Shown here piece by piece: positions 1 to 64,000 of a stretch of 64,000 bases of DNA. The notes below the pieces were generated by a model. It saw only the letters and a list, made by a program, of their open reading frames with translations, was not told the origin of the DNA and did not search any database. This DNA comes from an uncultured Planctomycetaceae bacterium (GTDB lineage: Bacteria > Planctomycetota > Planctomycetia > Planctomycetales > Planctomycetaceae). The stretch covers positions 8,491 to 72,490 of the forward strand of contig CAYVFI010000032.1 in the NCBI GenBank assembly GCA_964450955.1, in the 5' to 3' direction. Each line of letters begins with the position of its first letter. Positions within the stretch are counted from its first letter, which is position 1. The position numbers were made by a program, and so were the translations under genes.

Positions 1-1235
1 GTGGTTACCGCGATGGCTTTCATCCACTCCACTACAGTTCCCGCAGCGTGCTGATTAGGCACAAGGGCATCACGCTTACAAATTGGGGCCCTGAGTTTAA
101 CACGGCGGCAGCACCAGAGTCTGAGAGCCAACGGCTACCGCAGATTAATGGCACGTACCCAATCGGCGAAGAGAACGATAAACGACGGAAGGAAGTGGAA
201 GCTGGCGACCCTATGGTTCGGATCGCTGCGGATAACGTGACAGTCTCCAACCTGATGGTCTGCGGCAGCCGTGGCGCAGGCATCGCCATTCAGGGCCTGG
301 AGGACAATGAATGTTCTTCCGTCACGGTTCAAAACTGCTACGTCCACCGATGCAGAGGTCCGGGCATCATTGCTTCCAACGCTGCAGCGCTGACGATCGA
401 AGATGCACTGCTGAGGTACTGTGCTGAGTATGAAGGCAAAGCCCACATTGAGGTCACGGGCTCAAAGGACCTGCAGATACTCCGCTGCGAAATCCTGCAC
501 CCCTTCCCTACCCCCGGAAGCGAAACACTTGCTGGCGGAATTTACCTGAATGGATGCGAATCAGGAGACCTGGACGGCAACACCATCAAGCAATTACCGG
601 GGCAGAAAGCGATTTACATCTCGGGCGCGGTGAGCCACCTGTGGGTCTCCCGCTCGTTCATTTACGGTTGCGGCCGCGGTATCATACTGGATCCGGAAAA
701 TAACCCCACCAGCGAAGTGGATGTCTTCTCAAACCTGGTGGTTCGGTGTGATGGGCCAGCGCTGTTTGTTGGTGCCGGTGACCGGCTCTCGCAATTGTCC
801 GTCAACTACAACACATTCTTCGAATGCCAGGGCGGGGGTGCGCTATTCAGTGGTTCCCGAATACGTCGGGGGATCTGCACCAACAATCTGTTGTTTGACA
901 ATTCTGGTCCGGACCTCAGGCTGTCTGATACTACCGGTCTACGAATCTTTAACAACGTGTACCGCCACGGGATGATCGAGTTGTCTGAAGCGTACGAAGG
1001 GTTGGAACAGAACTTCCAGCTGCTTGCTGAAGACGGAACCTTTCCACCTCAATTGGAAATCCAACAATCAGGCAAAGCAGATGCTCTAGAGCCAGCCAGC
1101 TACGCGCCGTGCCTCAAGTCGGCTGGAATCGACAATGGGAACCAGACGCGTCTGCCATTGATGACTAAAGACTTAACTTCAACCCTTCGCGGTGACCAAC
1201 CAGATATCGGAGCGGTTGAACGCAGAAGAGACTAA
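1..1235 (+). CDS. Right-handed parallel beta-helix repeat protein (pectate-lyase-fold), 5' partial. The reading frame is open back to the window edge.
   Basis: The frame has no stop from position 3 to the TAA at 1233..1235. Repeated motifs of the NxxGxxI / GIYLNGCESGDLDGNTI type are typical of parallel beta-helix repeats. Confidence 0.6.
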   Translation, partial: GYRDGFHPLHYSSRSVLIRHKGITLTNWGPEFNTAAAPESESQRLPQINGTYPIGEENDKRRKEVEAGDPMVRIAADNVTVSNLMVCGSRGAGIAIQGLEDNECSSVTVQNCYVHRCRGPGIIASNAAALTIEDALLRYCAEYEGKAHIEVTGSKDLQILRCEILHPFPTPGSETLAGGIYLNGCESGDLDGNTIKQLPGQKAIYISGAVSHLWVSRSFIYGCGRGIILDPENNPTSEVDVFSNLVVRCDGPALFVGAGDRLSQLSVNYNTFFECQGGGALFSGSRIRRGICTNNLLFDNSGPDLRLSDTTGLRIFNNVYRHGMIELSEAYEGLEQNFQLLAEDGTFPPQLEIQQSGKADALEPASYAPCLKSAGIDNGNQTRLPLMTKDLTSTLRGDQPDIGAVERRRD

Positions 1236-2512
1236 GCGAATAGTCGTCGGATCGGTTTGCCACGATCGGTAATCGGAATCGGTCGTTCGCCGGCGTAGAG
1301 TTCTTCGGACGGATCCACACCCATCGCACATGCGATCGTGGCGTGGAAGTCGGGAATCGAAACGGGCTCGTCAAGAATCTTCATGCCAAGTTCGTCGGTT
1401 TGGCCAATCGTGATTCCGTTCTTTAAGCCACCGCCGGCGAGAACCATACTGAATGCCGCCATGTGGTGGTTCCGACCGCCTCCACCATCCCAACCTGCAG
1501 GACGGCCGAATTCGGTGGCCACAACGATAAGCGTCTTGCCCAACATCTTGTGTTGCTCAAGATCAGTGACCAGCGTGGCAAGCGACTTGTCTAAATCCTG
1601 AATCAACAGGTGTTGTTTTAGCTGGCCCTGACGGTGCGTGTCCCAACCGGAACCGTTTACGAAGTTCATATTGTGTGACACTTCGACGAACCGAACACCC
1701 GCCTGGCACAACCGCCGAGCCAACAAACACCGCTGACCAAATTCGCTTCCGTAGCTATTGCGCAGGTCGTCAGGCTCACCGTTCAAGGCAAACACGCGTT
1801 TGAAATCGGGGCCCGAAAGTCGCAGTGCTTCTTCAATCGCCTGATCATAATCCTGAATCGCCTGGTGCTGCTTGTTCCTGCCGACGTAGCCCTTCTTCAG
1901 ATCCGCCAGCAACTTCTCACGCCGCGCTTGCCGCGCGGAGTTCACGGAACTGTCTCTCGTAAAGCTGCTCGGCCCGGATGCCGTATCGGTTAGGTACACA
2001 TAGCCCGACTTCGGCCCAAGATAGCCAGGACCGCTCGATACGTTTGGGTAACCGATAAGGATGTAGGCCGGAACCTGATCGTTGATTGGTCCACGCGAAT
2101 GGGTGATCAGCGAACCGATTGATGGATAGACGATCGTCCCACTGGTCGCGCGACCGGTGTGAACGAAGTTGGTCGCAGCAGCGTGATCGGGAAAGCCTTT
2201 GTGGTTGCACGTGCGAACGATATTGAACCGATCCAGAACCTTCGCGCAGTGGCTGAGATGTTCAGAAACCTGCGTTCCCTGTATCGCCGTGTCGATGGCC
2301 GCGTAATTTGAACCTGGCTTCCGGGTCTTCGGATCGCCAAGACGCTTCGGATCGAAGGTATCAATCTGGCAGGCTCCACCACCCAGCCAAATCATGATGC
2401 AGTGTTCGGCCTCGCCTTTGGGAAAATCTTCGGCGGCCGACACGTTCCCCGGCAGAGAAGCGGCGACACCCGTTGCGGCTGTGGCTTTGATGAAGGTTCG
2501 TCGGTTTTGCAT
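1232..2512 (-). CDS. DUF1501 domain protein (sulfatase-like fold) with a twin-arginine signal peptide
   Basis: 426 aa ORF with N-terminus MQNRRTFIKATAATGVAASLP (TAT motif RRxFIK). Conserved DUF1501 blocks are present. It sits directly downstream of a DUF1553/DUF1549 gene, the canonical planctomycete pairing. Confidence 0.85.
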   Translation of the reverse strand: MQNRRTFIKATAATGVAASLPGNVSAAEDFPKGEAEHCIMIWLGGGACQIDTFDPKRLGDPKTRKPGSNYAAIDTAIQGTQVSEHLSHCAKVLDRFNIVRTCNHKGFPDHAAATNFVHTGRATSGTIVYPSIGSLITHSRGPINDQVPAYILIGYPNVSSGPGYLGPKSGYVYLTDTASGPSSFTRDSSVNSARQARREKLLADLKKGYVGRNKQHQAIQDYDQAIEEALRLSGPDFKRVFALNGEPDDLRNSYGSEFGQRCLLARRLCQAGVRFVEVSHNMNFVNGSGWDTHRQGQLKQHLLIQDLDKSLATLVTDLEQHKMLGKTLIVVATEFGRPAGWDGGGGRNHHMAAFSMVLAGGGLKNGITIGQTDELGMKILDEPVSIPDFHATIACAMGVDPSEELYAGERPIPITDRGKPIRRLFA

Positions 2513-2519
2513 TGTTGAC

Positions 2520-5500
2520 CTATGGACTAAACCGGAACTCGGGTGAGTTCATCATACTCCAGATCAGATCCTCAAGGCGTTCTCGCCAGTCCAGATCGAG
2601 CCGTTTCGTTGGCGGATCACCGCGGCGAACCACCTGCTCCAATTCCTGCTTGATCGTACTGGCTTCTTCTTCCAGATGATTAGACCACGATATTGTCCCC
2701 CGGCGATCGCGAGCCGGCTTGGTAATTGGTTCATTCGGACGCCGCCGCGTTTCAAAACCTGGCGACAACAAGTCAGTCACAATCTGAGCCTCAGTGATTG
2801 TCGGCCGCCGCGTGAACAGTCGCAGGTGGAGTTCTTCTGCAAGTTGCCGGACGCTGAGTTTCTCCTTCAAAGCAAGCTGCGTCAGCACGTGATCATCCGA
2901 AAGCCGACTGGCTCGTCTGGCAAGAACCCCATTGGCAAACTCAGCCGGTTGCAGAGCCGTGAGGTCATCAGGCCGTTCGTTAACCGGAGCCTGCCGCGCA
3001 CCCCGCCAGCCGAACTGTTCGAGAAACGTCACAAACGGTTGGGCGAACGGCATTGCCAGCCCCGGTCGATCGCGTTCGTTTGATGTCGATGTCAGCATCC
3101 ACGCGCGGCGCGGTGAACCGAGATTGAGTGACAGAGTGGCTGGCCGGGCTCCGTCGACATCGAACGCAATGAGACCCGCGTTGTATGGCTTGCCGCTAAA
3201 CACAAACATCGAATCCAAGAGCTGTTCGGCCATTAGCCGACGCTGTTGCGGACCCGCGAACTGTTCAGCCTGGTCCGATGCAACGGGAGCCCGTTGATAG
3301 ACCCGGCTGTTGAGAATCAATCGAGCGATGTGCTTGATGTCGTAACCGCTGACGATGAATTCGTTGGCCAGCCACTCCAGTAGTTTTGGATGCGATGGTT
3401 CAACGCCTTCCCAATCGTCCAGGTACTCAACCAAACCCCGGCCGAGGTAGCGATGCCAAAGTCGGTTCACCATGACTTTTGCAAAGCGTTCGTTTTGAGG
3501 CAGAGTCAGCAGGCCTGCCAATCGTTCTCGCGAGTCATCTTGATTTCGCAGGGCACCCGCGGGAATCATGTCGTTGGAATGTTCGGCGAATGTCCACGCA
3601 GGCAGCACTTTCGAACCCGGCTTCAGCGTCACCTTGACCGCCATGTGAGCCAACTCGTCAGCAGGCACATCGATCGAGCTTGTTTTGGGAACCTGTTCCG
3701 GCCCACGTTTCAGCATTGCAGCCAGGGAGAACAAATCTTTCTGCTGCACGTCATGGCTGGGGGCGTCGTGGCAGCGGGCACACTGCATTTGGATGCCGAG
3801 GAAGGCCTGGCCAATGATGTGCGATTTCGCGGCCATCGGAACGTCATTTTCTGACGCCATGCCGAACCCGGCCGGACCACCTTCAAACTTGCCACCCTCC
3901 ATCATGACTAGTTCGGTCACGAACCGATCGAAGGGTTTGTTCTCGAGGAATGACTCGTGAATCCACCACCGAAACGGCCCGGTGTTGTTAAGCGACGGGT
4001 TCACGATATTCGGATTCTCAGCCAGCACGTCCTGCCAGTAACCAACCCAATGATCGGCCCAGCCCTCTTCAGCCAACAGGCGATCAATCGCCCTGCCCCG
4101 CCTCGTCTGCGGCGTGTCGGCAAGGAAAGACTCAATGTGTGCACGTCCCGGAATGGTTCCGATGGTGTCTAAAGTGGCTCGTCGCAGGAACTCCAGATCG
4201 GCAAGTGGCCTGGCGACTGACACACTCTGTTCGGCGAGACCGCGATCAATGAACTGATCGATGGTTTGGGTGCGATCGTGTTGTCGGGCGGCAACATATT
4301 TGCGCGCCAGATCGTGGCGGAATTTCCAGTACTCAGTTTCCGTGGAACCAACCTCGTCACGGCGCCGTTTGTTGATCGCGATAAGCTGCTTGCGGTTCCA
4401 TTCCTGGAACTCGCTCCAGCCATCATCGGTCACATCAAACGACTGCCCAAAACTCACAATGCGAAAGTCACCAGACGCATCCGCGATACTGACCGAAGCG
4501 TCGCCCATTTCCGGCCGCCTGTTTTTCAAGCCGACCAGAATCTCCAGCCGCAGTCGGTGCGACTCATCGTTGCCATCAATCTCAACTACCGCCTGCCGAT
4601 CGCCCCGCTGCAATGGTCGAATGTTTGGGCTGTGGCTTCGATCGAGTTCCCAAATGGGACCGTTCGCATCAACCGTAATTTTGTACGGCTGCGTCTCTGC
4701 AACTTTCTGGTCATCAACAAACAGTCGCGACATCTCACGCGATCGAAGCAGGATGCGGTGCTCGCCTGAAGGAATTACGACATCGGCGTGAGCTCGAACC
4801 AAAAACGGTGTCGGGCGAGCCGTATGTACGCCACGTTCGTTGTACCGCTTTGGCAGCTCGGGGAATGCAAAGATGTCCGATGTAAACGACTCAGCAAATT
4901 TGGTTCCCCGGAAGTTCCAACCGTTGGGAACGCGTTCCAGAATCTCAACCAGTACTTTGTTTTGAGGAACCACAACCGGGGGAAGCGTGGGTGCGTTGTA
5001 CCGATAGCGCTGAGCAATCCGCGTGGCCGGTAATGCTCGGCGGTGAATCGCAATTTCATCCATTCGCCCGACGAACGAACTACCCGGGTTCCCGCCCATC
5101 GCAGCACCAATCCAGACCTCATCGTCATTCACCATCGGCGCGCGGGTCGTGTCACCGCCGAGTCCCCACTTGCCCGTAACACGTTCGCCATCGATGTAGC
5201 CGCGAACACTGCCCTTCTTCCCAAAGGTGTAGGTCAGCGCGACGTGGTGCCAGCCGTCGCCGACAGAGAACGTTTGGTTGGACTCCCACCGGTGATATTC
5301 GTTGCCTTCACCGCGGCTACGAAACAAGAACGAAAGCCCCGCGCTGCCGCTTTTCCTTTGCAGACGGAGGGCCCAGTTGTGGTTCTCTTTGACCTGCCCT
5401 GCCAGGTAAGTTCGCCCTTTGCCGATGATGTATGAATAACCGCCCGGCAGCCTGGTCGGAGCCACCCAAGCTTCGATTGTCATGCTGTCGCCAAGGTCAA

Positions 5501-5786
5501 AATCGAACGGGCTGTTTTCGCCGGGATCAGCGATCCGAAGATAGCTCCTACCGTTCAGCTTCAGCGCCGAATTATCTTCGGCGAACAGAGGGAACTCAGG
5601 CCCCATCGGCCCGGGTACTGTTTCAGGCTGTCCCACCAACTGCTGTTTGAAGTCGCCGCCAGTCGCAACCTCCACGAAGGACCAGTGAGCCGCGGGCTGA
5701 TCGCGGTGCAGTTGCTCAACGTGCTTGACCTGCGCAGTTGCGGGAAGGGCCACGGTGAAAATGGTAAGGATCGTGCGGTAGTGCAT
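2520..5786 (-). CDS. DUF1549/DUF1553 (PSCyt/PSD-type) protein with a LamG-like domain; signal peptide
   Basis: 1088 aa ORF with an N-terminal signal peptide (MHYRTILTIFTVALPATAQ). It carries a CARCHDAPSHD motif (DUF1549-like) and a WWIHESFLENKPFDRF block (DUF1553-like). An 8 nt gap separates it from the DUF1501 gene. Confidence 0.85.
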   Translation of the reverse strand: MHYRTILTIFTVALPATAQVKHVEQLHRDQPAAHWSFVEVATGGDFKQQLVGQPETVPGPMGPEFPLFAEDNSALKLNGRSYLRIADPGENSPFDFDLGDSMTIEAWVAPTRLPGGYSYIIGKGRTYLAGQVKENHNWALRLQRKSGSAGLSFLFRSRGEGNEYHRWESNQTFSVGDGWHHVALTYTFGKKGSVRGYIDGERVTGKWGLGGDTTRAPMVNDDEVWIGAAMGGNPGSSFVGRMDEIAIHRRALPATRIAQRYRYNAPTLPPVVVPQNKVLVEILERVPNGWNFRGTKFAESFTSDIFAFPELPKRYNERGVHTARPTPFLVRAHADVVIPSGEHRILLRSREMSRLFVDDQKVAETQPYKITVDANGPIWELDRSHSPNIRPLQRGDRQAVVEIDGNDESHRLRLEILVGLKNRRPEMGDASVSIADASGDFRIVSFGQSFDVTDDGWSEFQEWNRKQLIAINKRRRDEVGSTETEYWKFRHDLARKYVAARQHDRTQTIDQFIDRGLAEQSVSVARPLADLEFLRRATLDTIGTIPGRAHIESFLADTPQTRRGRAIDRLLAEEGWADHWVGYWQDVLAENPNIVNPSLNNTGPFRWWIHESFLENKPFDRFVTELVMMEGGKFEGGPAGFGMASENDVPMAAKSHIIGQAFLGIQMQCARCHDAPSHDVQQKDLFSLAAMLKRGPEQVPKTSSIDVPADELAHMAVKVTLKPGSKVLPAWTFAEHSNDMIPAGALRNQDDSRERLAGLLTLPQNERFAKVMVNRLWHRYLGRGLVEYLDDWEGVEPSHPKLLEWLANEFIVSGYDIKHIARLILNSRVYQRAPVASDQAEQFAGPQQRRLMAEQLLDSMFVFSGKPYNAGLIAFDVDGARPATLSLNLGSPRRAWMLTSTSNERDRPGLAMPFAQPFVTFLEQFGWRGARQAPVNERPDDLTALQPAEFANGVLARRASRLSDDHVLTQLALKEKLSVRQLAEELHLRLFTRRPTITEAQIVTDLLSPGFETRRRPNEPITKPARDRRGTISWSNHLEEEASTIKQELEQVVRRGDPPTKRLDLDWRERLEDLIWSMMNSPEFRFSP

Positions 5787-5969
5787 TCTGAACCCAGTAT
5801 TCGAACCGATTCAGCATACCGACTCTGATGCACTCCGGGCGAGACAAGTCTCGAAATCACAACCAGCAGTCTGCCCATTTACGCGGTTCAGCCCATCATT
5901 GCGTCCCTCTTCTGTCGCCTGACAGGGGATTGATCATCGAAGGCCAGTCCTTTCAACACCAACGATAGA

Positions 5970-6629
5970 TTAGAACACAACATTGGAAGGCCCAATTTCA
6001 GAGTTTTGAAACTGCCTCTCCTCAGGAAGTGCATTCTGGATCAGATCCGAGAGTTCGCGGAACACTATGTCATCATTGATTTTGATTCCCGGAGCCGCTT
6101 TTTCCAAATACTCCAATCCATCTTTAGTTACGTTCGTCCCCGACAGATCTACAAACCGTAGTTTCTTGAGTTTGGCAATTTCCTGAATTCCGCTATCGGA
6201 AATGACCGTACCTGAAAGATCTAAATGCTTAATATCTGGTAAGTGTGCAAGAAGATCATGGATATTCTCATCAGTTAGTTTTTTAGACCCGCTCAGATTG
6301 ACATCCGAAAGCTCACTAAAAGGGAGCCGCACTAATTCGACCGCACTTTCGACCATTGACTGGTGACAAAACGGCCTCTGAGCTCCCGTTGAATCGCAGT
6401 AAAGCGACAACGTCGATCGACCGTCAAGCAATTCAACTAAGCGTTCTTGTTGATGGATATTATTTAGGCGAAGCCAGGCATAACCTACCAGAACACAGGA
6501 TGCCACCAAAGCAGGAAGAAACCTTCGGAGGCTGGGGCGCATAAGGGAAACCAAGTTTGCTTTGCTCACGGCAACACTCTTTCCACACACCCAAGTGAAA
6601 GTGAAAGCAGGGTGGGCAACGCCCACCAC
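5970..6629 (-). CDS. Leucine-rich repeat protein with an N-terminal membrane anchor
   Basis: 219 aa ORF with a hydrophobic N-terminal segment. It contains LRR-like repeats (LDLSGTVISDSGIQEIAKLKKLRFVDLSGTNVTKDGLEYL). Confidence 0.5.
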   Translation of the reverse strand: MVGVAHPAFTFTWVCGKSVAVSKANLVSLMRPSLRRFLPALVASCVLVGYAWLRLNNIHQQERLVELLDGRSTLSLYCDSTGAQRPFCHQSMVESAVELVRLPFSELSDVNLSGSKKLTDENIHDLLAHLPDIKHLDLSGTVISDSGIQEIAKLKKLRFVDLSGTNVTKDGLEYLEKAAPGIKINDDIVFRELSDLIQNALPEERQFQNSEIGPSNVVF

Positions 6630-6941
6630 CGATCGTGTGTTGGCATTGCTACGTCCTCGCCAGTGACCACACGGACGTCCGGAGTGCTAAATCGGTACCG
6701 TTGCTCCGCCCGCCGAATCGGCGGCAGCCCGTAGTCAATCGCGAGGTCCTGGAGGTACGCAATCTCAGAAGTCGAATGCAACCCGCTGTCGACATCGACG
6801 CGATACACCGGGACTTGGGGAATGAGACACAGCAACACGGGTACTACCAGCATTAGATTGCCCATTCGTGGTTGTGAAAGCAGAAAAAGCGACCGCAAAC
6901 TGAGTCTGCGGTCGCTTCGAATTTTGGCTGGCTACGGACTA

Positions 6942-8291
6942 TTACTCGCCGTCAGCGTCGCCTTTCTTCTCAGACTTGGCGTCTTTTTTCTCTTCCGAGT
7001 CGCCATCGTCTTCTTCAGATTCTTCTTCGTCTTCATCGTGGTTGCTGAGATCAACTTCGTGGCCGGCTTCGGCCATGAGTGTCTCAAGAGCTTTGTCGAG
7101 ACTAGCACCGCGAACGTTCTTGTAGCGAATTTTGCCTTCACCATCGAGGACATAGATTGTCGGCCAAGCGCTGACATTCCATGCTTTTGAAATTGGTCCG
7201 CGGGTGCCTTCCGGGCCATTCCAAAAACTACGCCACGAGATGTTCTCTTCTTCAAGAACGTCCTTCAGCTTTTCTCGATCACCGTCGCTGTTAACGCCAA
7301 TCAAAGCAAATGGTTTACCTGCGAGCTTCTTCACGAGCGACCGCTCGTGAGGGTACATAGCCCGGCAAGGTCCTCACCAATTGCCCCAGAAATCCAGCAA
7401 CACAATTTTGCCTCGATAGTCGGTGAGTTTGAACTCAACACCATCCAGGTCTTCGGCTGCGATTTCCGGAGCTTCTTTGCCAATGCTTAAGTACTGAATT
7501 TCGAACAGCGCGTCCTTCGCACTGTCGCCGATTGGTACCCCGCGTCGTTCGACAGAGGCGTACTTCTTCACCACGGTTTCGTAGAGCGCCTCAACTTCTT
7601 TCAGCGTCTCACCCTCGGCACCACGTGCCATCAGGTCGGCTAACGACATCGTCGCCAGAGCCTTTACAGTTTCGGAAGGGTTCTCTTTGATCAGCGATCG
7701 AAACCGTGCTTCGGCTTTCGGGCGAGGTACACCAAAGCCAGAGACTCCCACGACCAGCTCCATGGCTTCGCTGTCGGCGTAGTTTTCAAACATGAAGTCC
7801 AAAGCCGATTGCCGTTTCTCAGCCGGTCCATTGGCGGCAATCCACGCCATCGATTGAGCAGCAATCTGCTCCATCTCAGCCAGATATTGTTCTCTATCGG
7901 GTTGTCCCTTTGATTTCAGATATTTGGTGACCGCGTCGCGACCTTCCTTAGCTGCCTCGCGATAGCCTTTCATGAAGTTCTTGTCACGTGTCGCCTTCAT
8001 GAACTCCTGAGTCTTGCTGTCGTAAGAATCAGTCAGACTCCTGACGGCATCGAGAGCCGGGGTCTTCACGACTTCTTTGACGGCTTCCTTTTCAGGAGCA
8101 TCTTCGTCTTTCGAGTCATCTTCTTCTTTGGCGTCTTTCTTTGCTTCTTCCTTTTCGCCCTTTTCCTGGTCTTCAGCCTTCTTGTCTTCCTGAACCGGAG
8201 CAAAGGCTACCGGATCTGGTTCAAACGCGTTTGTCGCGTCGAGGCCGAACAACAGCAAGAGGCCGGCGATCAATATGCCGGAGTGCCGCAT
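6942..8291 (-). CDS. TlpA/ResA-like thioredoxin-family protein, candidate selenoprotein. An in-frame TGA at 7374..7376 is read as Sec, giving the motif W-U-G-P-C.
   Basis: ORFs 7374..8456 (ending ...KIVLLDFWGNW*) and 6942..7358 are in the same frame and separated only by a TGA. Translating through it gives FWGNW-U-GPCRAMYPHERSLVKKLAGKPFALIGVNSD, a textbook thioredoxin WCGPC active site with Sec in place of the first Cys. The probable start is MRHSGILIAGLLLLFG at 8291 (signal peptide). Acidic K/E/D-rich low-complexity regions follow the signal peptide and occupy the C-terminus. Confidence 0.6.
7331..7350 (-). promoter_or_regulatory. Candidate bacterial SECIS hairpin downstream of the UGA at 7374..7376
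   Basis: The mRNA 3' of the UGA is GGACCUUGCCGGGCUAUGUACCC then UCACGAGC-GGUC-GCUCGUGA. This is a perfect 8 bp stem with a 4 nt loop containing G and U, starting 24 nt after the UGA. Confidence 0.4.
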
Positions 8292-8441
8292 GGTCTGTCT
8301 CCAAAGTGGTAAATGGGGTTTGGTCAAATGGATTGTGTCTTGAATTGCATCCGACCGAAAGTTCAAACATCGGTAAAGAGCACGGTTTGTCTCACGCACT
8401 GGCATTCTGTGCCCACCAGCTTCACGATATAGGAATACCGT

Positions 8442-10262
8442 TTGAACCGAGAACATCGACCCATGACTGTTAAGTCCCTTGCATTCACGCTGCTACTCGC
8501 CCTTTCTGCTCAAGTGCTGGCTGTCGAACGGCCCAACATCCTGTTCATCACAGTCGATGACATGAGCTGCGATTCCGTTGGAGTTTATGGCTGCAAATTA
8601 ATCGGCACGACGCCCAATATGGATAAATTGGCCGGCACAGGCCTGCGGTTTCAGCACGCTCACGTGCAGGTCGGCAACTGTATGCCGTCCCGAAACGTAA
8701 TGTGGACGGGACGGTATCCGCACAACAACCGAGTCGAAGGTTTCTATCAGATCAAGAACCCGGAGTATCCTCATCTTGTGGATTTGATGAAGGGGGCCGG
8801 TTACTTCGCGGCCATCCGCGGCAAGCATACTCACTCAACACCATACAACCCATACGCCTGGGATATCGTGCTGGATGGAAACAACGGTCGGAACAACCTG
8901 AAGAACGCCGCGTCGTACTACGATTCGACAAAGCAAGGCATAATCCAAAGTGGCGACAAACCGTTCTGCGTCATGGTCAACATTTCTGATCCGCACAAGC
9001 CGTTCTACACGGGCCCGAACGATCCGAATCAACCATCGAAGACGTTCAAGGCAGCCGAAATACCGGTTCCTGGATTTCTGTTTGATAACCCTCAGATTCG
9101 AAAAGAACTCGCGCTGTACTACTCGTCAGTGCGACGGGCTGACGACTGTGTAGGTTCAGTTCTGAAAGCACTGGATGAATCGGGTGAGCGTGAGAACACG
9201 ATCGTCTGCTTTCTGTCAGACCACGGCATGCCACTGCCGTTTGCGAAAACTCAGCTGTACCGACACAGCACGCATACACCGCTGATGATTCGCTGGCCGG
9301 GCGTGACTAAACCAAATTCGGTTGATGATACGCACGTTGTGTCTGCCATTGACTTGCTGCCCACACTGCTGGACATGACGGGAACCAAACACCCGGACGG
9401 TCTGGAGGGGCATTCGTTGGTTCCGATACTTAAAGGCGAGACACAGAGCGATAGGGAATTTGTGTTTAAGGTCTACAACGAAAACGCCGGCGGGGTTCGA
9501 CAACCAATGCGAAGTGTCGATTCCAAACGGTTCGGCTACATCTTTAATCCATGGTCAGACGGAAAACGAAAGCTCACAGGCGCGACGTTGGGGACGGCTT
9601 CCTACAAGGCCATGCAACATGCGGCACCCAACAACCCATTCGTTTCATCAAGGCTCAATACATTCGTGTATCGAGAGCGCGAAGAGTTCTTCGACTACGA
9701 GGCCGATCCCGACGCGCTGCGGAACCTGATTGACGATCCAAAATACGCAGACCAAATCGCCAGGCACCGCGCGGCGATGGTGGGGTTCATGACGCGAACG
9801 CACGACCACATGCTAAACGTCTTCAAGAACCGCGGCGACGAACAAACAGTTCAGGCCTATATGTCCAAAGTCGAATCGGAATCCGCCGCTCGGCGTAAGA
9901 AGAAGCGAGCCGCAAAACAAAGCGGGCAAAACAGACAAAACGGCGGTGCGAGACGAAAACGTAAACTGATTTCTATCAAGCCAGGCGACGCCAGGTCAGG
10001 CGAACCGCTAACGGTGATCATTAACCACAAGTTGCCCAAAGCGCTGGGAGAACAGAAAGTGCATGTCACCCTGAAGAATGCCGATCAGAAGCGGATCGAC
10101 CGGCAAGTCATCACAGTCAGCGGCACCGGTCGGGCCACGGTCACATTCAATGTCGATGAAGACAAAATCGCGAATGGCCCAGTGTCCTACGCCGCATTTG
10201 TTGGCGAAAATTACGGCAGCAATCTGCAGCATGTGACATCGAAGCCAGTGAAGGTTCGCTGA
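8442..10262 (+). CDS. Sulfatase (arylsulfatase family), secreted, with a basic linker and an extra C-terminal domain
   Basis: 606 aa ORF with a signal peptide. The sulfatase signature C-x-P-S-R is present (GNCMPSRNVMWTGRYP). A C-terminal RRKKKRAAK...RRKRK basic stretch is followed by a ~100 aa domain. Confidence 0.85.
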   Translation: MNREHRPMTVKSLAFTLLLALSAQVLAVERPNILFITVDDMSCDSVGVYGCKLIGTTPNMDKLAGTGLRFQHAHVQVGNCMPSRNVMWTGRYPHNNRVEGFYQIKNPEYPHLVDLMKGAGYFAAIRGKHTHSTPYNPYAWDIVLDGNNGRNNLKNAASYYDSTKQGIIQSGDKPFCVMVNISDPHKPFYTGPNDPNQPSKTFKAAEIPVPGFLFDNPQIRKELALYYSSVRRADDCVGSVLKALDESGERENTIVCFLSDHGMPLPFAKTQLYRHSTHTPLMIRWPGVTKPNSVDDTHVVSAIDLLPTLLDMTGTKHPDGLEGHSLVPILKGETQSDREFVFKVYNENAGGVRQPMRSVDSKRFGYIFNPWSDGKRKLTGATLGTASYKAMQHAAPNNPFVSSRLNTFVYREREEFFDYEADPDALRNLIDDPKYADQIARHRAAMVGFMTRTHDHMLNVFKNRGDEQTVQAYMSKVESESAARRKKKRAAKQSGQNRQNGGARRKRKLISIKPGDARSGEPLTVIINHKLPKALGEQKVHVTLKNADQKRIDRQVITVSGTGRATVTFNVDEDKIANGPVSYAAFVGENYGSNLQHVTSKPVKVR

Positions 10263-10397
10263 CAGGCGGACGCCCGATCCGACAGTCCGATCGCGCTTGA
10301 CGAATAGGGTCGGGTTTCAAAGGGACTTGGTGTCAGCGAGTCACAAGACAATCCTGCGATCGTGTTCTGACCGGACGGGCGCAATCCGCCCCGGTGG

Positions 10398-13133
10398 CTA
10401 ATCGTCGCTGGATTCTTCAGGCAAACCTTCGCCCAGGGTTCGTAAAAGGAACTCCTCGTACTTGCGGTAGCGGTTGAGTCGTTTCACATCACCGCCGAGG
10501 CCGTGACTTCCGGTTGGGTCGAGAAACAGTTCGACATTGGTTTCTTTGCCGGCTTTCAGAAGTTCGCGGTAGACCTTCACCGTGTCCTGGAACAAAACGT
10601 TGGTGTCTTCCATACCGTGGACCAAAAGCAGTTTGCCTTTGAGGTTCTTCGCGAGTGGCAGCAGCGAATACTTCTTCTGGTCGGGTTTGTCGGTACCTGA
10701 CGGGCCGATGGTTCCCGTCGAATACCACGAGTTGTAGTTTTCCCATTCTGTTGGGCCGGCTCCTGCCATACCAACCTGGAAGACCTTTGGTGCCGTGTAG
10801 AGACACATTTGTGTTTGGAACCCGCCGAAGCTCCACCCGAAGATGCCGACACGTTTGTCGTCGATGTTCATTTCTTTGGTCAGGTATTTGACTCCATCAA
10901 CCAGGTCTTCAACCTGTGGCTTACCCACTTGTTCGTAGTTCGCCTTCTCAAACACGCCGCCATAGCCCGACTGACCGCGGGGGTCGATGACGACGGTAAC
11001 GTAATTGTGTTTCTTTGCCATGTACGAGTTGAAGAAGTACGCGCTGGCACTGTAGCTGCCGTCGACGACAGACTTTCGTGTTCCCAGCGGACCGCCGTAG
11101 ACGTAAATCAGCAAAGGATGCTTGTTCTCTTTCTTCCAGTCGTCTGGTTTGATGACCATGCCCTTGATTGCGTGGCCGTGTCGGTTCTCGTATTCGAAGA
11201 ACTCGGGAACCGTTTTTGTGAAGTGTTTGGCGATCTCGGCGTGCGAGTCGGTCAGTGTCTCAACATCTTGTTTGTCGTCCTGGCGGATGAGTTCGACCAG
11301 TTTGCCGTAGGTGACGAAGTTGGATAGCAATCGTTTGCCATCGTTGCTGACTGCGACGCTGGAGTAGGTTCCGTCTTCCTTTGAAACCCGTTGCATCTGT
11401 TCGGTTTCAAGGTTGATTGAGTAGACCATTTCGCGGGCGGACGAGTCTTTGGTGGCGGTCACAAACAGGTGCTTGTGATCTTTCGACATCCGTTGTGGGT
11501 AGACTTCGTAGTGCCCGTTCGTCAGCTGTTTGACGCTTTCATACAGCGGATCCAGCATATGAACGTGGCGGAAGCCGCTTTGTTCGCTCACGAAAACAAT
11601 GTGGTGACTGTCCCAGGCGAACTGAGGCGAAACCATGCGTGGCGTGTTTGGGCCGCCAAAGTGCTGGAACCGATAAGCGACGCGAGCCGGGTGCTTCTTT
11701 GGGCCTTTGTCATCATCTTGCTTGCCCGACTTCTTGCTGTCCTTGTCATCGTCTTTGGGGAACTCGCCCAGCAGGATCTGGACTTCTGAGTTCTTCTGGT
11801 CGAAGAAACAGAACGTGACTTTTGATCCGTCGGGAGCCCACTCAGGGCTGCTGATGGTGTCTCGTGGTTCGTCGATTTTGGTTCGGAAGATCTCGATCAA
11901 TTCAGCGTCTTCGGTTTTTGCCTTCTCAAGGTCGTAAAGAAACACCGCCACATCACGCGGTTCGGTCTTGTCGTCGGAAACAGTACGGGCCACCGATGAC
12001 GCTTTGGCGAATCGATCGCGATACCGAATGTAGTCCACTGTTCGAGAACCGGTTGGACGACCGCCACTTCCGCGACCAACCACGACAAGACGTTTGCCAT
12101 CGGGGCTAACATCGTATCCGGCCAGTTCCAGACCACCGCTTAGTCGCGGGTTGATTTGTTCGACCATGTGGCTGCCGAAAGTCACCCGATGTACAACGTC
12201 GTCGGCTCCAAATGTGAACCCTGACCCATCCGGCAGATAGTCCACTCGCGATTCTCGGTTGTTGGTCTTTGTTAGCCGGGCGAGCTTTGGTTTTGTGACA
12301 TCTTCAATCTGATAGACGTCGCCACCAGTCGAGATGAGCATCGCATTCTTTTCGGGATGCCATGTGAATGATGAGATGCCGCCGTAACGCGGGGCTTTTT
12401 CGTCGTCGGCGTCTTTGTCCGACACCTTGCTGACGATTTTCTGGATTTCCTCGTCGCTTAGTTTGTCCTTTTTACCCTTCGCTTTTTCTTCGTCGGTGTC
12501 GGTGGTCTCTTCTGACTTGGCGTCCTTGTCCTGTTCGTCTTCTGAGTCCTTCTTGTCGTCTGACTTCTTTTTCTTTCTGGCTTTTGCCAGTCGCGCTTCC
12601 TTGACCTTGCGAGCCGACTTTTGGAACTCGGACATCATGACCACATTGGTCAGTCGCGTGTTTGTGTTGTTCTCAAAATCGTAAAGCCAGATGTCACTGC
12701 CGTGGCGACGTTCAACACGCGGCCGATACAGATACGCAGCGAAGCGACCATCGTTCGAGAACGCGGGCCGTGACGCTCGAGAACCGAACATGCTTTTGTC
12801 GGGGAACAGGTTCTCAAGCGTGAGTTCCTTTTTCTTGTTGTCCTTCTCGTCCTTCGAAGCAGCTTTTTTCTGATCCTTCTGGTCAGCGTCTCCGTTCTCC
12901 TTCTTATCGCCGGACTTCCTGGCGTCGTCCATTTCCTGCTTCTTGCGTTCCTCTTCCTGTTTTTTCAGACGCTCGGCTCGCTTGCGCTTGCGGCGTTCCT
13001 GCCTGGTTTCCTGCTTCTTTTCGGTTTGTTCCTGCTTTTGTTTGTCGTCCTGCGACTTCTTTTCAGTGTCCTGGGCGAACCCGATGTGAGTGAATACGAC
13101 GAGGCAAAGCGTAAAACAAATTCGGCGAATCAT
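10398..13133 (-). CDS. S9 family peptidase (prolyl oligopeptidase/dipeptidyl-peptidase type) with N-terminal K/E-rich low-complexity segments
   Basis: 911 aa ORF with a signal peptide. It has a beta-propeller-like middle and a C-terminal alpha/beta hydrolase with the catalytic serine motif GWSFGG. Confidence 0.85.
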   Translation of the reverse strand: MIRRICFTLCLVVFTHIGFAQDTEKKSQDDKQKQEQTEKKQETRQERRKRKRAERLKKQEEERKKQEMDDARKSGDKKENGDADQKDQKKAASKDEKDNKKKELTLENLFPDKSMFGSRASRPAFSNDGRFAAYLYRPRVERRHGSDIWLYDFENNTNTRLTNVVMMSEFQKSARKVKEARLAKARKKKKSDDKKDSEDEQDKDAKSEETTDTDEEKAKGKKDKLSDEEIQKIVSKVSDKDADDEKAPRYGGISSFTWHPEKNAMLISTGGDVYQIEDVTKPKLARLTKTNNRESRVDYLPDGSGFTFGADDVVHRVTFGSHMVEQINPRLSGGLELAGYDVSPDGKRLVVVGRGSGGRPTGSRTVDYIRYRDRFAKASSVARTVSDDKTEPRDVAVFLYDLEKAKTEDAELIEIFRTKIDEPRDTISSPEWAPDGSKVTFCFFDQKNSEVQILLGEFPKDDDKDSKKSGKQDDDKGPKKHPARVAYRFQHFGGPNTPRMVSPQFAWDSHHIVFVSEQSGFRHVHMLDPLYESVKQLTNGHYEVYPQRMSKDHKHLFVTATKDSSAREMVYSINLETEQMQRVSKEDGTYSSVAVSNDGKRLLSNFVTYGKLVELIRQDDKQDVETLTDSHAEIAKHFTKTVPEFFEYENRHGHAIKGMVIKPDDWKKENKHPLLIYVYGGPLGTRKSVVDGSYSASAYFFNSYMAKKHNYVTVVIDPRGQSGYGGVFEKANYEQVGKPQVEDLVDGVKYLTKEMNIDDKRVGIFGWSFGGFQTQMCLYTAPKVFQVGMAGAGPTEWENYNSWYSTGTIGPSGTDKPDQKKYSLLPLAKNLKGKLLLVHGMEDTNVLFQDTVKVYRELLKAGKETNVELFLDPTGSHGLGGDVKRLNRYRKYEEFLLRTLGEGLPEESSDD

Positions 13134-13318
13134 GTGGAGAACCGTTCGGATTCAAGACAAAAGATGATTGTGCTGACATCATGGTACGGAGTGACGTTTT
13201 GGGTCAGCAAGCAGCGAATCCACTGTATCGCGTCCGATCGGTTTTTTGTGGGGGAAGTGTCGGATTTGCCGGAGACGGTGTACTCTGGCATACAACGTTT
13301 TCACAGACGGAATAAATA

Positions 13319-14749
13319 ATGAGAACTCGATTCACCTTCGCCCTGATCTTTGGCCTGAGTTGTACCGGTATGGCTGCCGGTCAGGAGCAAACAACCGATA
13401 CGGAACCGGTCAGGGAACGAGCAGCGGGGCAGGAAGCAAAGCCGATCGAAGAGGCGGTTCCTGAGCAGGAGCCTGCTGCGGCTGTAGAGATGGTTGGTGA
13501 AGAAATCGAGGTGCTCGGCAACTCCAGCATGGTCGAACAGGCTGTAGCCAAAGAGCTCGCCTACCTCAAGAAGGTGACCAGGCTGGATGACGGAGTCATT
13601 GCCGGAATGAAGTTGGGAATGAAGCCCCTCATCAGGAAAGAGGCTGGAAGGCAGGGTCAGATGTTCGCAATGCCCAACATGATTAGTCCCAGCTTGCTTA
13701 AGGCAATAGCGAACGCAGCCGAGCTGGTGGTACCGGACAAGAAGCTGTACGCAGTCTACCGCGAAGACATTGATCTGCGTCTTCGCTTTGACGAAGCCGC
13801 AGCAGTTACAGCGTTCACTCAGACGCTCGGAAGTATGGTCGGGCTAACTACGTCTCAGGGCCCTGCATGTGAGAAGCTTGCGAGAAAGCTGTACAAGCAG
13901 GGCACGATTAATGGTTCGACATTCCTTCTCGCTCAGGGTTCCCTTGGGCCGGTGGTTAAGGCGGCGGATCTGAAAACTGTTCTGACTGAAAAACAGCTGA
14001 AGTACTTCAAGGAATTTAATACTGGCCAGGCGATGTTTTTCGATCCACAGCCCACAAAAGAGGAACAGTCTGCAGCGGAACACCGCGAGGAACTGGTTGG
14101 AAACCTACGCAAAGTGATCGCGATGAAGATCGACCAGGTGGACGGCGAATTCAAACTTGATGCTCGGCAGAGGCGAAAACTGGAACTAGTTGGCAAGAGC
14201 ATCATCTCGAAGACGGTGGCGAAACGGGTGCAGGCCGAAGTGGAGTACAAGCAATGGATGGCGGCCCTGCAAGCTGGAAACGATGGCTTTGAAGAACCTG
14301 ATCCTGAGATGATGGCACTAGCGACAGCGGGCCCCGTCCAGCTATTTGAGAACCAGGCCGCACGATGGGACAAGTATGTCACCGGAACGTTGAATGACAA
14401 ACAGAAGGCGACCTGGGAGGCAATGAAAAAGTCGCAGGCTTTCGCGGTTCGTGACTCTTTGTGCTACATGTTGGTCAAAGCGTTTGGGGCGCAGTTGAAC
14501 CTGACCGGGAAGCAGCAAGCAGCGACGCATAAGCTCATGTCGAATCACCTTGGACCCGTCACCTCAGGTGGCATCAACAGCGAGGGCATTATCGACAGCT
14601 ATCGCGGCTTACTGGACATCAAAGACGCTGACTTCGCCGAAGCGATGGGTGACGATAACTGGCAGACCTTTAAGCCACAGATGAATGAGTTGAGGCAGCA
14701 GATTGAGGTAATGGACAAGAAAAAGGCGGATGAAGAAACCGACGAATGA
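13319..14749 (+). CDS. Hypothetical secreted protein
   Basis: 476 aa ORF with a clear signal peptide (MRTRFTFALIFGLSCTGMAAGQEQ) and normal codon usage. No family recognised. Confidence 0.5.
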   Translation: MRTRFTFALIFGLSCTGMAAGQEQTTDTEPVRERAAGQEAKPIEEAVPEQEPAAAVEMVGEEIEVLGNSSMVEQAVAKELAYLKKVTRLDDGVIAGMKLGMKPLIRKEAGRQGQMFAMPNMISPSLLKAIANAAELVVPDKKLYAVYREDIDLRLRFDEAAAVTAFTQTLGSMVGLTTSQGPACEKLARKLYKQGTINGSTFLLAQGSLGPVVKAADLKTVLTEKQLKYFKEFNTGQAMFFDPQPTKEEQSAAEHREELVGNLRKVIAMKIDQVDGEFKLDARQRRKLELVGKSIISKTVAKRVQAEVEYKQWMAALQAGNDGFEEPDPEMMALATAGPVQLFENQAARWDKYVTGTLNDKQKATWEAMKKSQAFAVRDSLCYMLVKAFGAQLNLTGKQQAATHKLMSNHLGPVTSGGINSEGIIDSYRGLLDIKDADFAEAMGDDNWQTFKPQMNELRQQIEVMDKKKADEETDE

Positions 14750-14802
14750 ACATGGCGAACCCCGCGACCTGCAGCAAATCCGCCGGGACAGCGTGTGGTT
14801 CG

Positions 14803-16263
14803 CTACTTCGGAATGTAGTTCAGAGTGTAATACGCGGCTGTGTGCAACAGCGGCGACCGCTTTGCTGAACGAACACCCTTCAGGTGCAACTCATGCACAT
14901 GGCCGCGCTGTAGTCCATCGATAAACAGCCGCACCGATTTTCCGTCCGCGCCGACAACGGCTTTGGTAATGGTCGGCTTGGTATGATCGACCTCCGGGCT
15001 GCCGTATGACGACTGGAAAATATAGGTGTAGGTTTCGATTTCATACGACGCCAGATCCTGCGCCGTGGAAGTATCGACTGGTTCTGTGAAGGTGAGTTCG
15101 AAGCCATCCGATTTGGCTCGCATTTCATGAACCTCAAAAGGTGTCTTGCCAGTCCAGACGACACGTTCGACAGCGAACGGTTTCTTGCCGATGGAACCCC
15201 AGCCACGGTTGGTTCCACCAACAAACATAGAACCATCTTTGCCGAATTCGACCGGAAGACTGCCGGATCCGAATCCTTCACGAAACGGGAAGCATGCGCC
15301 TTGATAATGACCGTCTATCTTTTCCAGAAAGCACCGCATGACTGTCGAATCGTGTTGATCGCCGACAAACATCTGGTTCCGAAACGGACCAAATTTCCCG
15401 CCGCTCACATCGCACGCGACACCGCTGGCTGACTTTCCCATCTTGCTGTACGGAAACAGAATGACCGGCGGTTCGTACTCAGGAATCTTGTCCGCTTCGA
15501 CCATAATCCGGCTACCGCTAAGAGGTTCCTTTGGAGCCGGACCAATGGCGCCCCTGGATTCCGGGTACCACTTATTGCCGCCGGGGTGCCCCTGAAACGA
15601 ACCGGGTCGCAACCACTTCAGGCTACACGTTCCGTTCCACGGTCCCTGATTATCCGTGTAGAACACATCACCGGTGGCGTTGAAACCGACTCCGCCAGGC
15701 GAACGCACTCCACTGCAGGTTGGAATCAGGTCGCCCTTTTCGTTGGCCCGCATGCACCAGCCTCGAAACTTGCTGTTCGAATTAAACGAACCGGTCAGGC
15801 ACATCGGCAGCCAGATGTTGCCATCCTTGTCAAACTTCGAACCAAACGTGTATTCGTGATAGTCGCCGTTGATGCCCCATTGGTCGGTGACGGTTTCAAA
15901 CACATCAGCTTTGCCATCGCCATTAGAGTCTTTGATTCGGCTAAGTTCGCACCGCTGCGTGACGTACAGCCAGCCATCCTTGTACGCCAGCCCCAAAACT
16001 TCGTGCAGCCCGTGCGCGAAGCGAGTCATCTTCACGTCGTCGACGGAACCGGAGTACGCGTTCTCGACCATGTAAATTTCACCGCGGCGCGATGAGACGG
16101 CTACGCGACCGTTCGGCAATGGTTCAATCGCTCCGGCTTCAAGAACGACGCCTTCCGGAATCGGCAGTGTCAGTAGTTTGTAGTAGTCATCTTCCTTTGC
16201 CGTGTCCTGTGCGAACGCAGGAGTGACGAAAAGAACTGACAGTACGGCTATTGTTTTCAACAT
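14803..16263 (-). CDS. Glucose/sorbosone dehydrogenase-like beta-propeller protein (PQQ-dependent sugar dehydrogenase family), secreted
   Basis: 486 aa ORF with a signal peptide. It sits immediately downstream of a multi-heme cytochrome c/PA14 gene, a common planctomycete pairing. Sequence blocks are typical of the GSDH-like propeller. Confidence 0.5.
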
Positions 16264-16318
16264 GGTCTTGAATTCTTAGTTGCGATTAATTCTGTAATCC
16301 GCAGTCGAAGCAGGCGTT

Positions 16319-19021
16319 CTACCAACGAATTTGCTGAACCACTTTTGAAGTCACAGGAACCAGAAGTTCCTGACTACCTTTGATTTCGCGGATCATTGGT
16401 TTTGATCCGGGGAACGTCATCTCAACGGCGTTGTTGATGAGATAGGTGTCGTCCTTGATCTTCTTTACATCGCCCGCGGCGGCTCTGAAATACCACATCC
16501 CGTCGGGCTGGCCGTTGTTGGCTGACTTCACGGTGATGGTTCGCTCAAGCCACGGGAACGGCTTCTCTTTGACCGGTTTGATGAAGTCCGAAACGCTTGT
16601 TTCACCAATCGTGTAGTTAAACGTCGGCTGGCCGGTATCGTTTAGCTTGTAGCCACGAAACCGAACCGGTTCGGGCACGTTTGGCCAGGCCGGCCACGTT
16701 TCGGATTTCGTATCTTTAAGCTTCGCCAGCGGAATGCTGCGAACCAAAGACATGCGGTTATCGCCCAACGGTTCCTGCCGACCCTGACCGCGACCGGTCC
16801 AGTGTTTCGCGGCGTCGATGAACGCGCCGTGCCAGATAAGAGCCAGGCTCATGTCCGTCGCGTCCCACGCATAATGGGCCTTCTCAGGGTTTCCGATCGC
16901 GATCCCACGTGGGCTAAGGCCCGCGATGAAGTTGCGATAGATGACCGGTTCTCGGAATGGCTTGAGTTCCATCTTTCCGACAACCATGCCCGCAGGAATG
17001 GATGCCTTGTCGCCGTCGGCCAGGTAAGTCCAAATCGCCTCGACCTGCGTCGCCGCTGTTCCGTCGAGAACGTTTTTCATAATGACTTTGCCGTTCGGCC
17101 ACGCCTGCGGCATGCGAGTCCCAGGCCGGTAAGCCTGAGGATCAAGCAGGTAACGATGGAACCAGTCCTTTCGCAGTCGGCGTGTCATGGTTTGCAGGTC
17201 CAGCGCCTGAAGTCCCGGAGCTTTGTACTTGCCAAAGTAATGACACTTCATGCAGGACAGGCCGTCACCGCCAACCAGCAGTCGGCCGCCGCCCTTCACG
17301 CGGTGGATCGGTTCTTTAAAAGTCACCTTCGAAACTTCTTCTCTGCGATCCGCCTTCGCGAACGCATCGACGATGGCTCCGACATGCTCCGAACCAAACT
17401 TCGGCATACGCGTTAGCATGTAAGGCCGATCGTTGGCTCCGTTGTCCATGACGTGTTTCAGCCACGCAGAATTTAACTTGTCGCCCACCCCATCCAGCGG
17501 CGGCGGAACGCGGCCTTCGTCACCCATTTCCGGGATGGTTGTCTTGAAGTAATCGTTGCGAACACGTTCGACTCCGCCGATTTTGTTTCGCACATGACAC
17601 GCATAACAATTGAACGTCAGCATGGTACTGGCGATCGGTGAAGCAGCCGGTGCTGGAGTCCGAGACGCCGCGATCAGCGATTCGCGCTGGTTCGCGCTTA
17701 GGTGGAAGTTCGGAACATTCGGTGGTGGTTCAGCCGCAACACAGCCGGCAACCCGGCGGGATGGCAAACGAATGGACTTCATTGGCGTCCCGACCAACAC
17801 GCCGCCCCGTTTCACATTGTGGCACGAAGCACAATTGTATTTGGCAAACAGTAGCTGACCCTGCTTTGCGAGTTCCGGTTGCCATTTGAACCCACCGTCG
17901 GTCTCAACGGGCACTTTGGTTGATGTGACGAAACCGGCAAGGTCTTGCTTTCGGCCGCCCGGTGCTTTGATTTTTGCTTCCAGTTCTTCTCCCCCGCCAC
18001 CTTCGAAGTATTCCAGCCGCAATGCGTGCGGGCCTTCGGATAGTTGTTGTCGTCCCTGCTTGCGAGACATCGGATGAATGCCGTCGTTAATGATGAGCGG
18101 CTTTCCATCGATCAGAAGTCGGCTGCCATCGTCAGAAGCGATTTCAAATTGGTAATTGCCTTCTTTGGCAATCTGCAGGAACCCTTCAAACACAATCCCA
18201 AAGTTGTCTTTGCGAGCAGCCAATCCCAAATCGAATCCGGTAACGGCGCCCGCTGACTTCGGTTCCAGCGAATCAAAGTCCGGCAGGTTTTTCCAACTGC
18301 CTTCGTAGTACTTGTAAGTCAGGTTCGCGGGAACCTTGATATCGCGTAGCAGATAGCCTGCGATATCTGCGGCTTCGGCGTCTGTCAGGTTTAGGTTCGG
18401 CATCCGCCCCGACGGCCTCGCGGCGTGCGGGTTCCTGAGAAACGCAGCCAGACTGCCGACCGTGTACTTCTTGTCCACAAACGCCAAAGGGACCGACCCC
18501 TTGATTGTTGCTGCTCCTGCCTGCTGAGGCTGATGGCAGGCGACACAACCAACCTGATGAAACAGTCTTTTGCCGCGAACAATCCCACTGGGCGGAGTGT
18601 CTACCAGGATGTTGTCACCGACCAGAAAGTGAGTGATCGATTCGGCAGCCTTGTCGCGTTCTGCCGCAGGCAAGGCGTCCAGCATAGAAGGCATCAGCGT
18701 TCCAGGCTTGGCAACATGTGGGTTCGCAATGATCGCCCGAATGGCGTCCGGTCGAACACGCTTTCCTATGTCCTGCAAATTCGGAGCACTCCGAGGATGC
18801 GCCGCCTTGGGCAGACCGTCGTGACAGCTGGCACACCGGAGTTCGTTTAGGAGTACGTGACCCGCTTCGGCAGATTTTGCGGATTCGGCATGAAAACGTT
18901 CGACGCCGGAAATAAGTGGGTAATCATCTGCTCGCGTCGCACGTCCTCCACAAAGGATGGCAGAAAACACTGCAACGACAAAACACAGACGCGCAATAGA
19001 GAGTGATGGCCTTGGTGTCAT
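16319..19021 (-). CDS. Multi-heme c-type cytochrome with a PA14 domain (planctomycete-type heme-binding CxxCH protein)
   Basis: 900 aa ORF with a signal peptide. It has five CxxCH motifs (CASCH, CVACH, CASCH, CYACH, CMKCH). A PA14-like block is present (GFDLGLAARKDNFGIVFEGFLQIAKEGNYQFEIASDDGSRLLIDG). Confidence 0.8.
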   Translation of the reverse strand: MTPRPSLSIARLCFVVAVFSAILCGGRATRADDYPLISGVERFHAESAKSAEAGHVLLNELRCASCHDGLPKAAHPRSAPNLQDIGKRVRPDAIRAIIANPHVAKPGTLMPSMLDALPAAERDKAAESITHFLVGDNILVDTPPSGIVRGKRLFHQVGCVACHQPQQAGAATIKGSVPLAFVDKKYTVGSLAAFLRNPHAARPSGRMPNLNLTDAEAADIAGYLLRDIKVPANLTYKYYEGSWKNLPDFDSLEPKSAGAVTGFDLGLAARKDNFGIVFEGFLQIAKEGNYQFEIASDDGSRLLIDGKPLIINDGIHPMSRKQGRQQLSEGPHALRLEYFEGGGGEELEAKIKAPGGRKQDLAGFVTSTKVPVETDGGFKWQPELAKQGQLLFAKYNCASCHNVKRGGVLVGTPMKSIRLPSRRVAGCVAAEPPPNVPNFHLSANQRESLIAASRTPAPAASPIASTMLTFNCYACHVRNKIGGVERVRNDYFKTTIPEMGDEGRVPPPLDGVGDKLNSAWLKHVMDNGANDRPYMLTRMPKFGSEHVGAIVDAFAKADRREEVSKVTFKEPIHRVKGGGRLLVGGDGLSCMKCHYFGKYKAPGLQALDLQTMTRRLRKDWFHRYLLDPQAYRPGTRMPQAWPNGKVIMKNVLDGTAATQVEAIWTYLADGDKASIPAGMVVGKMELKPFREPVIYRNFIAGLSPRGIAIGNPEKAHYAWDATDMSLALIWHGAFIDAAKHWTGRGQGRQEPLGDNRMSLVRSIPLAKLKDTKSETWPAWPNVPEPVRFRGYKLNDTGQPTFNYTIGETSVSDFIKPVKEKPFPWLERTITVKSANNGQPDGMWYFRAAAGDVKKIKDDTYLINNAVEMTFPGSKPMIREIKGSQELLVPVTSKVVQQIRW

Positions 19022-20277
19022 TCTTGCAAATCTTGATTGGTCTCCGTCCGAAGTTCGGATGATCCTTCGTGCGGAGAGGTGGGGTCAATCAACTCGACAG
19101 CAGGTGTGCAATCAGGTCGATGACACTCGACTTGTTCGGTGGGAACCCAGAAGCATGGGCAGCTGGGTGAAGTTTTCCCGAAATCGTTTGCAGAGTTCGG
19201 GATGCAGCGGAAACAAAAACCGGAGGGAACTCAACTGATGTTTGGTACGGAGGTTGCCCAAAGGCACCGTGCCAGTGCTGATCATCAGCAATGGAGTCGC
19301 CAGAAGCAAGCTTTGCAGGGGGGCGACTCAATGAGGCATGGAAAAATGGAGAAGAAAATGAACGCAATTCAAATGCTGGAAGAACAGCTCGGCTTCGCTG
19401 TAATCGACTCATTGGTTCAGGCTAACGTCGATTTACAGACAGTCACGCTTGAACAAGCCAAGCAAATGCTGGTTCAGGCCGGTCGCGAACGCCGCGAAAA
19501 CGGCGACGGACTAAGCCTGCACGTTGGGTGATACGCGCCGAAACGGGCCTGTCGCAGAACGATTCGCAAGTGCGTGCGTCGCCCGAACAGCGTCGTCGCG
19601 TCCCTGGCTGAAATCCACATCACACCCGGCGTCCGGTGATTTGAAGCGTTGAACTTAACCGCTTCGCGTGGTCAGCGTTCGCTGAGGTAAGAACGTCTCT
19701 TGTTGGATCGCCGCTTTTTGTGTGGTCCGATTTTCCTGGTCGCCTGGGTTTTCCTGGTCATCGGCGCTGAGACTGTCTGGTGCGATATCGCTCGGCTGTT
19801 CGCCGGTGATGCTGCGACTTTATGCGGTCGCATCTGCGCCAAGGGGGCCATGCTGGAGGAGTCGTCTGACTGTGTTGTGCTGTCGGGCGTTACTCATTCT
19901 CTTTCAGCAGGAATCACCACCATGACGCCATGGCAACAGCGGATCACGCAGCTCACAAAACGTATGGCCGAAGAACGCAAACAACTCACCCGGCGACGCC
20001 CGTTTGAACCAGCCTTCGCCCGATCGGAGTCTCCTTCACGCTGCGCGGTACCAGGAATTCCGCCCACACATACGCCCGACGCTTGCCCCAACCGGCCGAA
20101 AACACTGCCTGGAAGCGGATCAGCCACGATCGACGACCGTTTGCAAGTGACAAGCCGCATGTCGGCCCGTACTCTAAATGCTGTCCCGCTCACTGAGTCA
20201 CACTGCATCCGCAGTTAGCACACAAACCAAGCTCACGAAGCGGAAAACTTCAACGCACGATCTCTACGTCCGCATCC

Positions 20278-21135
20278 TTGCAGCCGCAGAGATCGCAATT
20301 CGTTATGCGGCAAAGGATCAAGAACGCGCGGATGGTCCCGAAACGCAAAAATCAGGCACTTCGTGATTCGCTACTGAAGCACATCTACGCTCTCGGCGGA
20401 ATTGCAGTCGCCGAAGACTTGCGGCCACGTGTCGAAAGCGAACTCAACCTGACCATCAGCGACGACGAAAATGACCGATGGACACCGGTCGTTTCATGGG
20501 CACTGATTGACATGCGTGATGAAGGTCTACTCGTCAGCCCATTCGAAAGTCGCGACAGCCCTGCGAGTCGTTCATGGATTCAAAAGAACTGCCCTGGGCG
20601 CGATTCCAAACAGCAAGTGTGGCGCATCACGCAATTGGGCCGCTCACATCTCAAATCGCTTGGCACGGCGCTCAACGAGATTTCAGTACTATTGCCTTCG
20701 ATTGAAGCGGATAGTCAATCAGCATTCGACGTTGCCGACTTGGCCGACGCACGGACGCGAATTGTCTCAACAATTGTTGCCCGGCGTGGTCAACCTGAAT
20801 TCAGGCGTCGACTCTTATCGCTGTATGACTCTCGCTGTGCGTTCACGAATGCGGATGCGTCCGAAGCGCTCGAGGCGGCGCACATCATGCCGTACAAAGG
20901 TGAGCACACGAACCACCCGTCGAACGGACTTCTTTTGCGCGGCGACATCCACACACTGTTCGATTTGGGGCTTTTGGCAGTAAACTCCGGCGACATGACA
21001 ATTATCGTGTCTGGTCAGCTGCAGCATTCTTGTTATGCGCAGCTCTCCGGCAACTCCCTCAGTCTGCCGGATTCCCAATCGGACTGGCCAAGTACAGACG
21101 TACTCGACTGGCACCGGGAAAAGGCTGAGTTGTAG
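20278..21135 (+). CDS. Mrr_N-like winged-helix plus HNH endonuclease-domain protein (restriction-like nuclease). The true start may be an internal Met around 20305 or 20332.
   Basis: The C-terminus carries HNH_2-type motifs (CAFTNADASEALEAAHIMPY...NGLLLRGDIHTLFDLGLL). The N-terminal ~110 aa show the Mrr_N-like pattern (...WALIDMRDEGLLVS...QVWRITQLGRSHL). Confidence 0.6.
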   Translation: MQPQRSQFVMRQRIKNARMVPKRKNQALRDSLLKHIYALGGIAVAEDLRPRVESELNLTISDDENDRWTPVVSWALIDMRDEGLLVSPFESRDSPASRSWIQKNCPGRDSKQQVWRITQLGRSHLKSLGTALNEISVLLPSIEADSQSAFDVADLADARTRIVSTIVARRGQPEFRRRLLSLYDSRCAFTNADASEALEAAHIMPYKGEHTNHPSNGLLLRGDIHTLFDLGLLAVNSGDMTIIVSGQLQHSCYAQLSGNSLSLPDSQSDWPSTDVLDWHREKAEL

Positions 21136-21543
21136 ACTGTCCTGGGCAACGGCAATCTAACAAAACAGGTGTGTGACTCACTGAACGCGGGAAAGAAATT
21201 GGACGTCGATCATAGTCAGGTTCTGACGAAATGCTGTACTGGCTGATATCTGACGTCACGCGGGGAATGGCGATTAACTACGAATTGCAGAACCGTGAGA
21301 CTGCAACTACAAAACGCATTGACGGTCGACGCGTTTGGATGCCCTACCACGTATCGCTGCTGCAAAAGGTTGACCAACGATGGGCCGATTGGAAACAATC
21401 TGAATATGATGCCACACTATTAACCCATCCGTCCAACGATGCATAACAATGGGTCGCACACGGAGCAGCGAGCCGCGCGGGTTTTGAAATCAATGTCGTT
21501 TGCCGCAGGCCGGTGAACCCGAACGTTAGCCAGCAATCAAGCC

Positions 21544-21963
21544 ATGGTAGAACGAACCTCGGAGACGCAGTTGCTGTCAGAGCTCGACGCAGCACATTCT
21601 GCAGCGATTGACGCCTTCAGCAACAAGGACATCGGTCGGTATCGGGTTTGTTTCACGCCCGGACTGAAATACACGCAAGCTCACGGCCAGACCATCGGGC
21701 TGGACCAATTGATGTCCGACGTCAAAGCACAATTCGATCGTGTCCACTCTCTGGGTACGTCATACGATCGAATTGCTGTGAACGTTCATTCAAAAGATCG
21801 TGTCACTGAAACGCTGAAACAATCCGCGTGGGTAAAGATCCGCGTGTTCGTATTCTTCACCAAACACTGGTCTCTCGTGCGGAAAGGAGATTACACGTGG
21901 CAAAGAATCGGGAGCCAATGGAAGCTTGATCAAGTTGTCGTTCACAGTGAATCAGTGACGTAA
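21544..21963 (+). CDS. Hypothetical protein, possibly NTF2-like (SnoaL/DUF4440-type) fold
   Basis: 139 aa ORF. Length and pattern are compatible with an NTF2-like protein. Weak support. Confidence 0.35.
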   Translation: MVERTSETQLLSELDAAHSAAIDAFSNKDIGRYRVCFTPGLKYTQAHGQTIGLDQLMSDVKAQFDRVHSLGTSYDRIAVNVHSKDRVTETLKQSAWVKIRVFVFFTKHWSLVRKGDYTWQRIGSQWKLDQVVVHSESVT

Positions 21964-22251
21964 TCTGATGGCGCGAGCCGGCTAACAACAACGTGCACCG
22001 GAATGCGGTTGGTCGCCGAAGTTTTCAATCAGATCGCACGTCCGCAGCCGGTGGTTTGAATCGTTATCAAGTAAAGAGACCATGCCTCGCGCGGCCGTAA
22101 CCCGAACAGTAGTTGTTTTGATCGCGATAGTGGTTGCACAAATGGTCGTTGCGGCTCCTCCACTGCTGAGGTTCTTTGAGCGTTCGCGACGGGGTGTGCA
22201 GGAGAATGGCCCGGCACGCACCAATCGGAATCCGATGCAGCGGAACGTTGC

Positions 22252-23751
22252 CTACTTTTGGCCGAAGTCGTTGTACATTTTTTGGATTTGTTGTCGGCTT
22301 CGGATGCTGGGTTTGGTGCCGCCGTAATATTTGTCGCGGATCCACTTTGGTTGCCAGCGATCGGGAACGCGTTTGGTCGTTGAGAAATCTACGGCTTTGG
22401 GCTTTGGCTTCTTGCTGGTGAGTGGCACCTTGTCGCCCCAGGCTTTCTGCCAGTCCGATAGTTTGGTCATGAGCCGATCGACGTGCGGTTTGTGGTCGGC
22501 CGAATTGGCAAGGTTCTTCATTTCGCTGGGGTCGTTTTTCAAATCAAACAGCTGGGTGTGATTGATTTGTGGATAACGAATCAGCTTCCAGCGGTCTTCA
22601 CGCACCGATCGTTGATGGCTGGTGTACTGCAGGTAAACCTCGTCGCGAACTTTGTTTCTGGTTCCCTTCCAAATCGATGAGAGGTCTTCTCCATCCAGGT
22701 TGGCAGGCGCTTTGAGTCCTGTCATTGAACACAGCGTCGGGTAGATGTCCAGCAGGTAAGAGAACGCGTTGGTTGATTTGCCGGCGGGGATACCGTCCCC
22801 GACGAAGACCAACGGGCACCGCATGCTGTGTTCGTAAACGCTTTGTTTGCCCAGCAAGCCATGGCTTCCCATCGCCAGGCCATGATCGGCGGCATAGATG
22901 ATGATTGTGTTGTCCGCTCTGCCTGAATCTTCCAGAGCTTTCAGAACGCGCCCGATCTCGACATCCAGGTGATCGACCATGCCGTAGTATTCTGCCAGTT
23001 GATCACTCACCATATCTTTGGGTCGCGGCCAGGGAGCCAGGCTTTCGTCGCGACCCGTCATGAAGCCGTTGTTGAACGGATGCTGTGGCAGAAAGTTGTC
23101 GGGCAGCGGAGGCCGTTTGTTGTAGTACTTTTTCCGGTACTCCTGCGGTGGCTGACGCGGGTCGTGCGGAGATGTAAACGCGGCGTAGGCGAAGAACGGT
23201 TCTTCTGAATCCTTCTGCTTGCTTAGAAAATCAGTCATCGCATCTGCGAACAACGTGCTGGAGAACCCGTCACCAATCCGCTTGTTCACAAGTTTTCCGT
23301 CAACAATGTCCTGCAGCGGAACCTGAATGTGGTCGCTCATGCCGCCCATGTACACGGCCTTGCCGCTTTCAAAGCTGCGCAGGATTGATTGGTCGCCGTT
23401 GTGCCATTTGCCGGTTGCGAATGTCTTGTAGCCCTGCGTTTGCAGCAGCTGACCCAGCGTCGTTTCGCCCTTCATGAGATTGTTTGAATGCATCCAGTGC
23501 TTGCCCGTGTGCAGCATGGCTCGACTGGGAACACAGACGGCTCCGGAGTTAGAACCGAAGCAGTAGTTCTGCTTGAAACTGAAACCACGCTTCACCAGCG
23601 AATCGATATTCGGCGTATCGATATTGGGGTTCCCCCAGGCACCAATTGTGTCGGCACGTTGGTCGTCGGCAAACAGCAAGAGGATGTTGGGACGTTCGGC
23701 TGCGTGCAGTTGAGGGAGAACCAGAATTGCGAGGATCAGAATGCGTTTCAT
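22252..23751 (-). CDS. Sulfatase (arylsulfatase family), secreted
   Basis: The start is set at MKRILILAILVLPQLHAAERPNILLLFADD (ATG at 23751) rather than the longer upstream ORF. The sulfatase signature is present (CVPSRAMLHTGKHW). Confidence 0.85.
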   Translation of the reverse strand: MKRILILAILVLPQLHAAERPNILLLFADDQRADTIGAWGNPNIDTPNIDSLVKRGFSFKQNYCFGSNSGAVCVPSRAMLHTGKHWMHSNNLMKGETTLGQLLQTQGYKTFATGKWHNGDQSILRSFESGKAVYMGGMSDHIQVPLQDIVDGKLVNKRIGDGFSSTLFADAMTDFLSKQKDSEEPFFAYAAFTSPHDPRQPPQEYRKKYYNKRPPLPDNFLPQHPFNNGFMTGRDESLAPWPRPKDMVSDQLAEYYGMVDHLDVEIGRVLKALEDSGRADNTIIIYAADHGLAMGSHGLLGKQSVYEHSMRCPLVFVGDGIPAGKSTNAFSYLLDIYPTLCSMTGLKAPANLDGEDLSSIWKGTRNKVRDEVYLQYTSHQRSVREDRWKLIRYPQINHTQLFDLKNDPSEMKNLANSADHKPHVDRLMTKLSDWQKAWGDKVPLTSKKPKPKAVDFSTTKRVPDRWQPKWIRDKYYGGTKPSIRSRQQIQKMYNDFGQK

Positions 23752-24016
23752 CGGTGAGTTCTCGTGGTGAGTCGTTGTTGCTATGTCTGGGCGGAGTGGC
23801 GCGCGGAGGGGCTGAGGATAAACTGGATGCTCACTGTTTTTGGGTGGCCGTGTTTGGATTGAGGAACCAGCGAATCTCCGGTAGTTTCGGGGCTTCTTTC
23901 GCAGGCTCATTCCAGTCCTGGCTTGCCACGCAACCTGTTTTACGGCCAGGTCGTGGCGAACAAAGCGGCCGCCGCGATTATTTTCGAACCGCAGCGGCCG
24001 CAATGTCAGTCGCTTA

Positions 24017-25492
24017 TCACTTCCAGCCCGCACCCTTCGTGCTGGTTTTCACTCGGCAGACAAATGCGTCAGCCGTGATATAAAGAGTCGTTCCATCGCC
24101 GCCCCAGCCGCAGTTGGCTGTCGCCTGACCGGTATCGATTCGACCCAGTGGAGTTCCATCCGGTGCGAAGACATGAACGCCGCCGGGGCCGGTGGCGAAC
24201 AGGTTGCCTGCTTTGTCGACCTTGAGACCATCGGGTAGTCCCTTCATCTTGCCGACCAATGAGGTCGCGTCGAAAAAGACTTTGCCCGGGCCAATGGTTC
24301 CATCGTCTTTGACGGGGAACGCTTTCCAGATGGCGGCCTTCGGATCTGACTGGGCGACATACAGAGTTTTCTCATCGGGAGAAAACGCGATGCCGTTTGG
24401 CCTGGTCATCTCTTTGGTCAGCAGCGTTAGCTGGCCGTCTTTTGAGAGACGGTAGACGCCGCAGAAGTCGAGTTCCCGACGTGGGTCGTCAAACCGTTTC
24501 GGAAGCCCGTACGGCGGATCCGTGAAATATAGATCGCCGTTGGATTTGAAGCAGGCGTCGTTGGGGCTGTTAAGCCGCTTGCCCATGTAGTTGTCAACGA
24601 GAGTCCGCTTGCCGCCGTCTTTCGTTATCACAGACACGCGGCGATCGCCGTGTTCGCACGAAACCAAACGACCCATGGAATCCAGCAGCAAGCCGTTGCA
24701 ACCAGGTTCTCCACCGTACTTGCTGACGCCAGTGAAACCTGACGGCTTCAGATACACCTTCGCTTCGCTCCAACCTTCCCGCCACTGATACACTGAGTTG
24801 CGCGGGATGTCAGAGAATAGAAGCGAACCGCCTTCGTCGTCGGCGACCCAGACAGGCCCTTCCGACCAGTCGTGGCCTTTGGCCAGTACTTCGATTGACG
24901 CTCCAGTCGGAATCAGTTTGTCGAACCGTGGATCCAGACGAACGATGTTGCCAAAGCCAGAACCTGCTGACGCGCTTGCCTGAGCCACGCCAAGTTCTTT
25001 TAGCTTACGAACAAGATCGCTACCCGCGTTTCGTGTTCCACCCCGCTCGATTGCGGCGATCTTGCCGTTCTTGTCGATGTAGATTGTCTTGCGAGCCGGA
25101 TACAGCCGGTTTGGGTTCGTGACGACACCGTATGCCATCGCGACCTTGCCGGTTGGATCACTGAGAATTGGATAGTCGAGATCAAGGTTCCTGGCGAACC
25201 GGGTATTGATCTTGATGGGGTCACAACTGGCGGTGAAGTAGGCAACGTCGAAGGCCTTAATGGCTTTGCCGCTCTCACGGAGCGACTTGCATTGAGCCGT
25301 TCAACCGCCGGTTTCGGCCTTTGGGAACCATGACAGCACGACGGCTTTGCCTTTCATGTCAGCAAGTGCGTAAGTCTTGCCATCACTACCCTGCAAGCTG
25401 AAGTCAGGCGCGGTGTCGCCCACGCTAAGTTGTTGGGCAGATGCGGGAATCGCACATGCCAGCAGTGCGGCCAAAACTGTTGCGGCACGCAT
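24017..25492 (-). CDS. Fusion protein: BCP-type peroxiredoxin with selenocysteine at the peroxidatic position (in-frame TGA at 25301..25303) plus an SMP-30/gluconolactonase/LRE-like beta-propeller
   Basis: ORF 25301..25585 ends ...[13 protein letters not shown]. Reading through the TGA continues in frame as [65 protein letters not shown]...[13 protein letters not shown] and joins ORF 24017..25138. The region aligns residue by residue with E. coli Bcp (FYPKAMTPGCTVQAC; CP=Cys45 becomes U, CR=Cys50 conserved). The likely start is [20 protein letters not shown] (signal peptide, ATG at 25492). Confidence 0.6.
25268..25286 (-). promoter_or_regulatory. Candidate bacterial SECIS hairpin downstream of the UGA at 25301..25303
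   Basis: The mRNA after the UGA is ACGGCUCAAUGCAA then GUCGCUC-CGUGA-GAGCGGC. This is a 7 bp stem (one G.U pair) with a 5 nt loop containing G and U, starting 15 nt after the UGA. Confidence 0.4.
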
Positions 25493-25746
25493 AGATGTTT
25501 CTCCTGGTGGAAGTCTTGATGGGGGAGCAGCAGTGTCAAGTGTTGCCTGAGTCTTCAGAGTCTGGTTTGAATCACTGTTGGTCACTGTGAAGCAAGCAAT
25601 GGACCAACGGTCCTAAACTGAAAATCGTGGCACAGCACTAGTTCAATTGTGATCACTGACTGCGTCAAGTGGCTCACTAATTGTACCCGGATTGGCCAGG
25701 TGGTGCTTTAGTCACGGTGCTGAAAACCAGGACTGGTTCGTAACGA

Positions 25747-26361
25747 TTGCCGCTGAATCGAAGGAACCGTAAGGCTTCACTGCATTTCGTGTTGAGTCAG
25801 CCTGCAAACACTGACAGGGCTCAGGTTGACTCATTCAGAGTGCTCCTATCAAATTGCGGCTCAACCAACGCGTTCAGGAAGCGAATCGTGGCACGACCCA
25901 TCTGGCTGCAACTTAACCAAAGCGACTCACCCCACGGCGACGTCGTATTGTCTTTCGGGCAAACTCAACAAACCGAAGATTCTTACTACTTCGCGATCGA
26001 TTCGAATGTGAGCCCCGGCGACGAGTCTCCGCAAAAGGCGGCTCTCGTGATGGCCGGGCTGTTGGGTCAGTGGTTGAGTCGTTTGGATGCCAGTGAGAAC
26101 GCGTACTTGCCGGTTGGGTTTTCTGACCAAAGCATGACGTGGCTTTACGCAGAACAAACCGGCGAAACCACAAAGCTGACTTTGGGCTGGTCGGAAGACG
26201 AAGGCTGGTCGGTGTTACCATCAGACGTTGGCGATAAGAACCCGGCCGCGTTTACTGCGATGGATGACGTGGAACCAGTCACCCTGTATGGACCGCGGTT
26301 GTTGAGCTTGGTTCGTTGGAACCGGTGCGTCTTAGGTGAAACTGCCAAAGCTGATACTTAA
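25747..26361 (+). CDS. Hypothetical protein (weak)
   Basis: 204 aa ORF in an otherwise empty 1.3 kb stretch. No motifs recognised; the start is uncertain. Confidence 0.25.
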   Translation: MPLNRRNRKASLHFVLSQPANTDRAQVDSFRVLLSNCGSTNAFRKRIVARPIWLQLNQSDSPHGDVVLSFGQTQQTEDSYYFAIDSNVSPGDESPQKAALVMAGLLGQWLSRLDASENAYLPVGFSDQSMTWLYAEQTGETTKLTLGWSEDEGWSVLPSDVGDKNPAAFTAMDDVEPVTLYGPRLLSLVRWNRCVLGETAKADT

Positions 26362-26916
26362 TGCAGCACCGCCGCGAATCGTGACAATGGAACGGTTCCA
26401 GGTCAGTGCGTCAGTCAGTTCGGTGTCATTGCCGATCGTGGCTGCAGTCGGCGGTGAATCGCTAAGCCGATCGAGCGGTGCGAGAAGTCGGAATCATCGA
26501 CTGTCGGTGAGAGCCGCGTTCAGCATCGCGCGTTGCGGGTGAGTTTGATTGCTGGGACTGGCGTGGTAGCGTTGGGTACGCCGGAGCCTGTCGTTGCTGG
26601 GCGGGCGGCGCGGGGCTTTCGTCTGGGCGCAGGACCAGCCATGCAATGAGCCGGTTCGTTCGCTTCAGATGTCCGCATCGCTTGCACCGCAACATGCAAG
26701 CCATAGACGAATCGCAATTGCGACTTGAACGGGCATAATCCTGGCTTGAACAACCGTGACATCGAAGCATGGTATCTCTCCCTATCTACCACTATTAAAG
26801 ATCGTCGCTTCCGGAGTGGCCACTGGTTGCAGTTGTTCGGGACCGCACTGCTATCCTGGGTACAGCGCTCGCGGAGTCCGGTCATGCGGTTCGATTCTTC
26901 GTGTGCCAGGTAAAGA

Positions 26917-28134
26917 TTACCGCTCTGTAAGCAGTTCCTTCACAAGTTCTTCATATCGCGCGCGAAGCTTTTTGTAGGCTTCGCCGGTGGCGGGGCCGCT
27001 GAATCCGGTGTACACGGCGCGCACACTTCCGTCGGCTCGAACAAAAATGGTGGTCGGGTACGAACGCACTTTGTCGATCAGCGGGAACTGCCTGGTCGCG
27101 GTGGACTTGTCTGACAAACCCGCCAGCAGAACCGGATACTGTGTGTTGTGGCGTTTGATGTATCGCTTCACCATTTCGACATCACGATCGAACTCGCCCG
27201 TGTGTTCGAACGCCAGGCCCACAATCGAAAGGCCACGCGGACCGTACTTGTTTTGCAGTTCAGAAAGATACAGGGCCGCGTCATGACAGTTGGGACACCA
27301 CGAACCAAACACCTGAATGAGCCGCGCTTTGCCGGCGAATTTTGGGTCACCCAGCGACGTCAGTTTGCCGTCAAGATCCGGGTACTTGATGTCGTTTAAG
27401 TTCACATCCTTAAGCACCGTGGACAGCCGGAACGCGTCGGGCAGTTCGGCCTTCGGATCCAGCTTCCCCGCGAATGTCTCGTGCCAGCTGTTACCCGACC
27501 AAAAATCACCGGCCAGCGTTCCATCTTCTTGTCGCTGCATCCGAAACAAAAACGCATGCGCGCCGTCGAAGACTGAGAGTTCAACGGAGTCCGGTTTCGC
27601 TGGCGGCTGAATTGTCAGGAACCGATAGTCGCCCGTTGTTGTGAGGAACGTGCCCCACGGCGCGTTGTCGGTTTTTCGAATGGAGAAGACACCCAGCGCG
27701 GGGTCATCGCTTTCAGAAAACTTCACGGACCACTTACCGACGTATGGTTTGAACGCAGCGTCTTGCGATGGAACCGATGACATTGGCCGCGCGACGAATT
27801 TCATCTCGCCGTAGCGTTCTTTGCCACGCCGTTTGCGGTATTGACCGACCAACTGATCGCCGTCAAGCCTGGCTTTTATCGTAGAATCGTAGTGTGGGAA
27901 CGACAGCGTGATGTTGTCGCCGTCCACCCGGACCATTGGGATTTCGATTCTCTCCAACGGATCCGAAATCGCGGCCGACCATTTGCCATCGCTGGAAGAA
28001 AGCAGCAGCGGGAACCGAATTGGCCCGCCCGGTGTTTGCAATTGAGCGTCATATTGGCCCGGTTTGATATCGGCCGCGTAAAGATTGCCTGCAGTCAGGG
28101 ACAGCAGGAACACGAAAATGACAGGGCGATACAT
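26917..28134 (-). CDS. TlpA-like thioredoxin-family protein (Cys form, WCPNC) with a large N-terminal domain; secreted
   Basis: The C-terminal thioredoxin fold has active site VFGSWCPNCHDAALYL. The start is set at MYRPVIFVFLLSLTAGNLYA (signal peptide). Confidence 0.75.
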   Translation of the reverse strand: MYRPVIFVFLLSLTAGNLYAADIKPGQYDAQLQTPGGPIRFPLLLSSSDGKWSAAISDPLERIEIPMVRVDGDNITLSFPHYDSTIKARLDGDQLVGQYRKRRGKERYGEMKFVARPMSSVPSQDAAFKPYVGKWSVKFSESDDPALGVFSIRKTDNAPWGTFLTTTGDYRFLTIQPPAKPDSVELSVFDGAHAFLFRMQRQEDGTLAGDFWSGNSWHETFAGKLDPKAELPDAFRLSTVLKDVNLNDIKYPDLDGKLTSLGDPKFAGKARLIQVFGSWCPNCHDAALYLSELQNKYGPRGLSIVGLAFEHTGEFDRDVEMVKRYIKRHNTQYPVLLAGLSDKSTATRQFPLIDKVRSYPTTIFVRADGSVRAVYTGFSGPATGEAYKKLRARYEELVKELLTER

Positions 28135-28207
28135 GCGACTCTCCAGTAGGGAGAATGCAACGTACCAGTCGAAGTGACCGCATTCCACTCAACCGCCGGA
28201 CGGGCTT

Positions 28208-29581
28208 TTACGATTCCTCTTCTTCCGATTCGTCGGCACCTTCTGCTTCCAAAGCTTCGAGTTCCCCAAGGATACGGTCGCGAATCTCCGCATCGGTGTT
28301 TTCAAGGTACTCGTCGAAGAACGCCTTCGGATCGTCGACCACAAACGCCACGCGCTGTATCGATGCGGTCAATAGCTCGAAGCTGCAATCTCGTGCGTAC
28401 CGGACAATCTGCGGAACAGCTTGCGCCAGCGATGATTCGGCGTCTTTTCCGTAAAGGGCAAATGTGCTCAACGTGGCTTCGGCGACCTTTGGATTGCGAT
28501 CCTGTAGTAGCGGCGCGAGTTCTTCTCGAACCTGTAATCCGTCGTGTGTCGAATCGAGTTCTGGCTGGATCGCTCCAACAGCCATCGCGCAATGGGCGCG
28601 GATTTCTGCTTGCTGGGCCGAGAGCTGTTCCAGTACGGCTGGCAATGTTTGTTCGGCAACCGAACCCAGCATAGCGATGGTCTTGGCGGCTTCCGCTGCC
28701 ACACCCGGGTTACGGTGTTTGACGGCATCTCTTAGCAACTCTGCCGCGCCAGTTGCTGCTGATGGGTTTGCCTGCAGAGCCCACATCGCGGCAACCTGTT
28801 GCGTTTCGGTTCCGTTCTTTAAGTCGTCGATGATGGACGTGGCCGAACGAGTTTCGTCTGGCTGTGAAGCGTTGTCTGGTCTGAACAGGCAGTCGCCGGT
28901 CTTCGTGATGTACTTGTATCCTTTCTGAAACGCTCCACCAGCGTCGGCTGCCAGCATCGAAGCCCAGGCGGGTTGGTGTTCGTCTCGAACCCACGCCATG
29001 AGTGCCATCGCATAGCCCGGTACGCGAGCCTGCAGATGGCCAGCTCCTCGAATCGACCATGACTCCCACGTTCCATAAGGCGCCGCGGTACTTTTGGCCG
29101 TAGTGTTCGCCTGGAAGATTCCCAGACCAAGAAAGACCGCCAGCAAGTCGGTCAGTGATTCGGTGTCGCCCATGCCTTCGGTCAGGTGTCCGCTGTTGGT
29201 CAACGTGTCTGCAGCGACTGATCGAGCCAGCGTGGCGATAAGCCGTTCCTGGTCGGCGACGTCATCGGTTCCAACTTGTACGACCGGCTTTTCACCCGGC
29301 TTCGGATCGCAGCAGGCTCCATCCTGACAGCAGCCCTTGACCGACAATTCGAATCGGTCAGACGTCGTTCCCATGAAGTCGCAGACACGCGAGAACACAT
29401 CGGCGACGTCGTCCGGCTGACCGTTGTATTGGTTCGGAAAAAACTCACCCGTCGGTTGCACGATGGTCGCCGACTTCATGCGGTCCAAACCAAACCGCTG
29501 CGCAAGCCAGTGCATGCGGCGTTCGGTCCAGACTTTCTCACGGATTTCCAGCGGTGATTTTGGTTTCAGTAGGCCAAGCAT
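28208..29581 (-). CDS. HEAT-repeat protein with an unknown N-terminal domain and an acidic C-terminal tail
   Basis: 457 aa ORF. The C-terminal half has HEAT/armadillo-like repeats (PAVLEQLSAQQAEIRAHCAMAVGAI..., LQDRNPKVAEATLSTFALYG). It ends in EGADESEEEES. Confidence 0.5.
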   Translation of the reverse strand: MLGLLKPKSPLEIREKVWTERRMHWLAQRFGLDRMKSATIVQPTGEFFPNQYNGQPDDVADVFSRVCDFMGTTSDRFELSVKGCCQDGACCDPKPGEKPVVQVGTDDVADQERLIATLARSVAADTLTNSGHLTEGMGDTESLTDLLAVFLGLGIFQANTTAKSTAAPYGTWESWSIRGAGHLQARVPGYAMALMAWVRDEHQPAWASMLAADAGGAFQKGYKYITKTGDCLFRPDNASQPDETRSATSIIDDLKNGTETQQVAAMWALQANPSAATGAAELLRDAVKHRNPGVAAEAAKTIAMLGSVAEQTLPAVLEQLSAQQAEIRAHCAMAVGAIQPELDSTHDGLQVREELAPLLQDRNPKVAEATLSTFALYGKDAESSLAQAVPQIVRYARDCSFELLTASIQRVAFVVDDPKAFFDEYLENTDAEIRDRILGELEALEAEGADESEEEES

Positions 29582-29653
29582 GCGTCTGCCAGTGTGAATT
29601 GATCTTCGGTTCCACCCCGAAGATAGTGGAATCCAAACAATCCGAACACCGCG

Positions 29654-30979
29654 CTATTTGTCCGCAACAGGCTTTCGATGCAGCCTGAACCCGATGTCAG
29701 TGGGCCCGGGCGAAGAGTCTTCGCTGCCAAGGTCGCCCTGGCCGTCGATGAGGTCCGGCCCGACGCTATAGACGGCGATGTGATCTGTGGCGCCTTTTGT
29801 TTTGATTGGCTGTTCGTCAAAGGGATCGGTCATTATTTCTTCAAATGTTTGCCCTTCGGGCAATGCGAAGAAGTTAGCCGACAGTTCGTTCATCGATTCT
29901 GGTTCTTTACCTTGCTGACGTTCGAACCGCCGGATTGCCAGCCCAACAACCGCACACCGCGTTTCAGCGCTGCTGCGTGCGCCGGCGATTATCACTTGTT
30001 CTGTGGCGGGTAGTATCTGTAGCACGCCCGCATATTTGATCTTCCCAAAAGATGAGCTGCTGAGTTCTTTGACCGAATCGCCAAGTTCTTTGCCGGTCTT
30101 GATCGCGGAACTCCACGGTTCGTCCATCGATGCGATAAGCGTTTTATAAAAATCCAACGCTTCCAGTTCGTTTGTTGATCGGAACAGAGGGTTGATCTTC
30201 TTTACCGCACCCACTCCCATTGCTCGTTCACTGATTAACGATCGTTTAATGCCGGTCTTCACATCGGCTGCAGCCAGTCTGGTTTGTAGGTCGGCCAGTT
30301 GAGCGTCGGACCAGTCGCTGGTGCTGACAAGTTCTTCGATCGTGTGGATGGCCATAGCTCGGATTGCCACTCGGACAAGTTGTGAGATGAGGGTTGGTTC
30401 GAAGTGCATCGCTTCGGCAGTGGCCAGCATTCCCTGCACATCTTGATACGCCTGGTCGTAGTCCCCATCGTGCGCGTTGACGTAGGCTTCCAGCATGAAC
30501 AGGCGGGCGACGGTTCGTGATTCCTGCGTATTGGGCAGCAGGGTGTTGAAGCCCATCGAGAAATCAATCGGGAACCGGACGTAGCCGGCGGACGCGGCTG
30601 CCGCGTGGGCAGCAGTGAGTTCGGTCGACATTGTGGCGAGGAACTCTCGCGAAGCGTCCAACTGGTTCCATTCTATTCCTGGTAAGGGGGGTTTGTCTCC
30701 TCGGCCAAGAATGGGAAGGTCGGCTACCTTCGCATTGAATTGAGGCCCGGTGAGTGACTGGATGACAGCGACCCACTCAGCTGTCGCGTCGGCGCGATCA
30801 GTAGGAACAACGTAGTAGTCGTTTATCTCTGCGCTTGTTGACGGGAGGCCCTGAGCCTTGATGGTTTGTAGGCGAGAGGCCACTTTGGAGTGCCCCATGA
30901 ACCACATTGTGCCGGCGACGATGATGCACAGCAGTACGATTAAGGCACCGGTGGCCAGGACTTTGGATTTCGTTGCCAT
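29654..30979 (-). CDS. Hypothetical membrane-anchored protein
   Basis: 441 aa ORF with an N-terminal TM helix (LATGALIVLLCIIVAGTMWF). No known motif. Confidence 0.5.
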   Translation of the reverse strand: MATKSKVLATGALIVLLCIIVAGTMWFMGHSKVASRLQTIKAQGLPSTSAEINDYYVVPTDRADATAEWVAVIQSLTGPQFNAKVADLPILGRGDKPPLPGIEWNQLDASREFLATMSTELTAAHAAAASAGYVRFPIDFSMGFNTLLPNTQESRTVARLFMLEAYVNAHDGDYDQAYQDVQGMLATAEAMHFEPTLISQLVRVAIRAMAIHTIEELVSTSDWSDAQLADLQTRLAAADVKTGIKRSLISERAMGVGAVKKINPLFRSTNELEALDFYKTLIASMDEPWSSAIKTGKELGDSVKELSSSSFGKIKYAGVLQILPATEQVIIAGARSSAETRCAVVGLAIRRFERQQGKEPESMNELSANFFALPEGQTFEEIMTDPFDEQPIKTKGATDHIAVYSVGPDLIDGQGDLGSEDSSPGPTDIGFRLHRKPVADK

Positions 30980-31154
30980 TGGGTCGCTCAGTTGTTGTAG
31001 CTTGAATCAGAATTCCGAGTAGGGCCGAGAATACTGCCGATACCGTTCGGTCTGGAAGCTGCGAACCAAAAAAACGGGCGGCCATTTCTGGCCGCCCGTG
31101 GCGTTCAGCGAGATCTCGGGGGGTATCCCGCTGAGGTTCAAGGCCCTGCTTCGC

Positions 31155-32846
31155 TTAAGCATCCTTTGGCGGAGCTGGTTTGTCTTTGGCGTTTGCCAGT
31201 TTTTGCTCGACCACCGACTTTCGCTGCACAACAGGCTTCTTTTTCACCTGTTTCTCCTCAGACTTCGCTTCTGCGATCGTTCCATTCTCTTCGCCGCTGG
31301 ACGGACTTAATTTGGCGATAAATTCAGGAATTTCGATGCCCGCGATATCTTTCATCGTGTGCATCATCGGAGGCAGGCTGTGTGATAAGCCCTGCAGGAA
31401 GTTAGATGTAGCCGACTGGCCATTGCCGTTTCCTCCGCCACCTTCCCAGACCACGACCTTGTCGAACTTGATGTTCGAGATCGCCTTGGCTGAGCTTTCT
31501 GCCAGGTTGTCCAGGTGTTCCAGCATCAGCATCTGGAACGCTTGTTCTGAACCGCCACACGCGTTGACGATTTCTCGCAGGCCTTCTCCCTTCTTCGCGA
31601 GAATCTCGTACTGGCCGCGAGCTTCGGCTTCCAGCTTGGCGTAAATCGCTGCCGCTTCACCTTCGGCTTCCAGTCGCATCTGTTCGGCTCTGGCTTCGGC
31701 TTCGACGATGGTTCTGGCCTTCTCAGCTTTCGCCGGAGCTTCCAGTTCGGCTCGACGTTCTGCTTCGACTCGTTGTGCATCGGCGAGAGCCGCTTTGGCC
31801 ATCGCCAGGTTCTGCGCTTCTTCGACGGCGGCCTTCGCTTCTTTTTCTCTGGTCTCACCAAGTTGGTAAGCTTCCGCTTCCTTGACCTGCAAGGCCGCTT
31901 TTGCCGCAGCAACTTTGGCCTGAGCCTGAGCTTCACCGGCAATCGCGAGAGCTTTCGCTTCAGCAACCGCGATTCTTTTTTCGCGGTCAGCATCAGAAAC
32001 CAAAGCTTCCTTCTCAAACAGTTCTCGTTGTTCGCCGACTTCCTGTTCCTTGTCCAGTTCGGCAACTCGAACCGCTTGTTCGCGAGCCGCTTCTCGCATT
32101 CCAATTTCGCGAGCCTTGGTTGCGTTCGCCACTTCGACCATCTTGTCTCGGTTAGCGGCTGCCACACGAACTTCACCCAGTCGGACTTCGTCGGCCACGT
32201 CACCGCGAGCACGCTGAACCGCTTCCGATGCAGCCTTCTGACCGATGGCTTCGATATAGCCGCTCTCGTCTGTGATGTCGGTGATGTTGACGTTAATCAG
32301 CGTCAGGCCGATCTTCGACAGTTCTGGTTCCAGCGATGTTTGAACGGCTGTGAGGAACTGTTCGCGGTCGCGGTTAATGTCTTCAATTTTCATTGAAGCA
32401 ATCACCTGCCGCAGCTGACCGAAGATGATGTCCTCCGCCTGCTTTTTAACCTGAGCCGTATTTAAACCCAGCAATCGAATTGCTGCGTTTTGCATAATCT
32501 CCGGCTGTGTTCCGATCGCGACCGTAAACACGCTGGGCACGTTGACACGGATGTTCTCACTGGAAAGCGCGTCTCGTAGCGGGACTTCAATCTGAATTGG
32601 TTCCAGACTTAGGTACTCGTAGTCCTGCACAACGGGCCAGACAAATTTACCGCCACCATGCACACACGTTGCAGAGCGACCGCCTTTAACCTGACCATAG
32701 ATGACCAGAACCCGGTTACTCGGACAGCGTTTGTATCGGCTGGCGTACCCCACGACGGTTCCGAGCAGCGCGATAATAATCACGCCGACAATCATGACGG
32801 GCCCGGTTAGTTCTGGCAGTTGAGCCAGGATTTCGTAATCCAGCAT
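31155..32846 (-). CDS. Flotillin-like SPFH/band-7 protein (YqiK/FloT-type)
   Basis: The start is MLDYEILAQLPELTGPVMIVGVIIIALLG (TM, ATG at 32846). An SPFH domain is followed by a long E/A/K-rich coiled coil and then a flotillin C-terminal region. Confidence 0.85.
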   Translation of the reverse strand: MLDYEILAQLPELTGPVMIVGVIIIALLGTVVGYASRYKRCPSNRVLVIYGQVKGGRSATCVHGGGKFVWPVVQDYEYLSLEPIQIEVPLRDALSSENIRVNVPSVFTVAIGTQPEIMQNAAIRLLGLNTAQVKKQAEDIIFGQLRQVIASMKIEDINRDREQFLTAVQTSLEPELSKIGLTLINVNITDITDESGYIEAIGQKAASEAVQRARGDVADEVRLGEVRVAAANRDKMVEVANATKAREIGMREAAREQAVRVAELDKEQEVGEQRELFEKEALVSDADREKRIAVAEAKALAIAGEAQAQAKVAAAKAALQVKEAEAYQLGETREKEAKAAVEEAQNLAMAKAALADAQRVEAERRAELEAPAKAEKARTIVEAEARAEQMRLEAEGEAAAIYAKLEAEARGQYEILAKKGEGLREIVNACGGSEQAFQMLMLEHLDNLAESSAKAISNIKFDKVVVWEGGGGNGNGQSATSNFLQGLSHSLPPMMHTMKDIAGIEIPEFIAKLSPSSGEENGTIAEAKSEEKQVKKKPVVQRKSVVEQKLANAKDKPAPPKDA

Positions 32847-32975
32847 GTTTGGTCCCTTAAGTTTAAGTTTGTTCTGTTTGGTTAGACGCCAGTGTCCCGA
32901 CGCCCGCGCGCAACTTGTGCGCTGATGATTTGTTTGGTGTGCAGTGTGCGGTGGCAACCCGCACTTGATTACCGG

Positions 32976-33605
32976 CTACATTGAACCGGTTCCGATGAAG
33001 GCGTATTCGCTGTCAGTCGCATGAGCAACTTCAAGAACCTCACCCAGAACGCCCACAACCACGATTGGCGTTCCGGTCTTCAGTGGGGCACCAGCAGTGA
33101 CAGCCGGGTACTCCATCGTCCGTTCGCCCACACGAACGGTGACCTTGCCGGGTGTTTCTTTTTTGGCACCAACCGACAGGTAAACAGTTCCCGCCTGACC
33201 GACGGTGTCTTCAATGTGAACCGTTCCGTCTGCAGTCAATTTGTGCATGCTTCGGATCAGGAATCCGACGGCGTACATAGTTGCCCCGGCCGCGATCATT
33301 GCACTTAAAGTGGCTTGCAGCGGAGTGAAGTGATCTTTCAGCGTTGACCCGGTAAGCCCAAACACGGCGATGGCCGCAAGTATGGCGCGGGTGCTAAGCA
33401 TCCCGACCAGCCAGGTATCACCGACTCCACCGTGACCGACGTCGATGTCGGTATCCACGTCGAGATCAATGTCCATGTCGACATCCATGTCGACCGCATC
33501 CAGCCCATCCAGATCGCTGCCGCCGAGACCGACCAGGCCCATGGCCATCTGAATGAGGACCAGCGTTCCGCCGATCATTGCACAGTAGCTATAGACCGAT
33601 TCCAT
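32976..33605 (-). CDS. NfeD-like membrane protein (partner of flotillin/stomatin) with an inserted Asp-rich repeat
   Basis: 209 aa ORF with N-terminal TM helices and a C-terminal OB-fold-like segment (GKVTVRVGERTMEYPAVTAGAPLKTGTPIVVVGVLGEVLEVA). It sits immediately upstream of the flotillin gene in the same orientation. It contains DLDGLDAVDMDVDMDIDLDVDTDIDV. Confidence 0.7.
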   Translation of the reverse strand: MESVYSYCAMIGGTLVLIQMAMGLVGLGGSDLDGLDAVDMDVDMDIDLDVDTDIDVGHGGVGDTWLVGMLSTRAILAAIAVFGLTGSTLKDHFTPLQATLSAMIAAGATMYAVGFLIRSMHKLTADGTVHIEDTVGQAGTVYLSVGAKKETPGKVTVRVGERTMEYPAVTAGAPLKTGTPIVVVGVLGEVLEVAHATDSEYAFIGTGSM

Positions 33606-34198
33606 AGCGTTCCTCGCTAGAGCCAGAATTGTTCTTTCAATTGGCAGAACGTCGGGTTCTTAATCGGGTTCATGTGAATTCAGAAGTTTTTTCACGCGTC
33701 ACCTGGGATATGGGCCTTCTTGCAAATGGCGGTCTAAATGCCGCGGAAAAGCTATTTTGAACCGCTGACGTCTTAGGCAGCCAGGTACGAATAGAGGGCC
33801 GGAAAGGCCGGTGCCCGACTCGGCTGCCCGCTGCCTCAACCTCGCCCTTCGAAATCCGTGTCCGAAATTCGAAGTTCAATTTGTTCCCGAACCGGAACCA
33901 CCGACCGCTTGAATGATGCCCTGGTATCTCGGCAGTAGCATATAGCAGCGTAAGTGAATGTTTGCCGAGCCGATCCGGGTTCAGGAGTTTCAAAGCAGTC
34001 ACACTTAATGGCGACGGCGCCGGAACCCGGCTGCAAAGAACCGTAAGTGGTGCTAACGGCAAGCAAACCCACATCAATCGCCCGCAGTCCGCGCTCGCTG
34101 CGGTGCGGACTGCTGTCTGGTTCCTCCAATCCCTGGGTTGCCAGGGGTGTCCCGAGCCAGCCGTCAGAATGACAGACGACCGCAGGCTGGAATAAAAA

Positions 34199-34233
34199 GA
34201 GCCTCGCGAGCTTTTCGGGGGCTCGCGAGGCTC
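34199..34233 (-). terminator. Candidate Rho-independent terminator (minus-strand sense)
   Basis: Perfect 13 bp inverted repeat GAGCCTCGCGAGC ... GCTCGCGAGGCTC with a 9 nt loop. On the minus strand it is followed by TTTTTATT. No annotated minus-strand gene lies upstream of it. Confidence 0.35.
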
Positions 34234-34592
34234 CGTAATACCAGGTCAGCAACCACGCGGTTGCGTCTCCCGGCAGGCCCGTGAGAACTGACTGACTAAG
34301 ATCCTTGACGAGTGACGAGCAAACAAAAACAGAAACAGGACGTGGCGGACGTGGCCCATTTAGATAGCGAACAGGGGGCTGCGTTCTTCCAAAAAATGAT
34401 TGCAATCATCCAGGAAAGACAGCAGGTGGCCCATCTCACGGCCTTAAAGTCGGTACGGCCGGCCTAACAGCGACCAGAGCGACCTGTGTGCGTCGCACCC
34501 GCAACGTCGATCGGCAATCGATCGACTCTCGAATATCCGCGGCAAGCCCTGGCCTTGCGCCCCGGCGCCCCAACGACACTGGCGTGGCTTGT

Positions 34593-34660
34593 TGCGGCTC
34601 GGAATGCTGCGGCTCGGAATGTTGCGGCTCGGAATGTTGCGGCTCGGAATGCGCACGAGG
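34593..34660. repeat. Tandem direct repeat, 15 bp unit GTTGCGGCTCGGAAT, about 4.5 copies (one variant GCTGCGGCTCGGAAT)
   Basis: Read directly in the sequence. It lies about 180 bp upstream of the ECF sigma factor start. Confidence 0.8.
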
Positions 34661-34840
34661 GGCGTTCTCCGCCTCGAACCCAAAAAGTCCGGTGGAGTGT
34701 CTGCGAAGTACTAACTGCGGGTGTTCAAAGTGCCCAGTCCGGGCTACAAATCAAGGGCGCGACTCGAGAGGATTTGCGTCCCCCCTCACTACCGAAGCAA
34801 TAGTTGTTCATTGATCTTCCAAAAAACGAGTTGGAGACAA

Positions 34841-35512
34841 ATGGCGGGCATGCACACAAGCATCACCATGCTGCTTGACGCCGGAAAACACCGTGACGCC
34901 AACGCGTGGGCTCGGCTTGCAAAGGCTTACGAGCCACTTATTACGAAATGGATACGGCAACTGGGTGTTGGGTCGTCTGATGTTGCGGACCTCACGCAGG
35001 ACGTGCTTCTTGCGCTCGCGTCGGATCTCGAACACTTCAACCACAATGGCCGGATTGGTGCCTTTCGCAATTGGCTGCGAACGATTGCCGTGAACCGCTG
35101 CCGCCGGTACTGGACCGCGCAAGGCCGTCGGGTTGATACGCCGGACGTGGAAAGGCAGCTTGACCAGCTGGCAGATCCGCAAAGTGAGCTAACCAGACGC
35201 TGGGACTTAGAACACGACCAATTTGTGCTGCAGCAACTGCTGAATGATTTGCAGTTCGTCTTTGATAAACGGTCGATTGAAGTGTTCCATCGCGTCACAC
35301 TTCTGTCTGAGCCGCCCACCGACGTGGCTCGAGAGTTTGGCCTGACGACCGGGCATGTTTATAAGATAAAATTTCGTGTGATGCGAAAACTTGAGCAGGC
35401 TGCCAGCGAGCTGAATGACGATATCTTGTCCAGGCCGCACTTCAATCTGGCTGATAAAGCCGATGACAAAGCTGCGATGAAACGGACTCCGGATAAACGA
35501 CGCCACGGATGA
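34841..35512 (+). CDS. ECF-type RNA polymerase sigma-70 family factor
   Basis: The start ATG at 34841 is preceded by GGAG. Region 2-like and region 4-like segments are present (VARNVAARN...; LQFVFDKRSIEVFHRVTLLSEPPTDVAREFGLTTGHVYKIKFRVMRKL). Its stop overlaps the start of the downstream kinase gene (ATGA). Confidence 0.8.
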   Translation: MAGMHTSITMLLDAGKHRDANAWARLAKAYEPLITKWIRQLGVGSSDVADLTQDVLLALASDLEHFNHNGRIGAFRNWLRTIAVNRCRRYWTAQGRRVDTPDVERQLDQLADPQSELTRRWDLEHDQFVLQQLLNDLQFVFDKRSIEVFHRVTLLSEPPTDVAREFGLTTGHVYKIKFRVMRKLEQAASELNDDILSRPHFNLADKADDKAAMKRTPDKRRHG

Positions 35513-38406
35513 GCGATCAGGCAATTGATTTTGAAGGGCATCACCCTGACTCTGATACGCTGGAACAATACCTCAGCGATGCACTTCAGGATCCGCAGGC
35601 AAGTTCAGTCGGCGCGCACATCGACTGCTGTGCTGAGTGTCAGACAACGCTTGAGGAAATGACAAACTCGTTTCGTGTTGCCGCTAAGCTGCGCGATGCC
35701 GATTTTTCGAGATCGAATTTCGTCAACAACCAAAGCCCGGTAACACACGACAAAGCCGCGGATCGGTTTACATTGAAGGAGGAGATCGCGCGCGGCGGTA
35801 TGGGCATTATCTATCGCGCACACGATCAGGAACTTGATCGCGAGGTCGCAGTTAAGGTGCTCGCACGCGAACAGTCGGTAGCCAGGGCGCGGTTCGAACG
35901 CGAATCGCGGCTGTCAGCGCGATTGCAGCATCCGGGCATCGTTCCCATCCACCAATCCGGAACATTGAGCGACGGTCGCACATTCATTGCCATGAAACTG
36001 GTTGCCGGAAACACTCTTCGGGCACTGATTGACGAACAACCCGACGCGCGACAACGGCTGCAGCTTCTTGATGTCTTTCACCAGGTGTGTCAGGCCGTCG
36101 CGTATGCGCACAGCGCGGGGATTGTTCATCGCGATCTGAAACCGTCGAACATCATGGTTGGTGAGTTCGGTGAAGTGCAGGTCATGGACTGGGGCATCGC
36201 GAAAGTCTGGGCGACAGACAAGTCACCGACTGCGCAAACGGACCTGGACGTCTTAATGTCGGTTGACGTCACTCGTTATGGCAGTGTTGTCGGAACACCG
36301 GCGTACATTCCGCCCGAACAAGCTCGAGCGGAACCGGCAGATTGCCGAGCGGATGTTTTCGCACTGGGTGGCATTCTTCTTGAAATTATGACCGGGCTGC
36401 CGCCTTTCCACGGGCAAACTTCGACCGAAGCTTTGAAGAAATCTGCCGCCTGTGACACGTCGGGCATTCAGCAACTTCTCAATCTGGCTGAGGCGGATTC
36501 ATTGCTGCTGGCACTCGCAAAGGACTGTCTGGCGGCCGATCCGCAAAGCCGCCCGGCAGACGCGAGTGTTGTCAGCGATCGCCTGCAGGCCTACTTCTCA
36601 AGTCGTGACGAACGCCTGCGTGCGGCTGAGTTCGATAAGGTACGATCGACAGAGCGTCTGGCTGCGGAAGTCAAACGCCGCCGGCAAACCTTGCTGTTCG
36701 GCGTGGTCGTCGTGGTCGGGCTCATCGCAGCGCTGGGGCTGTCGATCCTTTATCTCAACGAAAAGAATACACGGCAGACCGAACGACTGCAGGCCAATCG
36801 AGATGCTCGCGAACGCAGGTTGGATCGCGAATCGAAAGTACGAGTACTGATTGCTAAAGCAACATCGCTACAGGCGCAGGCAGCCAGTGCCAGCAAACAG
36901 AACCAATACCAACTTTGGCAGGACGCCCAGCTGGAACTAAACAAGACCTCCGGACTGACTGACCGTGAACTTGATCCAGGACTTCAGGCCACTCTGGCGT
37001 TAGTGCGTGAGCAAGTTGATACACAGGTTGCCTCGGCTCGAGAGCGCCTCGAACGTCAGCGGGCCGAACAGCGGATTGTCGACGCAATTCGCGCGGCCAT
37101 CACGCGATCGCAATCGCCGGATACGCTCATGCAGTTCAACCCGGAATCGGCTATCGCTGAAAGCCTTGAGGATTCGTTCGCAAAGTTTGGACTCACCGTT
37201 GGCTGCGATTTCCAGCAAAGCGTGACGCAGATTGGTGACAGCGAACACGTCAACGAATTCCTTGCTGGTCTGAACCTCTGGCGTCGCCAAACATCAGATT
37301 CGGACGCAGAGCAGTGGTTTGGCTCATTAATTGACGCGTTGGACAACAACGAATTCCGCAGGAATCTGCGTGCCTACGCACAGGCCGGCGATCGTGCGGC
37401 TGTTACAGCGGCGGCGGACGACGATTCTGCTCTGGATTCGGTTTTGTCAGTACACACCATGATTAACAGCCTTGAATCGATCAAAAACATGTCGCGCCTG
37501 AAGACCTTCTTGCACGCGGCCCATACGCGGTTCCCGGATGACATGGAAATAAACTGGACGCTGGGGTGTCTCTACGCGCAGGCCTATCCGCAGAGTTCTC
37601 GACTCGCGATCCGGTACTTTCTGGTCTGTCTTGGACTGCAGCCGGACAACCCAGGCGTGTTGATAAATCTGTCATACCATGCGGCTCGCGATGGAGACTC
37701 TGAGGGCGCACGCGAGTATGCCGAACGACTAACGCACGTCGCGCCGAACTATCCCCAGCCATGGGTGAACCTGACGAAGCACTACGGCCAGAAGGGCAAC
37801 CTGAAAAAGTCGCTGGAGTGCGCAGACCGAGCCATTGCCATTGCGCCGAACTTCGCCACCGCACATCGAAATCGCGCAGTGGCGTTGCGAATGTTGGAAC
37901 GCTACGACGATGCACTTGCGTCGGTTGAACGCAGCATCGAACTGGAACCGCACAACCCGGTCGGCTACGGCTACCTTGCGGAGATCTATGAGGTAAGCGG
38001 CAAACCAGACCAGGCTCTCAAAGCCGCGCAAGCTGCAGTCGATCAAAGCCGATCGTCGCTGACAAGCCTTCTTTACCTGGCCCGCTTCCATGTTCGTCAG
38101 AACAACGATGAACTCGCGCTACCGATTTACCGCAAGCTCACCCGCCGGTTCCCCAACGCGTCGGCGGCATGGAAGGATTACACTACGTTGCTGCTACGCA
38201 CAAAGCGCTACGAAGAGGTTGTGACTCGCCTTAGCAAACCCGGCAAGGGGCTCCGTCTTACCAGCCAGCTTAAGCAGGCTCTCGCAATCGCCAGGCGTGA
38301 ACAAGGCAACCAGGCCACGACGCTCGAAACTGCTGTCGAATCGTTGTCCGACGACACGCCGGCTACTGGTCAGTCACAGGATCGCAGTGCCCAGGACAAT
38401 CGGTAG
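35509..38406 (+). CDS. Ser/Thr protein kinase with an N-terminal anti-sigma-like zinc-finger motif, a TM segment and C-terminal TPR repeats
   Basis: 965 aa ORF. The N-terminus has a H-x3-C-x2-C motif (GAHIDCCAECQ). A Hanks kinase domain follows (VAVKVL, HRDLKPSNIMV, DWGIAK, GTPAYIPPE). A hydrophobic segment lies around residue 390, and TPR repeats follow. Confidence 0.85.
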   Translation: MSDQAIDFEGHHPDSDTLEQYLSDALQDPQASSVGAHIDCCAECQTTLEEMTNSFRVAAKLRDADFSRSNFVNNQSPVTHDKAADRFTLKEEIARGGMGIIYRAHDQELDREVAVKVLAREQSVARARFERESRLSARLQHPGIVPIHQSGTLSDGRTFIAMKLVAGNTLRALIDEQPDARQRLQLLDVFHQVCQAVAYAHSAGIVHRDLKPSNIMVGEFGEVQVMDWGIAKVWATDKSPTAQTDLDVLMSVDVTRYGSVVGTPAYIPPEQARAEPADCRADVFALGGILLEIMTGLPPFHGQTSTEALKKSAACDTSGIQQLLNLAEADSLLLALAKDCLAADPQSRPADASVVSDRLQAYFSSRDERLRAAEFDKVRSTERLAAEVKRRRQTLLFGVVVVVGLIAALGLSILYLNEKNTRQTERLQANRDARERRLDRESKVRVLIAKATSLQAQAASASKQNQYQLWQDAQLELNKTSGLTDRELDPGLQATLALVREQVDTQVASARERLERQRAEQRIVDAIRAAITRSQSPDTLMQFNPESAIAESLEDSFAKFGLTVGCDFQQSVTQIGDSEHVNEFLAGLNLWRRQTSDSDAEQWFGSLIDALDNNEFRRNLRAYAQAGDRAAVTAAADDDSALDSVLSVHTMINSLESIKNMSRLKTFLHAAHTRFPDDMEINWTLGCLYAQAYPQSSRLAIRYFLVCLGLQPDNPGVLINLSYHAARDGDSEGAREYAERLTHVAPNYPQPWVNLTKHYGQKGNLKKSLECADRAIAIAPNFATAHRNRAVALRMLERYDDALASVERSIELEPHNPVGYGYLAEIYEVSGKPDQALKAAQAAVDQSRSSLTSLLYLARFHVRQNNDELALPIYRKLTRRFPNASAAWKDYTTLLLRTKRYEEVVTRLSKPGKGLRLTSQLKQALAIARREQGNQATTLETAVESLSDDTPATGQSQDRSAQDNR

Positions 38407-38654
38407 CAGGCCATCGGCCATTTTCGTTTGGGGCCGATAGATTGATTCGCCCCGCTTGTCGGAAATTGGCGGCAACAGGAAGTTGCCACTGTTTTCACGG
38501 TTGGTTGTCACCGTACCATGTCGAAGATTGGCGACGCGGTAGACGGAGTTCTTTTTCCCGGTCACGGAAATTGAGTTGCGGTCAACAAGCCGCAAAGGCG
38601 GCAGCCTGGCGAACGCCGTTCGGAGGGCAACAACCTGCAGGTCGCGCATTGCCA

Positions 38655-40100
38655 TCAGACTTTCAATTCGACCTCGGCGGTATCCGTATCATACCGATCG
38701 CGAATAGGCCCGACGACTTCTCGCACAAACGCATCCACCTGCTCCGGCGCGCGGCCGATGTAACGGGAGGCGTCGAGGGTGGATTCGAGATCGATACCGG
38801 CAAAGGCGGCGTTCGTTTTCAAGCGATCAATCAGGTCGTTGGGTTTGCCTTCCTCTTTCACAACTCTGGATGCTTCGTGGCTGTGAACACGAATGACTTC
38901 GTGAAGCTCCTGCCGATCGCCGCCTGCTTTGACACCCGCCATGAGAATTTCTTCGGTCGCCATGAACGGCAACTCGCCAGACAGATGTTTTTCGATGACC
39001 TTCGGATACACCACAAGTCCATCACACACGTTGCGGTAAATCAGCAGCACAGCATCGATGGTCAAGAACGACTGCGGCAAAGACAGACGCCGGTTGGCGC
39101 TGTCGTCGAGCGTGCGTTCCATCCATTGCACAGCCGCTGTGTCGTCGGCGTTCCTGGCAAGTGACATGGCGAACCGGGCCAGCGCACACATGCGTTCGCT
39201 ACGCATGGGGTTGCGCTTGTAGGCCATCGCGGACGAACCAATTTGGTTCTTGCCGAACGGTTCTTCCACTTCTTTGCGGTGCTGCAGCAGGCGAATGTCA
39301 GAACCCGCTTTGTGGGCCGACTGGCCAATGCCGCTTAGTGTCGCCAGGACATGCGCATCGACTTTGCGCGAATAGGTTTGTCCGGTTACGGAGTAACGGT
39401 TGTCAAAGCCCATCTTCTTCGCGACCAGTTGATCCAGTTGATCGACCTTGTCGTGGTCGCCGCTGAAGAGTTGCAAAAACGTGGCCTGCGTGCCGGTGGT
39501 TCCTTTGACTCCTCGGAACCGAAGTGACGCCAGGCGGTGTTCGACTTCTTCCAGATCCAGCACAAGGTCGTAACACCACAGCGTCGCGCGTTTGCCGACA
39601 GTTGTTGGTTGAGCCGGCTGCATGTGCGTGAAGCCAAGGCAGGGGATGTGTTTGTTTTCTTCCGCGAATTTTGCCATCTGGTCAATGACGCTGACCAGCC
39701 GTTTGCGGATCAGCAGCAGGCTGTCTCGAATCTGCAGCAGTTCCGTATTGTCCGTGACAAAACAGCTGGTCGCACCGAGGTGGATGATGGGCTTTGCGTT
39801 GGGGCATTGTTCGCCCCATGTTTCCACGTGCGCCATCACGTCGTGTCGACGGTTCTTTTCATGAACCGCGGCGCGGTCGAAGTCGATGTCGTCGATGTGT
39901 GATTTAAGTTCGTCAATCTGCGACTGTGAAACGTCGGTGAGTCCGAGTTCCAGCTGCGATTCGGCCAGTGCGATCCAGAGTCGTCGCCACGTCGAGTGCT
40001 TGGTCTGAGCGGACCAGATGCCGCTCATTTCTGTCGACGCGTAACGGGTGTTCAATGGGTTTTGATAGATGTCGTGACTCAAGGTTCCGGGAAACTCCAA
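38655..40100 (-). CDS. purB: Adenylosuccinate lyase
   Basis: 481 aa ORF with full-length similarity to the fumarate-lyase superfamily PurB (N-terminus [30 protein letters not shown]...). Confidence 0.9.
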
Positions 40101-40220
40101 AACTGCTGTGGCGAGGGCGTGCTGACCGGTTAGGATTCGCTGATTGGTCCTATCTTAATCGCCTGTGTTCACATTGCGATGAACCCTGCCACTGCATCTA
40201 CGAACTGTTGAAAGCTTCTC

Positions 40221-41264
<1,044 letters not shown>

Positions 41265-41567
41265 AACACTCACCCCGTTCGTCACCGATTCTGTATCAGT
41301 GGATCCACGACTCTTGCACTACAGGACTGGTCAGCAGTGCGCTGTCGTGCAAAAGCCGTTACGACCCTGTTGTCAATGTTCGGGCCGGGCAGGAAAGTGG
41401 GAGGCGAAAAATCAAGAGTCGGGGCATCAGCCGGCGGCGTTTGGGGCACAAAACTGCCTGCCGTTGGCATTTGCAGGGCCGTGAAGGCGAAAATTGCCGG
41501 GAGATTCGGGATTAGCCGCCGTCAGATTCGGTGCTATTATCTAGCAATACCAGTCGAAGGAAATGCC

Positions 41568-42002
41568 ATGGCTCGCAGTAACCCGGAACTCATTAACGCT
41601 CTTCGTGACACCGCCGACCGCCTGGATTCAGGGGCCCGCTATGAATGGGGGCATATGGCTCGATGCAATTGCGGGCACCTGGTGCAAACGGTGACCGGGA
41701 TGACGGATACAGAGATTTCGTGTTCTGTCGATCATCAGTTGGCAGAATGGACTGATCACGCTGAGAGCTTTTGCGCGGGCACCAGTTTTAAAGTGGACGA
41801 CCTGTTTCGAGAACTCGGCCGAATTGGATTCGATCATCGCGACGTTATGTCGCTTGAGAACCTGTCAGACAATCGCGTGCTGACTCGGCTACCTGCTGAA
41901 CGCAAACGATTACGCCGCAACCAGGTTGCCGACGTTTCTTTGTACATGCGCACGATGGCCGACATGCTGGAAGAAGAAACCCCGACGCAATCACTTGCAT
42001 GA
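41568..42002 (+). CDS. Hypothetical small protein
   Basis: The ATG at 41568 is preceded by GAAGG. 144 aa; no motifs recognised. Confidence 0.4.
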   Translation: MARSNPELINALRDTADRLDSGARYEWGHMARCNCGHLVQTVTGMTDTEISCSVDHQLAEWTDHAESFCAGTSFKVDDLFRELGRIGFDHRDVMSLENLSDNRVLTRLPAERKRLRRNQVADVSLYMRTMADMLEEETPTQSLA

Positions 42003-42239
42003 ACGGTGTGAGCCGACGTGGTTGAGGTACTTTGCGCCTGTTTGTTTTAGTGAGCGCTGCTGCCTTCCGCGACGGCGTCATCGATCGGTGAGCCCGTCGG
42101 TGAGGAACAACGCGTTCAGCCGCTGAAACATCCGCGGGAGCCACTGTTGCTTCTTAGGCCTCGGTTTCCCGTTGCCGATGTTGTAGCCCGGGGTTAGAGC
42201 TTCGCAGTTCGTCGTCGAGACGCCAGATGAGGTTTTGTT

Positions 42240-42550
42240 CCTCGCTCACGCTTCGGGTTTTCATTGTTGCCGGGTTGTCCGGCTTTCGAGCGCGAGCAAC
42301 TATTTGGTCGATCATGTCCCGTTGGAAAGCGGCATCTTTGGAGTCAGCGTTCACTGTGTTTCTCGCAATGGTAACCCGACGCGTAAGCGAGGAAGCTCCT
42401 GCTTACGTTCTCGGCTCCTGCTTACGTTCTCGCTTACGCTTCGGGTTGTCATTTTTGGTTCCTGCTTACGTTCCTGCTTACGTTCTCGCTTACGTTCTCG
42501 CTTACGCTTCGGGTTGTCATTTTTGGTTCCTGCTTACGCTTTGGGTTTCC
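42240..42550. repeat. Cluster of REP-like palindromic repeats (left flank of the RAYT gene)
   Basis: Multiple copies of CTCGCTTACGCTTCGGGTT and the inverted partner GGTAACCCGACGCGTAAGCGAGG. There are 12-mer sub-repeats (CCTGCTTACGTT / CTCGCTTACGTT) and a duplicated ~60 bp block. Confidence 0.8.
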
Positions 42551-43031
42551 GGTCTTGTCCTTCAAGTGTGTACTGGACAACTTGATCAAGTCCGTCATCA
42601 TCAAAGATCCAACGAATACTGCCGCGTTCGGCCCACCAATTTTCCGTTTTCTGTGGCAGTGCGGCTTCTTTGAGTCGGCGAGTACACCACGCTTTCAGAT
42701 CAGCTCGAACTTTTTTTGGTGGAGTCTCGAACGCTCCCACGACTGCATGCATGTGGTTGGTCCGACAATTGACGGCGTGGCAAATCCACTTCCGATGATC
42801 GCAAGTTTCGCGAATCTGGGTTTCGACAATTTGACGTTGTTTATGGCTGAGAATCCTGGCTTCTTCACGCATCTTTGCCGCAGCCTCCAGTTCACGCACG
42901 GGATCCGGTAGCTGCCAACCCTTCTGATATTCGACCCATCCACGCTGATCGCCCGGCAGCCAGGTTCCGTAAGTCGCGATGGTGATAAAGAAGGCAATTG
43001 GATCGTTCATCAGGTAACTCCTTCGGAGCAA
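42534..43031 (-). mobile_element. REP-associated tyrosine transposase (RAYT; HuH-Y1, IS200/IS605 TnpA-like)
   Basis: 165 aa ORF with the HuH motif NHMHAVV. The C-terminal block WAERGSIRWIFDDDGLDQVVQYTLEGQ matches the RAYT consensus W-x-R-x-x-S...L...Y-x3-N/Q, including the catalytic Tyr. It is flanked on both sides by REP-like repeats. Confidence 0.7.
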
Positions 43032-43094
43032 GTGGTCCTAACACTGGAAACCCGAATCGTCAGCGAGGGGCGCACGGGATGCCATCCAGTATAT

Positions 43095-43235
43095 CCTCGC
43101 TTACGCTTCGGGTTTCTGTTTGCTGTCGTCCTCGCTTACGCTTCGGGTTTTCATTGTTGGGTGTCGCTTACGCTTCGGGTTTTTATTGCTGTGGTCTCGG
43201 TTGCTTTTTGGCTTGGTAACCCGACGCGTTAGCGA
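43095..43235. repeat. Cluster of REP-like palindromic repeats (right flank of the RAYT gene)
   Basis: Three copies of (C)CTCGCTTACGCTTCGGGTT followed by the inverted GGTAACCCGACGCGTTAGCGAGG. Confidence 0.8.
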
Positions 43236-43364
43236 GGTTCCTTTTGCTTCTGAAGCGTCCGCCATCGTAGTCTCGCATTTTTCCGATCAGGTGCATCATC
43301 AAACGAAAAAAGCCCTTGTGAGATGAAGTGACATAGGCGTGCACTTCAACGCACAAGGGCTTAA

Positions 43365-43458
43365 CGGGAATGGATGGGAATCGAACCCACCTGGCGACTT
43401 TTCAGCCGCCACAACGGATTTGAAATCCGCGGCAGTCACCAGATCTGCGAACACTCCC
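43365..43458 (-). tRNA. selC: Candidate selenocysteine tRNA (anticodon UCA)
   Basis: The minus-strand sequence is GGGAGTG-TTC-GCAG-ATCTGGTGA-CTGC-C-GCGGA-TTTCAAA-TCCGT-TGT-GGCGGC-TGAAAA-GTCGCC-AG-GGTGGG-TTCGATT-CCCATC-CATTCCC-G. The acceptor stem is 7 bp and the T stem 6 bp, giving a 13 bp coaxial acceptor/T domain. The anticodon loop is UUUCAAA, with U33, anticodon UCA and A37. The variable arm is long (6 bp stem, 6 nt loop). The T-loop is TTCGATT, the discriminator is G73, and CCA is not encoded. The D-arm fold is ambiguous by eye. Confidence 0.65.
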
Positions 43459-43894
43459 CCGGTGATCCTTCGATGATACCGTCGAAGCAACGGCATTCAA
43501 CCACGGGTCCGGTCTTTGTACGACTCGCCACTGATTGGGTTCTATTCGGCTGTTTGAACCCTGGAACGACTTTGCGAACGATGTCGGTACTCAATCATCG
43601 TGACAAGCCAGATGGGATCGGCGGCGACCTTCACCACAGTGCGGGCCCGGATGCGGGGCGGAATTGGGCGAAATGGTTCTGTGGGACGCACTGACGGTTA
43701 GCGGCAATTCCTGCCGTTTAGTGTTTTCAGGTGTACGTTCCTGCTCACCCGAAGCTTGGCGCACAAGACAAGCGCTTAGCTGTTTCGTTGCTAACACTTC
43801 AAAACGGGGCACTCGCCGATCTCGCTGAGCGGGTGTGTCGATACAAGCAGGAAGCTGTCTTTGCTCCTGAGGCTGTCAATTACGGAAGACTGCA

Positions 43895-45682
43895 ATGAGA
43901 TGCCGCGTCCTGGGTTGTGCCGCCTGCATGTTGGTTGTCGTCAGTCTGGTAGGTTCGCCGACGTTCGCGGGTACATTTCCGATTAACGGTCCCGAGGACG
44001 CAGTTCGAATCAGGACCCGTGTTCGGGCGGCTCAATTCCTGACGCATGCCACTTACGGTCCGAAGTACGATGAGATTCTGAGCCTGGCGAAACGGATGGA
44101 GCAGATTGGTGTCCGACCGGCTTGCGAGGAATGGATTGATCGGCAGTTTAAACTTCCGATCACGAAGCATCAGTCGATGGTTTATGCGATGTTGGAGGCA
44201 GACAATATCGACCCGCTGGAGTACCGCCAGGATGGTAAGCGGTTCCGTCAGCATGCGTGGTGGACTGCGGCTCTGTCAGCAGAAGATCAGCTTCGCCAAC
44301 GAATGGCGTTTGCTCTGATGCAGTTCTTTGTTGTTGGTGACAGCGGCCAGAGCTTCAATAACCACCGCATAGACAGCAGTGGCAACGTGCGATTCACCGG
44401 AATCGTAAACTACTACGACATGCTGTTGGAGAACTCGTTCGGCTTCTATCGAGAGACGCTGGAAGACGTTACGTACCACCCCATCATGGGCGTCTGGCTA
44501 AGCCACCTGGGCAACCGCAAGCCAGATACTTCGATCGACCGTTTTCCTGATGAGAATTTCGCTCGAGAGATCATGCAGTTGTTTTCAATCGGATTGCATC
44601 AGCTAAACCAGGATGGGACACCAAAACTGGATGACGCAGGCCGCCTGATTCCCACCTACGACAACGAGACCGTCAGGGCCTACGCACGAGTCTTTACAGG
44701 ATTCGTGTACGCTAGAGGCACCGGTCTTGATCGAGCGAAAAATCTGCACGAACGAATGCAGCTGCTTGAGAGTGAACACGACACCGCAAGGAAAGTTGTT
44801 CTGGACCGAGTGATTCCCGCCGGCCAGTCAGCCAGCGACGACATTCGCATGGCTCTTAACAGCATCAACAAGCACCCCAATGTTGGCCCGTTTCTGGCTC
44901 GACACCTGATTCAGCGGTTCGTGCAGTCAAACCCTGCGCCGGCGTATGTCAGGCGGGTTGCGAATGTCTTCAATAACAACGGCAACGGCCGCCGCGGTGA
45001 TTTTAAAGCCGTACTCAAGGCCGTCCTGTTGGATAACGAGGCATTCAGCGGAGTCCGAATTTCGATTCGCGAGGATGAGGTTCGCGTGCGATCTACCGAT
45101 GGCGAAAGTAGTCGGCTACGCGAACCTATTCTTCGTTATGCGGCATTCCTGCGAGCGTTTGATGCGAAGTCGGACCACTTGACCGGCCGATTCATGATTC
45201 CTGACATGTACCCGATTTGGGATCAGGCGAACTACAAATCGCCAACCGTCTTTAACTTCTTCTCATCAGGTTTTCGTCCGCCCGGGATCCTGATGGACTA
45301 CCGGCCAGAGAAGGTCCTGCCACATGATGTGCTGGTTGCTCCTGAGTTTCAGATCCTGACGACTCGGACGGCCAACCAGATAGCGAATCAGCTTCGAGAC
45401 GACGTGATGGATGCAAGCGCCGACTTTAAGTTGGGCAGCGTTCCGAATGGTCGCTCTTTTAGCACGAGTGTTGCTTTGGATTTCAGCAGGGTGCGAAACA
45501 TGACGGGGCCATCTCGCATCGTGCAGCGTCTGGATCTCATGCTATGTCACGGGACCTTAAGCGATGAGACGCAGAAGGTAATCCGGAACGCGATCGCAGA
45601 GGAAACCGACGACCATGAAGAACGCATCCGTGCCGCGATTCTTTGCGTGCTGACTTCGCCGGACTGCATCATCAGCGAATAG
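43895..45682 (+). CDS. DUF1800 domain protein, secreted
   Basis: 595 aa ORF with a signal peptide. It is followed 65 nt downstream by a DUF1501 gene, the canonical DUF1800/DUF1501 pair. Confidence 0.8.
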   Translation: MRCRVLGCAACMLVVVSLVGSPTFAGTFPINGPEDAVRIRTRVRAAQFLTHATYGPKYDEILSLAKRMEQIGVRPACEEWIDRQFKLPITKHQSMVYAMLEADNIDPLEYRQDGKRFRQHAWWTAALSAEDQLRQRMAFALMQFFVVGDSGQSFNNHRIDSSGNVRFTGIVNYYDMLLENSFGFYRETLEDVTYHPIMGVWLSHLGNRKPDTSIDRFPDENFAREIMQLFSIGLHQLNQDGTPKLDDAGRLIPTYDNETVRAYARVFTGFVYARGTGLDRAKNLHERMQLLESEHDTARKVVLDRVIPAGQSASDDIRMALNSINKHPNVGPFLARHLIQRFVQSNPAPAYVRRVANVFNNNGNGRRGDFKAVLKAVLLDNEAFSGVRISIREDEVRVRSTDGESSRLREPILRYAAFLRAFDAKSDHLTGRFMIPDMYPIWDQANYKSPTVFNFFSSGFRPPGILMDYRPEKVLPHDVLVAPEFQILTTRTANQIANQLRDDVMDASADFKLGSVPNGRSFSTSVALDFSRVRNMTGPSRIVQRLDLMLCHGTLSDETQKVIRNAIAEETDDHEERIRAAILCVLTSPDCIISE

Positions 45683-45747
45683 TCGGGGCGCACCAGACAT
45701 CGTCAGGCCGGCTCTTAAGTTGACCACTCATATCCACGGACGGAACT

Positions 45748-47148
45748 ATGTACCCTCTCAATTTGGCTCAGGCCCTCAGTCGTCGGAACGTGCTTAAGCT
45801 TGCAGGTGGTTGTGCAGCCATGACGGCCGGTTCGGTTTTGTCGACGATCACAGGCCTAAGCCTTACCAGGTCCGCATGGGCGGCCGCTCCGACGTCGGTT
45901 GAGGACGATTACAAGGCACTGGTTTGTATCTACCTGTTTGGTGGGAACGATTCTTTCAACATGTTGGTACCGCGAGAAGCGGAGGAATACCAGGATTACT
46001 CTGAGGCTCGCCAGCAGATGGCTCTGGCCTCAAAAGACTTGTTGCCGATCAGCGACCAGAGCGGCCGGGCGTTTGGGCTGCATCCGGCCATGACCGACCT
46101 GAAGAAGATCTACAACGACGGTGATCTTGCTTTCGTTTCCAACGTAGGTGCTCTTGTACGCCCGACAACACTGGCTGACTATCGCCGCAATCTGGCGTTG
46201 CCGGTTGGGTTGTTCTCACACCCCGACCAGTCGCGCCACTGGCAGACGTCAATTCCTGAGTCGCGTACAGGTGTGACGGGCTGGGCGGGACGGATGGCGG
46301 ACATTTTGAATGATTCGACGAATGACAATCCGCACATTGCGATGAACATTGCAATCGATTCTGTGAACCTGTTTCAGACAGGACGCGAAGTCGTCCCTTA
46401 TGTCGTCAAAGCAAAAAAGCTGGCCGGATACCGAAAGACAGCCCGCGCGATGGATCGAATCTATACGCGGGCGACCGACGAGATGCTGGATCGTCGATAC
46501 TCAAATGTTATGGAGCAGGCTTTTGCAACGGTGAAACGCGGCTCTGTCGATGCTGCGATTAGTTACGCCAAAGCGATTAACGGTGTTTCCTCTGACATTC
46601 CGTTTCCCAACACGCAGCTTGGCAATCAGCTTGAACTTATCGCTCGAACCATCACAGCGCGAGAAACACTGGGTCAGAAGAGACAGGTATACTTTGCGCT
46701 GGTTGGTGGCTGGGACTTCCACGACGAAGTTCTCAATGCCCAACGCGACCTGCTGAAACAGGTGAACGATGCATTTGCTGCGTTCAATTCGGCGATGAAA
46801 GGAATGGGCATCCATGACAAAGTCACGACATTCACCGCGTCGGACTTCGGACGCACGCTAAGTTCAAATGGAAACGGAACCGACCATGCCTGGGGCGGCA
46901 ATCAAATGATTATGGGTGGTGGAGTGCAGGGGGGTGTGTTCGGTCAGTACCCCGGTTCGCTAAGAGACGACAAGTTGAACATTGGACGCGGGCGTCTTCT
47001 GCCGACTACGTCAGTGGATGAGTTTAACGCAGAGCTTGCAATGTGGTTTGGGATCGACAACGGCAACAGCCTTGAAGCGATCCTGCCCAACATTCGCCGC
47101 TTCTACAACGCAGGTTTGACAAGAGGTCCGCTTGGCTTCATGGGATAG
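45748..47148 (+). CDS. DUF1501 domain protein with a TAT signal
   Basis: 466 aa ORF. The N-terminus is MYPLNLAQALSRRNVLKLAGGCAAMTAGSV. Conserved DUF1501 C-terminal blocks are present (DHAWGGNQMIMGGGVQGG). Confidence 0.85.
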   Translation: MYPLNLAQALSRRNVLKLAGGCAAMTAGSVLSTITGLSLTRSAWAAAPTSVEDDYKALVCIYLFGGNDSFNMLVPREAEEYQDYSEARQQMALASKDLLPISDQSGRAFGLHPAMTDLKKIYNDGDLAFVSNVGALVRPTTLADYRRNLALPVGLFSHPDQSRHWQTSIPESRTGVTGWAGRMADILNDSTNDNPHIAMNIAIDSVNLFQTGREVVPYVVKAKKLAGYRKTARAMDRIYTRATDEMLDRRYSNVMEQAFATVKRGSVDAAISYAKAINGVSSDIPFPNTQLGNQLELIARTITARETLGQKRQVYFALVGGWDFHDEVLNAQRDLLKQVNDAFAAFNSAMKGMGIHDKVTTFTASDFGRTLSSNGNGTDHAWGGNQMIMGGGVQGGVFGQYPGSLRDDKLNIGRGRLLPTTSVDEFNAELAMWFGIDNGNSLEAILPNIRRFYNAGLTRGPLGFMG

Positions 47149-47565
47149 AACCGTGGTCGTAACTCGCAATGACTGCGAACAGTCCTTGCTGTTCTCTTCG
47201 CCGCGTCGATTGTGTCACTCCAACACCACGTGCGGTGCAGTTGTTTGACTGCTATCTGAAGCTTCGCCGCGAATGTAAAACGGCGAAGGCTGTTCTTTCC
47301 TGTCGGCACGCTCTTTGCATTGCTCTGCCTCAGCAAACTTTTCGCGGTTTGACGGAGAGAACACGGGTGTCGAATCTTATCCCATACCAGGATCTGCTGG
47401 CCCTTTCTGTGTGACGACCAGCGTACCAGAATCGGGCAAAAGGTCACATGGCTCGCTGTCGCTGGAATTGGTGGGCGTTCCCAGCGAGAATCATCGGCAG
47501 CAATACTGCGTATTATCCGGCTCCGCGACATCGGTGGCCCCGGTCTTCACACAGAGGAATACATC

Positions 47566-48705
47566 ATGAGAGAACTCAACATCGGCGTCGTGGGCTACGG
47601 CTTTATGGGTCGGACACACTCCAACGGCTACAAACGCGTTAATGACTTTTTCGATCCGGGTATTCGGCCGGTTCTGAAAGCCATCTGTGGTCGGAACGAA
47701 GAGAACGCGAAGGCGTTCGCTGAGAAGTGGCAGTACGAGTCGTACGAGACCGATTGGAAGAAGCTAATCGAACGCGATGACATCGACGCGATTGATATCT
47801 GCACGCCCAACAATACGCATGCCGAAATTGCCATCGCTGCAGCTAAGGCTGGCAAGATGGTTCTTTGTGAGAAGCCGCTGTCGATGACGGTCGCTGAAGG
47901 CGAAGAGATGTGCGACGTCATCGATAAAGCGGGCGTTGCCAACACCGTTTGGTACAACTACCGTCGCGTTCCGGCTGTGACCATGGCCAAGCAGCTAATT
48001 GATGAAGGTCGGTTGGGTCGAGTCTTCCATTACCGAGCGAACTTCCTGCAGGACTGGACCATTGCAGAAGACGTGCCGCAGGGTGGGGCCGCGTTGTGGC
48101 GACTGGATGCGGCGGCAGCCGGTTCAGGTGTGACGGGTGACCTGTTGGCTCACTGTATTGACACTGCACTTTGGCTGAATGGCAACATCACGACGGTGAG
48201 TGCGATGACAGAAACGTTTGTCAAAGAACGCATGCACGCCGAAACTGGAAAGGTGCAGAAGGTCAGCATTGACGACGCGTGTGCGTTCCTGTGCCGGTTT
48301 GGTAACGGTTCCATGGGGCTGTTTGAATCGACTCGCTACGCCCGTGGTCACAAGGCGCTTTACACGTTTGAAGTGAACGGTGAGAACGCGTCTATCAAGT
48401 GGGATCTGCACGATCTGCATCGCCTGGACTACTTCGACCACAGCGACGAAGGCAAGCTGCGAGGCTGGCGTTCGATTCATGTGACTGACCACGACGGCGA
48501 ACAGCCTTACATGGATAAGTGGTGGGTTCCCGGCCTGCAGATTGGCTACGAACACACTTTCGTGCACCAGGTGGCGGACTTCCTGCAGGCGGTAAACGAT
48601 GGGACTCCGTGTCCTCCAACTTTCCGGGACGCTTTGGAGACTCAAAAGGTGTGCGAGTCGGTTCTGGCGAGTGCGAAAGATGGCACGTGGCAGCAGATCA
48701 GCTGA
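47566..48705 (+). CDS. Gfo/Idh/MocA family NAD(P)-dependent oxidoreductase
   Basis: 379 aa ORF with an N-terminal Rossmann motif ([22 protein letters not shown]) and family-typical blocks ([14 protein letters not shown]). Confidence 0.85.
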
Positions 48706-48837
48706 TTCTGGCGTCAGAAAAGCGCGGTCTGGGGGTGGCTTAAGCAGTCGCCCGCAGGTCGGGCTTTGTTATAATCGGGATAGGTCGGAGCAGTCATTTC
48801 GCTCCGGCCTTTCTGTTTGGCTTGAAGGAAAAGAATA

Positions 48838-49323
48838 ATGGAACGCCAACCAATCTCTCGCGCTGGCTACGAAAAGAAGAAAGAAGAGATCCGGGTACTG
48901 GAAGAAGAAGTGCTGCCCGAGATCACTGAGAGGATCAAAGAGGCACGCGAAGAGGGCGACCTGAAGGAGAATGCCGAGTATCACGCTCAGCGTGAACAGC
49001 AGGGTATGGTTGCTGCAAAAGTCGCTCAGTTGAAAACGCTGCTCAATGGTTGCCAGATCGTTGACCGAGCCAACATGCCCAAGGGCGTTGTCACATTCGG
49101 AAGTCTCATCACCGTCAAAGACCTCTCTGACGGAATGGAAGAGCAGTACGAACTGGTCGGTCCGGGAGAAGAAGACTACGACGGCGAAATTATGAAAATT
49201 CTGACCAGCAGCCCGATCGCTCAGTCGATGATGGGCAAGAAGGTTGGCGATGTTGTCGAAGCTGACATTCCGGCAGGGAAGCTGAAGCTTGAGATCGCGG
49301 CGATTGAAGAACCACCTGAATAA
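48838..49323 (+). CDS. greA: Transcription elongation factor GreA
   Basis: 161 aa ORF with full-length GreA similarity (coiled-coil N-terminus ...[19 protein letters not shown]..., FKBP-like C-terminus). Confidence 0.9.
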
Positions 49324-49370
49324 TCACCAGGCGACAGTTGGTTCACTTCGATGCTTTGGAGTGATTGAAC

Positions 49371-49415
49371 AAAAAAAAGGCGAGCAACCAATTGGTTGCT
49401 CGCCTTTCTTGTCTT
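49371..49415. terminator. Bidirectional Rho-independent terminator between greA (+) and a convergent minus-strand ORF
   Basis: An AAAAAAAA run is followed by GGCGAGCAACC-AATT-GGTTGCTCGCC and then TTTCTTG. This is an 11 bp perfect stem with an A-run on one side and a T-run on the other. Confidence 0.6.
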
Positions 49416-49438
49416 TCAGTTTTTGGCAGTCCAACAGC

Positions 49439-49828
49439 TTAGCTGATCGCTGCTGCCTTGGCAGGCTCTTCAGCACCGAGGCCACCAAACAGTAAGGCAC
49501 CAATGCTACCAGGACCGTGGTCGTAGCAGTCATCGTTGTGCCAAAGTGGCAATCCAGCAGCATATCGAGCTGCAAGCATGGTCACCTTTTCTTCTGAGCC
49601 AGGCTTTGCACCCGTTGGCTCAGAAGGGTTGACTCCAAGTGATCGGATCTCTTCTTCGAACTGTTCTCCAAGATCGTCACAGTAAGCAGAAATATCAAAG
49701 CCAGGCATGGCTTCAGTGGTTGTGGTTTGCGATACCGACATAACGACGCAACTCTCCCATTTTATCATCGTTAACAGCAAGAGTGGTGCGTACAACCGGT
49801 GCAGAAAATTGGTCGTGTTCAACGACAA
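49439..49828 (-). CDS. Hypothetical small protein (start uncertain; internal Met candidates exist)
   Basis: 129 aa ORF ending at the bidirectional terminator. No motifs recognised. Confidence 0.3.
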   Translation of the reverse strand: MSLNTTNFLHRLYAPLLLLTMIKWESCVVMSVSQTTTTEAMPGFDISAYCDDLGEQFEEEIRSLGVNPSEPTGAKPGSEEKVTMLAARYAAGLPLWHNDDCYDHGPGSIGALLFGGLGAEEPAKAAAIS

Positions 49829-50069
49829 AGACGAGTCCCAGTAGATCGGAGGTCGTGGGACGTTCGAGTCTGGAAGCCTGCAACAACTTAACGGAAGTAC
49901 GACAGCACGGACGAATTGATTCTTGAGGGGAGGGTGCGAAATGTCAACAAAAAAACCTTCAGACGAATCGGAATCTCGCCCGCCGGAACGGCAGTCTCAA
50001 GCCGTCATGATGAATCTGCCAAATCACTTTCGAAAAAGACTCAGCCCTCACAGGTACGCCTTTCCAAAC

Positions 50070-52052
50070 TTAGCTGCCTGGGCGACTTACCTGGTAGCGT
50101 TTCAGTTTCCGGTCCAGGGTCGATCGCTCAATCCCCAGCAACTGAGACGCCTTGGACTTGTTCCAATCGGTATGGTCCAGCGTGGCCAGAATATGTTGAC
50201 GTTCAAGATCAGCGATCGCTGACGGAGTCCATGCCTGGCCTCCTGTCTGCGGCTGCAAGGGTTCAGGTTTTCGGTTCAGACGACTTAGCTGGATATCTGA
50301 CGCGCAGACCAGTTCACCGCCGCACAGGATGACTGTACGTTCAATTGTATTTTGCAGTTCTCTGACATTTCCGGGCCATGAATAATCCAGCATCAACTGC
50401 ATGGCGTCTTTGGTGAATCCATTAATTGGCCGACCCGTTTTCTGTACAAATTTCTTGAGGAAGAACTCAGCCAGCAGAGGAATGTCGCCGTCTCGATCTT
50501 TTAACGATTGAACGCGAATTTCTGCGACATTCAGCCGGAAATACAAGTCGCTGCGGAACTCGCCTTCTTCAACGGCTTCTTCGAGATCTCGGTTGGTGGC
50601 GGCCACGACACGCACATCAACCTGAACGGGCTTCCGCCCGCCCACCCGTTCAAACGGATGTCCTTCCAGCACCCGCAGGAACTTCGCCTGGATCGCCGGA
50701 GCCATTTCGCCAATTTCGTCAAGAAACAGCGTTCCCTTATGAGCTTGTTCGAATCGGCCCGCGGTCTTTTCTGTCGCGCCGGTAAACGCGCCTTTTTCGT
50801 GCCCGAATAGTTCGCTCTCAAGCAGACTTTCGTTCAAAGCTGCGCAGTTCATGCAGACAAAAGGTCCGGCGCTGCGGCTGCCGTGAATGTGTATGGATCG
50901 AGCGACCAGTTCTTTACCGGTGCCGCTTTCTCCGCGAATCAGGACCGTCGCTTCGGTGGGAGCCAGCAGTCCGATTTGCTTTCGCAGATCTTCAACCGCC
51001 GGACTTTGGCCGATGATTTCGCTTGCGATTTCCAGTTGGTCAATCAGATTTTTCTTCTGAACCTCAGCTTGCGCCAGTCCGCTGGCCAGTGACTCGCGTT
51101 CTTTTAACTGATCGACGGCTGTTGCCATCTGGTCAGCGACGGCGATGGTGAAGTTGAGTTCGTTCTCATCCAGCGGGTTATCCGGATTGGCTGAGTACAG
51201 ATGGACCAGTCCATGGAATCGATCGCCACACCGAATCGGAGCGCAGATGACGCTCATGGCTTTGAGTTCACCGAGGCTGTCGAACACGGCAAGTTCAGTA
51301 TCTTCTGAGACATCGCGAGCCAGAATGGCTTCTCGATCTCTGACCACAATGTCGGACAGGCTGGCTGAGAGCCTGTGGTAAGGCTGGTCGTCTCGCGAGT
51401 AGTACGCGGCCACTTTCAGATGCTTCGAATGTGGCGCAAGCTCTTTGCCTTCTTTCATCAGAAGTATTGCGGCAATGTCGGCAACGGTTTCGTCAGCCAG
51501 ACTGGTGAGCACAACATCGGCGAGTGCCTGCCGTGACTTTGCCGCGCCAAGTTGAAGACCCAGTTTGTAAAGCTTCGCAAGTTCCGCCCCGCCGGCAGAC
51601 TGGAAGCTCGCGTGATCCTGACGCGAAAGAATTGCTGGTTCTGCATCCAGTTGCCCCGCGCGTGTGTCTGTGTCTTCGTCAACTGGTGGCGATTCGGGTA
51701 GTTCCGTCGGGTCGTCGGTGAACGCCAGCTGAGTTCCGCCTATTTCAATAATCTGGCCTGGTTCCAGAGGCCAGTCGCCTTCGACTTCTTCCCCGCCAAT
51801 CGTCGTTCCGTTTCGGCTGTCCAGATCGCGCAAGAACCACTGATTGTTGGCCTTGAAAATTTCGCAGTGGTTACGACTGCAAATATCATCGCGCAGAACC
51901 ACCTTGTTTGCCGGCGCGCGGCCGATGGTGGTGACCTGATTAGGGGCCAGCCGAACCATGTCGTGCCAGCCACGTCCGTCCCAGCCCAGCAAATAGCCCC
52001 ACTCGACGGCAGAACCGGTTGTGGTTGAAGTTTCGTCCATTGCAATCCGCAC
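50070..52052 (-). CDS. Sigma-54-dependent transcriptional activator with N-terminal FHA and GAF domains and a C-terminal Fis-type HTH
   Basis: 660 aa ORF. The FHA domain is recognisable ([25 protein letters not shown]...[11 protein letters not shown]). The AAA+ sigma-54 interaction domain has [15 protein letters not shown] and GAFTGA. The C-terminal HTH is [17 protein letters not shown]. Confidence 0.85.
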
Positions 52053-52217
52053 CCAGGGGAAAAGAACCTGTCAGCTTAGACGAGACAACAGACCGTTCAA
52101 AGGGTCCGCGCTTGATAGATCGGCCGCGCTACCGAATTGTGGTGAAAGCCGCATCTTGCACTCGTCGGAGACATGAGTATTCTAGGTGTACAGGTTTAGT
52201 CACAGATAGGATCTCGC

Positions 52218-53471
52218 ATGAGCCTTGCCGGTTTGGGCAAAACGACAGGATTCGCCGTATTTGTCATTGGCATTGTCGGCGCAGTCAACGCTCAGGAGAA
52301 CTGGTCGCGGTTTCGTGGCGAAAACGGGACAGGAGTTAGTGCTCAAACAGGCCTCCCGGGGCAATGGTCTGAAAAAGACTACGCGTGGACGGTCGATATC
52401 CCGGGTAAGGGACATTCGTCTCCAATCGTCTGGGGCGAGAAGCTTTTTCTGACCACTGCCGTTCCAGATGCGGCGACGGGCGGAACCATACGTCAACTTC
52501 GATGCCTTAGCGCTGCGACGGGTGACAGCATCTGGACGAAGGGCATCAGCCTGGATTCATCGCATCTGCACAAGAAAAACAGCTGGGCATCCGGAACGCC
52601 AGCGACTGACGGCAAGATGATTTTTGTCGCGTTTGCCGACGAGACGCAGCATAAGTTGGCGGCGTTTGACTTCGGTGGGAACTCTGTCTGGACGAAAGAA
52701 CTTGGTGCGTTCACCAGTCAGCACGGTCAGGGTTCCTCTCCGATCGTCTTCGAAGATTTGGTCATCCTGCCCAACGACCAAATGGGGCCCAGTGAAATTC
52801 TGGCGTTTAAGAAGTCCAGTGGCGAACTTGCGTGGCGAACGAAACGCGAGTTCCGCAAAACGTCCTACGCTACTCCGATGATTCATGTCATCAACGGGCA
52901 AGCCCAGTTGATTTGCGTCAGCGGAGCGATGGGTGTGTGTAGTCTGGACCCACGATCCGGAAAGCTGAACTGGAAAACAGAACCGTTCCCAATGCGAACG
53001 GTCGCATCGCCCATCTTTGCCAGGGGATTAATATTCGCATCCTGCGGTTCCGGCAGTCAGGGAAAACTGCTGTTCGGAGTAGATCCAAAATTGGATGTCA
53101 AATCGGCTGAACGCGTTAGAATACGACGCCAGACGACTCTGCCCTATGTTCCGACTCCTGTCGAACATGGCGGGCGGTTGTTTCTGTGGACCGATCGCGG
53201 AATCGTGGTTTGCCTCGATCCGAAAGACGGTTCAGAGATCTGGAGAGATCGCGTCAGAGGTAACTTTAGTGGTTCGCCCATCTGCGTCGATGGGAAGCTT
53301 TATTGTGTTAGCGAGTCAGGGGATGTTGTTGTTGTTGCTGCGGGCCCTGAATTCAAGCTGCTTGGACGAACGTCGCTGGGAGCGCAAAGCTACGCAACTC
53401 CAGCGGTCGCAAATGGAAGACTCTACCTTCGGACCTTCAAGCGATTGATGTGTCTCGCGGCGAAGAGCTAG
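52218..53471 (+). CDS. PQQ-like beta-propeller repeat protein (BamB-like), secreted
   Basis: 417 aa ORF with a signal peptide. It has repeated W-rich beta-propeller blades (SPIVWGEKLFL, GDSIWTKG, GNSVWTKE, GELAWRTK, GSEIWRDR). Confidence 0.7.
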   Translation: MSLAGLGKTTGFAVFVIGIVGAVNAQENWSRFRGENGTGVSAQTGLPGQWSEKDYAWTVDIPGKGHSSPIVWGEKLFLTTAVPDAATGGTIRQLRCLSAATGDSIWTKGISLDSSHLHKKNSWASGTPATDGKMIFVAFADETQHKLAAFDFGGNSVWTKELGAFTSQHGQGSSPIVFEDLVILPNDQMGPSEILAFKKSSGELAWRTKREFRKTSYATPMIHVINGQAQLICVSGAMGVCSLDPRSGKLNWKTEPFPMRTVASPIFARGLIFASCGSGSQGKLLFGVDPKLDVKSAERVRIRRQTTLPYVPTPVEHGGRLFLWTDRGIVVCLDPKDGSEIWRDRVRGNFSGSPICVDGKLYCVSESGDVVVVAAGPEFKLLGRTSLGAQSYATPAVANGRLYLRTFKRLMCLAAKS

Positions 53472-53486
53472 AAACAAAGGAGCGGG

Positions 53487-53900
53487 ATGATGCCAGCATG
53501 GCCCGGAGGAGCTTGTCCACAATGTGGTGTGAATATGCCCGAGAACCTGATTCACTGTCAGGAATGCCGCGCGCTGTTGAATCCCGAGCTCAAAGCGGAC
53601 AGCGTGGAGATACCTGCGTTTATTCCGCTTCAGGAGATCGAGACCATGGTTGAATTGGTCCCGAATGGAAACTACGTCCTTTGCACATCGTGCGACAAAG
53701 AACTGCGAGTTCACAACAAGTACATTGGCCAAAAAGTGCAATGTAAGTTCTGCCGGTCACCATTCTCGTACGACGAGAAGGTCGAAGTAACCGCGATGTA
53801 TGGCAAGTGTCCGCACTGCGAAGAAGAAGTCCGGGCGGCTTTAAAGTACACGGGAATGAAAGTCGCCTGTCGGCACTGTGACGGGAAAATTCAGCTGTAG
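53487..53900 (+). CDS. Zinc-ribbon protein with multiple CxxC pairs
   Basis: 137 aa ORF beginning 13 nt after the upstream gene. Cys pairs are CPQCG, CQEC, CTSC, CKFC, CPHC and CRHC. Confidence 0.5.
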   Translation: MMPAWPGGACPQCGVNMPENLIHCQECRALLNPELKADSVEIPAFIPLQEIETMVELVPNGNYVLCTSCDKELRVHNKYIGQKVQCKFCRSPFSYDEKVEVTAMYGKCPHCEEEVRAALKYTGMKVACRHCDGKIQL

Positions 53901-54339
53901 ATCACAGTTGCCAGGTCGCAATTGCCTTTACTGTTACCGACACGGGCTTCATTGGTTTCGACCACGATACTGGAGGAAGCGAAGTACTTCACCGTGAGTA
54001 CTGCAGCGCCCCCTGAGCCGAGCTACGCTGCTGGATATTTTATGAGCGGCATCGCGTCCGTGCTGTCAAAAACGTGATTGTGCTGTGCCAAGCGTGGATC
54101 GCTGAACGAACATCCGTGGCGGTTTGGCTTTTGGATAAGCAAGCAGCCTCCAGCCTGCGCCCTCGGGCAATTCCATCACCCGGTCGACCATGCGCGAACG
54201 TCTTGTTGGTAGTTGGTTCGAACGTATGGGTACAGAAAAGAGAAGCCCCGGGAAAACGGCCCGGGGCTTCGTTCGCTGTGGATAATTCTAGTGTGCGGAC
54301 CGTTGAGTCAGGCGATCAGCACGGCGGACCCTACGTGTG

Positions 54340-56484
54340 TCACTCCCTGGAACCACTGCCGTCCAGCCCTCGTTTCTTTAGCAGTGGTTCGATCTTTGGT
54401 TCGCTGCCGCGGAACGATTTGTAGGCGTCCATTGCCTCGTAGGTTCCACCGGCTTCGAGGACAAAGCGACGATACTTCGACGCCAGGTCCGGGTTGAAAA
54501 GGTCTCCGGATTCTTTGAACGCGGAGAAGCCATCGGAGTCCAGAACCGCTGACCAGATGTAGCTGTAGTATCCGGACGAGTAACCACCGGCGAAGATGTG
54601 TGAGAAGTAAGTGCTGCGGTAGCGGGACTCGATTTCGTCAATCAAACCGATTTTGGCCAACGACTTCTTCTCGAACTCGGCGGTGTCCTGGACCTCCGCG
54701 GTGTCCAGCGTGTGCCAATCCATGTCCAGCAATGACGCAGCCAGGTACTCCGTGTTGGCGAATCCCTGGTTGAATTTGGAAGCGTTTTGAATCTTCTTGA
54801 TCAGCTCATCCGGAATCGGTTCGCCAGTTTTGTAGTGCAGCGCGTATTCCTTGAGGACGCTGGGTTCGCTGGCCCAGTGTTCGAGAATCTGAGCGGGGAA
54901 TTCGACGAAGTCACGCGGGACGTTGGTGCCGGACAGAGACTGGTATTTGGTGTTGGTCAACAAGCCATGCAGCGCGTGACCGAACTCGTGGAACAGAGTT
55001 GTGACTTGTTCGAATGTCAGCAGTGAAGGCTGATCGCCGACGGGCGGTGCGAAGTTGCAAACGTTGACGACGATCGGACGAACCTGCTCTTTGAGGTTCG
55101 ATTGGTCGCGGAAGTTGCTCATCCACGCGCCGCCGCGTTTGCTCTTTCGCGTGTAGTAGTCGGCGATGAAGACACCCAGATGCGAACCATCGGAGTTCCT
55201 GACTTCGAAGACCTGTGCGTCAGGGTGATAGAGTTCAACGCCGTCGATTGCCTCAAACGTGACGCCAAACAGACGATTGGCAACAGCGAAGGCTCCCTGC
55301 TGAGTCGCCTTGAGACTGAAGTAAGGCTTCAGGTCTTCTTCATCGAGTGCGTACTTTTTGGCTCGAACCTTTTCGGCGTAGTGCCACCAGTCGCAGCCAG
55401 CGATCTTGAAGTCACCGCCTTCAGAGTCGGCGATCTCCTGCATGTCGGCGACTTCCTGTTTCGCCCGAGCGAGAGCCGGCTTCCAAAGCTTCATTAACAG
55501 CTCGTAGACCGCTTTCGGTTCCTTCGCCATGTGCTCTTCAAGGATGTAATGAGCGTGCGTCGGGTAGCCAAGCAGTTGTGCTCGCTGAAAACGCAATGAC
55601 GCCAGCCTGGCAACAGTCTGTTTGTTATCTTTGTCGTTCCCATTGTCGCCGCGCATGACGTATGCGTTGTAGATTTCTTCACGCCGCTTTCGGTTTGTCG
55701 AATAGGTCAGGAACGGATACATGCTGCTGCGATGCGGAGTGAACAGCCACTTGCCCTCTTCGCCAGCTTCCGTTGCAGCAGTCGCGGCAGCGCTGATGAT
55801 GGCGTCGGGAAGCCCATCAAGTTCTTTCTTGTCCGCGATGAACATCTTGTACGCGTTGGTTTCGTCCAGGAGGTTCTGTCCGAACTGAACCGACAGCGTT
55901 GCGATCTCAGAGTTGATCCTTGTGACCTCCTCTTTATCTTCTTCAGACAGCAACGCGCCGCCGCGTTTGAATTGTTTGAAGGTTTCTTCGAGTAGCCGAA
56001 ATGCCTCTTGCTGATATTTGGTGGCATTGCGGGCCTCCCAGACTTTGTTGACTCGCTTAAACAGCTTTTCGTTCAGCAGGATTTTGTCTTCATGAGCGGA
56101 GAGCTTGGGCGAGATCTCCAATTGGATCTTCTGGATCTCTTCGTTTGTGTTTGAACTGCTTAGGTTGAAAAAGACGTTGGCGACTTTGTCCAGGAGCTTG
56201 CCTGTTTCATCGAGAGCCACAATCGTGTTCTCGAATGTCGCTGGCTCTGGGTTGTTCGCAATCTCGTCGATCTCTTTCAGGTGATCGGCCATGCCTTTCT
56301 CGAACGCCGGCACGTAGTGTTTGGTTTCAATCCGATCAAAGGGCGGAATACCGAATTTCGCCGTGTATCGATTTAGAAACGGATTAGATTGTGCGATCGC
56401 TTGCGAGGTATTGACCAAGTTAAACGCCATACAAAAAAGGATTGCGGCAAGAGAAAGAGGCAGGTGTCGACTGCGAGAGTGCAT
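54340..56484 (-). CDS. M3 family metallopeptidase (peptidyl-dipeptidase Dcp / oligopeptidase A type), secreted
   Basis: The start is set at MHSRSRHLPLSLAAILFCMAF (ATG at 56484). The HEXXH zinc motif is LFHEFGHALHGLL. Length and blocks fit the M3 family. Confidence 0.85.
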   Translation of the reverse strand: MHSRSRHLPLSLAAILFCMAFNLVNTSQAIAQSNPFLNRYTAKFGIPPFDRIETKHYVPAFEKGMADHLKEIDEIANNPEPATFENTIVALDETGKLLDKVANVFFNLSSSNTNEEIQKIQLEISPKLSAHEDKILLNEKLFKRVNKVWEARNATKYQQEAFRLLEETFKQFKRGGALLSEEDKEEVTRINSEIATLSVQFGQNLLDETNAYKMFIADKKELDGLPDAIISAAATAATEAGEEGKWLFTPHRSSMYPFLTYSTNRKRREEIYNAYVMRGDNGNDKDNKQTVARLASLRFQRAQLLGYPTHAHYILEEHMAKEPKAVYELLMKLWKPALARAKQEVADMQEIADSEGGDFKIAGCDWWHYAEKVRAKKYALDEEDLKPYFSLKATQQGAFAVANRLFGVTFEAIDGVELYHPDAQVFEVRNSDGSHLGVFIADYYTRKSKRGGAWMSNFRDQSNLKEQVRPIVVNVCNFAPPVGDQPSLLTFEQVTTLFHEFGHALHGLLTNTKYQSLSGTNVPRDFVEFPAQILEHWASEPSVLKEYALHYKTGEPIPDELIKKIQNASKFNQGFANTEYLAASLLDMDWHTLDTAEVQDTAEFEKKSLAKIGLIDEIESRYRSTYFSHIFAGGYSSGYYSYIWSAVLDSDGFSAFKESGDLFNPDLASKYRRFVLEAGGTYEAMDAYKSFRGSEPKIEPLLKKRGLDGSGSRE

Positions 56485-56655
56485 ATCCAGGTCCCTTCGG
56501 ACGTCTGTGTTTTGATATCGAAATCGTGGTCCAACACCATCCTGATGCCAGACCCACAAGTTTTAGCGGATGGCTGTTTGTTCAATCAAACGGCAGGCGG
56601 TCGTCTATCGGCAGAAGCGGGCTTTTATGGACGTTAGTGACTGTGCCCGATGGAT

Positions 56656-57231
56656 TCACATGCCACGCACTGTAGCCACTTCCTGCAGAAACGCCTCCGA
56701 TTCCGCGCGGCCGCGCAGGCGGAGAAACGGGACGTGGTTGAATTCGCCGCGGTCGGTCTCAATGGCTGCATAGCGGCGTTTGACTCGGTGGTAAGACGTC
56801 AGCGTCCAAAGCAACACGGACTCGCGGCTCATGAATGTCCGTCGGAAGGTCTCGCGGTTGCCGGTTCCGGGCCACAATTCCTGCTTTGATCGGATTCGGC
56901 GGATCGCTCGCTGAGTCGCCTGGGTGACGTTGCGGGTAAACGACATGTCCAGCCAAATGATGGCTGTGGCTCGTGACCATTTCGTTTTGAACGACTTGCT
57001 GTGGTAGTTGCCGTCCAGAATCCACCGGTCGGGGGCGAGTGCCTTGTCAAGCTTTTCGGTTAGCTCGTCCGCCGTCGATTCTTCCCAGTTTGGTTTGTGG
57101 TACAGCCGGTCCATCTCGATGTGTGGGGAACCAAGAAGCTTAGCCAGTTTCTTTGCGAACGTTGACTTACCGCTACCGCTGGTTCCGACAACGTTGACGC
57201 GATCAAGTTGTCGGAGTGATGGCGGGGACAT
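56656..57231 (-). CDS. P-loop NTPase (adenylate-kinase-like AAA family ATPase)
   Basis: The start is MSPPSLRQLDRVNVVGTSGSGKSTFAKKLAKLLGSPHIEMDRLY, with Walker A motif GTSGSGKST. The start codon lies inside the first copy of a ~255 bp tandem duplication. Confidence 0.65.
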   Translation of the reverse strand: MSPPSLRQLDRVNVVGTSGSGKSTFAKKLAKLLGSPHIEMDRLYHKPNWEESTADELTEKLDKALAPDRWILDGNYHSKSFKTKWSRATAIIWLDMSFTRNVTQATQRAIRRIRSKQELWPGTGNRETFRRTFMSRESVLLWTLTSYHRVKRRYAAIETDRGEFNHVPFLRLRGRAESEAFLQEVATVRGM

Positions 57232-57720
57232 GTTGGTTCTTACGGCGTGCGCGCGAGTTGGTGGTGGTTGGGTTTTGTTTGCGAGGTTCGAGAAGCCCGG
57301 CATCTGAAATTACGGAACACGTCTGTTGGCCGAAGAGAGCTTAAAGGTACGAAGATTGTCGCTCTACTGAATGAGATGCCGGGCTTCTACCCAGCGGCAC
57401 GCAGCACCATTCAACCGGCCCAGCGACCACGAGCGCTAACCACCGCCCCCACCGGATACCGATTTGGGAGTGACAGCGGGAACATGTTGGTTCTTACGGC
57501 GTGCGCGCGAGTTGGTGGTGGTTGGTTTTGTTTGCGAGGTTCGAGAAGCCCGGCATCTGAAATTACGGCACACGCCTGTTGGCCGAAGAGAGCTTAAAGG
57601 TACGAAGATTGTCGCTCTACGGATGAGATGCCGAGCTTCTGCCCAACGCCACGCAGCACCATTCAACCGGCCCAACGATTGCGAGCGCTAACCACCAACC
57701 CCACCGGATACCGATGCAAC
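57228..57720. repeat. Tandem direct duplication, two copies of about 240 bp with a period of about 255 bp
   Basis: Copy 1 runs about 57228..57466 and copy 2 about 57483..57717. Both begin ACATGTTGGTTCTTACGGCGTGCGCGCGAGTTGGTGGTGG. Identity is over 90% with scattered substitutions. Confidence 0.85.
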
Positions 57721-57734
57721 GGAACGTTGCTGCC

Positions 57735-58736
57735 TTAGAATTGGGAGAGGAAGCGGACGTCGTTTTCGTAGAAGCGGCGGATGTCGTTGATCTCGTGGCG
57801 CTTCATGCAGAAGCGTTCGACGCCCAGGCCGAAGGCGAAGCCGGAGACTTTTTCAGGGTCGTATCCGACGGCTTTGAACACGTTCGGATCGACCATCCCG
57901 GCGCCACCGATTTCCAGCCATGTGTCGCCCCACTTCATGTCCACTTCGACAGATGGTTCTGTGAACGGGAAGAAAGACGGACGGAACCGAATCTCAACGT
58001 CTTCTCCCAGGTAACCGCGGGCGAACATCGACAGCACACTTTTCAGTTCGGCCATGTTGACAGTTTCGCTTACCATCAGACCTTCCATCTGATGGAACAT
58101 CGGTGAGTGCGTCGCGTCCCATGTGTCGGGTCGGTAAACGCGGCCCAGTGAAACGATACGAATCGGAGGCGCGGTCTTTTCCATGGTTCGAATTTGAACC
58201 GTGGACGTCTGGCTTCGCAGCAGCATTGGTCCGCCCGCCGCTGATTGAGCGGCGGCCAGGTAGAAGTTGTCCAGCGGATCACGCGCGGGGTGGTCTTCAG
58301 GGATGTTAAGCGCTTTGAAGTTGTGGTGTTCGTCTTCGATCTCACGACCATCGACCACAGTGAAGCCGAATCGGCCCATCAGGTCTTTAAACGTATCCAG
58401 CGTTTGCGTAAGCGGATGACGTCGGCCAAGTTGATATTTCTTGCCAGGCAGCGTGACATCCAGACCCTCGACGGCAGCCTTGGGTGTGTCCAGGTTGGAC
58501 CTGGCGGAATCGAAGTGAGCCTGAACTTTGTTCTTGGCTTCGTTGAACTTCTTCCCAACAACCGGTCGTTCTTCCGGAGTCGCGTTCTTCATTCCCGCCT
58601 GAAGATCGCGCAGGCGGCCTTTCTTCTTGCCAAGGAATTGGATCCGGACCTCTTCCAGTGCGGCCGCAGAATCAGCGGCGTCGATAGCCGCGATGGCGTC
58701 CTTTTCGAATTGGTCGAAAGTGGCAAGAAGGTCCAT
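57735..58736 (-). CDS. pheS: Phenylalanine--tRNA ligase alpha subunit
   Basis: 333 aa ORF with full-length PheS similarity, including the class II motifs ...FHQMEGLMV... and ...[11 protein letters not shown]... Confidence 0.9.
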
Positions 58737-58868
58737 GAGTTCAACTCACTTCAGAACGGGCAGGGCCCGACAAGCGGACGTAAAAAAAGCCGAAGCCGCA
58801 CTTTGGCGAATTCGGCCACAAAACGAAAGAGCCTCATAGCCAAACGCCATGAGGCAATTTCAACTGAC

Positions 58869-59213
58869 TCACTTCGTGACGAGTTCGACGATCTTGGTGA
58901 ACATGTCTGGCGAGTGAATTGCGATTTCACTGAGCATCTTACGGTTCAGTTCGACTTCGGCCTTCTTCAGGTTGCAGATGAAGGCTGAGTACGACGTGTT
59001 GTTGGCTCGGCAAGCGGCTGTGATACGAGTAATCCACAGTCGGCGGAAGTCTCGCTTACGAACGCGGCGGTCACGGTATCCGTAGGCACGAGACCGGATG
59101 ACGGTCTCTTTGACGGTTCGCAACAGCTTGCTGCGTCCACCGACGTTACCACGGGCTTCTCGGAAAAGACGTTTCTTGGCTCGTGCGCGAGCCTTTCCGT
59201 AGCGAACTCTCAT
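58869..59213 (-). CDS. rplT: 50S ribosomal protein L20
   Basis: [26 protein letters not shown]...; full-length L20. Confidence 0.9.
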
Positions 59214-59347
59214 ATCTCTTAACCAGCGATGCATCCGCTTGCGGGACGCACTTCAACGAGGAGTAAAACTTGGCCGAAGGTTCAGCAAGGCTGCGAACCT
59301 GACGGGTTCATCCTGCACACCAGGAATCTGGTGAGGACATTCAGTCT

Positions 59348-59548
59348 TTAGGCACCCGGACGCAAAGCATCCGCGATCGTCTTGGCGACGGTACCTTCGA
59401 TAACACCGTCAACGCCAAGGCGACGCTTACGCTTACCGTTCTTGTGACTCAGGAGGTGGCCCCGGTAAGCACTTTTGTGCTTAGCCTTGCCTTTGGCGGT
59501 CAATTTGAACCGCTTCGCCATCCCTTTGTGTGTCTTTTGCTTAGGCAT
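59348..59548 (-). CDS. rpmI: 50S ribosomal protein L35
   Basis: [33 protein letters not shown]...; 66 aa, upstream of rplT. Confidence 0.85.
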
Positions 59549-59700
59549 TTCTCTGTTCCGTATTCCGCTGAGCCGGCTTAGGCTCGTTTGGGGAAGCGGG
59601 ACATCATAGCCACGCTTGCCAACCGTTTCCACGTCGTTTGGTGGCCAAAAACCGGGAAAAGTCCCCGACGGCCGTGTTCCCCTGACCAAGCTGATCAATC

Positions 59701-60951
59701 TCAGCGGGTCTGGCCGGAACCTTCCACCAAATACTTGTAGCTCGTCAGTTCACGCAGTCCACATGGACCCCGAGCGTGAAATTTATCGGTACTAATGCCA
59801 ATTTCTGCGCCCAGGCCCAGTTCTCCGCCATCATTGAACCGGGTACTCGCGTTCACAATCACCGCGGCCGCATCGACCAAAGTCGTGAATTTGCGGGCAT
59901 TTGAGACATCATCCGTCAAAATTGCCTCCGTATGGCCCGAACCGTACTGGTCGATGTGCTGAATTGCCTGATCCAGCGAATCGACCACCCGAACCGACAG
60001 AATCAGGTCCAGATACTCGGTTCCATAGTCCTCCAAGGTCGCCGGTTTGAACTCCGGAACCAGCTCGCAGCACTTTTCGCAGCCTCGTAATTCGACTCCG
60101 GCCGACATCAGATCGGCGGCCAGGCCTGGAATCAGCGTGTCGGCGACGTCTGCATGCACCAACAGAGACTCGGCCGCATTGCACACGCCCGGTCGCTGGC
60201 ACTTGCTGTTGATCACGATTTCGGGAACACGGTTCAGGTCGGCGAATTCATCGACATAAATATGGCAGATGCCGTCGAAGTGCCGAATAACCGGCATTGT
60301 CGCTTCGTTGGAAACACGTTCGATAAGCGATCGCCCACCGCGCGGGATGGCGACGTCAATCAGGTTGCCCAGCTTCAGAAACTCGCCCACTAATTCACGT
60401 TCGGGCCGATCGACGAATTGAACGGCGGCCGTTGGCAGGCCGCTGGCGTTCAAGGTGTCGGTCAGCAACTTGTGGAACGCGCGGTTTGTGTTGGCTGCTT
60501 CTTTGCCGCCGCGCAGAATGACAGCGTTGCCGCTTTTGACGCACAGGGCGGCGGCGTCGATGGTGACGTTCGGTCGCGATTCGTAGATGAAGAATACGAC
60601 ACCCATCGGAACACGCACCCGAGTGACCCGGAGACCGTTGGGCCGAATGCTGCCGTCAATCACTTCGCCGACAGGATCGGGCAGGGCGTTAATTTCTTCG
60701 ACCGCTGTGGCGATTGATTCTAACCGTTCAGTTGAGAGCGTCAGTCGATCGACCATTGCCGCGGACAAACCAAACTCTTCGGTTCGCGCAAGGTCGGCTG
60801 CGTTCGCTTCCAATAAGTCGGCCGATTTCGATCGAATCGCGTCCGCAACACGGCCCAACCAGTCGGACTTCGCCTGTCCGCTGGCTAACAACAACTGCCG
60901 CGATGCTTTGCGGGCTGCGGCGGACATGTTTTGGGCGTATTTCTCCGCCAC
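59701..60951 (-). CDS. proA: Glutamate-5-semialdehyde dehydrogenase (gamma-glutamyl phosphate reductase)
   Basis: 416 aa ORF with full-length ProA similarity (aldehyde dehydrogenase fold, catalytic Cys region ...[22 protein letters not shown]...). Confidence 0.9.
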
Positions 60952-61243
60952 TTTAGTTCTCCACCGACGATGTGTGCGCTTGAGGCATTGTGGCTGCCTT
61001 TTGACTAACTTGCTTCGATTCCTGCCGGGTCGCGAGCATCGCAGGTCAGCCCGTACGGCTCAAGTACCAACTGATGGCCCGCTAACTTGTGGCCATGTGC
61101 CGATTGGTTGGTCCGGCCTGGGCTGTTCGGTTATTTCCGCGGTGCGACGGATGTTGGATGCCAAATCCGTGTAACATCACGAATCCACTCTAACGGGACC
61201 TGCAAGGGCAGGGCGTCACTTCACTAATGCGAAGAGAACGAGC

Positions 61244-62800
61244 ATGGCTTCTGAACTAGTCCAACTGCAACCTCTGGACGAACACAACATCGCGCTGCAG
61301 GCGAACGTGCATCCCACGGATTGGGTCAATCCAGTGCCGGCCAGGCCCTATCACCTGGTCGCGATTGGAGCCGGAACAGCGGGGCTGGTCACTGCTGCTG
61401 CGGCCGCAGGCCTGGGAGCTCGCGTTGCGCTGATCGAACGCGAACTCATGGGCGGCGACTGTTTGAATGTGGGGTGTGTGCCATCAAAGGGAATCATTCG
61501 CAGCGGACGTATCGCGGCAACGGTTCGAGACGCAGCACCATTCGGCGTCAACGTTGCCGGCGATGTGACTGTCGATTTTGGCAAAGCCATGGAACGTATG
61601 CGGCGCCTGCGCGCCAAAATCAGCCCCAACGATTCGGCGACGCGGTTTTCTGAAATGGGGATCGACGTCTACTTCGGGCAGGGTTCGTTTGTTGATGACA
61701 ACACCATTCGAGTGACGCGTAATGACGGTTCTGTCACTGATCTCAAGTACAAGAAGGCGGTCGTTGCGACCGGCGCTCGCGCTGCAGCGCCGCCGATTTC
61801 GGGGCTGGACAGCGTTGATTACCTGACCAATGAGAACCTGTTCTCACTTACCGAATTGCCAGGGCGATTTGGTATTGTGGGCAGCGGTCCCATCGGATGT
61901 GAAATGGCTCAGTCGTTTGCTCGCTTCGGTAGTGAGGTCTTTTTGTTTGAGCAGGGAGACCACATCCTGACGCGTGAGGATCCTGATGCCGCGGCGATTG
62001 TGCAGAAGCAGTTCGAACACGATGGCGTCAACTTACTGCTTAGCAGTCAGGATATGAAAATCAGCCCAGCAGACGACGGAGCCATTCGTGTTAGCGTCAC
62101 GCAAAACGGCCAGCCAGCTGATGTTGTGGTTGATCAGCTGCTAATCGCGGTCGGTCGAGCCCCCAATACTGCGGGCCTGGATCTGGAAAAAGTCAACGTG
62201 AAGTACGACCGCAGTGGTGTTGAGGTCAACGATAACCTGCAAACGACGAACCCGCGCATCTACGCCGCGGGCGACATTTGTTCGAAGTTTAAATTCACTC
62301 ACACGGCCGATTTTCAGGCACGCATCGTAATCCAAAATGCTTTGTTCGCGGTGGGCCCGTTTGGAAAAAAGAAAGCCAGCGATCTCATTATTCCATGGGC
62401 AACATACACATCGCCTGAGATTGCCCACGTAGGTATGTATGAAGCTGATGCCAAACGCGATGGTGTCGCGATTGACACTTATATCCAACATTTCTCAGAT
62501 GTGGACCGCGCGTTGTTGGAAGGGCAGGAAGAAGGGTTTGTCAAAATCCACACAGCCAGGGGGACTGGGAAGATTGTTGGAGCGACCATTGTGGCTGAAA
62601 ACGCCGGCGACATGATTTCTGAAATCACGCTGGCGATGGCAAGCGGAATCGGCCTGGGAAAGATCGCCGGCACAATTCACCCTTATCCGACTCAGGCTGA
62701 AGCTATCCGCAAACTGGGTGACCAGTTCAATCGAACCCGGCTCACGCCGATGAGTCTCAAAGTCCTGAACCTGCTACGCCGAATCAACGTCGGCGCTTAG
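61244..62800 (+). CDS. Class I pyridine nucleotide-disulfide oxidoreductase (dihydrolipoyl dehydrogenase / mercuric-reductase-like flavoprotein)
   Basis: 518 aa ORF with an FAD-binding GxGxxG motif (AIGAGTAGLVTA). The redox-active disulfide is GGDCLNVGCVPSK. A second NAD(P) Rossmann motif is present (GIVGSGPIGCE), and the C-terminal dimerisation motif is HPYPTQAE. Confidence 0.8.
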   Translation: MASELVQLQPLDEHNIALQANVHPTDWVNPVPARPYHLVAIGAGTAGLVTAAAAAGLGARVALIERELMGGDCLNVGCVPSKGIIRSGRIAATVRDAAPFGVNVAGDVTVDFGKAMERMRRLRAKISPNDSATRFSEMGIDVYFGQGSFVDDNTIRVTRNDGSVTDLKYKKAVVATGARAAAPPISGLDSVDYLTNENLFSLTELPGRFGIVGSGPIGCEMAQSFARFGSEVFLFEQGDHILTREDPDAAAIVQKQFEHDGVNLLLSSQDMKISPADDGAIRVSVTQNGQPADVVVDQLLIAVGRAPNTAGLDLEKVNVKYDRSGVEVNDNLQTTNPRIYAAGDICSKFKFTHTADFQARIVIQNALFAVGPFGKKKASDLIIPWATYTSPEIAHVGMYEADAKRDGVAIDTYIQHFSDVDRALLEGQEEGFVKIHTARGTGKIVGATIVAENAGDMISEITLAMASGIGLGKIAGTIHPYPTQAEAIRKLGDQFNRTRLTPMSLKVLNLLRRINVGA

Positions 62801-63075
62801 TGCATGTGAGAGTCGGCTGACCTATGCAGATGTCAAAGTCTGCGGCTTGTCCGTCGTACGTAACCGCGCGAAGCTTCGCGTGTTGTTTGTCTTATCGCGC
62901 CTGCGAAAACTCTGCGGAGCGGCGACCTGCGGTTCTGATTGAAACATTGAATCTGGCTCAGATTTACTGCGGTTGAGCATTGCTCCGTGCTACCGTTTTT
63001 GTGTGCGGCATTGGCCGGGCGCCCAGATCGCGTCCGCCTGCTTCGTGCAACAACCAAGTCATCAGGAGCAACGCT

Positions 63076-64000
63076 ATGTCCAGATTCAAACCGTTCATTT
63101 TGGGAGCGATGGCTGGAGCTGCAGTGGTCTACACCAGTCTCCAATATCACGTCGTGCACTCCAACGATGGCTTCTACATGGTGGCGCGAGCACCGCAGGC
63201 ATCGATGGGTTTGGCCTACGCCGACATTCGCAACATGAGCCCCGAAGAACTGGCAACGCGTCCGGAACTGGCTCGAGCAATGACGGCTCATTCTGCTCGC
63301 AGTTTACTGGCCAACAATGGGTCTGATGCGAGTCTTGATTCGCTGACTGAAGCGGGTTCAGACATGTTCGGCGCGGCGCGAGACCGTTTGCGTTCGACCA
63401 CAGACGAGTGGAACGATTTGATTGACGACAGTGTGCCAACTCCACCGAACCCGTCACTGGACGCGCCGATTTGGAACCCGTTTGCCGACGACGCGGATGA
63501 GGGAGAACCGGAGTCAGACTTCGGGTCGATATCGTGGCCCAACGACGCGCCTGTGGCTTCGGAGTCTACCACACGTGAGCCCCGCTCGCCGTTCTCAGAT
63601 ACGACGCGTGAGACTGACTATTCTCCGTTCTCAGATATCACCGACCAACTTGATAACGCTCGCGATAGTTTTGCTTCTCAGACCACAGATCTGGCCAGCC
63701 AGTTTCAAAGTCGGGTCGAAGCGCGTGCCGGAAGCGGCGGCGCGAAACCATTTGATTTCGCGGCCGATACTCAGCCTGCGACACGAACGGCACCTGCGGC
63801 TCCTGCTACACCAGCCGTCCAGCCTCGCAAGATTCCGCTTCTTCGGGACGATCAAATTCGGAACTCGGTCAGCCAGCGAGCTCGCCAGATTTACGAAGAA
63901 TCTCGCCGCCGTGCGACCCAGCCGATCGACAGCTTGATCGACCGAGCCGAATCGCGCGCATCGTCAGTCATCGACGAACTGGTAAGCCCTCGACGTTCGA
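63076..64000 (+). CDS. Hypothetical protein, 3' partial, with an N-terminal TM helix and an S/P/D-rich disordered region
   Basis: The frame is open from the ATG at 63076 to the window end (more than 300 codons) and has GC-rich third positions. The N-terminus is MSRFKPFILGAMAGAAVVYTSL. A SPFSD repeat occurs twice. This ORF is missing from the ORF track because it has no stop within the window. Confidence 0.45.
   Translation, partial: MSRFKPFILGAMAGAAVVYTSLQYHVVHSNDGFYMVARAPQASMGLAYADIRNMSPEELATRPELARAMTAHSARSLLANNGSDASLDSLTEAGSDMFGAARDRLRSTTDEWNDLIDDSVPTPPNPSLDAPIWNPFADDADEGEPESDFGSISWPNDAPVASESTTREPRSPFSDTTRETDYSPFSDITDQLDNARDSFASQTTDLASQFQSRVEARAGSGGAKPFDFAADTQPATRTAPAAPATPAVQPRKIPLLRDDQIRNSVSQRARQIYEESRRRATQPIDSLIDRAESRASSVIDELVSPRRS

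What the first reader, a model, noticed from the sequence alone, without database searches (positions are those of the whole stretch)
6942..8291. TlpA-like thioredoxin with in-frame UGA at the first CxxC position (W-U-G-P-C) and a downstream hairpin
Two adjacent same-frame ORFs are separated only by a TGA at 7374..7376. Read-through reconstitutes an uninterrupted thioredoxin active-site region, LLDFWGNW-U-GPCRAMYPHE...LIGVNSD. The UGA falls exactly where the nucleophilic Cys of WCGPC belongs, which is the classic UxxC arrangement of thioredoxin-fold selenoproteins. A perfect 8 bp stem with a GGUC loop (plus 7331..7350) begins 24 nt downstream of the UGA, as expected for a bacterial SECIS. A Cys-containing paralogue (WCPNC) exists at 26917..28134. 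Such a Cys/Sec paralogue pair within one genome is commonly seen for selenoprotein families. If this is annotated as two genes or a pseudogene, a selenoprotein would be missed.
Basis: seen in the sequence. Interest (0 to 1): 0.85.

Follow-up and report, generated by a model that had tools for sequence, protein, structure and literature searches.

The report
Unannotated selenocysteine TlpA-like periplasmic redox protein

Summary
One minus-strand reading frame (8291..6942) is interrupted only by TGA at 7376..7374, inside ...DFWGNW-U-GPC.... An 8-bp/GGUC hairpin (7350..7331) starts 24 nt after it.

The selenocysteine reading is strongly supported:
- All 93 distinct relatives I recovered (soil, marine and sediment metagenomes, planctomycete MAGs, down to 46% identity) keep TGA at this codon, followed by an intact, protein-constrained ~140-codon frame.
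- Cys homologs, and solved TlpA (1jfu), place the first Cys of WCxxC at this position.
- The five hairpin codons (CAC GAG CGG TCG CTC) show essentially no synonymous variation in 93 sequences, while neighbouring codons are saturated. Cys-form homologs encoding the same HERSLV peptide have lost the stem.
- The hairpin meets all four published bacterial SECIS criteria.
- A tRNA-Sec gene lies in the same window (43366..43458).

- Only the inner 6 bp plus loop are conserved, and there is no covariation because the stem is invariant.
- The "paralogue" at 26917..28188 is only a distant redoxin (26% identity).

NCBI, JGI and ENA hold the gene as two hypothetical proteins of 305 and 138 aa. TlpA-like UxxC selenoproteins have been known since 2005 and were listed for planctomycetes in 2016. 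This is a new member of a known kind, of modest interest.

The parts
6942..8291 (-). Complete read-through coding sequence: 449-aa preprotein with Sec306, stop TAA at 6944..6942
   Evidence: Orthologs have the same architecture with one TGA and an intact downstream frame. The start at 8291 matches the called gene P0001 and all orthologs.
7374..7376 (-). Sec codon UGA (residue 306), first position of the U-G-P-C redox motif; resolving Cys309 is at 7365..7367
   Evidence: TGA in 93/93 unique family sequences. It aligns with the first Cys of WCxPC in Cys homologs and of WCVPC in TlpA 1jfu.
7331..7350 (-). SECIS hairpin UCACGAGC-GGUC-GCUCGUGA; the family-invariant core is 7333..7348 (ACGAGC-GGUC-GCUCGU)
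   Evidence: -13.4 kcal/mol, z = -3.5. Codons +9..+13 have zero synonymous variation in 93 sequences. The inner 6 pairs are invariant, the 7th pair is present in 60/87 and the 8th in 7/87. The stem is degraded in Cys homologs encoding the same peptide. It meets the bSECIS criteria quoted.
8226..8291 (-). Predicted N-terminal signal peptide (aa 1-22, MRHSGILIAGLLLLFGLDATNA)
   Evidence: Read from the sequence: a hydrophobic helix at residues 4-16 in the model. Conserved in orthologs, while many Cys homologs have a lipoprotein-type ...GC N-terminus. Inferred; no signal-peptide predictor was run.
8061..8225 (-). Low-complexity acidic/lysine-rich linker (aa 23-77)
   Evidence: pLDDT below 50; composition visible; length varies among orthologs.
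7491..8060 (-). All-alpha TPR-like domain (aa 78-267), no Pfam match
7062..7484 (-). TlpA-like thioredoxin-fold domain (aa 270-410) carrying U306-G-P-C309 and the W-P-T cis-Pro loop
   Evidence: Pfam AhpC-TSA 65.9 bits, Thioredoxin_8 60.2 and Redoxin 56.1, all above gathering score. Best solved relatives are TlpA 1jfu (E = 2.7e-16) and ResA.
6945..7061 (-). Acidic C-terminal tail (aa 411-449)
   Evidence: present but variable in orthologs.
6886..6918 (-). Intrinsic-terminator-like hairpin (15 bp plus T-run) just after the TAA stop. None lies between the UGA and the stop.
43366..43458 (-). tRNA-Sec (selC, anticodon UCA), the decoding tRNA for the UGA
   Evidence: ARAGORN. Rfam RF01852 at 65.6 bits against a gathering score of 47, with a full-length match.

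Best explanation
The region is one gene for an exported, TlpA-like thiol-disulfide oxidoreductase with selenocysteine at its active site.

How it is made: translation starts at 8291. When the ribosome reaches UGA 7376..7374, the hairpin 31 nt downstream (core ACGAGC-GGUC-GCUCGU, 7348..7333) acts as a bacterial SECIS. It recruits SelB carrying Sec-tRNA-Sec (tRNA gene at 43366..43458), so Sec306 is inserted and translation continues to TAA at 6942.

What is made: a 449-aa preprotein with a signal peptide, a disordered acidic linker, a TPR-like helical domain, a thioredoxin fold bearing U306-G-P-C309, and an acidic tail.

How it works: in the periplasm Sec306 is the attacking nucleophile on a substrate disulfide. 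The resulting selenenylsulfide is resolved by Cys309. The TPR-like domain probably selects the protein partner.

Shown here: single frame, conserved UGA, protein-level constraint downstream, RNA-level constraint on the hairpin, tRNA-Sec, and TlpA-type fold.
Inferred: SelB binding, export, the catalytic cycle and the substrate.
For: 1. UGA conservation. TGA sits at the same codon in 93 of 93 distinct relatives, from seven ortholog lineages (46-88% identity) and 80 metagenome loci.
2. Translation past the UGA. Downstream residues are invariant although their codons vary. Gly +26 uses 4 codons, and Ser +29 uses AGC, AGT, TCC and TCG; both are 93/93 at the amino-acid level. Many invariant residues run from 308 to 416.
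3. Sec/Cys pairing. Cys homologs WC[GPD]PC and solved TlpA align their first Cys with the UGA.
4. RNA-level selection. Codons +9..+13 are fixed as CAC GAG CGG TCG CTC (one CTG exception), while flanking codons have 1-2 bits of synonymous entropy. Cys homologs that encode the same HERSLV peptide use CAT GAA or CAA GAG and break the stem, and the Cys homolog L002 has no hairpin.
5. The hairpin meets all four bSECIS criteria from PMC13188914. The loop has 4 nt (3-9 allowed) and starts GG. The stem has 8 bp (4-16 allowed). The loop lies 31 nt from the UGA (16-37 allowed). The MFE is -13.4 (threshold -7.5).
6. tRNA-Sec lies in the window.
7. TGA is otherwise an ordinary stop here, ending 8 of 28 long frames.
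8. A terminator follows the full ORF, not the UGA.
Against: - There is no covariation support for the stem. The six inner pairs never vary, and the outer two pairs are not conserved. The structural argument therefore rests on synonymous-site invariance and thermodynamics.
- selA, selB and selD were not found among the 18 window ORFs I scanned.
- No experimental selenium incorporation data exist.
- Two relatives have loop GGGC instead of GGUC, and one relative (L021) has TGG (Trp) at the site.
- The 31-nt UGA-to-loop distance is longer than in E. coli fdhF (my own knowledge), although it is within the published range.
Confidence: 0.9

Rival explanations
1. Pseudogene or two independent genes: a nonsense mutation split a former TlpA-like gene, and the 305-aa and 138-aa products (or neither) are what the cell makes.
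For: Public annotations call two separate hypothetical proteins. An ATG (MYPHE...) lies 15 nt after the UGA.
Against: The same TGA is kept in 93 distinct sequences down to 46% identity, with no second stop or frameshift. Amino-acid-level purifying selection continues downstream. Each fragment alone would lack half of the thioredoxin fold, and the active-site motif would be cut in two. No terminator or obvious restart signal lies between the parts.
Confidence: 0.02
2. Sequencing or assembly error: the true codon is TGC or TGT.
For: A single-base difference separates TGA from TGC or TGT.
Against: The identical sequence occurs in independent assemblies from JGI, ENA, Logan and NCBI. TGA is present in all 93 relatives from unrelated samples.
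Confidence: 0.01
3. The UGA is recoded but not as selenocysteine, for example by near-cognate Trp read-through or by Cys delivered through the Sec machinery. The hairpin would then act as a general read-through stimulator.
For: One relative (L021 / P0012, a cluster of 17 members) has TGG (Trp) at this codon with a nearly intact hairpin. This shows that Trp can occupy the site in at least one lineage.
Against: A dedicated tRNA-Sec is present. The position is the catalytic nucleophile, where homologs have Cys. The hairpin fits the SelB-type SECIS model with a GG-start loop. Trp at the nucleophile position would abolish redox chemistry.
Confidence: 0.05

Closest known systems
'Thiol-disulfide isomerase-like protein' selenoprotein family (cd02966 TlpA-like, UxxC). 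First reported from the Sargasso Sea metagenome (PMC1088965), listed in the 2026 review of prokaryotic selenoproteomes (PMC13188914), and listed as split two-gene candidates in a planctomycete genome (PMC4807772, Table S9).
   Same: TlpA-like thioredoxin fold, Sec in the first position of UxxC, widespread Cys homologs, a SECIS directly downstream of the UGA, and routine mis-annotation as two genes.
   Different: I could not compare sequences with the published representatives, which are not held here. Membership of that exact family is therefore by domain and motif only. The present clade adds a ~190-aa TPR-like N-terminal domain and a family-invariant 16-nt SECIS core.
Bradyrhizobium TlpA (PDB 1jfu, 4txo) and Bacillus ResA (1st9): periplasmic/extracytoplasmic thiol-disulfide reductases
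   Same: They are the best solved-structure relatives (E = 2.7e-16 and about 1e-14). Both have W-C-x-P-C at the same place and the same fold with a central insert.
   Different: They carry Cys, not Sec. This protein falls far below the NCBIfam equivalog or subfamily cut-offs (TlpA 58 vs 230 bits; ResA 70 vs 170), so it is not an ortholog. They are membrane-anchored and lack a TPR-like domain.
NCBIfam-curated ResA/TlpA-type selenoproteins: NF041054 'ResA-like WAxxUGC motif-containing protein' and NF053656 'TUGYCR motif thioredoxin fold (seleno)protein'
   Same: Thioredoxin-fold, ResA/TlpA-like selenoproteins.
   Different: The motif differs (W-U-[GP]-P-C here, against WAxxUGC and TUGYCR). Scores are far below cut-off (35 vs 300 and 21 vs 100 bits). 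No NCBIfam model captures this clade, which may explain why NCBI holds it as two fragments.
E. coli fdhF SECIS, the archetypal bacterial SECIS
   Same: A hairpin inside the coding region shortly after the UGA. By my recollection of the fdhF element, its apical loop is also GGUC and presents G and U to SelB.
   Different: The UGA-to-loop distance is longer here (31 nt). The stem is a perfect 6-8 bp with no bulged U. The comparison is from memory and was not computed here. Rfam has no matching model.

Membership tests
Bacterial selenoprotein gene (Sec-UGA plus bSECIS) | In-frame UGA at a position where homologs carry Cys | tested here: met
   Alignment A2 with 34 full-length Cys homologs (WC[GPD]PC) and phmmer against TlpA 1jfu (WCVPC) both place the first Cys at residue 306.
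Bacterial selenoprotein gene (Sec-UGA plus bSECIS) | UGA conserved among orthologs, with a protein-constrained frame on both sides | tested here: met
   93/93 unique sequences carry TGA. Downstream residues are invariant with varied codons, and there is no extra stop or frameshift.
Bacterial selenoprotein gene (Sec-UGA plus bSECIS) | Downstream stem-loop meeting the bSECIS model: loop of 3-9 nt with G in its first two positions, upper stem of 4-16 bp, 16-37 nt from UGA to loop, MFE <= -7.5 kcal/mol (PMC13188914) | tested here: met
   Loop GGUC, stem of 8 bp (6 conserved), 31 nt, -13.4 kcal/mol. bSECISearch itself was not available.
Bacterial selenoprotein gene (Sec-UGA plus bSECIS) | Evolutionary support for the RNA element | tested here: inconclusive
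   No covariation: the inner pairs are invariant. However, there is strong synonymous-site freezing limited to the hairpin codons, and the stem is lost in Cys forms that encode the same peptide.
Bacterial selenoprotein gene (Sec-UGA plus bSECIS) | Sec machinery in the genome (selC, selA, selB, selD) | tested here: inconclusive
   selC (tRNA-Sec) is present at 43366..43458. selA, selB and selD were not among the 18 window ORFs scanned. The rest of the genome was not available.
Bacterial selenoprotein gene (Sec-UGA plus bSECIS) | Selenium actually incorporated in the protein | not testable with these tools
   Needs 75Se labelling or mass spectrometry.
TlpA-like / thiol-disulfide isomerase-like thioredoxin-fold family (cd02966; Pfam AhpC-TSA / Redoxin / Thioredoxin_8) | Domain models matched above the curated threshold | tested here: met
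   PF00578 65.9 bits (cut-off 26), PF13905 60.2 (27) and PF08534 56.1 (26.6) on aa 270-396, with Cys substituted for Sec.
TlpA-like / thiol-disulfide isomerase-like thioredoxin-fold family (cd02966; Pfam AhpC-TSA / Redoxin / Thioredoxin_8) | W-[C/U]-x-x-C redox motif and the conserved cis-Pro loop | tested here: met
   W305-U306-G-P-C309 and W376-P377-T378 are invariant in the orthologs and align with the TlpA/ResA motifs. The cis conformation itself is inferred.
TlpA-like / thiol-disulfide isomerase-like thioredoxin-fold family (cd02966; Pfam AhpC-TSA / Redoxin / Thioredoxin_8) | Extracytoplasmic location | tested here: inconclusive
   An N-terminal hydrophobic signal-like segment is seen by inspection, and homologs have lipoprotein-like N-termini. 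No predictor was run.
TlpA proper (NF047696 equivalog) / ResA (NF002854) | Score above the NCBIfam trusted cut-off | tested here: not met
   58 vs 230 bits and 70 vs 170 bits. It is a relative, not an ortholog.
Curated selenoprotein families NF041054 (WAxxUGC) and NF053656 (TUGYCR) | Motif and score above cut-off | tested here: not met
   35 vs 300 bits and 21 vs 100 bits; the motif here is W-U-[GP]-P-C.

The most novel reading that the evidence does not exclude
The selenoprotein may be the dedicated periplasmic reductant for its divergently transcribed neighbour, a Cys-type sulfatase (8442..10262, CMPSR motif). It would keep the formylglycine-precursor cysteine, or another sulfatase cysteine, reduced, with the TPR-like domain docking the sulfatase. 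The orthologous sulfatase (65-87% identity) keeps this head-to-head position in nine distinct ortholog lineages, although the selenoprotein's own N-terminal part has drifted to about 46% identity. That would tie selenium use to sulfated-polysaccharide degradation, a hallmark of planctomycetes.
Probability: 0.08. Interest if true: 0.55.

Novelty: new member of a known kind. Interest (0 to 1): 0.3.

Why it matters
Practically, the result corrects an annotation. NCBI, JGI/IMG and ENA hold this gene, and apparently its whole widespread clade, as two "hypothetical proteins". No NCBIfam model captures it, so planctomycete selenoproteomes are under-counted.

The clade also offers a very clean natural example of a minimal bacterial SECIS. 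It has a 16-nt invariant core, relaxation is visible in Cys-converted relatives, and there is one Trp-converted relative. That makes it useful for benchmarking selenoprotein predictors and for studying Sec-to-Cys turnover.

It does not change what is known about selenoproteins. UxxC thioredoxin-fold and TlpA-like selenoproteins are textbook cases.

Tried and rejected
- Rfam found nothing at the hairpin, either with a permissive E-value scan of 6800..8500 or with a gathering-score scan of the whole window. The only Rfam hit in the window was tRNA-Sec.
- Covariation analysis of the 8-bp stem on 87 distinct sequences gave no signal because the stem is invariant. The single C-G to U-A double change (L001) is matched by several C·A mismatches in other sequences, so I do not count it as evidence.
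- RNAalifold found no conserved lower stem. The extended pairing in the window's own MFE fold is not conserved.
Only the N-terminal 305 aa were modelled.
- I searched for further selenoprotein genes in the window by listing all same-frame ORF pairs separated by TGA. Nothing convincing appeared besides this gene.
- I looked for selA, selB and selD among ORFs of matching size and ORFs next to tRNA-Sec. None were found.
- The in-window WCPNC protein is rejected as a true Cys paralogue, at 26% identity.
- Genome-wide TGA reassignment is rejected, because TGA ends 8 of 28 long frames.

Full report
**Observation.** On the minus strand an ATG at 8291 (GGAGA six bases upstream) opens a frame that runs to TAA at 6944..6942. 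Its only interruption is TGA at 7376..7374, inside KIVLLDFWGNW-*-GPCRAMYPHERSLVKKL. After a 23-nt spacer comes UCACGAGC-GGUC-GCUCGUGA (7350..7331). On its own this folds at -13.4 kcal/mol (z = -3.5; 0 of 200 shuffles as good), and it is the core of the local MFE fold. A 15-bp terminator-like hairpin with a T-run follows the TAA (6918..6886), and none lies between the UGA and the stop. The coordinates and description in the finding are correct.

**Not an error, not a pseudogene.** The 305-aa product that ends at ...DFWGNW is called on six contigs from independent JGI, ENA, Logan and NCBI assemblies. In the protein search, the ten closest cluster representatives (100% down to 46% identity) all end at exactly ...DFWGNW. 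I fetched their DNA. Every one has TGA there, followed wherever the contig continues by an uninterrupted frame of about 140 codons encoding a highly conserved thioredoxin-fold remainder.

A metagenome scan with an ortholog alignment returned 80 loci from soil, marine, freshwater and sediment samples. All carry TGA at this codon in DFWG[NDH]W-TGA-[GP]PC[RV]AMYPHERSLV. Across 93 distinct sequences the downstream residues stay fixed while their codons vary. Gly +26 uses four codons, and Ser +29 uses both the AGY and TCN codon families; each is 93/93 at the protein level. The region after the UGA is therefore translated and under purifying selection. TGA is otherwise a normal stop in this window, ending 8 of 28 long frames.

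**Sec/Cys pairing and fold.** With Cys substituted for the stop, residues 270-396 match Pfam AhpC-TSA, Thioredoxin_8 and Redoxin above gathering scores. The best solved relatives are Bradyrhizobium TlpA (1jfu, E = 2.7e-16) and ResA, whose WCxPC aligns with W-U-G-P-C. Thirty-four full-length homologs with WC[GPD]PC align their first cysteine with the UGA. The protein is a relative of TlpA and ResA, not an ortholog, because the NCBIfam scores are far below cut-off. It also does not belong to the two curated ResA-like selenoprotein models, WAxxUGC and TUGYCR.

**The RNA element.** The published bacterial SECIS model (PMC13188914, read) requires:
- a 3-9 nt loop with G in its first two positions;
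- a 4-16 bp upper stem;
- 16-37 nt between the UGA and the loop;
- MFE of -7.5 kcal/mol or lower.

Here the values are GGUC, 8 bp, 31 nt and -13.4 kcal/mol, so all four are met.

Evolutionary evidence comes from synonymous sites rather than covariation. Codons +9 to +13 are CAC GAG CGG TCG CTC in effectively all 93 sequences, with one CTG. Two sequences change Ser to Ala, which gives loop GGGC. Flanking codons of equally conserved residues carry 1-2 bits of synonymous entropy.

Pair counting shows that the six inner pairs never vary. The seventh (C-G) is present in 60 of 87 sequences and the eighth (U-A, as in this window) in only 7 of 87. No measure exceeds the shuffles.

A useful control comes from Cys-form homologs that encode the very same peptide. 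They have released these sites (P0011: CAT GAA...; P0047: CAA GAG...), which breaks the stem, and the more distant Cys homolog L002 has no hairpin at all. The nucleotide constraint is thus tied to the UGA. Rfam has no model that matches.

**Sec machinery.** ARAGORN and Rfam (65.6 bits against a gathering score of 47, full length) both find a tRNA-Sec at 43366..43458 on the minus strand of this same window. I did not find selA, selB or selD among 18 window ORFs. The rest of the genome was out of reach, so this criterion is only partly met.

**Rest of the protein.**
- Residues 1-22 look like a signal peptide.
- Residues 23-77 are a disordered acidic/lysine-rich linker.
- Homologs share this N-terminal domain, and many start with a lipoprotein-type signal.

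The likely mechanism is the usual one for this fold. After export, Sec306 attacks a substrate disulfide, and Cys309 resolves the selenenylsulfide. The TPR-like domain probably provides partner recognition. The substrate is unknown.

**Context and organism.** Neighbouring genes (sulfatases, DUF1501, DUF1800, PSCyt/PSD-type proteins in related loci) and the titles of related MAG records (Planctomycetaceae, Pirellulaceae) place this in Planctomycetota. The divergent neighbour is a Cys-type sulfatase. Its ortholog keeps that position in nine distinct lineages of the close clade, but not in the wider family. This is suggestive, not proof, of a functional link.

**What is known.** Selenoproteins called 'thiol-disulfide isomerase-like' (UxxC) were reported from the Sargasso Sea in 2005 (PMC1088965). 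The 2026 review lists that family as cd02966 (TlpA-like), UxxC, alongside a 'UGC-containing TlpA' family and Prx-like UxxC families. A 2016 planctomycete genome paper lists two 'thiol-disulfide isomerase-like thioredoxin' selenoprotein candidates, each annotated as two genes in IMG (PMC4807772, Table S9).

The present gene is likewise held as two hypothetical proteins of 305 and 138 aa in NCBI, JGI and ENA. I found no paper on this specific clade. I could not compare it directly with the published representative sequences.

**Verdict.** It is a genuine selenoprotein missed by annotation and belongs to a known kind. Interest is modest. The main value lies in annotation repair and in a very clean SECIS-constraint example.

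Noticed in passing
window 43366..43458 (-): A tRNA-Sec gene (anticodon UCA) lies 36 kb from the selenoprotein gene. Its flanks hold DUF1800/DUF1501 genes and a weak IS200-like remnant (42534..43031), not selA or selB.
   Followed up: yes
window 7356..7364 (-) (codons +4 and +7 after the UGA): Two codons between the UGA and the hairpin are synonymously frozen across the family: Arg +4 is CGG in 85/88 and Tyr +7 is TAC in 87/87. No conserved pairing partner was found, and the cause is unexplained.
   Followed up: partly
L021:1218-1290 (ENA ERZ23488090; protein P0012, cluster of 17 members): A relative has TGG (Trp) instead of TGA at the Sec codon (DFWGDW-W-APC) with the hairpin almost intact. 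This looks like a recent Sec-to-Trp conversion that should inactivate the nucleophile.
   Followed up: partly
L102:301-1521 (P0011) and L104:134-1321 (P0047): Cys-form homologs still encode the HERSLV / ERSLV peptide and keep a decayed 'fossil' of the SECIS hairpin, with synonymous changes in the 5' arm. This suggests Sec-to-Cys conversion from a Sec ancestor.
   Followed up: partly
L027, L033, L041, L042, L044, L062, L097: These loci hold tandem Sec-containing copies: a long form (TPR-like domain plus Trx) followed by a short form (signal peptide plus Trx only), each with its own TGA and identical hairpin. L097 holds two such Sec copies plus a WCGPC Cys copy.
   Followed up: partly
window 8442..10262 (+); also L001, L011, L013, L014, L015, L018, L019, L022: A Cys-type sulfatase (CMPSR motif) is transcribed divergently from the selenoprotein gene. 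Its ortholog (65-87% identity) keeps this position in nine distinct ortholog lineages, but not in L016/L017 or in the wider family. A second sulfatase lies at 22252..24033 (-).
   Followed up: partly
L014:2389-2445 and L022:2383-2439: Two relatives have loop GGGC instead of GGUC (Ser to Ala in the protein). The third loop base is therefore not strictly required in the family.
   Followed up: no
protein P0005 (495 aa, JGI metagenome): This gene call starts inside the C-terminal fragment of one Sec copy (VAMYPHERSLVK...). It runs on into a second copy whose active site is degenerate (FQGNRYSPGRDMHAYERSL), lacking both redox residues.
   Followed up: no
window 26917..28188 (-): This is a distant redoxin-domain protein with WCPNC and an unrelated ~260-aa N-terminal part. 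It shares only 26% identity with the selenoprotein's Trx domain.
   Followed up: yes

Follow-up and report, generated by a model that had tools for sequence, protein, structure and literature searches.

The question raised by this locus is whether a TGA lying in frame between a peroxiredoxin-like and a gluconolactonase-like coding region ends a gene, or is decoded so that both regions form one protein. In the window, by which we mean the whole stretch of 64,000 nucleotides that was analysed, the ORF at 25301..25585 (-) ends ...WFPKAETGG at TGA 25303..25301, as a sequence-only reading had described, and 54 stop-free codons after this TGA lead, as likewise stated there, into a 373-aa ORF at 24017..25138 (-). 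Translation from ATG 25492 to 24019..24017 contains exactly one internal stop, the TGA at 25303..25301 (-), and an in-frame TAA directly follows the gene's own stop TGA, 24019..24017 (-). The proposal that these parts make up a single secreted protein of about 490 residues, with a signal peptide, a Sec-peroxiredoxin and an SMP-30/gluconolactonase/LRE (SGL) propeller, is supported by the profile matches, by the conservation of the TGA and of a SECIS hairpin, by a tRNA-Sec gene and by eight further fused genes. We regard the presence of one genuine gene for a putatively exported two-domain protein, composed of a predicted Sec-peroxiredoxin and a lactonase-type propeller, as supported, and the full explanation, in which a read-through gene gives an exported Sec-peroxiredoxin-SGL protein with the chemistry proposed below, appears highly probable to us. 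The features are collected in Table 1.

Table 1. Predicted features of the fused gene and its surroundings (window positions, strand in brackets)
Feature	Position	Residues	Description	Basis
Sulfatase gene (Sulfatase + SGSH_C)	22252..23751 (-)		downstream, conserved neighbour	Pfam
Terminator-like hairpin	23965..24001 (-)		15-bp stem then UUUGUU, 16 nt past the stop codon	
Whole gene	24017..25492 (-)	Met1 to Lys491	491 codons, predicted Sec64; stop TGA 24019..24017	
SGL beta-propeller domain	24071..24868 (-)	209-474	SMP-30/gluconolactonase/LRE	Pfam PF08450
Linker	24956..24991 (-)	168-179	Ala/Gly/Ser-rich, between complete peroxiredoxin and mature propeller start	
Peroxiredoxin (AhpC/TSA) domain	25052..25423 (-)	24-147		Pfam PF00578
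Predicted bacterial SECIS hairpin	25268..25286 (-)		7-bp stem, CGUGA loop, 14 nt 3' of the UGA	
UGA predicted to encode selenocysteine	25301..25303 (-)	64	peroxidatic position	aligned to Cys of homologs
Predicted Sec-type signal peptide	25436..25492 (-)		cleavage after ASA	inspection only
Shine-Dalgarno-like AGGAGA	25500..25505 (-)		7 nt 5' of ATG 25492	read from sequence
Small divergent ORF	25747..26361 (+)		without Pfam family, conserved neighbour	
tRNA-Sec gene	43365..43458 (-)		anticodon UCA; needed to decode the UGA	ARAGORN; Rfam RF01852, 65.6 bits against gathering 47

With U replaced by C, the match to the AhpC/TSA profile PF00578 extends from position 1 to 123 of 124 (103.7 bits against a cut-off of 26, E 8e-30) and spans the TGA; the N-terminal region, on whose scoring as AhpC/TSA the sequence-only reading had made its proposal depend, does score as such, and both profiles with which it had suggested searching, AhpC-TSA and SGL, were found on the read-through translation. 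The UGA at 25303..25301 occupies the alignment column in which Cys-type homologs have their invariant Cys, in agreement with the proposed replacement of the peroxidatic Cys by Sec. None of the nine fused genes has lost the TGA, which also persists in at least 120 species genomes with a stand-alone form of the peroxiredoxin; within the fused genes it is invariant at the same codon while the flanking Gly codons vary synonymously; since 11 independent contigs carry it, an assembly artefact is very unlikely. The hairpin noticed earlier behind the UGA was confirmed as GUCGCUC-CGUGA-GAGCGGC, with seven pairs (one of them G-U) and a 14-nt spacer. All seven pairs are intact in 98 of the 118 Sec-type relatives, compared with 6 of the 116 of Cys type (Fisher p 2e-37), the Arg codon in its loop is CGU in 110/116 Sec-type and 10/47 Cys-type relatives, and compensatory changes are found at stem pairs 1, 4, 5 and 7. 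The distance and G-containing-loop criteria applied to it are those which we take to be given in the description of bSECISearch. This pattern of sequence conservation identifies the hairpin at 25286..25268 as a true bacterial SECIS, and we infer that the UGA at 25303..25301 must be read as selenocysteine by the ribosome. At the gathering threshold the tRNA-Sec was the only report from Rfam, with no SECIS family among the reports, and a Pfam scan of the 34 larger ORFs of the window revealed no selA, selB or selD. The other redox-site UGA of the window, also claimed before, does exist (...FWGNW-U-GPC..., 7376..7374 (-)).

Low-level readthrough of UGA is shown by bacteria. That the UGA is read by such other means, whether by near-cognate insertion of Trp or Cys or under a reassigned code, has nothing specific in its favour and is extremely improbable, given a hairpin with a conserved G-containing loop on which RNA-level selection acts in the TGA forms alone, a tRNA-Sec in the window and a UGA at the catalytic Cys of the homologs, where Sec/Cys exchange typically occurs (PMC1794560); the genetic code is taken to be standard, because the fused gene and its neighbours end in TGA. 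It is also scarcely credible that translation really ends at the TGA or that the TGA marks a pseudogene, which would leave a 63-residue peroxiredoxin fragment and a propeller from the internal ATG 25138, or no product at all. Gene callers do split the locus in every public assembly examined, into ORFs of 62-96 aa and 367-408 aa, so that it stands there as a 'peroxiredoxin' stub and a 'gluconolactonase' starting within the peroxiredoxin domain. Nevertheless, the AhpC-TSA domain runs completely across the TGA, the codon does not vary where its synonymous surroundings do, the SECIS covaries and a tRNA-Sec is present; the internal Met is replaced by Arg, Gly or Thr in four fused sequences (L001, L005, L007, L014), and a propeller started at this Met would lack a leader and begin with half a peroxiredoxin domain, an arrangement seen in none of its stand-alone relatives.

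The leader bears on the same point. By eye it consists of M-R, a 14-residue hydrophobic stretch and ASA|QQ, with one Arg and no twin-arginine motif, and a pattern of M-R, hydrophobic stretch and AxA can be recognized, also by eye, in all fused and stand-alone homologs; it is not a lipobox, because Cys13 is not conserved. Every stand-alone SGL relative (about 75% identical) has its own signal peptide, which is absent from the propeller of the fused genes, and an alignment of fused and stand-alone proteins places the start of the fused propeller straight after the linker. Since the leader of the stand-alone SGL protein is lost in the fused genes, export of the propeller is possible only with UGA read-through. 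Export to the periplasm would be Sec-dependent, and Planctomycetota would thereby gain predicted Sec-pathway-exported selenoproteins.

The peroxiredoxin motif is defined as Pro-x3-Thr-x2-Cys/Sec plus an Arg (PMC13188914, PMC3322552), and the complete set is present as P57-KAE-T61-GG-U64 and Arg134, accompanied by Cys68. The 11 closest Cys-type homologs all share P57, T61, C64, C68 and R134, and R134 aligns with the Arg of 3drn (PARITF), which together with 5epf represents the PDB relatives of the domain. Concerning its class, the BCP-type label given by the sequence-only reading holds at the level of the AhpC/TSA family and fails in the strict sense: the score with the BCP equivalog NF006960 (thioredoxin-dependent thiol peroxidase) is 72.1 bits where 140 would be required, and the position-for-position match to E. 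coli Bcp that had been claimed does not hold, the second Cys lying at +4 (U-T-A-Q-C) and not at +5. In an ungapped alignment the +5 Cys of BCP-type structures (5epf, CTKEAC) falls on Lys69. The PrxQ model NF053650 (51.8 bits) and the PrxU equivalog NF040737 (37.7 bits) likewise remain below their cut-offs of 260 and 270, respectively. A resolving step by Cys68 is assumed, because the +4 spacing differs from that of the characterised BCP/PrxQ enzymes.

The U-x3-C spacing, which differs from the +5 of BCP, could also be read as the mark of a thiol/selenol-disulfide oxidoreductase that would maintain the correct redox state of the Cys-rich propeller, or of its substrate, in the oxidising periplasm, and weak NCBIfam matches to ResA-like families (46.7 bits, where the cut-off is 170) and the conservation of several propeller Cys in fused and stand-alone forms point in that direction. 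However, ResA/TlpA proteins use CxxC and do not have the Pro-x3-Thr-x2-Sec plus Arg set, which is complete and invariant here and defines peroxiredoxins, and the stand-alone propeller works without such a domain; we consider this function very unlikely.

The C-terminal module matches the SGL profile PF08450 over positions 1-244 of 246 (140.4 bits against a cut-off of 26.3, E 1e-40) and contains the motifs WSEGP (209), NSPND (308), RPNG (364) and LPDGL (419). Full-length SGL matches are obtained with XC5397, the exported gluconolactonase of Xanthomonas campestris (PDB 3dr2; E 7e-39, motifs identical), and with the putative gluconolactonase 3e5z (E 7e-43; WSEGP, NSPND, PNG and DG identical); both are about 35-40% identical to the window propeller and both are stand-alone proteins with their own leader. 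E211 (WSEGP), N311 (NSPND), N366 (PNG) and D421 (PDG), which we take to be the metal ligands of the lactonase centre, align identically with the two structures. By these alignments the SGL domain is predicted to be complete and of the six-bladed-propeller type, and its metal-site motifs are preserved. The linker that precedes it is short and of low complexity, and when fused and stand-alone proteins are aligned its length differs by whole codons between proteins. The fusion offers a testable lead on the role of the very conserved secreted SGL proteins of soil and aquatic bacteria.

A search for homologs of the fused architecture gave eight further distinct fused genes from independent assemblies (L001, L002/3, L004/5, L006, L007, L008, L009/10, L014), so that the two parts are not always separate genes, the finding on which the sequence-only reading would have been given up. 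All nine keep the TGA, the hairpin and an open frame, of 484-491 residues, and they have diverged to about 62% identity in the peroxiredoxin and about 80% in the propeller. They are limited to a small planctomycete clade, and only one of the 120 species genomes listed as carrying the Sec-peroxiredoxin has the fusion. The architecture, as read from the alignments, is a whole secreted Sec-peroxiredoxin followed by the mature portion of a secreted SGL protein that presumably lost its signal peptide. In a neighbour-joining analysis one group of 19 contains the fused peroxiredoxin domains along with one Cys form and six stand-alone Sec forms of verrucomicrobial origin, and a single fusion event is therefore likely.

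The fusion to SGL had been called unusual, and two very large protein searches returned no other peroxiredoxin-SGL fusion. Neither a Cys-type nor any other such fusion ranked above the SGL-only matches in 5.8 billion proteins, and none was present among the 120 closest peroxiredoxin homologs or, with the part after the UGA as query, among the best 150 of 1.84 billion representatives. Ten longer representative matches were inspected with Pfam, and their identifiable N-terminal domains are DUF983, HbpS-like, DUF4082 and Fn3/GH3. Long ORFs after the UGA in L020, L114, L117, L121 and L234 were rejected as fusions, being high-GC or frameshift artefacts. In Neorhodopirellula pilleata and two other clusters (P0391-P0393) this secreted peroxiredoxin, in its Cys form, is joined to a 3-keto-disaccharide hydrolase domain (DUF1080), so that on sequence grounds there is another, independent fusion to a secreted module, again one with an annotation for oxidised sugars; as in the window protein, the peroxiredoxin stands at the N-terminus of a secreted hydrolase-type module, although it is of Cys type whereas all SGL fusions are of Sec type.

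Sec-peroxiredoxins were known from some bacteria, as the sequence-only reading noted, and the stand-alone secreted form proved widespread, in at least 120 species genomes of several phyla, as part of the known PxxxTxxU selenoprotein family. The Sec-peroxiredoxin module is accordingly of a common and already known kind, the novelty being confined to its fusion with the propeller, and current understanding is overturned neither by the fusion nor by the family. These stand-alone Sec/Cys peroxiredoxins of about 175 aa, with WFPKAFTGG(U/C)TxEC, occur in Acidobacteriota, Planctomycetota, Verrucomicrobiota, Gammaproteobacteria and Myxococcota. They are 55-65% identical to the N-terminal 167 residues of the window protein, with which they share the leader, the active site, the +4 Cys, the C-terminal helix ...KLKELGV and the SECIS hairpin, but they end where its linker starts. 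In at least 120 species genomes the stand-alone Sec gene is mis-called in the same manner as the fused one, and no dedicated NCBIfam model recognised it. The family represents a large and clean natural set of Sec/Cys pairs with a highly conserved SECIS embedded in the coding region.

Among characterised systems, the window protein shares with the Sec-peroxiredoxins of PF00578, whose prototype is PrxU of Eubacterium acidaminophilum, the AhpC/TSA fold, PxxxTxxU and the Sec/Cys interchange (PMC1794560, PMC13188914), an exchange that typically affects the catalytic Cys of homologs (PMC1794560). Unlike PrxU, it is predicted to be exported, has its second Cys at +4, carries a C-terminal propeller and scores below the cut-off of NF040737. 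PprX of Caulobacter crescentus is an exported PrxQ-type peroxidase with a signal sequence, recycled along ScsB/DsbD -> TlpA -> Prx (PMC3322552); it is Cys-based and single-domain whereas the window protein is Sec-type and two-domain, and the likeness is drawn from its description. Another peroxiredoxin fusion, the BCP-NADH dehydrogenase/nitroreductase protein of PDB 4eo3, likewise has the peroxiredoxin as one of two modules. Natural peroxiredoxin fusions also include the Prx-glutaredoxin hybrids. In classical peroxiredoxin fusions the partner feeds electrons, whereas an SGL propeller is no redox domain but a hydrolase, which makes it an unusual partner. The literature search yielded no paper that joins selenoprotein, peroxiredoxin, gluconolactonase and fusion, and neither Planctomycetes nor gluconolactonase is mentioned in two overviews of bacterial selenoproteins from 2026.

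Based on what is known of the two families, we hypothesize that Sec64 would reduce H2O2 or organic hydroperoxides and become a selenenic acid, which Cys68 would resolve to a selenenylsulfide. The latter would be re-reduced by a thioredoxin-like protein of the periplasm, itself supplied by a membrane transporter of the DsbD/ScsB type, as shown for PprX, and the propeller would act as a divalent-metal-dependent lactonase-type hydrolase. In the most speculative step, the tether would put peroxide removal beside the hydrolysis of oxidised sugars in the envelope; both products of periplasmic sugar oxidation might be cleared in this way, for example, or the domains might be independent and share only export and expression. 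The latter alternative, a real fused selenoprotein whose domains are catalytically unrelated and held together by leader and co-expression as a rare, lineage-restricted and tolerated accident, is a serious possibility although we do not favor it. The confinement of the nine fused genes to one small clade, the overwhelmingly stand-alone and never adjacent occurrence of both modules elsewhere, and the short, variable, low-complexity linker all speak for it. Against it stand the persistence of the architecture despite the divergence of both domains and the second, independent fusion of the peroxiredoxin to a secreted oxidised-sugar hydrolase family, neither of which proves coupling. The fully coupled version, a bifunctional envelope enzyme with selenoperoxidase and lactonase acting on one pathway, as in the removal of H2O2 and of the sugar lactone produced by periplasmic carbohydrate oxidation, must be considered unlikely; under it, the Prx-DUF1080 fusion would mark a general planctomycete strategy.

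The gene neighbourhood was inspected for partners of the proposed Sec-peroxiredoxin-SGL protein. No conserved thioredoxin-like or DsbD-like partner is found beside the fused gene or beside 120 stand-alone Sec-peroxiredoxin genes, and the fused gene of the window has no linked gene for ScsB or TlpA. No family recurs in the nearest upstream and downstream ORFs of about 80 stand-alone Sec-peroxiredoxin genes (maximum 4/81), no SGL gene lies near any stand-alone Sec-peroxiredoxin, and no common neighbourhood was seen among three stand-alone SGL orthologs. Neither of the conserved neighbours of the fused gene, the sulfatase and the small ORF, suggests a sugar oxidase. By tblastn, homologs of the small ORF adjoin the fused gene in L009/10, L001 and L002/3; in L253 one lies immediately upstream of an SGL gene that stands alone. 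Sulfatase orthologs, with 72-94% identity, are located directly 3' of the fused gene in L009, L001, L002 and L008, and overlap its stop codon in three. Sulfatases and DUF1080 domains are abundant in planctomycetes, and adjacency or one further fusion could be due to chance.

Re-reading of the sequence confirmed that a 94-aa ORF, terminating ...WFPKAETGG at a TGA, and the 373-aa propeller ORF lie in a common frame and are separated by 54 codons; four independent lines of evidence indicate that this UGA is a selenocysteine codon. When the window protein was searched against Pfam with the TGA translated as Cys, the N-terminal region matched AhpC-TSA at residues 24-147 (103.7 bits) and the C-terminal region matched SGL at residues 209-474 (140.4 bits), in agreement with the sequence-only reading. 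Since the AhpC-TSA match extends over positions 1-123 of the 124-position profile, the domain is whole only if the TGA is decoded. The genetic code is standard, as the gene terminates with a UGA of its own, followed by UAA.

Features of the window and of related contigs (L-numbers, fetched genomic or metagenome contigs)
Feature	Coordinates	Strand	Remark
Fused gene frame	25492..24017	-	491 sense codons, one internal stop
Internal TGA	25303..25301	-	sole in-frame stop inside the fused frame
AGGAGA	7 nt upstream of fused-gene ATG (25492)	-
'SGL' ORF, 373 aa	24017..25138	-	frame shared with 94-aa ORF
Hairpin GUCGCUC / CGUGA / GAGCGGC	25286..25268	-	begins 14 nt past UGA
Second candidate selenoprotein gene	6945..8456	-	UGA at 7376..7374
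Small conserved ORF, ~155 aa	25747..26361	+	divergent from fused gene
Small-ORF relative, L009	8827..9438
Small-ORF relative, L001	4991..5467
Small-ORF relative, L002	5160..5606
Small-ORF relative, L253	4480..5004
423-aa ORF	26917..28188	-	C-terminal Redoxin/AhpC-TSA domain (residues 265-398); 1.4 kb upstream of fused gene
tRNA-Sec gene, anticodon UCA	43365..43458	-	ARAGORN; Rfam RF01852, 65.6 bits

In the 11 closest homologs with a Cys codon at the peroxidatic position (Cys-type), all secreted peroxiredoxins of ~178 aa with 56-61% identity, the residue aligned with the UGA is the invariant Cys of WFPKAFTGGCTxEC, and Pro57, Thr61, Cys68 and Arg134 are likewise invariant. The active site agrees with that of the known peroxiredoxin selenoprotein family, the peroxiredoxin-defining set being Pro-x3-Thr-x2-Cys/Sec plus Arg (PMC1794560, PMC13188914, PMC3322552). 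A genome scan with a DNA pattern in which nothing but the adjoining amino acids and the TGA was fixed, using one genome per species, found the TGA form in at least 120 stretches, from MAGs labelled Acidobacteriota, Planctomycetota, Verrucomicrobiota, Gammaproteobacteria, Myxococcota and others; nearly all the genes listed are stand-alone, with 105-115 codons 3' of the TGA. The Sec-peroxiredoxin by itself is neither rare nor new, the stand-alone secreted form WFPKAFTGG-U-TxEC occurring across several phyla, in at least 120 genomes at species level (L011-L130). The tRNA-Sec gene of the window is flanked by DUF1800/DUF1501 genes, not by selA or selB, and a Pfam scan of the 34 larger window ORFs revealed no sel genes.

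The reported hairpin, with its 7-bp stem and CGUGA loop, is present downstream of the UGA, and the comparative evidence indicates RNA-level selection on it only in TGA forms. All seven stem positions are paired in 98 of 118 distinct Sec-type genes versus 6 of 116 distinct Cys-type genes, the latter obtained by scanning metagenomes with the same DNA pattern (Fisher p 2e-37), and the loop Arg codon is CGU in 110/116 Sec-type versus 10/47 Cys-type genes, in GC-rich genomes. Pairing-preserving two-sided changes occur at stem pairs 1, 4, 5 and 7; among the fused genes alone, pair 5 changes from C-G to U-A with a simultaneous protein change from Leu..Ser to Phe..Asn. The 7-bp register is broken in a KSLRxSSD... 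subgroup of Sec-peroxiredoxins (L012, L030, L052, L056, L073, L083, L092, L093, L103 and L113, mostly Vicinamibacterales-labelled MAGs), where it seems to be replaced by a GCUG...CAGC stem that is shorter and has a larger loop, a possible variant SECIS geometry.

A second UGA in a redox site was also borne out, in a candidate selenoprotein gene: a 360-aa ORF stops at a TGA within ...LLDFWGNW-U-GPCRAMYP, the thioredoxin WCGPC motif with Sec for Cys, the frame runs on for 143 codons that match Thioredoxin_8 from its profile position 15 onwards, and ~26 nt 3' of the UGA there is an 8-bp hairpin whose loop is GUCG. Elsewhere (1..6000 and 43895..47148) the window encodes PSCyt2/PSD1, DUF1501, DUF1800, several sulfatases and a Ser/Thr kinase with TPR repeats, a typically planctomycete content that fits the labelling of L014, one of the fused relatives, as Planctomycetaceae.

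That both domains form a single secreted protein, as previously proposed, is supported by the conserved TGA, the open frame and the alignment. The closest database relatives (P0001-P0007, 73-97% identity) are annotated propeller ORFs starting within the peroxiredoxin domain, and on all their contigs a short AhpC-TSA ORF runs to a TGA at the identical codon and then, in open frame, into the propeller, giving read-through lengths of 484-491 residues. The genome scan added a ninth member, the Planctomycetaceae MAG L014. Nine distinct loci, the window's included, keep the fusion. Aligned with stand-alone forms, the fused proteins display a clean end-to-end join of two modules: the peroxiredoxin is whole up to its C-terminal ...KLKELGV helix, a linker of 5-11 Ala/Gly/Ser/Pro residues differs in length by whole codons, and the mature propeller begins right after it, where stand-alone propellers carry a signal peptide. 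The start Met chosen by gene callers for the propeller is not conserved among the fused genes. Since a propeller initiated there would be without a leader, and every stand-alone relative has one, propeller export is predicted to require UGA read-through. That the locus is a pseudogene, two genes or an assembly artefact is practically ruled out. In the fused loci inspected, the Sec-peroxiredoxin is split by gene callers.

The fusion had been called unusual, and this holds for the top-ranked protein matches, which contain no further case, and for the 120 listed species genomes with the Sec module, of which L014 alone carries an SGL domain in the 8 kb fetched, as part of the fusion. No Cys-type fusion ranked above SGL-only matches in a 5.8-billion-protein search, in which such a protein would outscore them. 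None occurred among the best 120 peroxiredoxin matches, nor among the best 150 of 1.84 billion representatives with the 427 post-UGA residues as query; according to Pfam, the identifiable N-terminal domains of ten longer matches are DUF983, HbpS-like, DUF4082 and Fn3/GH3, the rest having none recognisable. As the searches cover the top of each match list, more distant, independent AhpC/TSA+SGL architectures may exist elsewhere. Neighbour joining puts the peroxiredoxin domains of the fused genes in a single group of 19 that also contains one Cys form and six stand-alone Sec forms from Verrucomicrobia, which is compatible with a single fusion that took place once Sec was present. The searchable literature holds no selenoprotein peroxiredoxin-gluconolactonase fusion, and whereas in known peroxiredoxin fusions (e.g. 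PDB 4eo3) the partner is an electron donor, here it is a hydrolase. We regard the fusion as real and well supported, though only moderately surprising; public data mis-annotate it systematically. This secreted peroxiredoxin also occurs, in its Cys form, joined to a 3-keto-disaccharide hydrolase domain (PF06439/DUF1080; 406 aa) in metagenome contig JGI12210J13797_10944910 (L205) and in P0391-P0393 (Neorhodopirellula pilleata, whose protein bears the NCBI name 'family 16 glycoside hydrolase', and two other clusters); this is a second, independent fusion.

The assignment to the BCP type does not hold in the strict sense. The second Cys lies at +4 from Sec (U-T-A-Q-C) and not at +5, so that the claimed position-for-position alignment with E. 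coli Bcp fails, and in ungapped alignments the +5 Cys of BCP-type structures faces Lys69. The domain scores below the equivalog cut-offs that NCBIfam sets for BCP, PrxQ and PrxU, and no dedicated NCBIfam model matched it; it forms a secreted subfamily of its own. The fused protein belongs to the Sec-peroxiredoxin selenoprotein family, and would work in the same way, as well as to the SGL family, but is not a BCP, PrxQ or PrxU equivalog.

By analogy, the best model is a classical peroxiredoxin cycle in which Sec64 would be the peroxidatic and Cys68 the resolving residue, with re-reduction in the envelope by a thioredoxin-like protein that a DsbD/ScsB transporter supplies in turn, the route demonstrated for the exported peroxiredoxin PprX of Caulobacter crescentus (PMC3322552). 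No such partner is linked to the fused gene or to the stand-alone Sec-peroxiredoxin loci. Over its full length the propeller is related to the putative gluconolactonase 3e5z and to 3dr2, an exported gluconolactonase (Xanthomonas campestris), and its hydrolase centre looks intact, given the identically aligned WSEGP, NSPND, PNG and PDG motifs. Stand-alone, single-domain SGL orthologs are ~75% identical between phyla, an unusual conservation for an uncharacterised secreted enzyme; ~850-aa proteins with two copies of this propeller (P0008-P0023) are common, among others in Vicinamibacteria. Oxidised sugars are substrates of lactonases and of 3-keto-glycoside hydrolases alike, which makes it attractive to connect peroxide removal with the oxidation of sugars in the periplasm, but the cases are few and the genomes crowded with such domains. 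Catalytic coupling of the two domains is rather unlikely, its main rival being that they share merely export and expression.

The neighbouring genes and the Prx-DUF1080 fusion offer weak leads on function. Five of nine fused loci have an orthologous sulfatase gene immediately downstream; in three of them it overlaps the stop codon. The small conserved ORF, with neither a Pfam family nor a signal peptide, occurs in four distinct loci with the fused gene (window, L009/10, L001 and L002/3), each time in divergent orientation to it, and in L253 lies directly upstream of a stand-alone SGL gene, co-directional and overlapping its start; it is a possible functional partner for the propeller. A SelA gene 2 kb from that SGL gene (L253, 1671..3035), on a short metagenome contig, is probably a coincidence. 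The 423-aa Redoxin/AhpC-TSA ORF is preceded by a HEAT-repeat ORF and shows synteny only with the nearest relative, L009 (6819..8084).

What the first reader, a model, noticed from the sequence alone, without database searches (positions are those of the whole stretch)
34841..38406. Translationally coupled ECF sigma factor and Ser/Thr kinase carrying an anti-sigma-like zinc-finger N-terminus
The sigma gene stop overlaps the kinase start (ATGA). The kinase N-terminus carries an H-x3-C-x2-C motif, as found in zinc-binding anti-sigma domains. This is followed by a Hanks kinase, a TM helix and a long TPR array. That architecture suggests an anti-sigma factor whose release is governed by phosphorylation, with a periplasmic or extracellular sensory TPR domain. 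This is a regulatory route distinct from classical RIP-dependent ECF signalling. Planctomycetes are known to pair ECF sigmas with Ser/Thr kinases.
Basis: partly seen in the sequence, partly recalled or inferred. Interest (0 to 1): 0.5.

Follow-up and report, generated by a model that had tools for sequence, protein, structure and literature searches.

The report
Sigma factor with anti-sigma–kinase fusion partner
A planctomycete operon pairs an ECF sigma factor with a membrane protein that joins a zinc-finger anti-sigma domain, an active-looking Ser/Thr kinase and a periplasmic TPR sensor, a conserved but uncharacterised way of wiring a kinase to a sigma factor.

Summary
An ECF sigma gene (34841-35512) overlaps by ATGA a 965-aa gene (35509-38406). 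That gene encodes H12-x24-H37-x3-C41-x2-C44, then a Hanks kinase with all catalytic residues, one TM helix and a roughly 550-aa all-helical periplasmic region ending in a TPR superhelix.

The N-terminus misses Pfam zf-HC2 on its own (E=0.049). A profile of nine homologous N-termini matches solved zinc anti-sigma domains: DdvA 2.5e-8, ChrR 3.4e-5, RslA and RsiW. The four zinc ligands are invariant in 44 homologues. The AF2 model ranks only ZAS anti-sigmas at the top of the PDB search.

Among 91 loci encoding relatives of this sigma (mostly Planctomycetota), 53 have the fused ZAS-kinase immediately downstream. Only 6 of the 120 closest kinase-domain homologues carry it. The C-terminal sensor varies between TPR, DJ-1/PfpI and WD40.

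The sigma keeps its acidic region-2.2 motif, so it is not an ECF43-type phospho-activated sigma and would plausibly need an anti-sigma.

Anti-sigma sequestration with kinase-controlled release is the best reading. Binding and phosphotransfer remain untested. The literature I could read describes kinase-linked ECF groups as lacking anti-sigma factors. I class this as a new variant of a known kind, of moderate interest.

The parts
34136..34840 (+). Conserved non-coding leader and promoter region upstream of the sigma gene
   Evidence: It is collinear with orthologous locus L013 at 83% nucleotide identity from 34136 through the end of the kinase gene. Indels are not multiples of three. No bipartite ECF-type promoter motif is shared across the family.
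34841..35512 (+). ECF (group 4) sigma-70 factor gene, 223 aa
   Evidence: Sigma70_r2 4.4e-11. TIGR02937 5.9e-19 over residues 22-187. There are 25 relatives in the 5.8-billion protein set and 83 in GTDB species genomes.
34916..35131 (+). Sigma region 2 (residues 26-97), including the region-2.2 acidic motif D47-V-A-D50
   Evidence: Pfam stretch 26-97. D47 is D/E in 98% and D50 is D in 100% of 83 family members.
35264..35401 (+). Sigma region 4 helix-turn-helix (about residues 142-187)
   Evidence: The region alone gives only weak Sigma70_r4 (E=0.058) and KORA HTH hits. It is covered by the full-length TIGR02937 match.
35509..35512 (+). ATGA overlap of the sigma stop and the kinase start
   Evidence: Read directly from the sequence. 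The same 4-nt overlap occurs in L001, L013, L034 and L085.
35509..38406 (+). Gene for the 965-aa ZAS-kinase-TM-TPR protein
   Evidence: ORF, domains.
35536..35706 (+). Zinc-binding anti-sigma-like domain (residues 10-66), with ligands H12, H37, C41 and C44
   Evidence: All four ligands are invariant in 9 and 44 homologues. A family profile hits DdvA 2.5e-8, ChrR 3.4e-5, RslA 1.6e-3 and RsiW 0.011 in PDB. AF2 gives helices 15-22, 28-40 and 42-66 with pLDDT 81-86 over residues 11-50. The top nine Foldseek PDB hits are all ZAS anti-sigmas, but with E>=0.55. Pfam zf-HC2 for this protein alone is E=0.049, below threshold.
35707..35769 (+). Disordered Ser/Thr-rich linker (residues 67-87)
   Evidence: pLDDT is below 50. 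In the family the linker is not conserved, has a median length of about 25 residues, and is 17% Ser/Thr versus 10.6% in the rest of the protein.
35770..36573 (+). Hanks-type Ser/Thr kinase domain (residues 88-355)
   Evidence: Pkinase 3.3e-42. K116, E132, H207-R208-D209, K211, N214, D227, G229, activation-loop T255 and E270 are invariant in 44 homologues.
36688..36759 (+). Single transmembrane helix (residues 394-417)
   Evidence: It is the only 19-residue window with Kyte-Doolittle hydropathy above 1.6 (maximum 2.81). KRRR lies on its N-terminal side.
36763..37110 (+). Periplasmic long-helix (coiled-coil-like) segment (residues 419-534)
   Evidence: AF2 gives helices at model residues 2-43, 46-61 and 73-117, with pLDDT 72-90. 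No Pfam family matches. The segment is conserved in about 12 related loci.
37249..38349 (+). Periplasmic TPR superhelix (residues about 581-947)
   Evidence: About 24 short helices with pLDDT 85-97. Foldseek matches the O-GlcNAc transferase TPR domain at 8.9e-12. Pfam TPR families hit between 754 and 891.

Best explanation
This is a two-gene sigma/anti-sigma module in which the anti-sigma factor is itself a receptor kinase.

Shown:
- The second protein is a single-pass membrane protein.
- Its cytoplasmic part has a class-I zinc-binding anti-sigma domain (ZAS; ligands H12, H37, C41, C44), joined by a roughly 20-residue disordered linker to a catalytically intact Hanks kinase.
- Its periplasmic part is a long-helix stalk plus a TPR superhelix.
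- The ZAS-kinase core is conserved next to this sigma family, while the outer sensor domain is swapped.

Inferred:
- The ZAS domain binds the co-expressed sigma and holds it at the membrane. The sigma has an intact acidic RNAP-binding motif, so it should be active by default.
- A ligand or protein partner bound by the TPR domain changes the kinase state, probably through dimerisation and phosphorylation of activation-loop T255.
- The kinase then phosphorylates something within reach of its active site: the anti-sigma domain or linker in cis or trans, or the bound sigma. That lowers affinity and frees the sigma to bind core RNA polymerase.

The nearest precedent works in trans. M. tuberculosis PknB phosphorylates the ZAS anti-sigma RshA and thereby releases SigH.
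For: - Anatomy.
- Anti-sigma identity of the N-terminus: the profile matches solved sigma-bound ZAS domains, the four ligands are invariant, 15 of 44 family members pass Pfam zf-HC2 at E<=1e-3 with a best value of 5e-7, and the fold ranking agrees.
- Genetic linkage: 53 of 91 sigma loci have the fusion immediately downstream, two more are split by probable frameshifts, and four have it elsewhere in the locus. ZAS is present in 56 of 58 kinase-type ORFs (55 kinases plus one ZAS-pseudokinase) directly downstream of a sigma relative, against 6 of 120 nearest kinase-domain homologues (Fisher p=1e-36).
- Reverse test: a ZAS-kinase picked through its kinase domain (P0028) also has an ECF sigma 30 nt upstream.
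- Active kinase: catalytic residues and activation-loop Thr are invariant.
- Default-active sigma: the region-2.2 D47/D50 motif is retained, unlike ECF43 sigmas, which replace it with phosphorylatable residues (PMC8999054).
- Modular sensors: TPR in about 14, DJ-1/PfpI in 9 and WD40 in 6-7 of 44.
- Natural split variant: in L086/L088 a soluble ZAS-pseudokinase is followed by a separate active TM kinase. The ZAS module is therefore retained even without its own catalysis.
- Precedent for kinase-driven release of a ZAS anti-sigma: PMC8999054 and PMC13147305.
Against: - There is no direct evidence of sigma binding, zinc binding or phosphotransfer.
- This protein's own zf-HC2 score is below Pfam's threshold (14.2 versus 22.2 bits).
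- Foldseek E-values for the 90-residue model are not significant (>=0.55).
- No clear fourth ASD helix is predicted.
- 25 of 91 sigma relatives have no kinase or ZAS within 5 kb, and one ZAS-kinase (P0129) has no adjacent sigma.
- The Ser/Thr enrichment of the linker is typical of any disordered linker.
- Conserved Ser/Thr positions in the sigma (T6, S115, T145, T169) are equally conserved in relatives without a linked kinase.
- No shared autoregulatory promoter was found.
Confidence: 0.55

Rival explanations
1. Docking model. The ZAS-like domain is not an inhibitor. It is a substrate-recruitment module that brings the sigma to the kinase, and phosphorylation of the sigma itself activates, stabilises or relocalises it. 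The outcome would resemble ECF43 but act at a different site.
For: - Direct phosphorylation of an adjacent ECF sigma by a TM Hanks kinase is the only experimentally shown mechanism for such pairs: EcfP/PknT and EcfK/PknS.
- The short linker would place a bound sigma next to the active site.
- Conserved Ser/Thr residues exist in the sigma N-terminus and in the sigma2-sigma4 linker motif DPxSxLS.
Against: - The acidic region-2.2 motif is intact, so no charge needs restoring.
- The conserved Ser/Thr residues are equally conserved in kinase-less relatives.
- All structurally characterised relatives of the domain (ChrR, RslA, RsiW, DdvA) are inhibitors.
Confidence: 0.2
2. Classical membrane anti-sigma with a parallel kinase output. 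The sigma is released by regulated intramembrane proteolysis of the TM protein, as for RsiW and RslA-type factors. The kinase domain independently phosphorylates other cellular targets.
For: - The overall topology (N-terminal ASD, one TM helix, extracytoplasmic sensor) is that of RIP-controlled anti-sigmas, and RsiW is the best structural match.
- Membrane-bound anti-sigmas are the ancestral and commonest mode of regulation (PMC7671368).
Against: - It does not explain why ZAS is almost exclusive to sigma-adjacent kinases, or why the kinase is always placed between the ASD and the membrane with invariant catalytic residues.
- A roughly 300-residue folded kinase between the ASD and the TM helix would remain attached to the ASD after site-2 cleavage.
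- No protease gene lies in the module.
Confidence: 0.15
3. Redox or zinc switch. The H/H/C/C site senses thiol oxidation or metal status, as in RsrA and RslA, and releases the sigma independently of kinase activity.
For: - The HxxxCxxC ZAS motif includes an extra adjacent cysteine, C40.
- Some ZAS anti-sigmas are redox sensors (PMC8999054).
Against: - C40 is not conserved in the family.
- The His-His-Cys-Cys ligand set matches ChrR, where to my knowledge zinc is structural rather than a redox sensor (this point was not checked here).
- This model does not account for the obligatory kinase and periplasmic sensor.
Confidence: 0.07
4. The motif is fortuitous, and the N-terminus is only a leader or dimerisation segment of an ordinary planctomycetal kinase that happens to lie next to a sigma gene.
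For: - This single sequence fails Pfam's zf-HC2 threshold.
- Planctomycete genomes contain very many kinases and ECF sigmas.
Against: - Chance expectation is 3e-5.
- The four ligands are invariant at 20-35% overall identity.
- The profile gives significant hits to solved anti-sigma domains.
- The association test gives p=1e-36.
Confidence: 0.02

Closest known systems
Class I zinc-binding anti-sigma factors (ZAS / Pfam zf-HC2): ChrR-RpoE (2Q1Z), RslA-SigL (3HUG), RsiW-SigW (5WUQ), DdvA-DdvS (8RLZ)
   Same: - The H/C-x24-H-x3-C-x2-C ligand pattern, with spacing identical to ChrR.
- Three N-terminal helices.
- The gene lies immediately downstream of its ECF sigma.
- For RslA, RsiW and DdvA, a single TM helix followed by an extracytoplasmic domain.
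   Different: - A complete, catalytically intact Hanks kinase of about 270 residues is inserted between the anti-sigma domain and the TM helix.
- No clear helix 4 is predicted.
- This sequence alone scores below the Pfam threshold.
ECF43 sigma / Ser-Thr kinase pairs (EcfP-PknT of Vibrio parahaemolyticus, EcfK-PknS of Xanthomonas citri)
   Same: An ECF sigma is encoded next to a single-pass transmembrane Hanks kinase that is thought to sense an envelope or external signal.
   Different: - ECF43 sigmas lack the acidic DAED motif and are switched on when phosphorylation supplies the charge. This sigma keeps D47/D50.
- The accounts of the ECF43 kinases that I could read do not mention an anti-sigma domain.
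Planctomycetal kinase-linked ECF groups ECF59-ECF62 (formerly ECFSTK1-4) and ECF217
   Same: The phylum, the sigma-then-kinase gene order, and kinases with TPR or WD40 C-termini. Reviews note that groups other than ECF43 keep a DAED-like motif and that their mechanism is open.
   Different: [quoted passage not shown] Here the kinase itself carries one.
- I could not test whether this sigma falls in one of those groups, because no group HMMs were available.
M. tuberculosis PknB acting on the ZAS anti-sigma RshA (SigH) and on RseA (SigE)
   Same: A Hanks kinase controls release of an ECF sigma by phosphorylating its zinc-binding anti-sigma factor (PMC8999054; PMC13147305).
   Different: There the kinase and the anti-sigma are separate proteins encoded apart. 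Here they form one polypeptide encoded in the sigma operon.

Membership tests
ECF (group 4) sigma-70 factors | Sigma region 2 and region 4 only, with a match to the ECF superfamily model above its cut-off | tested here: met
   Sigma70_r2 scores 42.9 bits (cut-off 24). TIGR02937 scores 68.3 bits (cut-off 42.9) over residues 22-187. Region 4 alone is weak (E=0.058).
Named planctomycetal sigma subfamilies (TIGR02989 Sig-70_gvs1, TIGR02984 Sig-70_plancto1) | Score above the NCBIfam subfamily cut-off | tested here: not met
   TIGR02989 scores 42.7 bits against a cut-off of 124.55, and TIGR02984 scores 26.4 against 183.75.
ECF43-type phospho-activated sigma | Loss of the acidic DAED motif in region 2.2, replaced by Ser/Thr | tested here: not met
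   The motif here is D47-V-A-D50. D/E is present at position 47 in 98% and D at position 50 in 100% of 83 relatives. No Ser/Thr is conserved at positions 43-49.
ECF59-62 / ECF217 (kinase-linked planctomycetal ECF groups) | Assignment by ECF Hub group HMMs | not testable with these tools
   No group HMMs or representative sequences were available. The supplements of PMC7826278 are not held.
ZAS / zf-HC2 anti-sigma domain | H-x3-C-x2-C motif plus an upstream His or Cys ligand about 23-26 residues away | tested here: met
   H12-x24-H37-x3-C41-x2-C44, invariant in 9 and in 44 homologues.
ZAS / zf-HC2 anti-sigma domain | Sequence match to the family model | tested here: inconclusive
   This protein alone gives E=0.049 and 14.2 bits, below the cut-off of 22.2. 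However, 15 of 44 family members hit at E<=1e-3, and the family profile hits DdvA, ChrR, RslA and RsiW at 2.5e-8 to 0.011.
ZAS / zf-HC2 anti-sigma domain | Helical ASD fold | tested here: inconclusive
   AF2 predicts three helices with pLDDT 81-86 over residues 11-50. The top nine PDB matches are all ZAS anti-sigmas (RsiW: rmsd 1.2 A over 45 columns), but E>=0.55 and helix 4 is not resolved.
ZAS / zf-HC2 anti-sigma domain | Binds zinc and the cognate sigma | not testable with these tools
This needs experiment.
Hanks-type Ser/Thr protein kinase | Catalytic Lys, alphaC Glu, HRD...N loop, DFG Asp and APE Glu | tested here: met
   K116, E132, H207-R208-D209, N214, D227 (as DWG) and E270 (as PPE) are all invariant in 44 homologues. 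Pkinase E=3.3e-42.
TPR repeat proteins | Tandem helix-turn-helix repeats forming a superhelix | tested here: met
   Several Pfam TPR families score above their cut-offs. The AF2 solenoid matches the OGT TPR domain at 8.9e-12.

The most novel reading that the evidence does not exclude
The ZAS-kinase fusion may define a distinct and widespread class of ECF regulator in Planctomycetota, with outliers in Methylococcales and Verrucomicrobiota. One polypeptide would both sequester the sigma and use its own kinase activity, gated by an exchangeable periplasmic sensor, to release it. If so, at least some ECF groups now catalogued as 'kinase-regulated and lacking an anti-sigma factor' are in fact anti-sigma regulated. 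That would explain how kinase-linked sigmas with an intact acidic motif are kept off.
Probability: 0.4. Interest if true: 0.65.

Novelty: new variant of a known kind. Interest (0 to 1): 0.5.

Why it matters
ECF sigma factors and Hanks kinases are two of the main bacterial signalling systems. Their known link, ECF43, works by phosphorylating a sigma that is inactive by default. Reviews state that the mechanism for the other kinase-linked groups, which keep the acidic RNAP-binding motif, is open (PMC8999054).

A kinase with a built-in zinc anti-sigma domain suggests a concrete and testable answer: sequestration plus phospho-controlled release within one protein. It also offers a compact, sensor-swappable module that could be useful for synthetic signalling circuits.

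The caveat is that the architecture can be seen in domain annotations (zf-HC2 + Pkinase). It may already be noted in group descriptions that I could not read.

Tried and rejected
I have no model of the complex.
2. A homologue search with the N-terminal profile A1 in the 5.8-billion set returned one protein, which reflects the limits of the word index.
3. A single-sequence search of residues 1-69 against 1.84 billion representatives gave only 37 hits. These were the orthologue, a few short fragments, multi-ZAS repeat proteins and some repeat-driven false positives. It was not usable for estimating family size.
4. I searched for a shared -35/-10 bipartite motif in the 250 nt upstream of 52 family sigma genes. 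The best motif occurred in 6 loci, against 4-5 in shuffled controls, so there is no evidence of a common autoregulated promoter.
5. ECF-group assignment was not possible. The supplements of PMC7826278, Jogler 2012 (PMC3497475) and Wiegand 2020 (PMC7286433) are not held.
6. Eight literature searches for a described anti-sigma/kinase fusion found none. Absence from this library does not prove absence.
7. I looked for sigma Ser/Thr positions specific to kinase-linked loci and found none. T6, S115, T145 and T169 are equally conserved in unlinked relatives.
8. Ser/Thr enrichment of the ASD-kinase linker is real (p=1e-5) but not specific, because disordered linkers are generally Ser/Thr-rich.
9. I considered the upstream 15-bp tandem repeat as a regulatory element. 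It is absent from the orthologous loci, so I set it aside.

Full report
**What is in the sequence**

The region holds two same-strand genes.

The first gene runs from ATG 34841 to TGA 35510-35512 and encodes 223 aa. GGAG lies 5 nt upstream of the ATG. The closest database relative begins with the same MAGMHTS.

The second gene runs from ATG 35509 to its stop at 38404-38406 and encodes 965 aa. The junction reads ATGA, so start and stop overlap by four bases. There is no other in-frame start between the preceding stop and the first conserved residue, His12. The overlap therefore does not depend on annotation choice.

The first protein is an ECF sigma factor. Sigma70_r2 gives 4.4e-11, and the ECF superfamily model TIGR02937 gives 5.9e-19 across residues 22-187. 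It fails every narrower NCBIfam subfamily model.

The second protein has these parts:
- A Hanks kinase domain at 88-355 (3.3e-42), with RGGMG, K116, HRDLKPSN, DWG and PPE motifs.
- A single hydrophobic segment at 394-417, with KRRR on its N-terminal side. The kinase is therefore cytoplasmic and residues 418-965 are outside.
- TPR matches in the C-terminal third.

An AF2 model of residues 418-965 (mean pLDDT 78.7) is entirely helical. It has three long helices, a disordered stretch, and then about 24 short helices with pLDDT 85-97. These match the O-GlcNAc transferase TPR superhelix at 8.9e-12. The window contains no other relative of this sigma, no other kinase and no other ZAS-like segment.

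**Is the N-terminus an anti-sigma domain?**

A further histidine, H12, lies 24 residues upstream, the same spacing as the ChrR zinc ligands.

Taken alone, the segment is only a sub-threshold Pfam zf-HC2 hit (E=0.049; 14.2 bits against a cut-off of 22.2). I therefore collected the genes downstream of sigma homologues. Their N-termini align with H12, L26, H37, C41 and C44 invariant at 21-32% identity.

A profile of nine of these N-termini matches solved anti-sigma factors and nothing else of note: DdvA 2.5e-8, ChrR 3.4e-5 (aligned from His6), RslA 1.6e-3 and RsiW 0.011.

In a wider set of 44 full-length homologues the four ligands remain invariant. Fifteen of those proteins hit zf-HC2 at E<=1e-3, with a best value of 5e-7.

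AF2 on residues 1-90 gives helices 15-22, 28-40 and 42-66, with pLDDT 81-86 for residues 11-50. Residues 65-90 form a disordered tail. The nine best Foldseek matches among 350,542 PDB chains are all zinc anti-sigma factors. RsiW gives rmsd 1.2 A over 45 columns. The E-values (>=0.55) are not significant for so small a domain, so I count this as consistent rather than as proof.

Chance expectation for the four-ligand pattern in 87 residues of this composition is 3e-5.

**Conservation of the pair**

The sigma belongs to a small family. There are 25 clusters in the 5.8-billion protein set and 83 matches in GTDB species genomes, of which 80 were fetched. Nearly all are Planctomycetota (Pirellulaceae, Planctomycetaceae, Gemmataceae, Isosphaeraceae). 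A few are Methylococcales or Verrucomicrobiales, and some MAGs are probably mislabelled. The closest is an uncultured Planctomycetaceae MAG, at 88% protein identity and 83% nucleotide identity from 34136 to 38306.

I scanned all six frames of 91 loci with local HMMs for the sigma, the kinase and the ZAS segment. The results were:
- 53 loci have a fused ZAS-kinase ORF immediately downstream.
- 2 have it split, in low-coverage long-read contigs.
- 2 have a ZAS ORF only. One is cut by a contig end. The other is a ZAS-pseudokinase.
- 4 have a ZAS-kinase elsewhere in the locus.
- 2 have a kinase without ZAS.
- 3 end too soon to tell.
- 25 have neither. Their neighbours are unrelated genes.

By contrast, only 6 of the 120 closest kinase-domain homologues of this protein carry the ZAS segment. 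The association between a ZAS N-terminus and a position directly downstream of this sigma family gives Fisher p=1e-36.

I tested the link in the other direction on two ZAS-kinases found through their kinase domains. One has an ECF sigma 30 nt upstream and the other has none.

The ATGA overlap itself is confined to the close orthologues and two other loci. Elsewhere there is a 16-nt overlap or a gap of 0-160 nt. An operon arrangement is conserved, but strict coupling is not.

The ZAS-kinase core is constant, whereas the C-terminus varies: TPR in about 14 of 44, DJ-1/PfpI in 9, WD40 propellers in 6-7, and no recognisable domain in the rest. The particular periplasmic domain of the window protein is shared by about 12 loci.

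**Which mechanism?**

The only experimentally established kinase-ECF mechanism is that of ECF43. There the sigma lacks the acidic DAED motif of region 2.2, and phosphorylation restores the charge needed to bind core RNA polymerase (PMC8999054; PMC8103513; PMC13147305).

This sigma reads D47-V-A-D50. Across 83 relatives, position 47 is D/E in 98% and position 50 is D in 100%. No Ser/Thr is conserved nearby. The ECF43 mechanism therefore does not apply, and the sigma should be competent by default. That is the situation in which an anti-sigma factor is needed.

The kinase looks active. K116, E132, HRD, N214, D227, activation-loop T255 and E270 are invariant in 44 homologues. It is tethered to the ZAS domain by a short, unconserved linker (median about 25 residues) that is somewhat Ser/Thr-rich. 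Anything bound to the ZAS domain would sit close to the active site.

My best reading, at confidence 0.55, is sequestration of the sigma by the ZAS domain, with release controlled by the kinase in response to the periplasmic sensor. This would be a cis version of PknB acting on RshA in M. tuberculosis.

The shown steps are the anatomy, the conservation and the linkage. The inferred steps are binding, the phospho-target and the direction of the effect.

The rivals are:
- A docking role, with phosphorylation of the sigma itself (0.2).
- Classical proteolytic release, with the kinase signalling elsewhere (0.15).
- A redox or zinc switch (0.07).
- Chance (0.02).

A natural variant bears on this. 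In two Gemmataceae loci the sigma is followed by a soluble 322-aa protein made of the ZAS segment and a kinase-like domain that has lost the G-loop, HRD and DFG motifs. A separate, intact TM kinase without ZAS comes next. The ZAS module is therefore kept even when its own kinase domain is dead, which fits an anti-sigma role better than a purely catalytic one.

**Comparison with what is known, and novelty**

ECF-kinase pairing in planctomycetes has been catalogued as ECF59-62 and ECF217. [quoted passage not shown] A 2022 review notes that the non-ECF43 groups keep a DAED-like motif and may work differently.

Eight full-text searches found no description of a kinase carrying an anti-sigma domain.

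I therefore class this as a new variant of a known kind rather than something categorically new, and I score interest at 0.5.

**Limits**

- There is no ECF-group assignment.
- No family-wide promoter motif was found.
- Family size beyond the 91 loci could not be estimated, because the single-sequence search of 1.84 billion representatives lacked sensitivity.

Noticed in passing
window 34593-34652: A perfect-ish 15-bp tandem repeat (TGCGGCTCGGAATGC, four copies, 95% matches) lies about 190 nt upstream of the sigma start. Orthologous loci L001 and L013 have only a single diverged copy, so it is a lineage-specific expansion in an otherwise conserved leader.
   Followed up: partly
window 34136-34840: About 700 nt upstream of the sigma gene is conserved at roughly 83% with L013 but contains no convincing ORF. 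Its indels are not multiples of three and it has no Rfam match. It could be a long leader or regulatory region.
   Followed up: partly
window 43366-43458 (- strand): A selenocysteine tRNA gene (Rfam tRNA-Sec 65.6 bits; ARAGORN anticodon TCA). This implies the organism uses selenoproteins.
   Followed up: no
L086 5642-9334 and L088 5642-9322 (Gemmataceae MAGs): A split variant of the module. The sigma is followed by a soluble 322-aa ZAS + pseudokinase (no G-loop, HRD or DFG) and then by a separate active TM kinase lacking ZAS.
   Followed up: partly
proteins P0148, P0154, P0169 (from the representatives search): Membrane proteins of 380-440 aa carry two to four tandem copies of the same 'HP...H-x3-C-x2-C' module before C-terminal hydrophobic segments. 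They may be multi-ZAS anti-sigma factors.
   Followed up: no
L001 4574-7175 and L013 about 6867-7817: In the closest orthologous contigs a second sigma-kinase pair follows directly after the module. Its kinase has LRR-like repeats and no ZAS. In the window that position is occupied by an adenylosuccinate-lyase-like gene on the opposite strand (38655-40100). The module therefore sits in different neighbourhoods.
   Followed up: partly
protein P0129 (JGI 3300047160 contig): A ZAS-kinase whose first zinc ligand is Cys instead of His has no sigma gene upstream (a beta-helix giant protein instead). It is followed by a separate 795-aa TPR protein. This is a counter-example to strict sigma linkage.
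   Followed up: partly
L031 5809-8058: One 'orphan' relative of the sigma is followed by a protein combining a Peptidase_M50 (site-2-protease family) domain with HlyD-like domains. Three related loci (L024, L031, L036) have a 1300-aa kinase without ZAS upstream instead of downstream.
   Followed up: no
window 31155-33605 (- strand): Two adjacent ORFs upstream (600 aa and 209 aa) look, from their translations, like a flotillin/SPFH-type protein with a long Ala/Glu/Lys-rich coiled coil and an NfeD-like membrane protein. I did not check this with any tool.
   Followed up: no

What the first reader, a model, noticed from the sequence alone, without database searches (positions are those of the whole stretch)
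42240..43235. RAYT (HuH-Y1 transposase) flanked by REP/BIME-like palindrome clusters next to tRNA-Sec
The 165 aa ORF has the HuH motif (HMH) and the RAYT C-terminal signature W-x-R-x-x-S...Y-x3-Q. On both sides lie clusters of a ~20 nt GC-rich element (CTCGCTTACGCTTCGGGTT) and its near-complement beginning GGTAACCC, in inverted orientation. Inverted REPs of this kind can form BIME-like hairpins, and REPs typically carry a conserved 5' GTAG/GTAA-like tetranucleotide. The left cluster also contains an internal ~60 bp duplication and 12 bp sub-repeats. The location, about 130 bp from the 3' end of a tRNA gene, is a typical hot spot. The repeats create several spurious ORFs encoding recurrent LTLRVFIV/RLRFGF peptides.
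Basis: partly seen in the sequence, partly recalled or inferred. Interest (0 to 1): 0.55.

Follow-up and report, generated by a model that had tools for sequence, protein, structure and literature searches.

The report
Planctomycete RAYT-like nuclease with hairpin repeats
This is an intact single-strand-DNA nuclease gene of the transposase-like HuH-Y1 type, bracketed by its own hairpin-forming repeats; it is a further example of a little-studied class described in 2018, and its repeat sequence is nearly unchanged across a whole class of bacteria.

Summary
A 158-aa ORF (42534-43010, minus strand) has the HuH-Y1 transposase fold and motifs. Ten copies of a ~20-nt arm (AACCCGAMGCGTRAGCGAGG and its complement) lie on both sides, and nowhere else in the 64-kb window. 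They form two strong ssDNA hairpins, one on each side of the gene, plus tandem single-arm expansions. tRNA-Sec lies 129 nt away.

The protein is not a canonical RAYT: it has Y-x4-Q instead of YIxxNP, no GTAG foot, and NCBIfam RAYT and IS200 scores far below cutoff. It best fits the "class 3" TnpA-Y1 group of Quentin et al. 2018, which occurs in Planctomycetes and has atypical flanking structures with a CnGA foot.

- 79 of 80 homologues found by protein search (50-84% identity) carry the same arms in the same layout: hairpin, gene, hairpin.
- The exact 19-mer occurs in at least 120 gene-less, mostly intergenic sites in Planctomycetia genomes from several families, usually as 26-bp-stem hairpins.
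- Identical proteins sit at one fixed locus across samples, so the gene behaves like a resident gene, not a multi-copy IS.
- tRNA adjacency is not seen in the two homologue loci scanned for tRNAs.

Verdict: a new member of a known kind, of modest interest. The class-wide conservation of the repeat sequence is the unusual point.

The parts
42534..43010 (-). HuH-Y1 nuclease gene (158 aa; RAYT-like, best fit to class 3 TnpA-Y1). HuH codons at 42747-42755, catalytic Tyr147 codon at 42570-42572, Gln152 codon at 42555-42557. The stop codon TAA at 42534-42536 lies inside a repeat arm.
43018..43023 (-). Shine-Dalgarno sequence AAGGAG, 7 nt before ATG 43010. It supports the 158-aa start over TTG 43031.
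   Evidence: read directly; homologue N-termini
43042..43120 (-). Upstream hairpin, with arms at 43095-43116 and 43047-68 (22 nt, 91% complementary, 26-nt loop). As ssDNA it folds at -25 kcal/mol, z = -6.5. It corresponds to the upstream arm pair (about -83 and -36 nt from the start codon) of homologues.
   Evidence: (I12)
43128..43191 (+). Two further tandem arms of the same orientation, at 43131-43149 and 43163-43181 (32-nt period array 43094-43196).
43211..43239 (+). Outermost inverted arm, TTGGTAACCCGACGCGTTAGCGAGG. This is the right-hand edge of the repeat cluster.
   Evidence: (D4)
42529..42550 (+). Degenerate arm overlapping the 3' end of the gene. On the gene strand it reads GGAAACCCAAAGCGTAAGCAGG and encodes K-P-K-A-stop.
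42367..42453 (-). Downstream hairpin, with arms at 42429-42453 and 42367-42391 (25 nt, 88% complementary, 37-nt loop). As ssDNA it folds at -27.9 kcal/mol, z = -7.3.
   Evidence: (I7)
42395..42547 (+). Tandem expansions of partial and whole arms: 19 nt x2 at 42395-42432, 12 nt x4.1 at 42458-42506, a 51-nt exact duplication (42420-42470 = 42488-42538), and an arm at 42497-42515.
   Evidence: (D1, D3)
42238..42269 (+). Outermost left arm (1 mismatch to the core). It pairs with 42366-42394 over a 99-nt loop and forms the left-hand edge of the cluster.
   Evidence: (I2)

Best explanation
The locus is a 'REPtron' of the class-3 type. It consists of a resident, single-copy gene for an HuH-Y1 single-strand-DNA endonuclease/ligase, bracketed by copies of its cognate repeat.

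**The repeat unit.** The unit is a ~20-nt arm, AACCCGA(A/C)GCGT(A/G)AGCGAGG. Two inverted arms make a hairpin with a stem of about 26 bp and a variable loop, which resembles a REPIN.

**Layout.** The canonical layout is hairpin, then a short leader with a ribosome-binding site, then the gene, then a second hairpin. The gene's last codons and its TAA stop are supplied by the first arm of the downstream hairpin. In this window both flanks also carry tandem expansions of single arms.

**Inferred mechanism.** As in IS608/ISDra2 TnpA and the E. coli RAYT, the protein would recognise the folded arm or hairpin on single-stranded DNA, for example the lagging-strand template. It would cleave next to it through Tyr147, with the HuH histidines holding the metal ion, and rejoin the strands. 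This would copy, delete or move arms and hairpins while the gene itself stays in place.

**What is shown.** The fold and motifs, the repeat anatomy, the gene-repeat association across the family, gene-less dispersed hairpins in related genomes, and a fixed single locus for identical proteins.

**What is inferred.** That the enzyme binds and cleaves these arms, the cleavage site, and any activity in this particular genome.
For: **Protein**
- PF01797 matches at E = 2.8e-4, and 28 of 28 relatives match.
- The AF2 model has pLDDT 79. The top 30 Foldseek PDB hits are all HuH-Y1 transposases: ISDra2 2xm3 and E. coli RAYT 4er8 both at E = 5e-5, plus IS608 and IS200.
- N-H-x-H, Y147 and Q152 are invariant, together with 37 other columns.

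**Repeats in the window**
- 10 arms occur against 0.02 expected.
- Two hairpins fold with z = -6.5 and -7.3.

**Association with the gene family**
- 79 of 80 loci found by protein search (50-84% identity) have an arm with up to 4 mismatches within 600 nt. 38 have a perfect 19-mer and 62 have at most 1 mismatch.
- These loci show a recurring layout of arm pair, gene, arm pair.

**Dispersal without the gene**
- The exact 19-mer was found in at least 120 genome stretches before the scan hit its limit. All are Planctomycetota and none holds a homologue of the gene.
- With fuzzy matching there are 106 hairpins in the inward-facing arrangement against 6 in the opposite arrangement. Paired positions covary.
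- 71% of elements lie outside ORFs, although 84% of the sequence is ORF by a crude caller.

**Resident-gene behaviour**
- The identical proteins P0115 (23 contigs) and P0091 (6 contigs) always have the same neighbours.

**Literature**
- Class 3 TnpA-Y1 has a Y----Q motif, occurs in Planctomycetes, is flanked by atypical structures with a CnGA foot, and has about 600 copies of the structure in one genome (PMC6006769). The arm here contains CCGA.
Against: - No solo arm occurs in the other 63 kb of this window, so dispersal in the source genome is unproven.
- The window's two arm types differ at one core position (T against the complement of C), so local hairpins carry mismatches.
- The W motif is WC, not the W[TA] given for class 3. 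The HuH middle residue is M, not V.
- Class-3 sequences and profile were not available for a direct comparison.
- Tandem single-arm arrays could arise by replication slippage without any enzyme.
- No biochemical evidence exists for this class.
Confidence: 0.72

Rival explanations
1. An autonomous IS200/IS605-type insertion sequence. The two hairpins would be the left and right ends, and the whole unit of hairpin, gene and hairpin would excise and insert as single-stranded DNA.
For: - The hairpins on both sides have the same orientation, like LE and RE of IS608.
- The fold is as close to ISDra2/IS608 TnpA as to the RAYT.
- The tyrosine motif ends in Q, as in class 1.
- Homologues at 83-85% identity sit in unrelated gene contexts.
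- The closest DUF1800 orthologues (80% and 61% identity) lack the element upstream.
Against: - Identical proteins are always found at one locus with the same neighbours. No near-identical copies in different contexts were seen.
- NCBIfam IS200 scores 20 bits against a cutoff of 55.
- There is no tnpB.
- Hairpins without the gene were recovered at 120 of 120 repeat-matched genome sites, none with the gene.
- Upstream synteny of the DUF1800 orthologues is broken altogether, so these are not clean empty sites.
Confidence: 0.1
2. The hairpins are primarily host elements, for example transcription terminators, mRNA stabilisers or protein-binding sites. Host selection would keep them conserved, and the nuclease would be a domesticated partner or merely co-located.
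For: - A 19-21-nt core is conserved across the families sampled (named). REPs are normally species-specific (PMC6006769).
- The elements are mostly intergenic.
- Paired positions covary.
Against: - 79 of 80 genes carry the arms in a fixed layout, and the gene's stop codon is built into an arm. This argues for a direct enzyme-substrate link.
- Elements occur in all intergenic contexts, including 13 between divergent genes, not only at 3' ends.
- Loops of 13-133 nt and the absence of a T-run do not fit intrinsic terminators.
- No Rfam family matches.
Confidence: 0.1
3. A relic in this genome. The gene is intact, but its repeat population is extinct or nearly so, and the flanking arrays are decaying slippage products.
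For: - There are no solo copies in 63 kb.
- Local arms are variant (T against C at one core position).
- The arm at the stop codon is degenerate, with 3 mismatches.
- The downstream hairpin is displaced by tandem duplications.
Against: - All 41 invariant residues of the family are kept, including the catalytic ones.
- Four arms are perfect 19-mers.
- Two stable hairpins remain.
- 63 kb is a small sample of the genome.
Confidence: 0.08

Closest known systems
Class 3 TnpA-Y1 proteins and their flanking structures (Quentin et al. 2018, BMC Genomics 19:475, PMC6006769)
   Same: - Occurs in Planctomycetes.
- HuH motif is N-H-u-H and the tyrosine motif is Y-x4-Q.
- About 155-aa conserved span including a conserved N-terminus.
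- The gene is flanked by several atypical, weak single-arm structures containing CnGA (here CCGA).
- The structures occur in many gene-less copies in related genomes.
- Character is intermediate between an IS and a REPtron.
   Different: - The W motif is WC rather than W[TA].
- The HuH middle residue is M.
- A direct comparison with their 24 sequences or their profile was not possible.
- The paper, as far as read, does not describe the 26-bp inverted-arm hairpins, the stop codon built into the arm, or sequence conservation across a whole class.
Canonical REPtron / REPIN-RAYT systems (E. coli TnpA-REP, PDB 4er8; Pseudomonas REPINs)
   Same: - HuH-Y1 fold.
- Single resident gene flanked by its repeats.
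- Repeats dispersed extragenically as inverted doublets that form hairpins.
- Clusters of repeats next to the gene.
   Different: - No GT[AG]G foot.
- Single arms are not palindromes.
- Y-x4-Q stands in place of YIxxNP.
- The NCBIfam RAYT model scores 19 bits against a cutoff of 80.
- The repeat sequence is conserved across families and orders instead of being species-specific.
IS200/IS605 TnpA (IS608, ISDra2)
   Same: - HuH-Y1 fold with equal Foldseek scores.
- Q follows the catalytic Tyr.
- Hairpins on both sides of the gene in the same orientation.
   Different: - Y-x4-Q rather than Y-x3-Q.
- Not multi-copy.
- No tnpB.
- Far more hairpins than genes.
- The NCBIfam IS200 model scores 20 bits against a cutoff of 55.
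TIRtrons / TIRYT (Di Nocera et al. 2013, BMC Genomics 14:522, PMC3733652)
   Same: - Tyrosine-transposase genes flanked by inverted repeats that are not GTAG REPs.
- Some of these repeats form moderately abundant repeat families.
- The authors note a 'plethora' of such genes and repeats in Rhodopirellula baltica.
   Different: - The TIR consensus reported there (GGGGWSAS) is unrelated to this arm.
- Whether the R. baltica families include this repeat could not be checked.

Membership tests
HuH-Y1 transposase superfamily (Pfam PF01797 Y1_Tnp) | Sequence match to the family profile | tested here: met
   The window protein matches at E = 2.8e-4 with 21.4 bits, just under the gathering score of 23. 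All 28 of 28 aligned homologues match at E <= 0.01, best 1.7e-7.
HuH-Y1 transposase superfamily (Pfam PF01797 Y1_Tnp) | HuH metal-binding motif and a catalytic Tyr on the C-terminal helix | tested here: met
   N85, H86, H88 and Y147 are invariant in 28 sequences. Y147 lies in the predicted C-terminal helix 138-153.
HuH-Y1 transposase superfamily (Pfam PF01797 Y1_Tnp) | The fold | tested here: met
   Foldseek PDB ranks 1-30 are all ISDra2, IS608, IS200, Sulfolobus TnpA or the E. coli RAYT, with E from 5e-5 to 7e-3 and TM-score 0.5-0.7.
Canonical RAYT / TnpA-REP (class 2) | NCBIfam REP_Tyr_transpos (NF047646) score above cutoff | tested here: not met
   19 bits against a cutoff of 80.
Canonical RAYT / TnpA-REP (class 2) | Tyrosine motif YIxxNP and W[QE] after HuH (Table 1 of PMC6006769) | tested here: not met
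   The tyrosine motif is YTLEGQ and the W motif is W108-C109.
Canonical RAYT / TnpA-REP (class 2) | Flanking REPs with an unpaired 5' GT[AG]G foot and a short self-palindromic stem | tested here: not met
   The four bases 5' of the core vary and covary with the partner arm. A single arm has at most a 3-bp CGC/GCG stem, read from the sequence.
Canonical RAYT / TnpA-REP (class 2) | Single resident copy with repeats dispersed elsewhere in the genome | tested here: inconclusive
   Met in relatives. In the source genome only 64 kb is visible, and it has no solo copy.
IS200/IS605 TnpA (class 1.1) | NCBIfam transpos_IS200 (NF033573) score above cutoff | tested here: not met
   20.2 bits against a cutoff of 55.
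IS200/IS605 TnpA (class 1.1) | Several (near-)identical copies in different genomic contexts | tested here: not met
   The identical proteins P0115 (23 contigs) and P0091 (6 contigs) each always have the same neighbours. The window holds one copy.
IS200/IS605 TnpA (class 1.1) | Subterminal hairpins at both ends on the same strand | tested here: met
   A hairpin lies upstream and another downstream in the same orientation, in the window and in homologues.
Class 3 TnpA-Y1 (Quentin et al. 2018) | Y-x4-Q tyrosine motif | tested here: met
   Y147 and Q152 are invariant, and the family consensus is YVxExQ. The paper gives YV[VI][AENY]EQ.
Class 3 TnpA-Y1 (Quentin et al. 2018) | HuH motif NHVH and W[TA] | tested here: inconclusive
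   N-H-x-H is invariant, with M/L/V/I/A/F in the middle position. The W motif is WC (WA in 2 of 28).
Class 3 TnpA-Y1 (Quentin et al. 2018) | Extended conserved N-terminus and a profile of about 155 aa | tested here: met
   The protein is 158 aa, and residues 4-35 hold 15 invariant columns.
Class 3 TnpA-Y1 (Quentin et al. 2018) | [quoted passage not shown] | tested here: met
   The arms contain CCGA followed by CGC-GTAA-GCG. 79 of 80 genes are flanked by them. Gene-less copies occur in related genomes.
Class 3 TnpA-Y1 (Quentin et al. 2018) | Match to the authors' class-3 HMM or clustering with their sequences | not testable with these tools
   The profile and accessions were not found in the text that is held.
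REPIN (inverted REP doublet forming a hairpin) | Two inverted arms with a short spacer, extragenic, many copies per genome | tested here: inconclusive
   In related genomes there are 106 inward-facing pairs against 6 outward-facing, loops are mostly 13-60 nt, and 71% are extragenic. Per-genome counts and source-genome copies were not obtainable.

The most novel reading that the evidence does not exclude
The arm and hairpin sequence has stayed essentially frozen across the class Planctomycetia, which includes Pirellulales, Planctomycetales, Gemmatales and Isosphaerales. The exact 19-mer and a ~21-nt consensus persist while the partner protein has diverged to about 50% identity. That would make this an anciently and vertically co-inherited nuclease-hairpin pair whose DNA element is more conserved than its enzyme. 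Classical REPs, in contrast, are species-specific. Such conservation would imply either extremely tight enzyme-substrate co-constraint or an added host function of the hairpins.
Probability: 0.4. Interest if true: 0.55.

Novelty: new member of a known kind. Interest (0 to 1): 0.35.

Why it matters
Class 3 HuH-Y1 proteins were defined from only 24 sequences. They were proposed as an evolutionary intermediate between IS200/IS605 transposases and domesticated RAYTs, and there are no experiments on them.

This locus and its more than 1,500 relatives provide a clear and easily testable anatomy:
- a defined ~20-nt arm;
- a hairpin-gene-hairpin layout;
- a stop codon built into the arm;
- arm arrays that differ in unit number between strains.

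The conservation of the arm across many families offers an unusually clean substrate for biochemical work. It also bears on how long REPIN-like populations persist. For genome annotation, the repeats explain contig breaks and many spurious small ORFs in planctomycete assemblies.

Tried and rejected
- **PDB sequence searches.** A single-sequence search and a 28-sequence profile search of the PDB both found nothing. Only the fold comparison linked the protein to solved structures.
- **Rfam.** A scan of 41800-43700 at E <= 1 found only tRNA-Sec plus noise, and no family for the hairpins.
- **Empty-site comparison.** DUF1800 orthologues at 80% and 61% identity (L126-L128) have entirely different upstream neighbours and carry no tRNA-Sec, repeat or gene. 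They are uninformative about insertion.
- **tRNA hot spot.** The homologue loci L002 and L005 have no tRNA. The idea was rejected on that limited sample.
- **CRISPR-like reading of the tandem arm arrays.** Rejected, because periods of 29-33 nt leave no room for spacers.
- **Literature.** Searching for the arm sequence itself gave 0 papers. Supplementary files of PMC6006769 held no class-3 or planctomycete entries that could be searched.
- **Source genome.** The exact protein is on record on three contigs, but only a 6.9-kb one was returned. A genome-wide arm count for the source organism was therefore not possible.
Full report
**1. What is in the window**

On the minus strand there is an ORF at 42534..43031 (165 aa from TTG). 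The biologically consistent start is ATG 43010, giving 158 aa. All close homologues begin M-[ND]-D-P-I-A-F-F, and an AAGGAG Shine-Dalgarno sequence lies 7 nt upstream at 43018-43023 on the minus strand (read).

The 19-nt core CTCGCTTACGCTTCGGGTT, with up to 3 mismatches, occurs 10 times in the 64-kb window. All copies lie within 42241-43236. Seven are in one orientation and three in the other. Chance expectation is 0.02. With up to 4 mismatches there is still nothing outside this cluster.

- a 51-nt exact duplicate (42420-42470 = 42488-42538);
- 12-nt sub-repeats (x4.1);
- 19-nt sub-repeats (x2);
- 32-nt-period arrays on both sides.

tRNA-Sec is at 43365-43458 on the minus strand. It has its own terminator-like hairpin plus a T-run at 43310-43362 (I13). 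The nearest arm ends 129 nt from the tRNA's 3' end.

**2. The protein**

Sequence profile evidence:
- Pfam PF01797 (Y1_Tnp) matches at E = 2.8e-4 with 21.4 bits, just below the gathering score of 23.
- All 28 of 28 aligned homologues match PF01797, best 1.7e-7.
- NCBIfam gives only 20 bits for IS200 (cutoff 55) and 19 bits for the REP-associated tyrosine transposase model (cutoff 80). The protein therefore belongs to neither curated family.

A database search found 1,561 relatives. The named ones are planctomycete 'transposase' or 'RayT' entries.

In an alignment of 28 relatives (59-85% identity to the window protein), 41 columns are invariant. They include N85, H86 and H88 (the HuH motif), W108, W125-W126, R129-G130-S131, R133, Y147 and Q152.

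Sequence searches of the PDB found nothing. An AlphaFold model (pLDDT 79, pTM 0.74) did link the protein to solved structures. In Foldseek ranks 1-30 it matches only HuH-Y1 transposases. ISDra2 TnpA (2xm3) and the E. coli RAYT (4er8) tie at E = 5e-5, followed by IS608, IS200 and Sulfolobus TnpA.

**3. The repeat is tied to the gene family**

Homologues at 83-85% identity sit in unrelated gene neighbourhoods: inositol-phosphatase/rhomboid in L002, and 3-keto-disaccharide hydrolase/ketoacyl synthase in L005. They are flanked by the same element.

A metagenome scan seeded with the protein alignment returned 80 loci at 50-84% identity. Of these:
- 79 have at least one arm with up to 4 mismatches within 600 nt;
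- 38 have a perfect 19-mer;
- 62 have at most 1 mismatch, even among proteins only 50-55% identical.

The recurring layout, in gene orientation, is:
- arm AACCCGA.GCGT.AGCGAGG at about -83;
- its inverted partner at about -36;
- the gene;
- an arm overlapping or just after the stop codon;
- its partner at +45 to +80.

In the closest relatives the last codons and the stop codon are part of the arm: TGG AAA CCC GAC GCG TAA encodes W-K-P-D-A-stop. The window has the decayed version, GGA AAC CCA AAG CGT AAG read in the gene frame as K-P-K-A-stop.

In the window the same layout is recognisable. There is an upstream hairpin at 43042-43120 (ssDNA -25 kcal/mol, z = -6.5) and a downstream hairpin at 42367-42453 (-27.9 kcal/mol, z = -7.3). 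Extra tandem arms lie on both sides.

**4. The repeat also lives without the gene**

All 120 are Planctomycetota. The families named in the records are Pirellulaceae, Lacipirellulaceae, Planctomycetaceae (Schlesneria, Fuerstiella), Gemmataceae and Isosphaeraceae. None of the 120 8-kb blocks encodes a homologue of the protein.

With fuzzy matching these blocks hold 289 arms. They form 106 inward-facing pairs (AACCCG...GCGAGG-loop-CCTCGC...CGGGTT; loops 13-133 nt, mostly 14-35) against only 6 pairs in the opposite arrangement.

The stem extends 4-5 nt beyond the conserved core with variable but complementary bases (T-A/C-G, A-T/C-G/G-C and so on). The two variable core positions also covary, with A-T 61 and C-G 20 against 19 for the two main mismatched combinations. 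The unit is therefore a hairpin with a stem of about 26 bp.

By a crude ORF caller, 71% of element clusters lie outside ORFs although 84% of the sequence is ORF. The elements occur in all intergenic configurations.

A cultured species, Crateriforma conspicua, shows the same flanking hairpins and a solo hairpin 3.6 kb away.

No Rfam family matches, and the arm sequence was not found in the searchable literature.

**5. IS or resident gene?**

The identical proteins P0115 (23 contigs from many samples) and P0091 (6 contigs) are each always found with the same neighbouring genes. This argues against recent multi-copy transposition of the gene.

What varies between these otherwise 99.5-100% identical loci is the number of tandem arms next to the gene. 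There are 3, 7 or 9 upstream units of 29 nt in L209, L210 and L211, and similar variation downstream. Two C. conspicua isolates differ by one listed arm in a 76-nt-period array, and the upstream intergenic gap is 156 nt shorter in L222. Metagenome assemblies may collapse such arrays, so this point is suggestive only.

No clean empty site could be found. DUF1800 orthologues at 80% and 61% identity have wholly different upstream regions.

**6. Comparison with what is known**

Quentin et al. 2018 (PMC6006769) defined a small 'class 3' of TnpA-Y1 proteins with these features:
- found mainly in Planctomycetes, Acidobacteria and Proteobacteria;
- HuH motif NHVH, W[TA], and a Y----Q tyrosine motif;
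- a 155-aa profile with an extended conserved N-terminus;
- up to about 600 copies of the structure in a genome;
- judged intermediate between IS and REPtron.

The present protein and repeat fit this description on most points. The Y-x4-Q motif, N-H-u-H, the 158-aa length with a conserved N-terminus, the planctomycete origin, and arms carrying CCGA followed by a weak CGC-GTAA-GCG stem all agree. The exception is WC in place of W[TA].

Di Nocera et al. 2013 (PMC3733652) had already noted many tyrosine-transposase genes with flanking repeats in Rhodopirellula baltica. They also described 'TIRtrons' flanked by non-GTAG inverted repeats.

Canonical RAYT membership fails on the curated model score, the YIxxNP motif and the GTAG foot. 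IS200/IS605 membership fails on the model score and on copy behaviour.

**7. Mechanism (inferred)**

By analogy with IS608/ISDra2 TnpA and the E. coli RAYT, which are structurally the nearest solved proteins, the enzyme should recognise the arm or hairpin on single-stranded DNA. It would cleave through Tyr147 with HuH-bound metal and religate. This would generate the movement, duplication and deletion of arms and hairpins.

Three observations are compatible with repeated cutting and rejoining at the arms, but equally with slippage:
- the tandem single-arm arrays;
- recurrent 8-nt microduplications inside arms (GCGTAAGA|GCGTAAGC in L002);
- an ORF-less tandem derivative in L133, where the leader is fused to the gene's 3' end at an 8-nt microhomology.

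Binding, the cleavage site and activity are all untested.

**8. Verdict**

It is wrong in detail on the motif spacing, the GTAG-like foot, self-palindromic REPs and the tRNA hot spot.

The locus is a new member of a known but poorly characterised kind. The one feature that stands out is that the arm sequence is nearly invariant across the families of Planctomycetia sampled, while the protein diverges to about 50% identity. This is unlike the species-specific REPs described so far. Whether the source genome itself carries a dispersed population could not be determined.

Noticed in passing
window 42534-42550; L002 2530-2552; L129, L130, L132, L133, L210 gene ends: The gene's TAA stop codon is the TAA of the arm core GCGTAAGCG. 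The C-terminal residues K/W-K-P-[DEK]-A are encoded by the arm. The downstream hairpin therefore begins inside the ORF in many homologues.
   Followed up: partly
L209-L214 (3714-3965 and 4473-5590); L221 versus L222 (9615-9900): Loci with the identical protein and 99.5-100% identical flanks differ in the number of tandem arms beside the gene: 3, 7 or 9 units of 29 nt. In two Crateriforma conspicua isolates one fewer arm of a 76-nt-period array is listed in L222, where the upstream intergenic gap is 156 nt shorter. The arrays look dynamic, but short-read collapse cannot be excluded for the metagenomes.
   Followed up: partly
L133 2700-2806: Directly after the downstream hairpin there is a second copy of the leader. 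Its 'TGATGGAC' is fused to the gene's 3' end (AGGACTGGAAACCCGAA...). This is an ORF-less derivative, apparently made by deletion between 8-nt microhomologies at the start and end of the gene. It is a possible route to gene-less modules of hairpin, spacer and hairpin.
   Followed up: partly
L002 1712-1731, 1988-2007, 2765-2785; L049 near 1470: Recurrent microduplications occur inside arms in independent loci: 8-nt GCGTAAGA|GCGTAAGC and GCTCACGC|GCTCACGC. The window has analogous 12-nt units (CGTAAGCGAGAA on the gene strand, 42458-42506). They may mark a preferred break or slippage point.
   Followed up: no
L223-L242 (IMG/VR contigs): Twenty contigs classed as viral hold the exact 19-mer. None encodes a homologue of the gene. 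Several carry four tandem arms with a 33-nt period (L224, L229, L237). Whether these are true phages or planctomycete fragments was not examined.
   Followed up: partly
window 43310-43362: A 21-nt inverted repeat (90% complementary) followed on the minus strand by a T-run lies immediately 3' of tRNA-Sec. It is probably the tRNA's intrinsic terminator, is unrelated to the repeat family, and separates the tRNA from the repeat cluster.
   Followed up: no
L001 (Logan contig, 6897 bp) and several short loci: Short-read contigs carrying this gene often end within or next to the repeat cluster. L001 ends 25 nt after the gene. The repeats appear to break assemblies.
   Followed up: no
window 43895-45682 and downstream; L126-L128: The DUF1800-DUF1501 gene pair is conserved with relatives at 61-80% identity, but everything upstream of it differs between genomes (a response regulator/HD protein in L126, and unrelated ORFs in L127 and L128). 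Synteny breaks exactly at the side where tRNA-Sec and the repeat cluster lie.
   Followed up: partly
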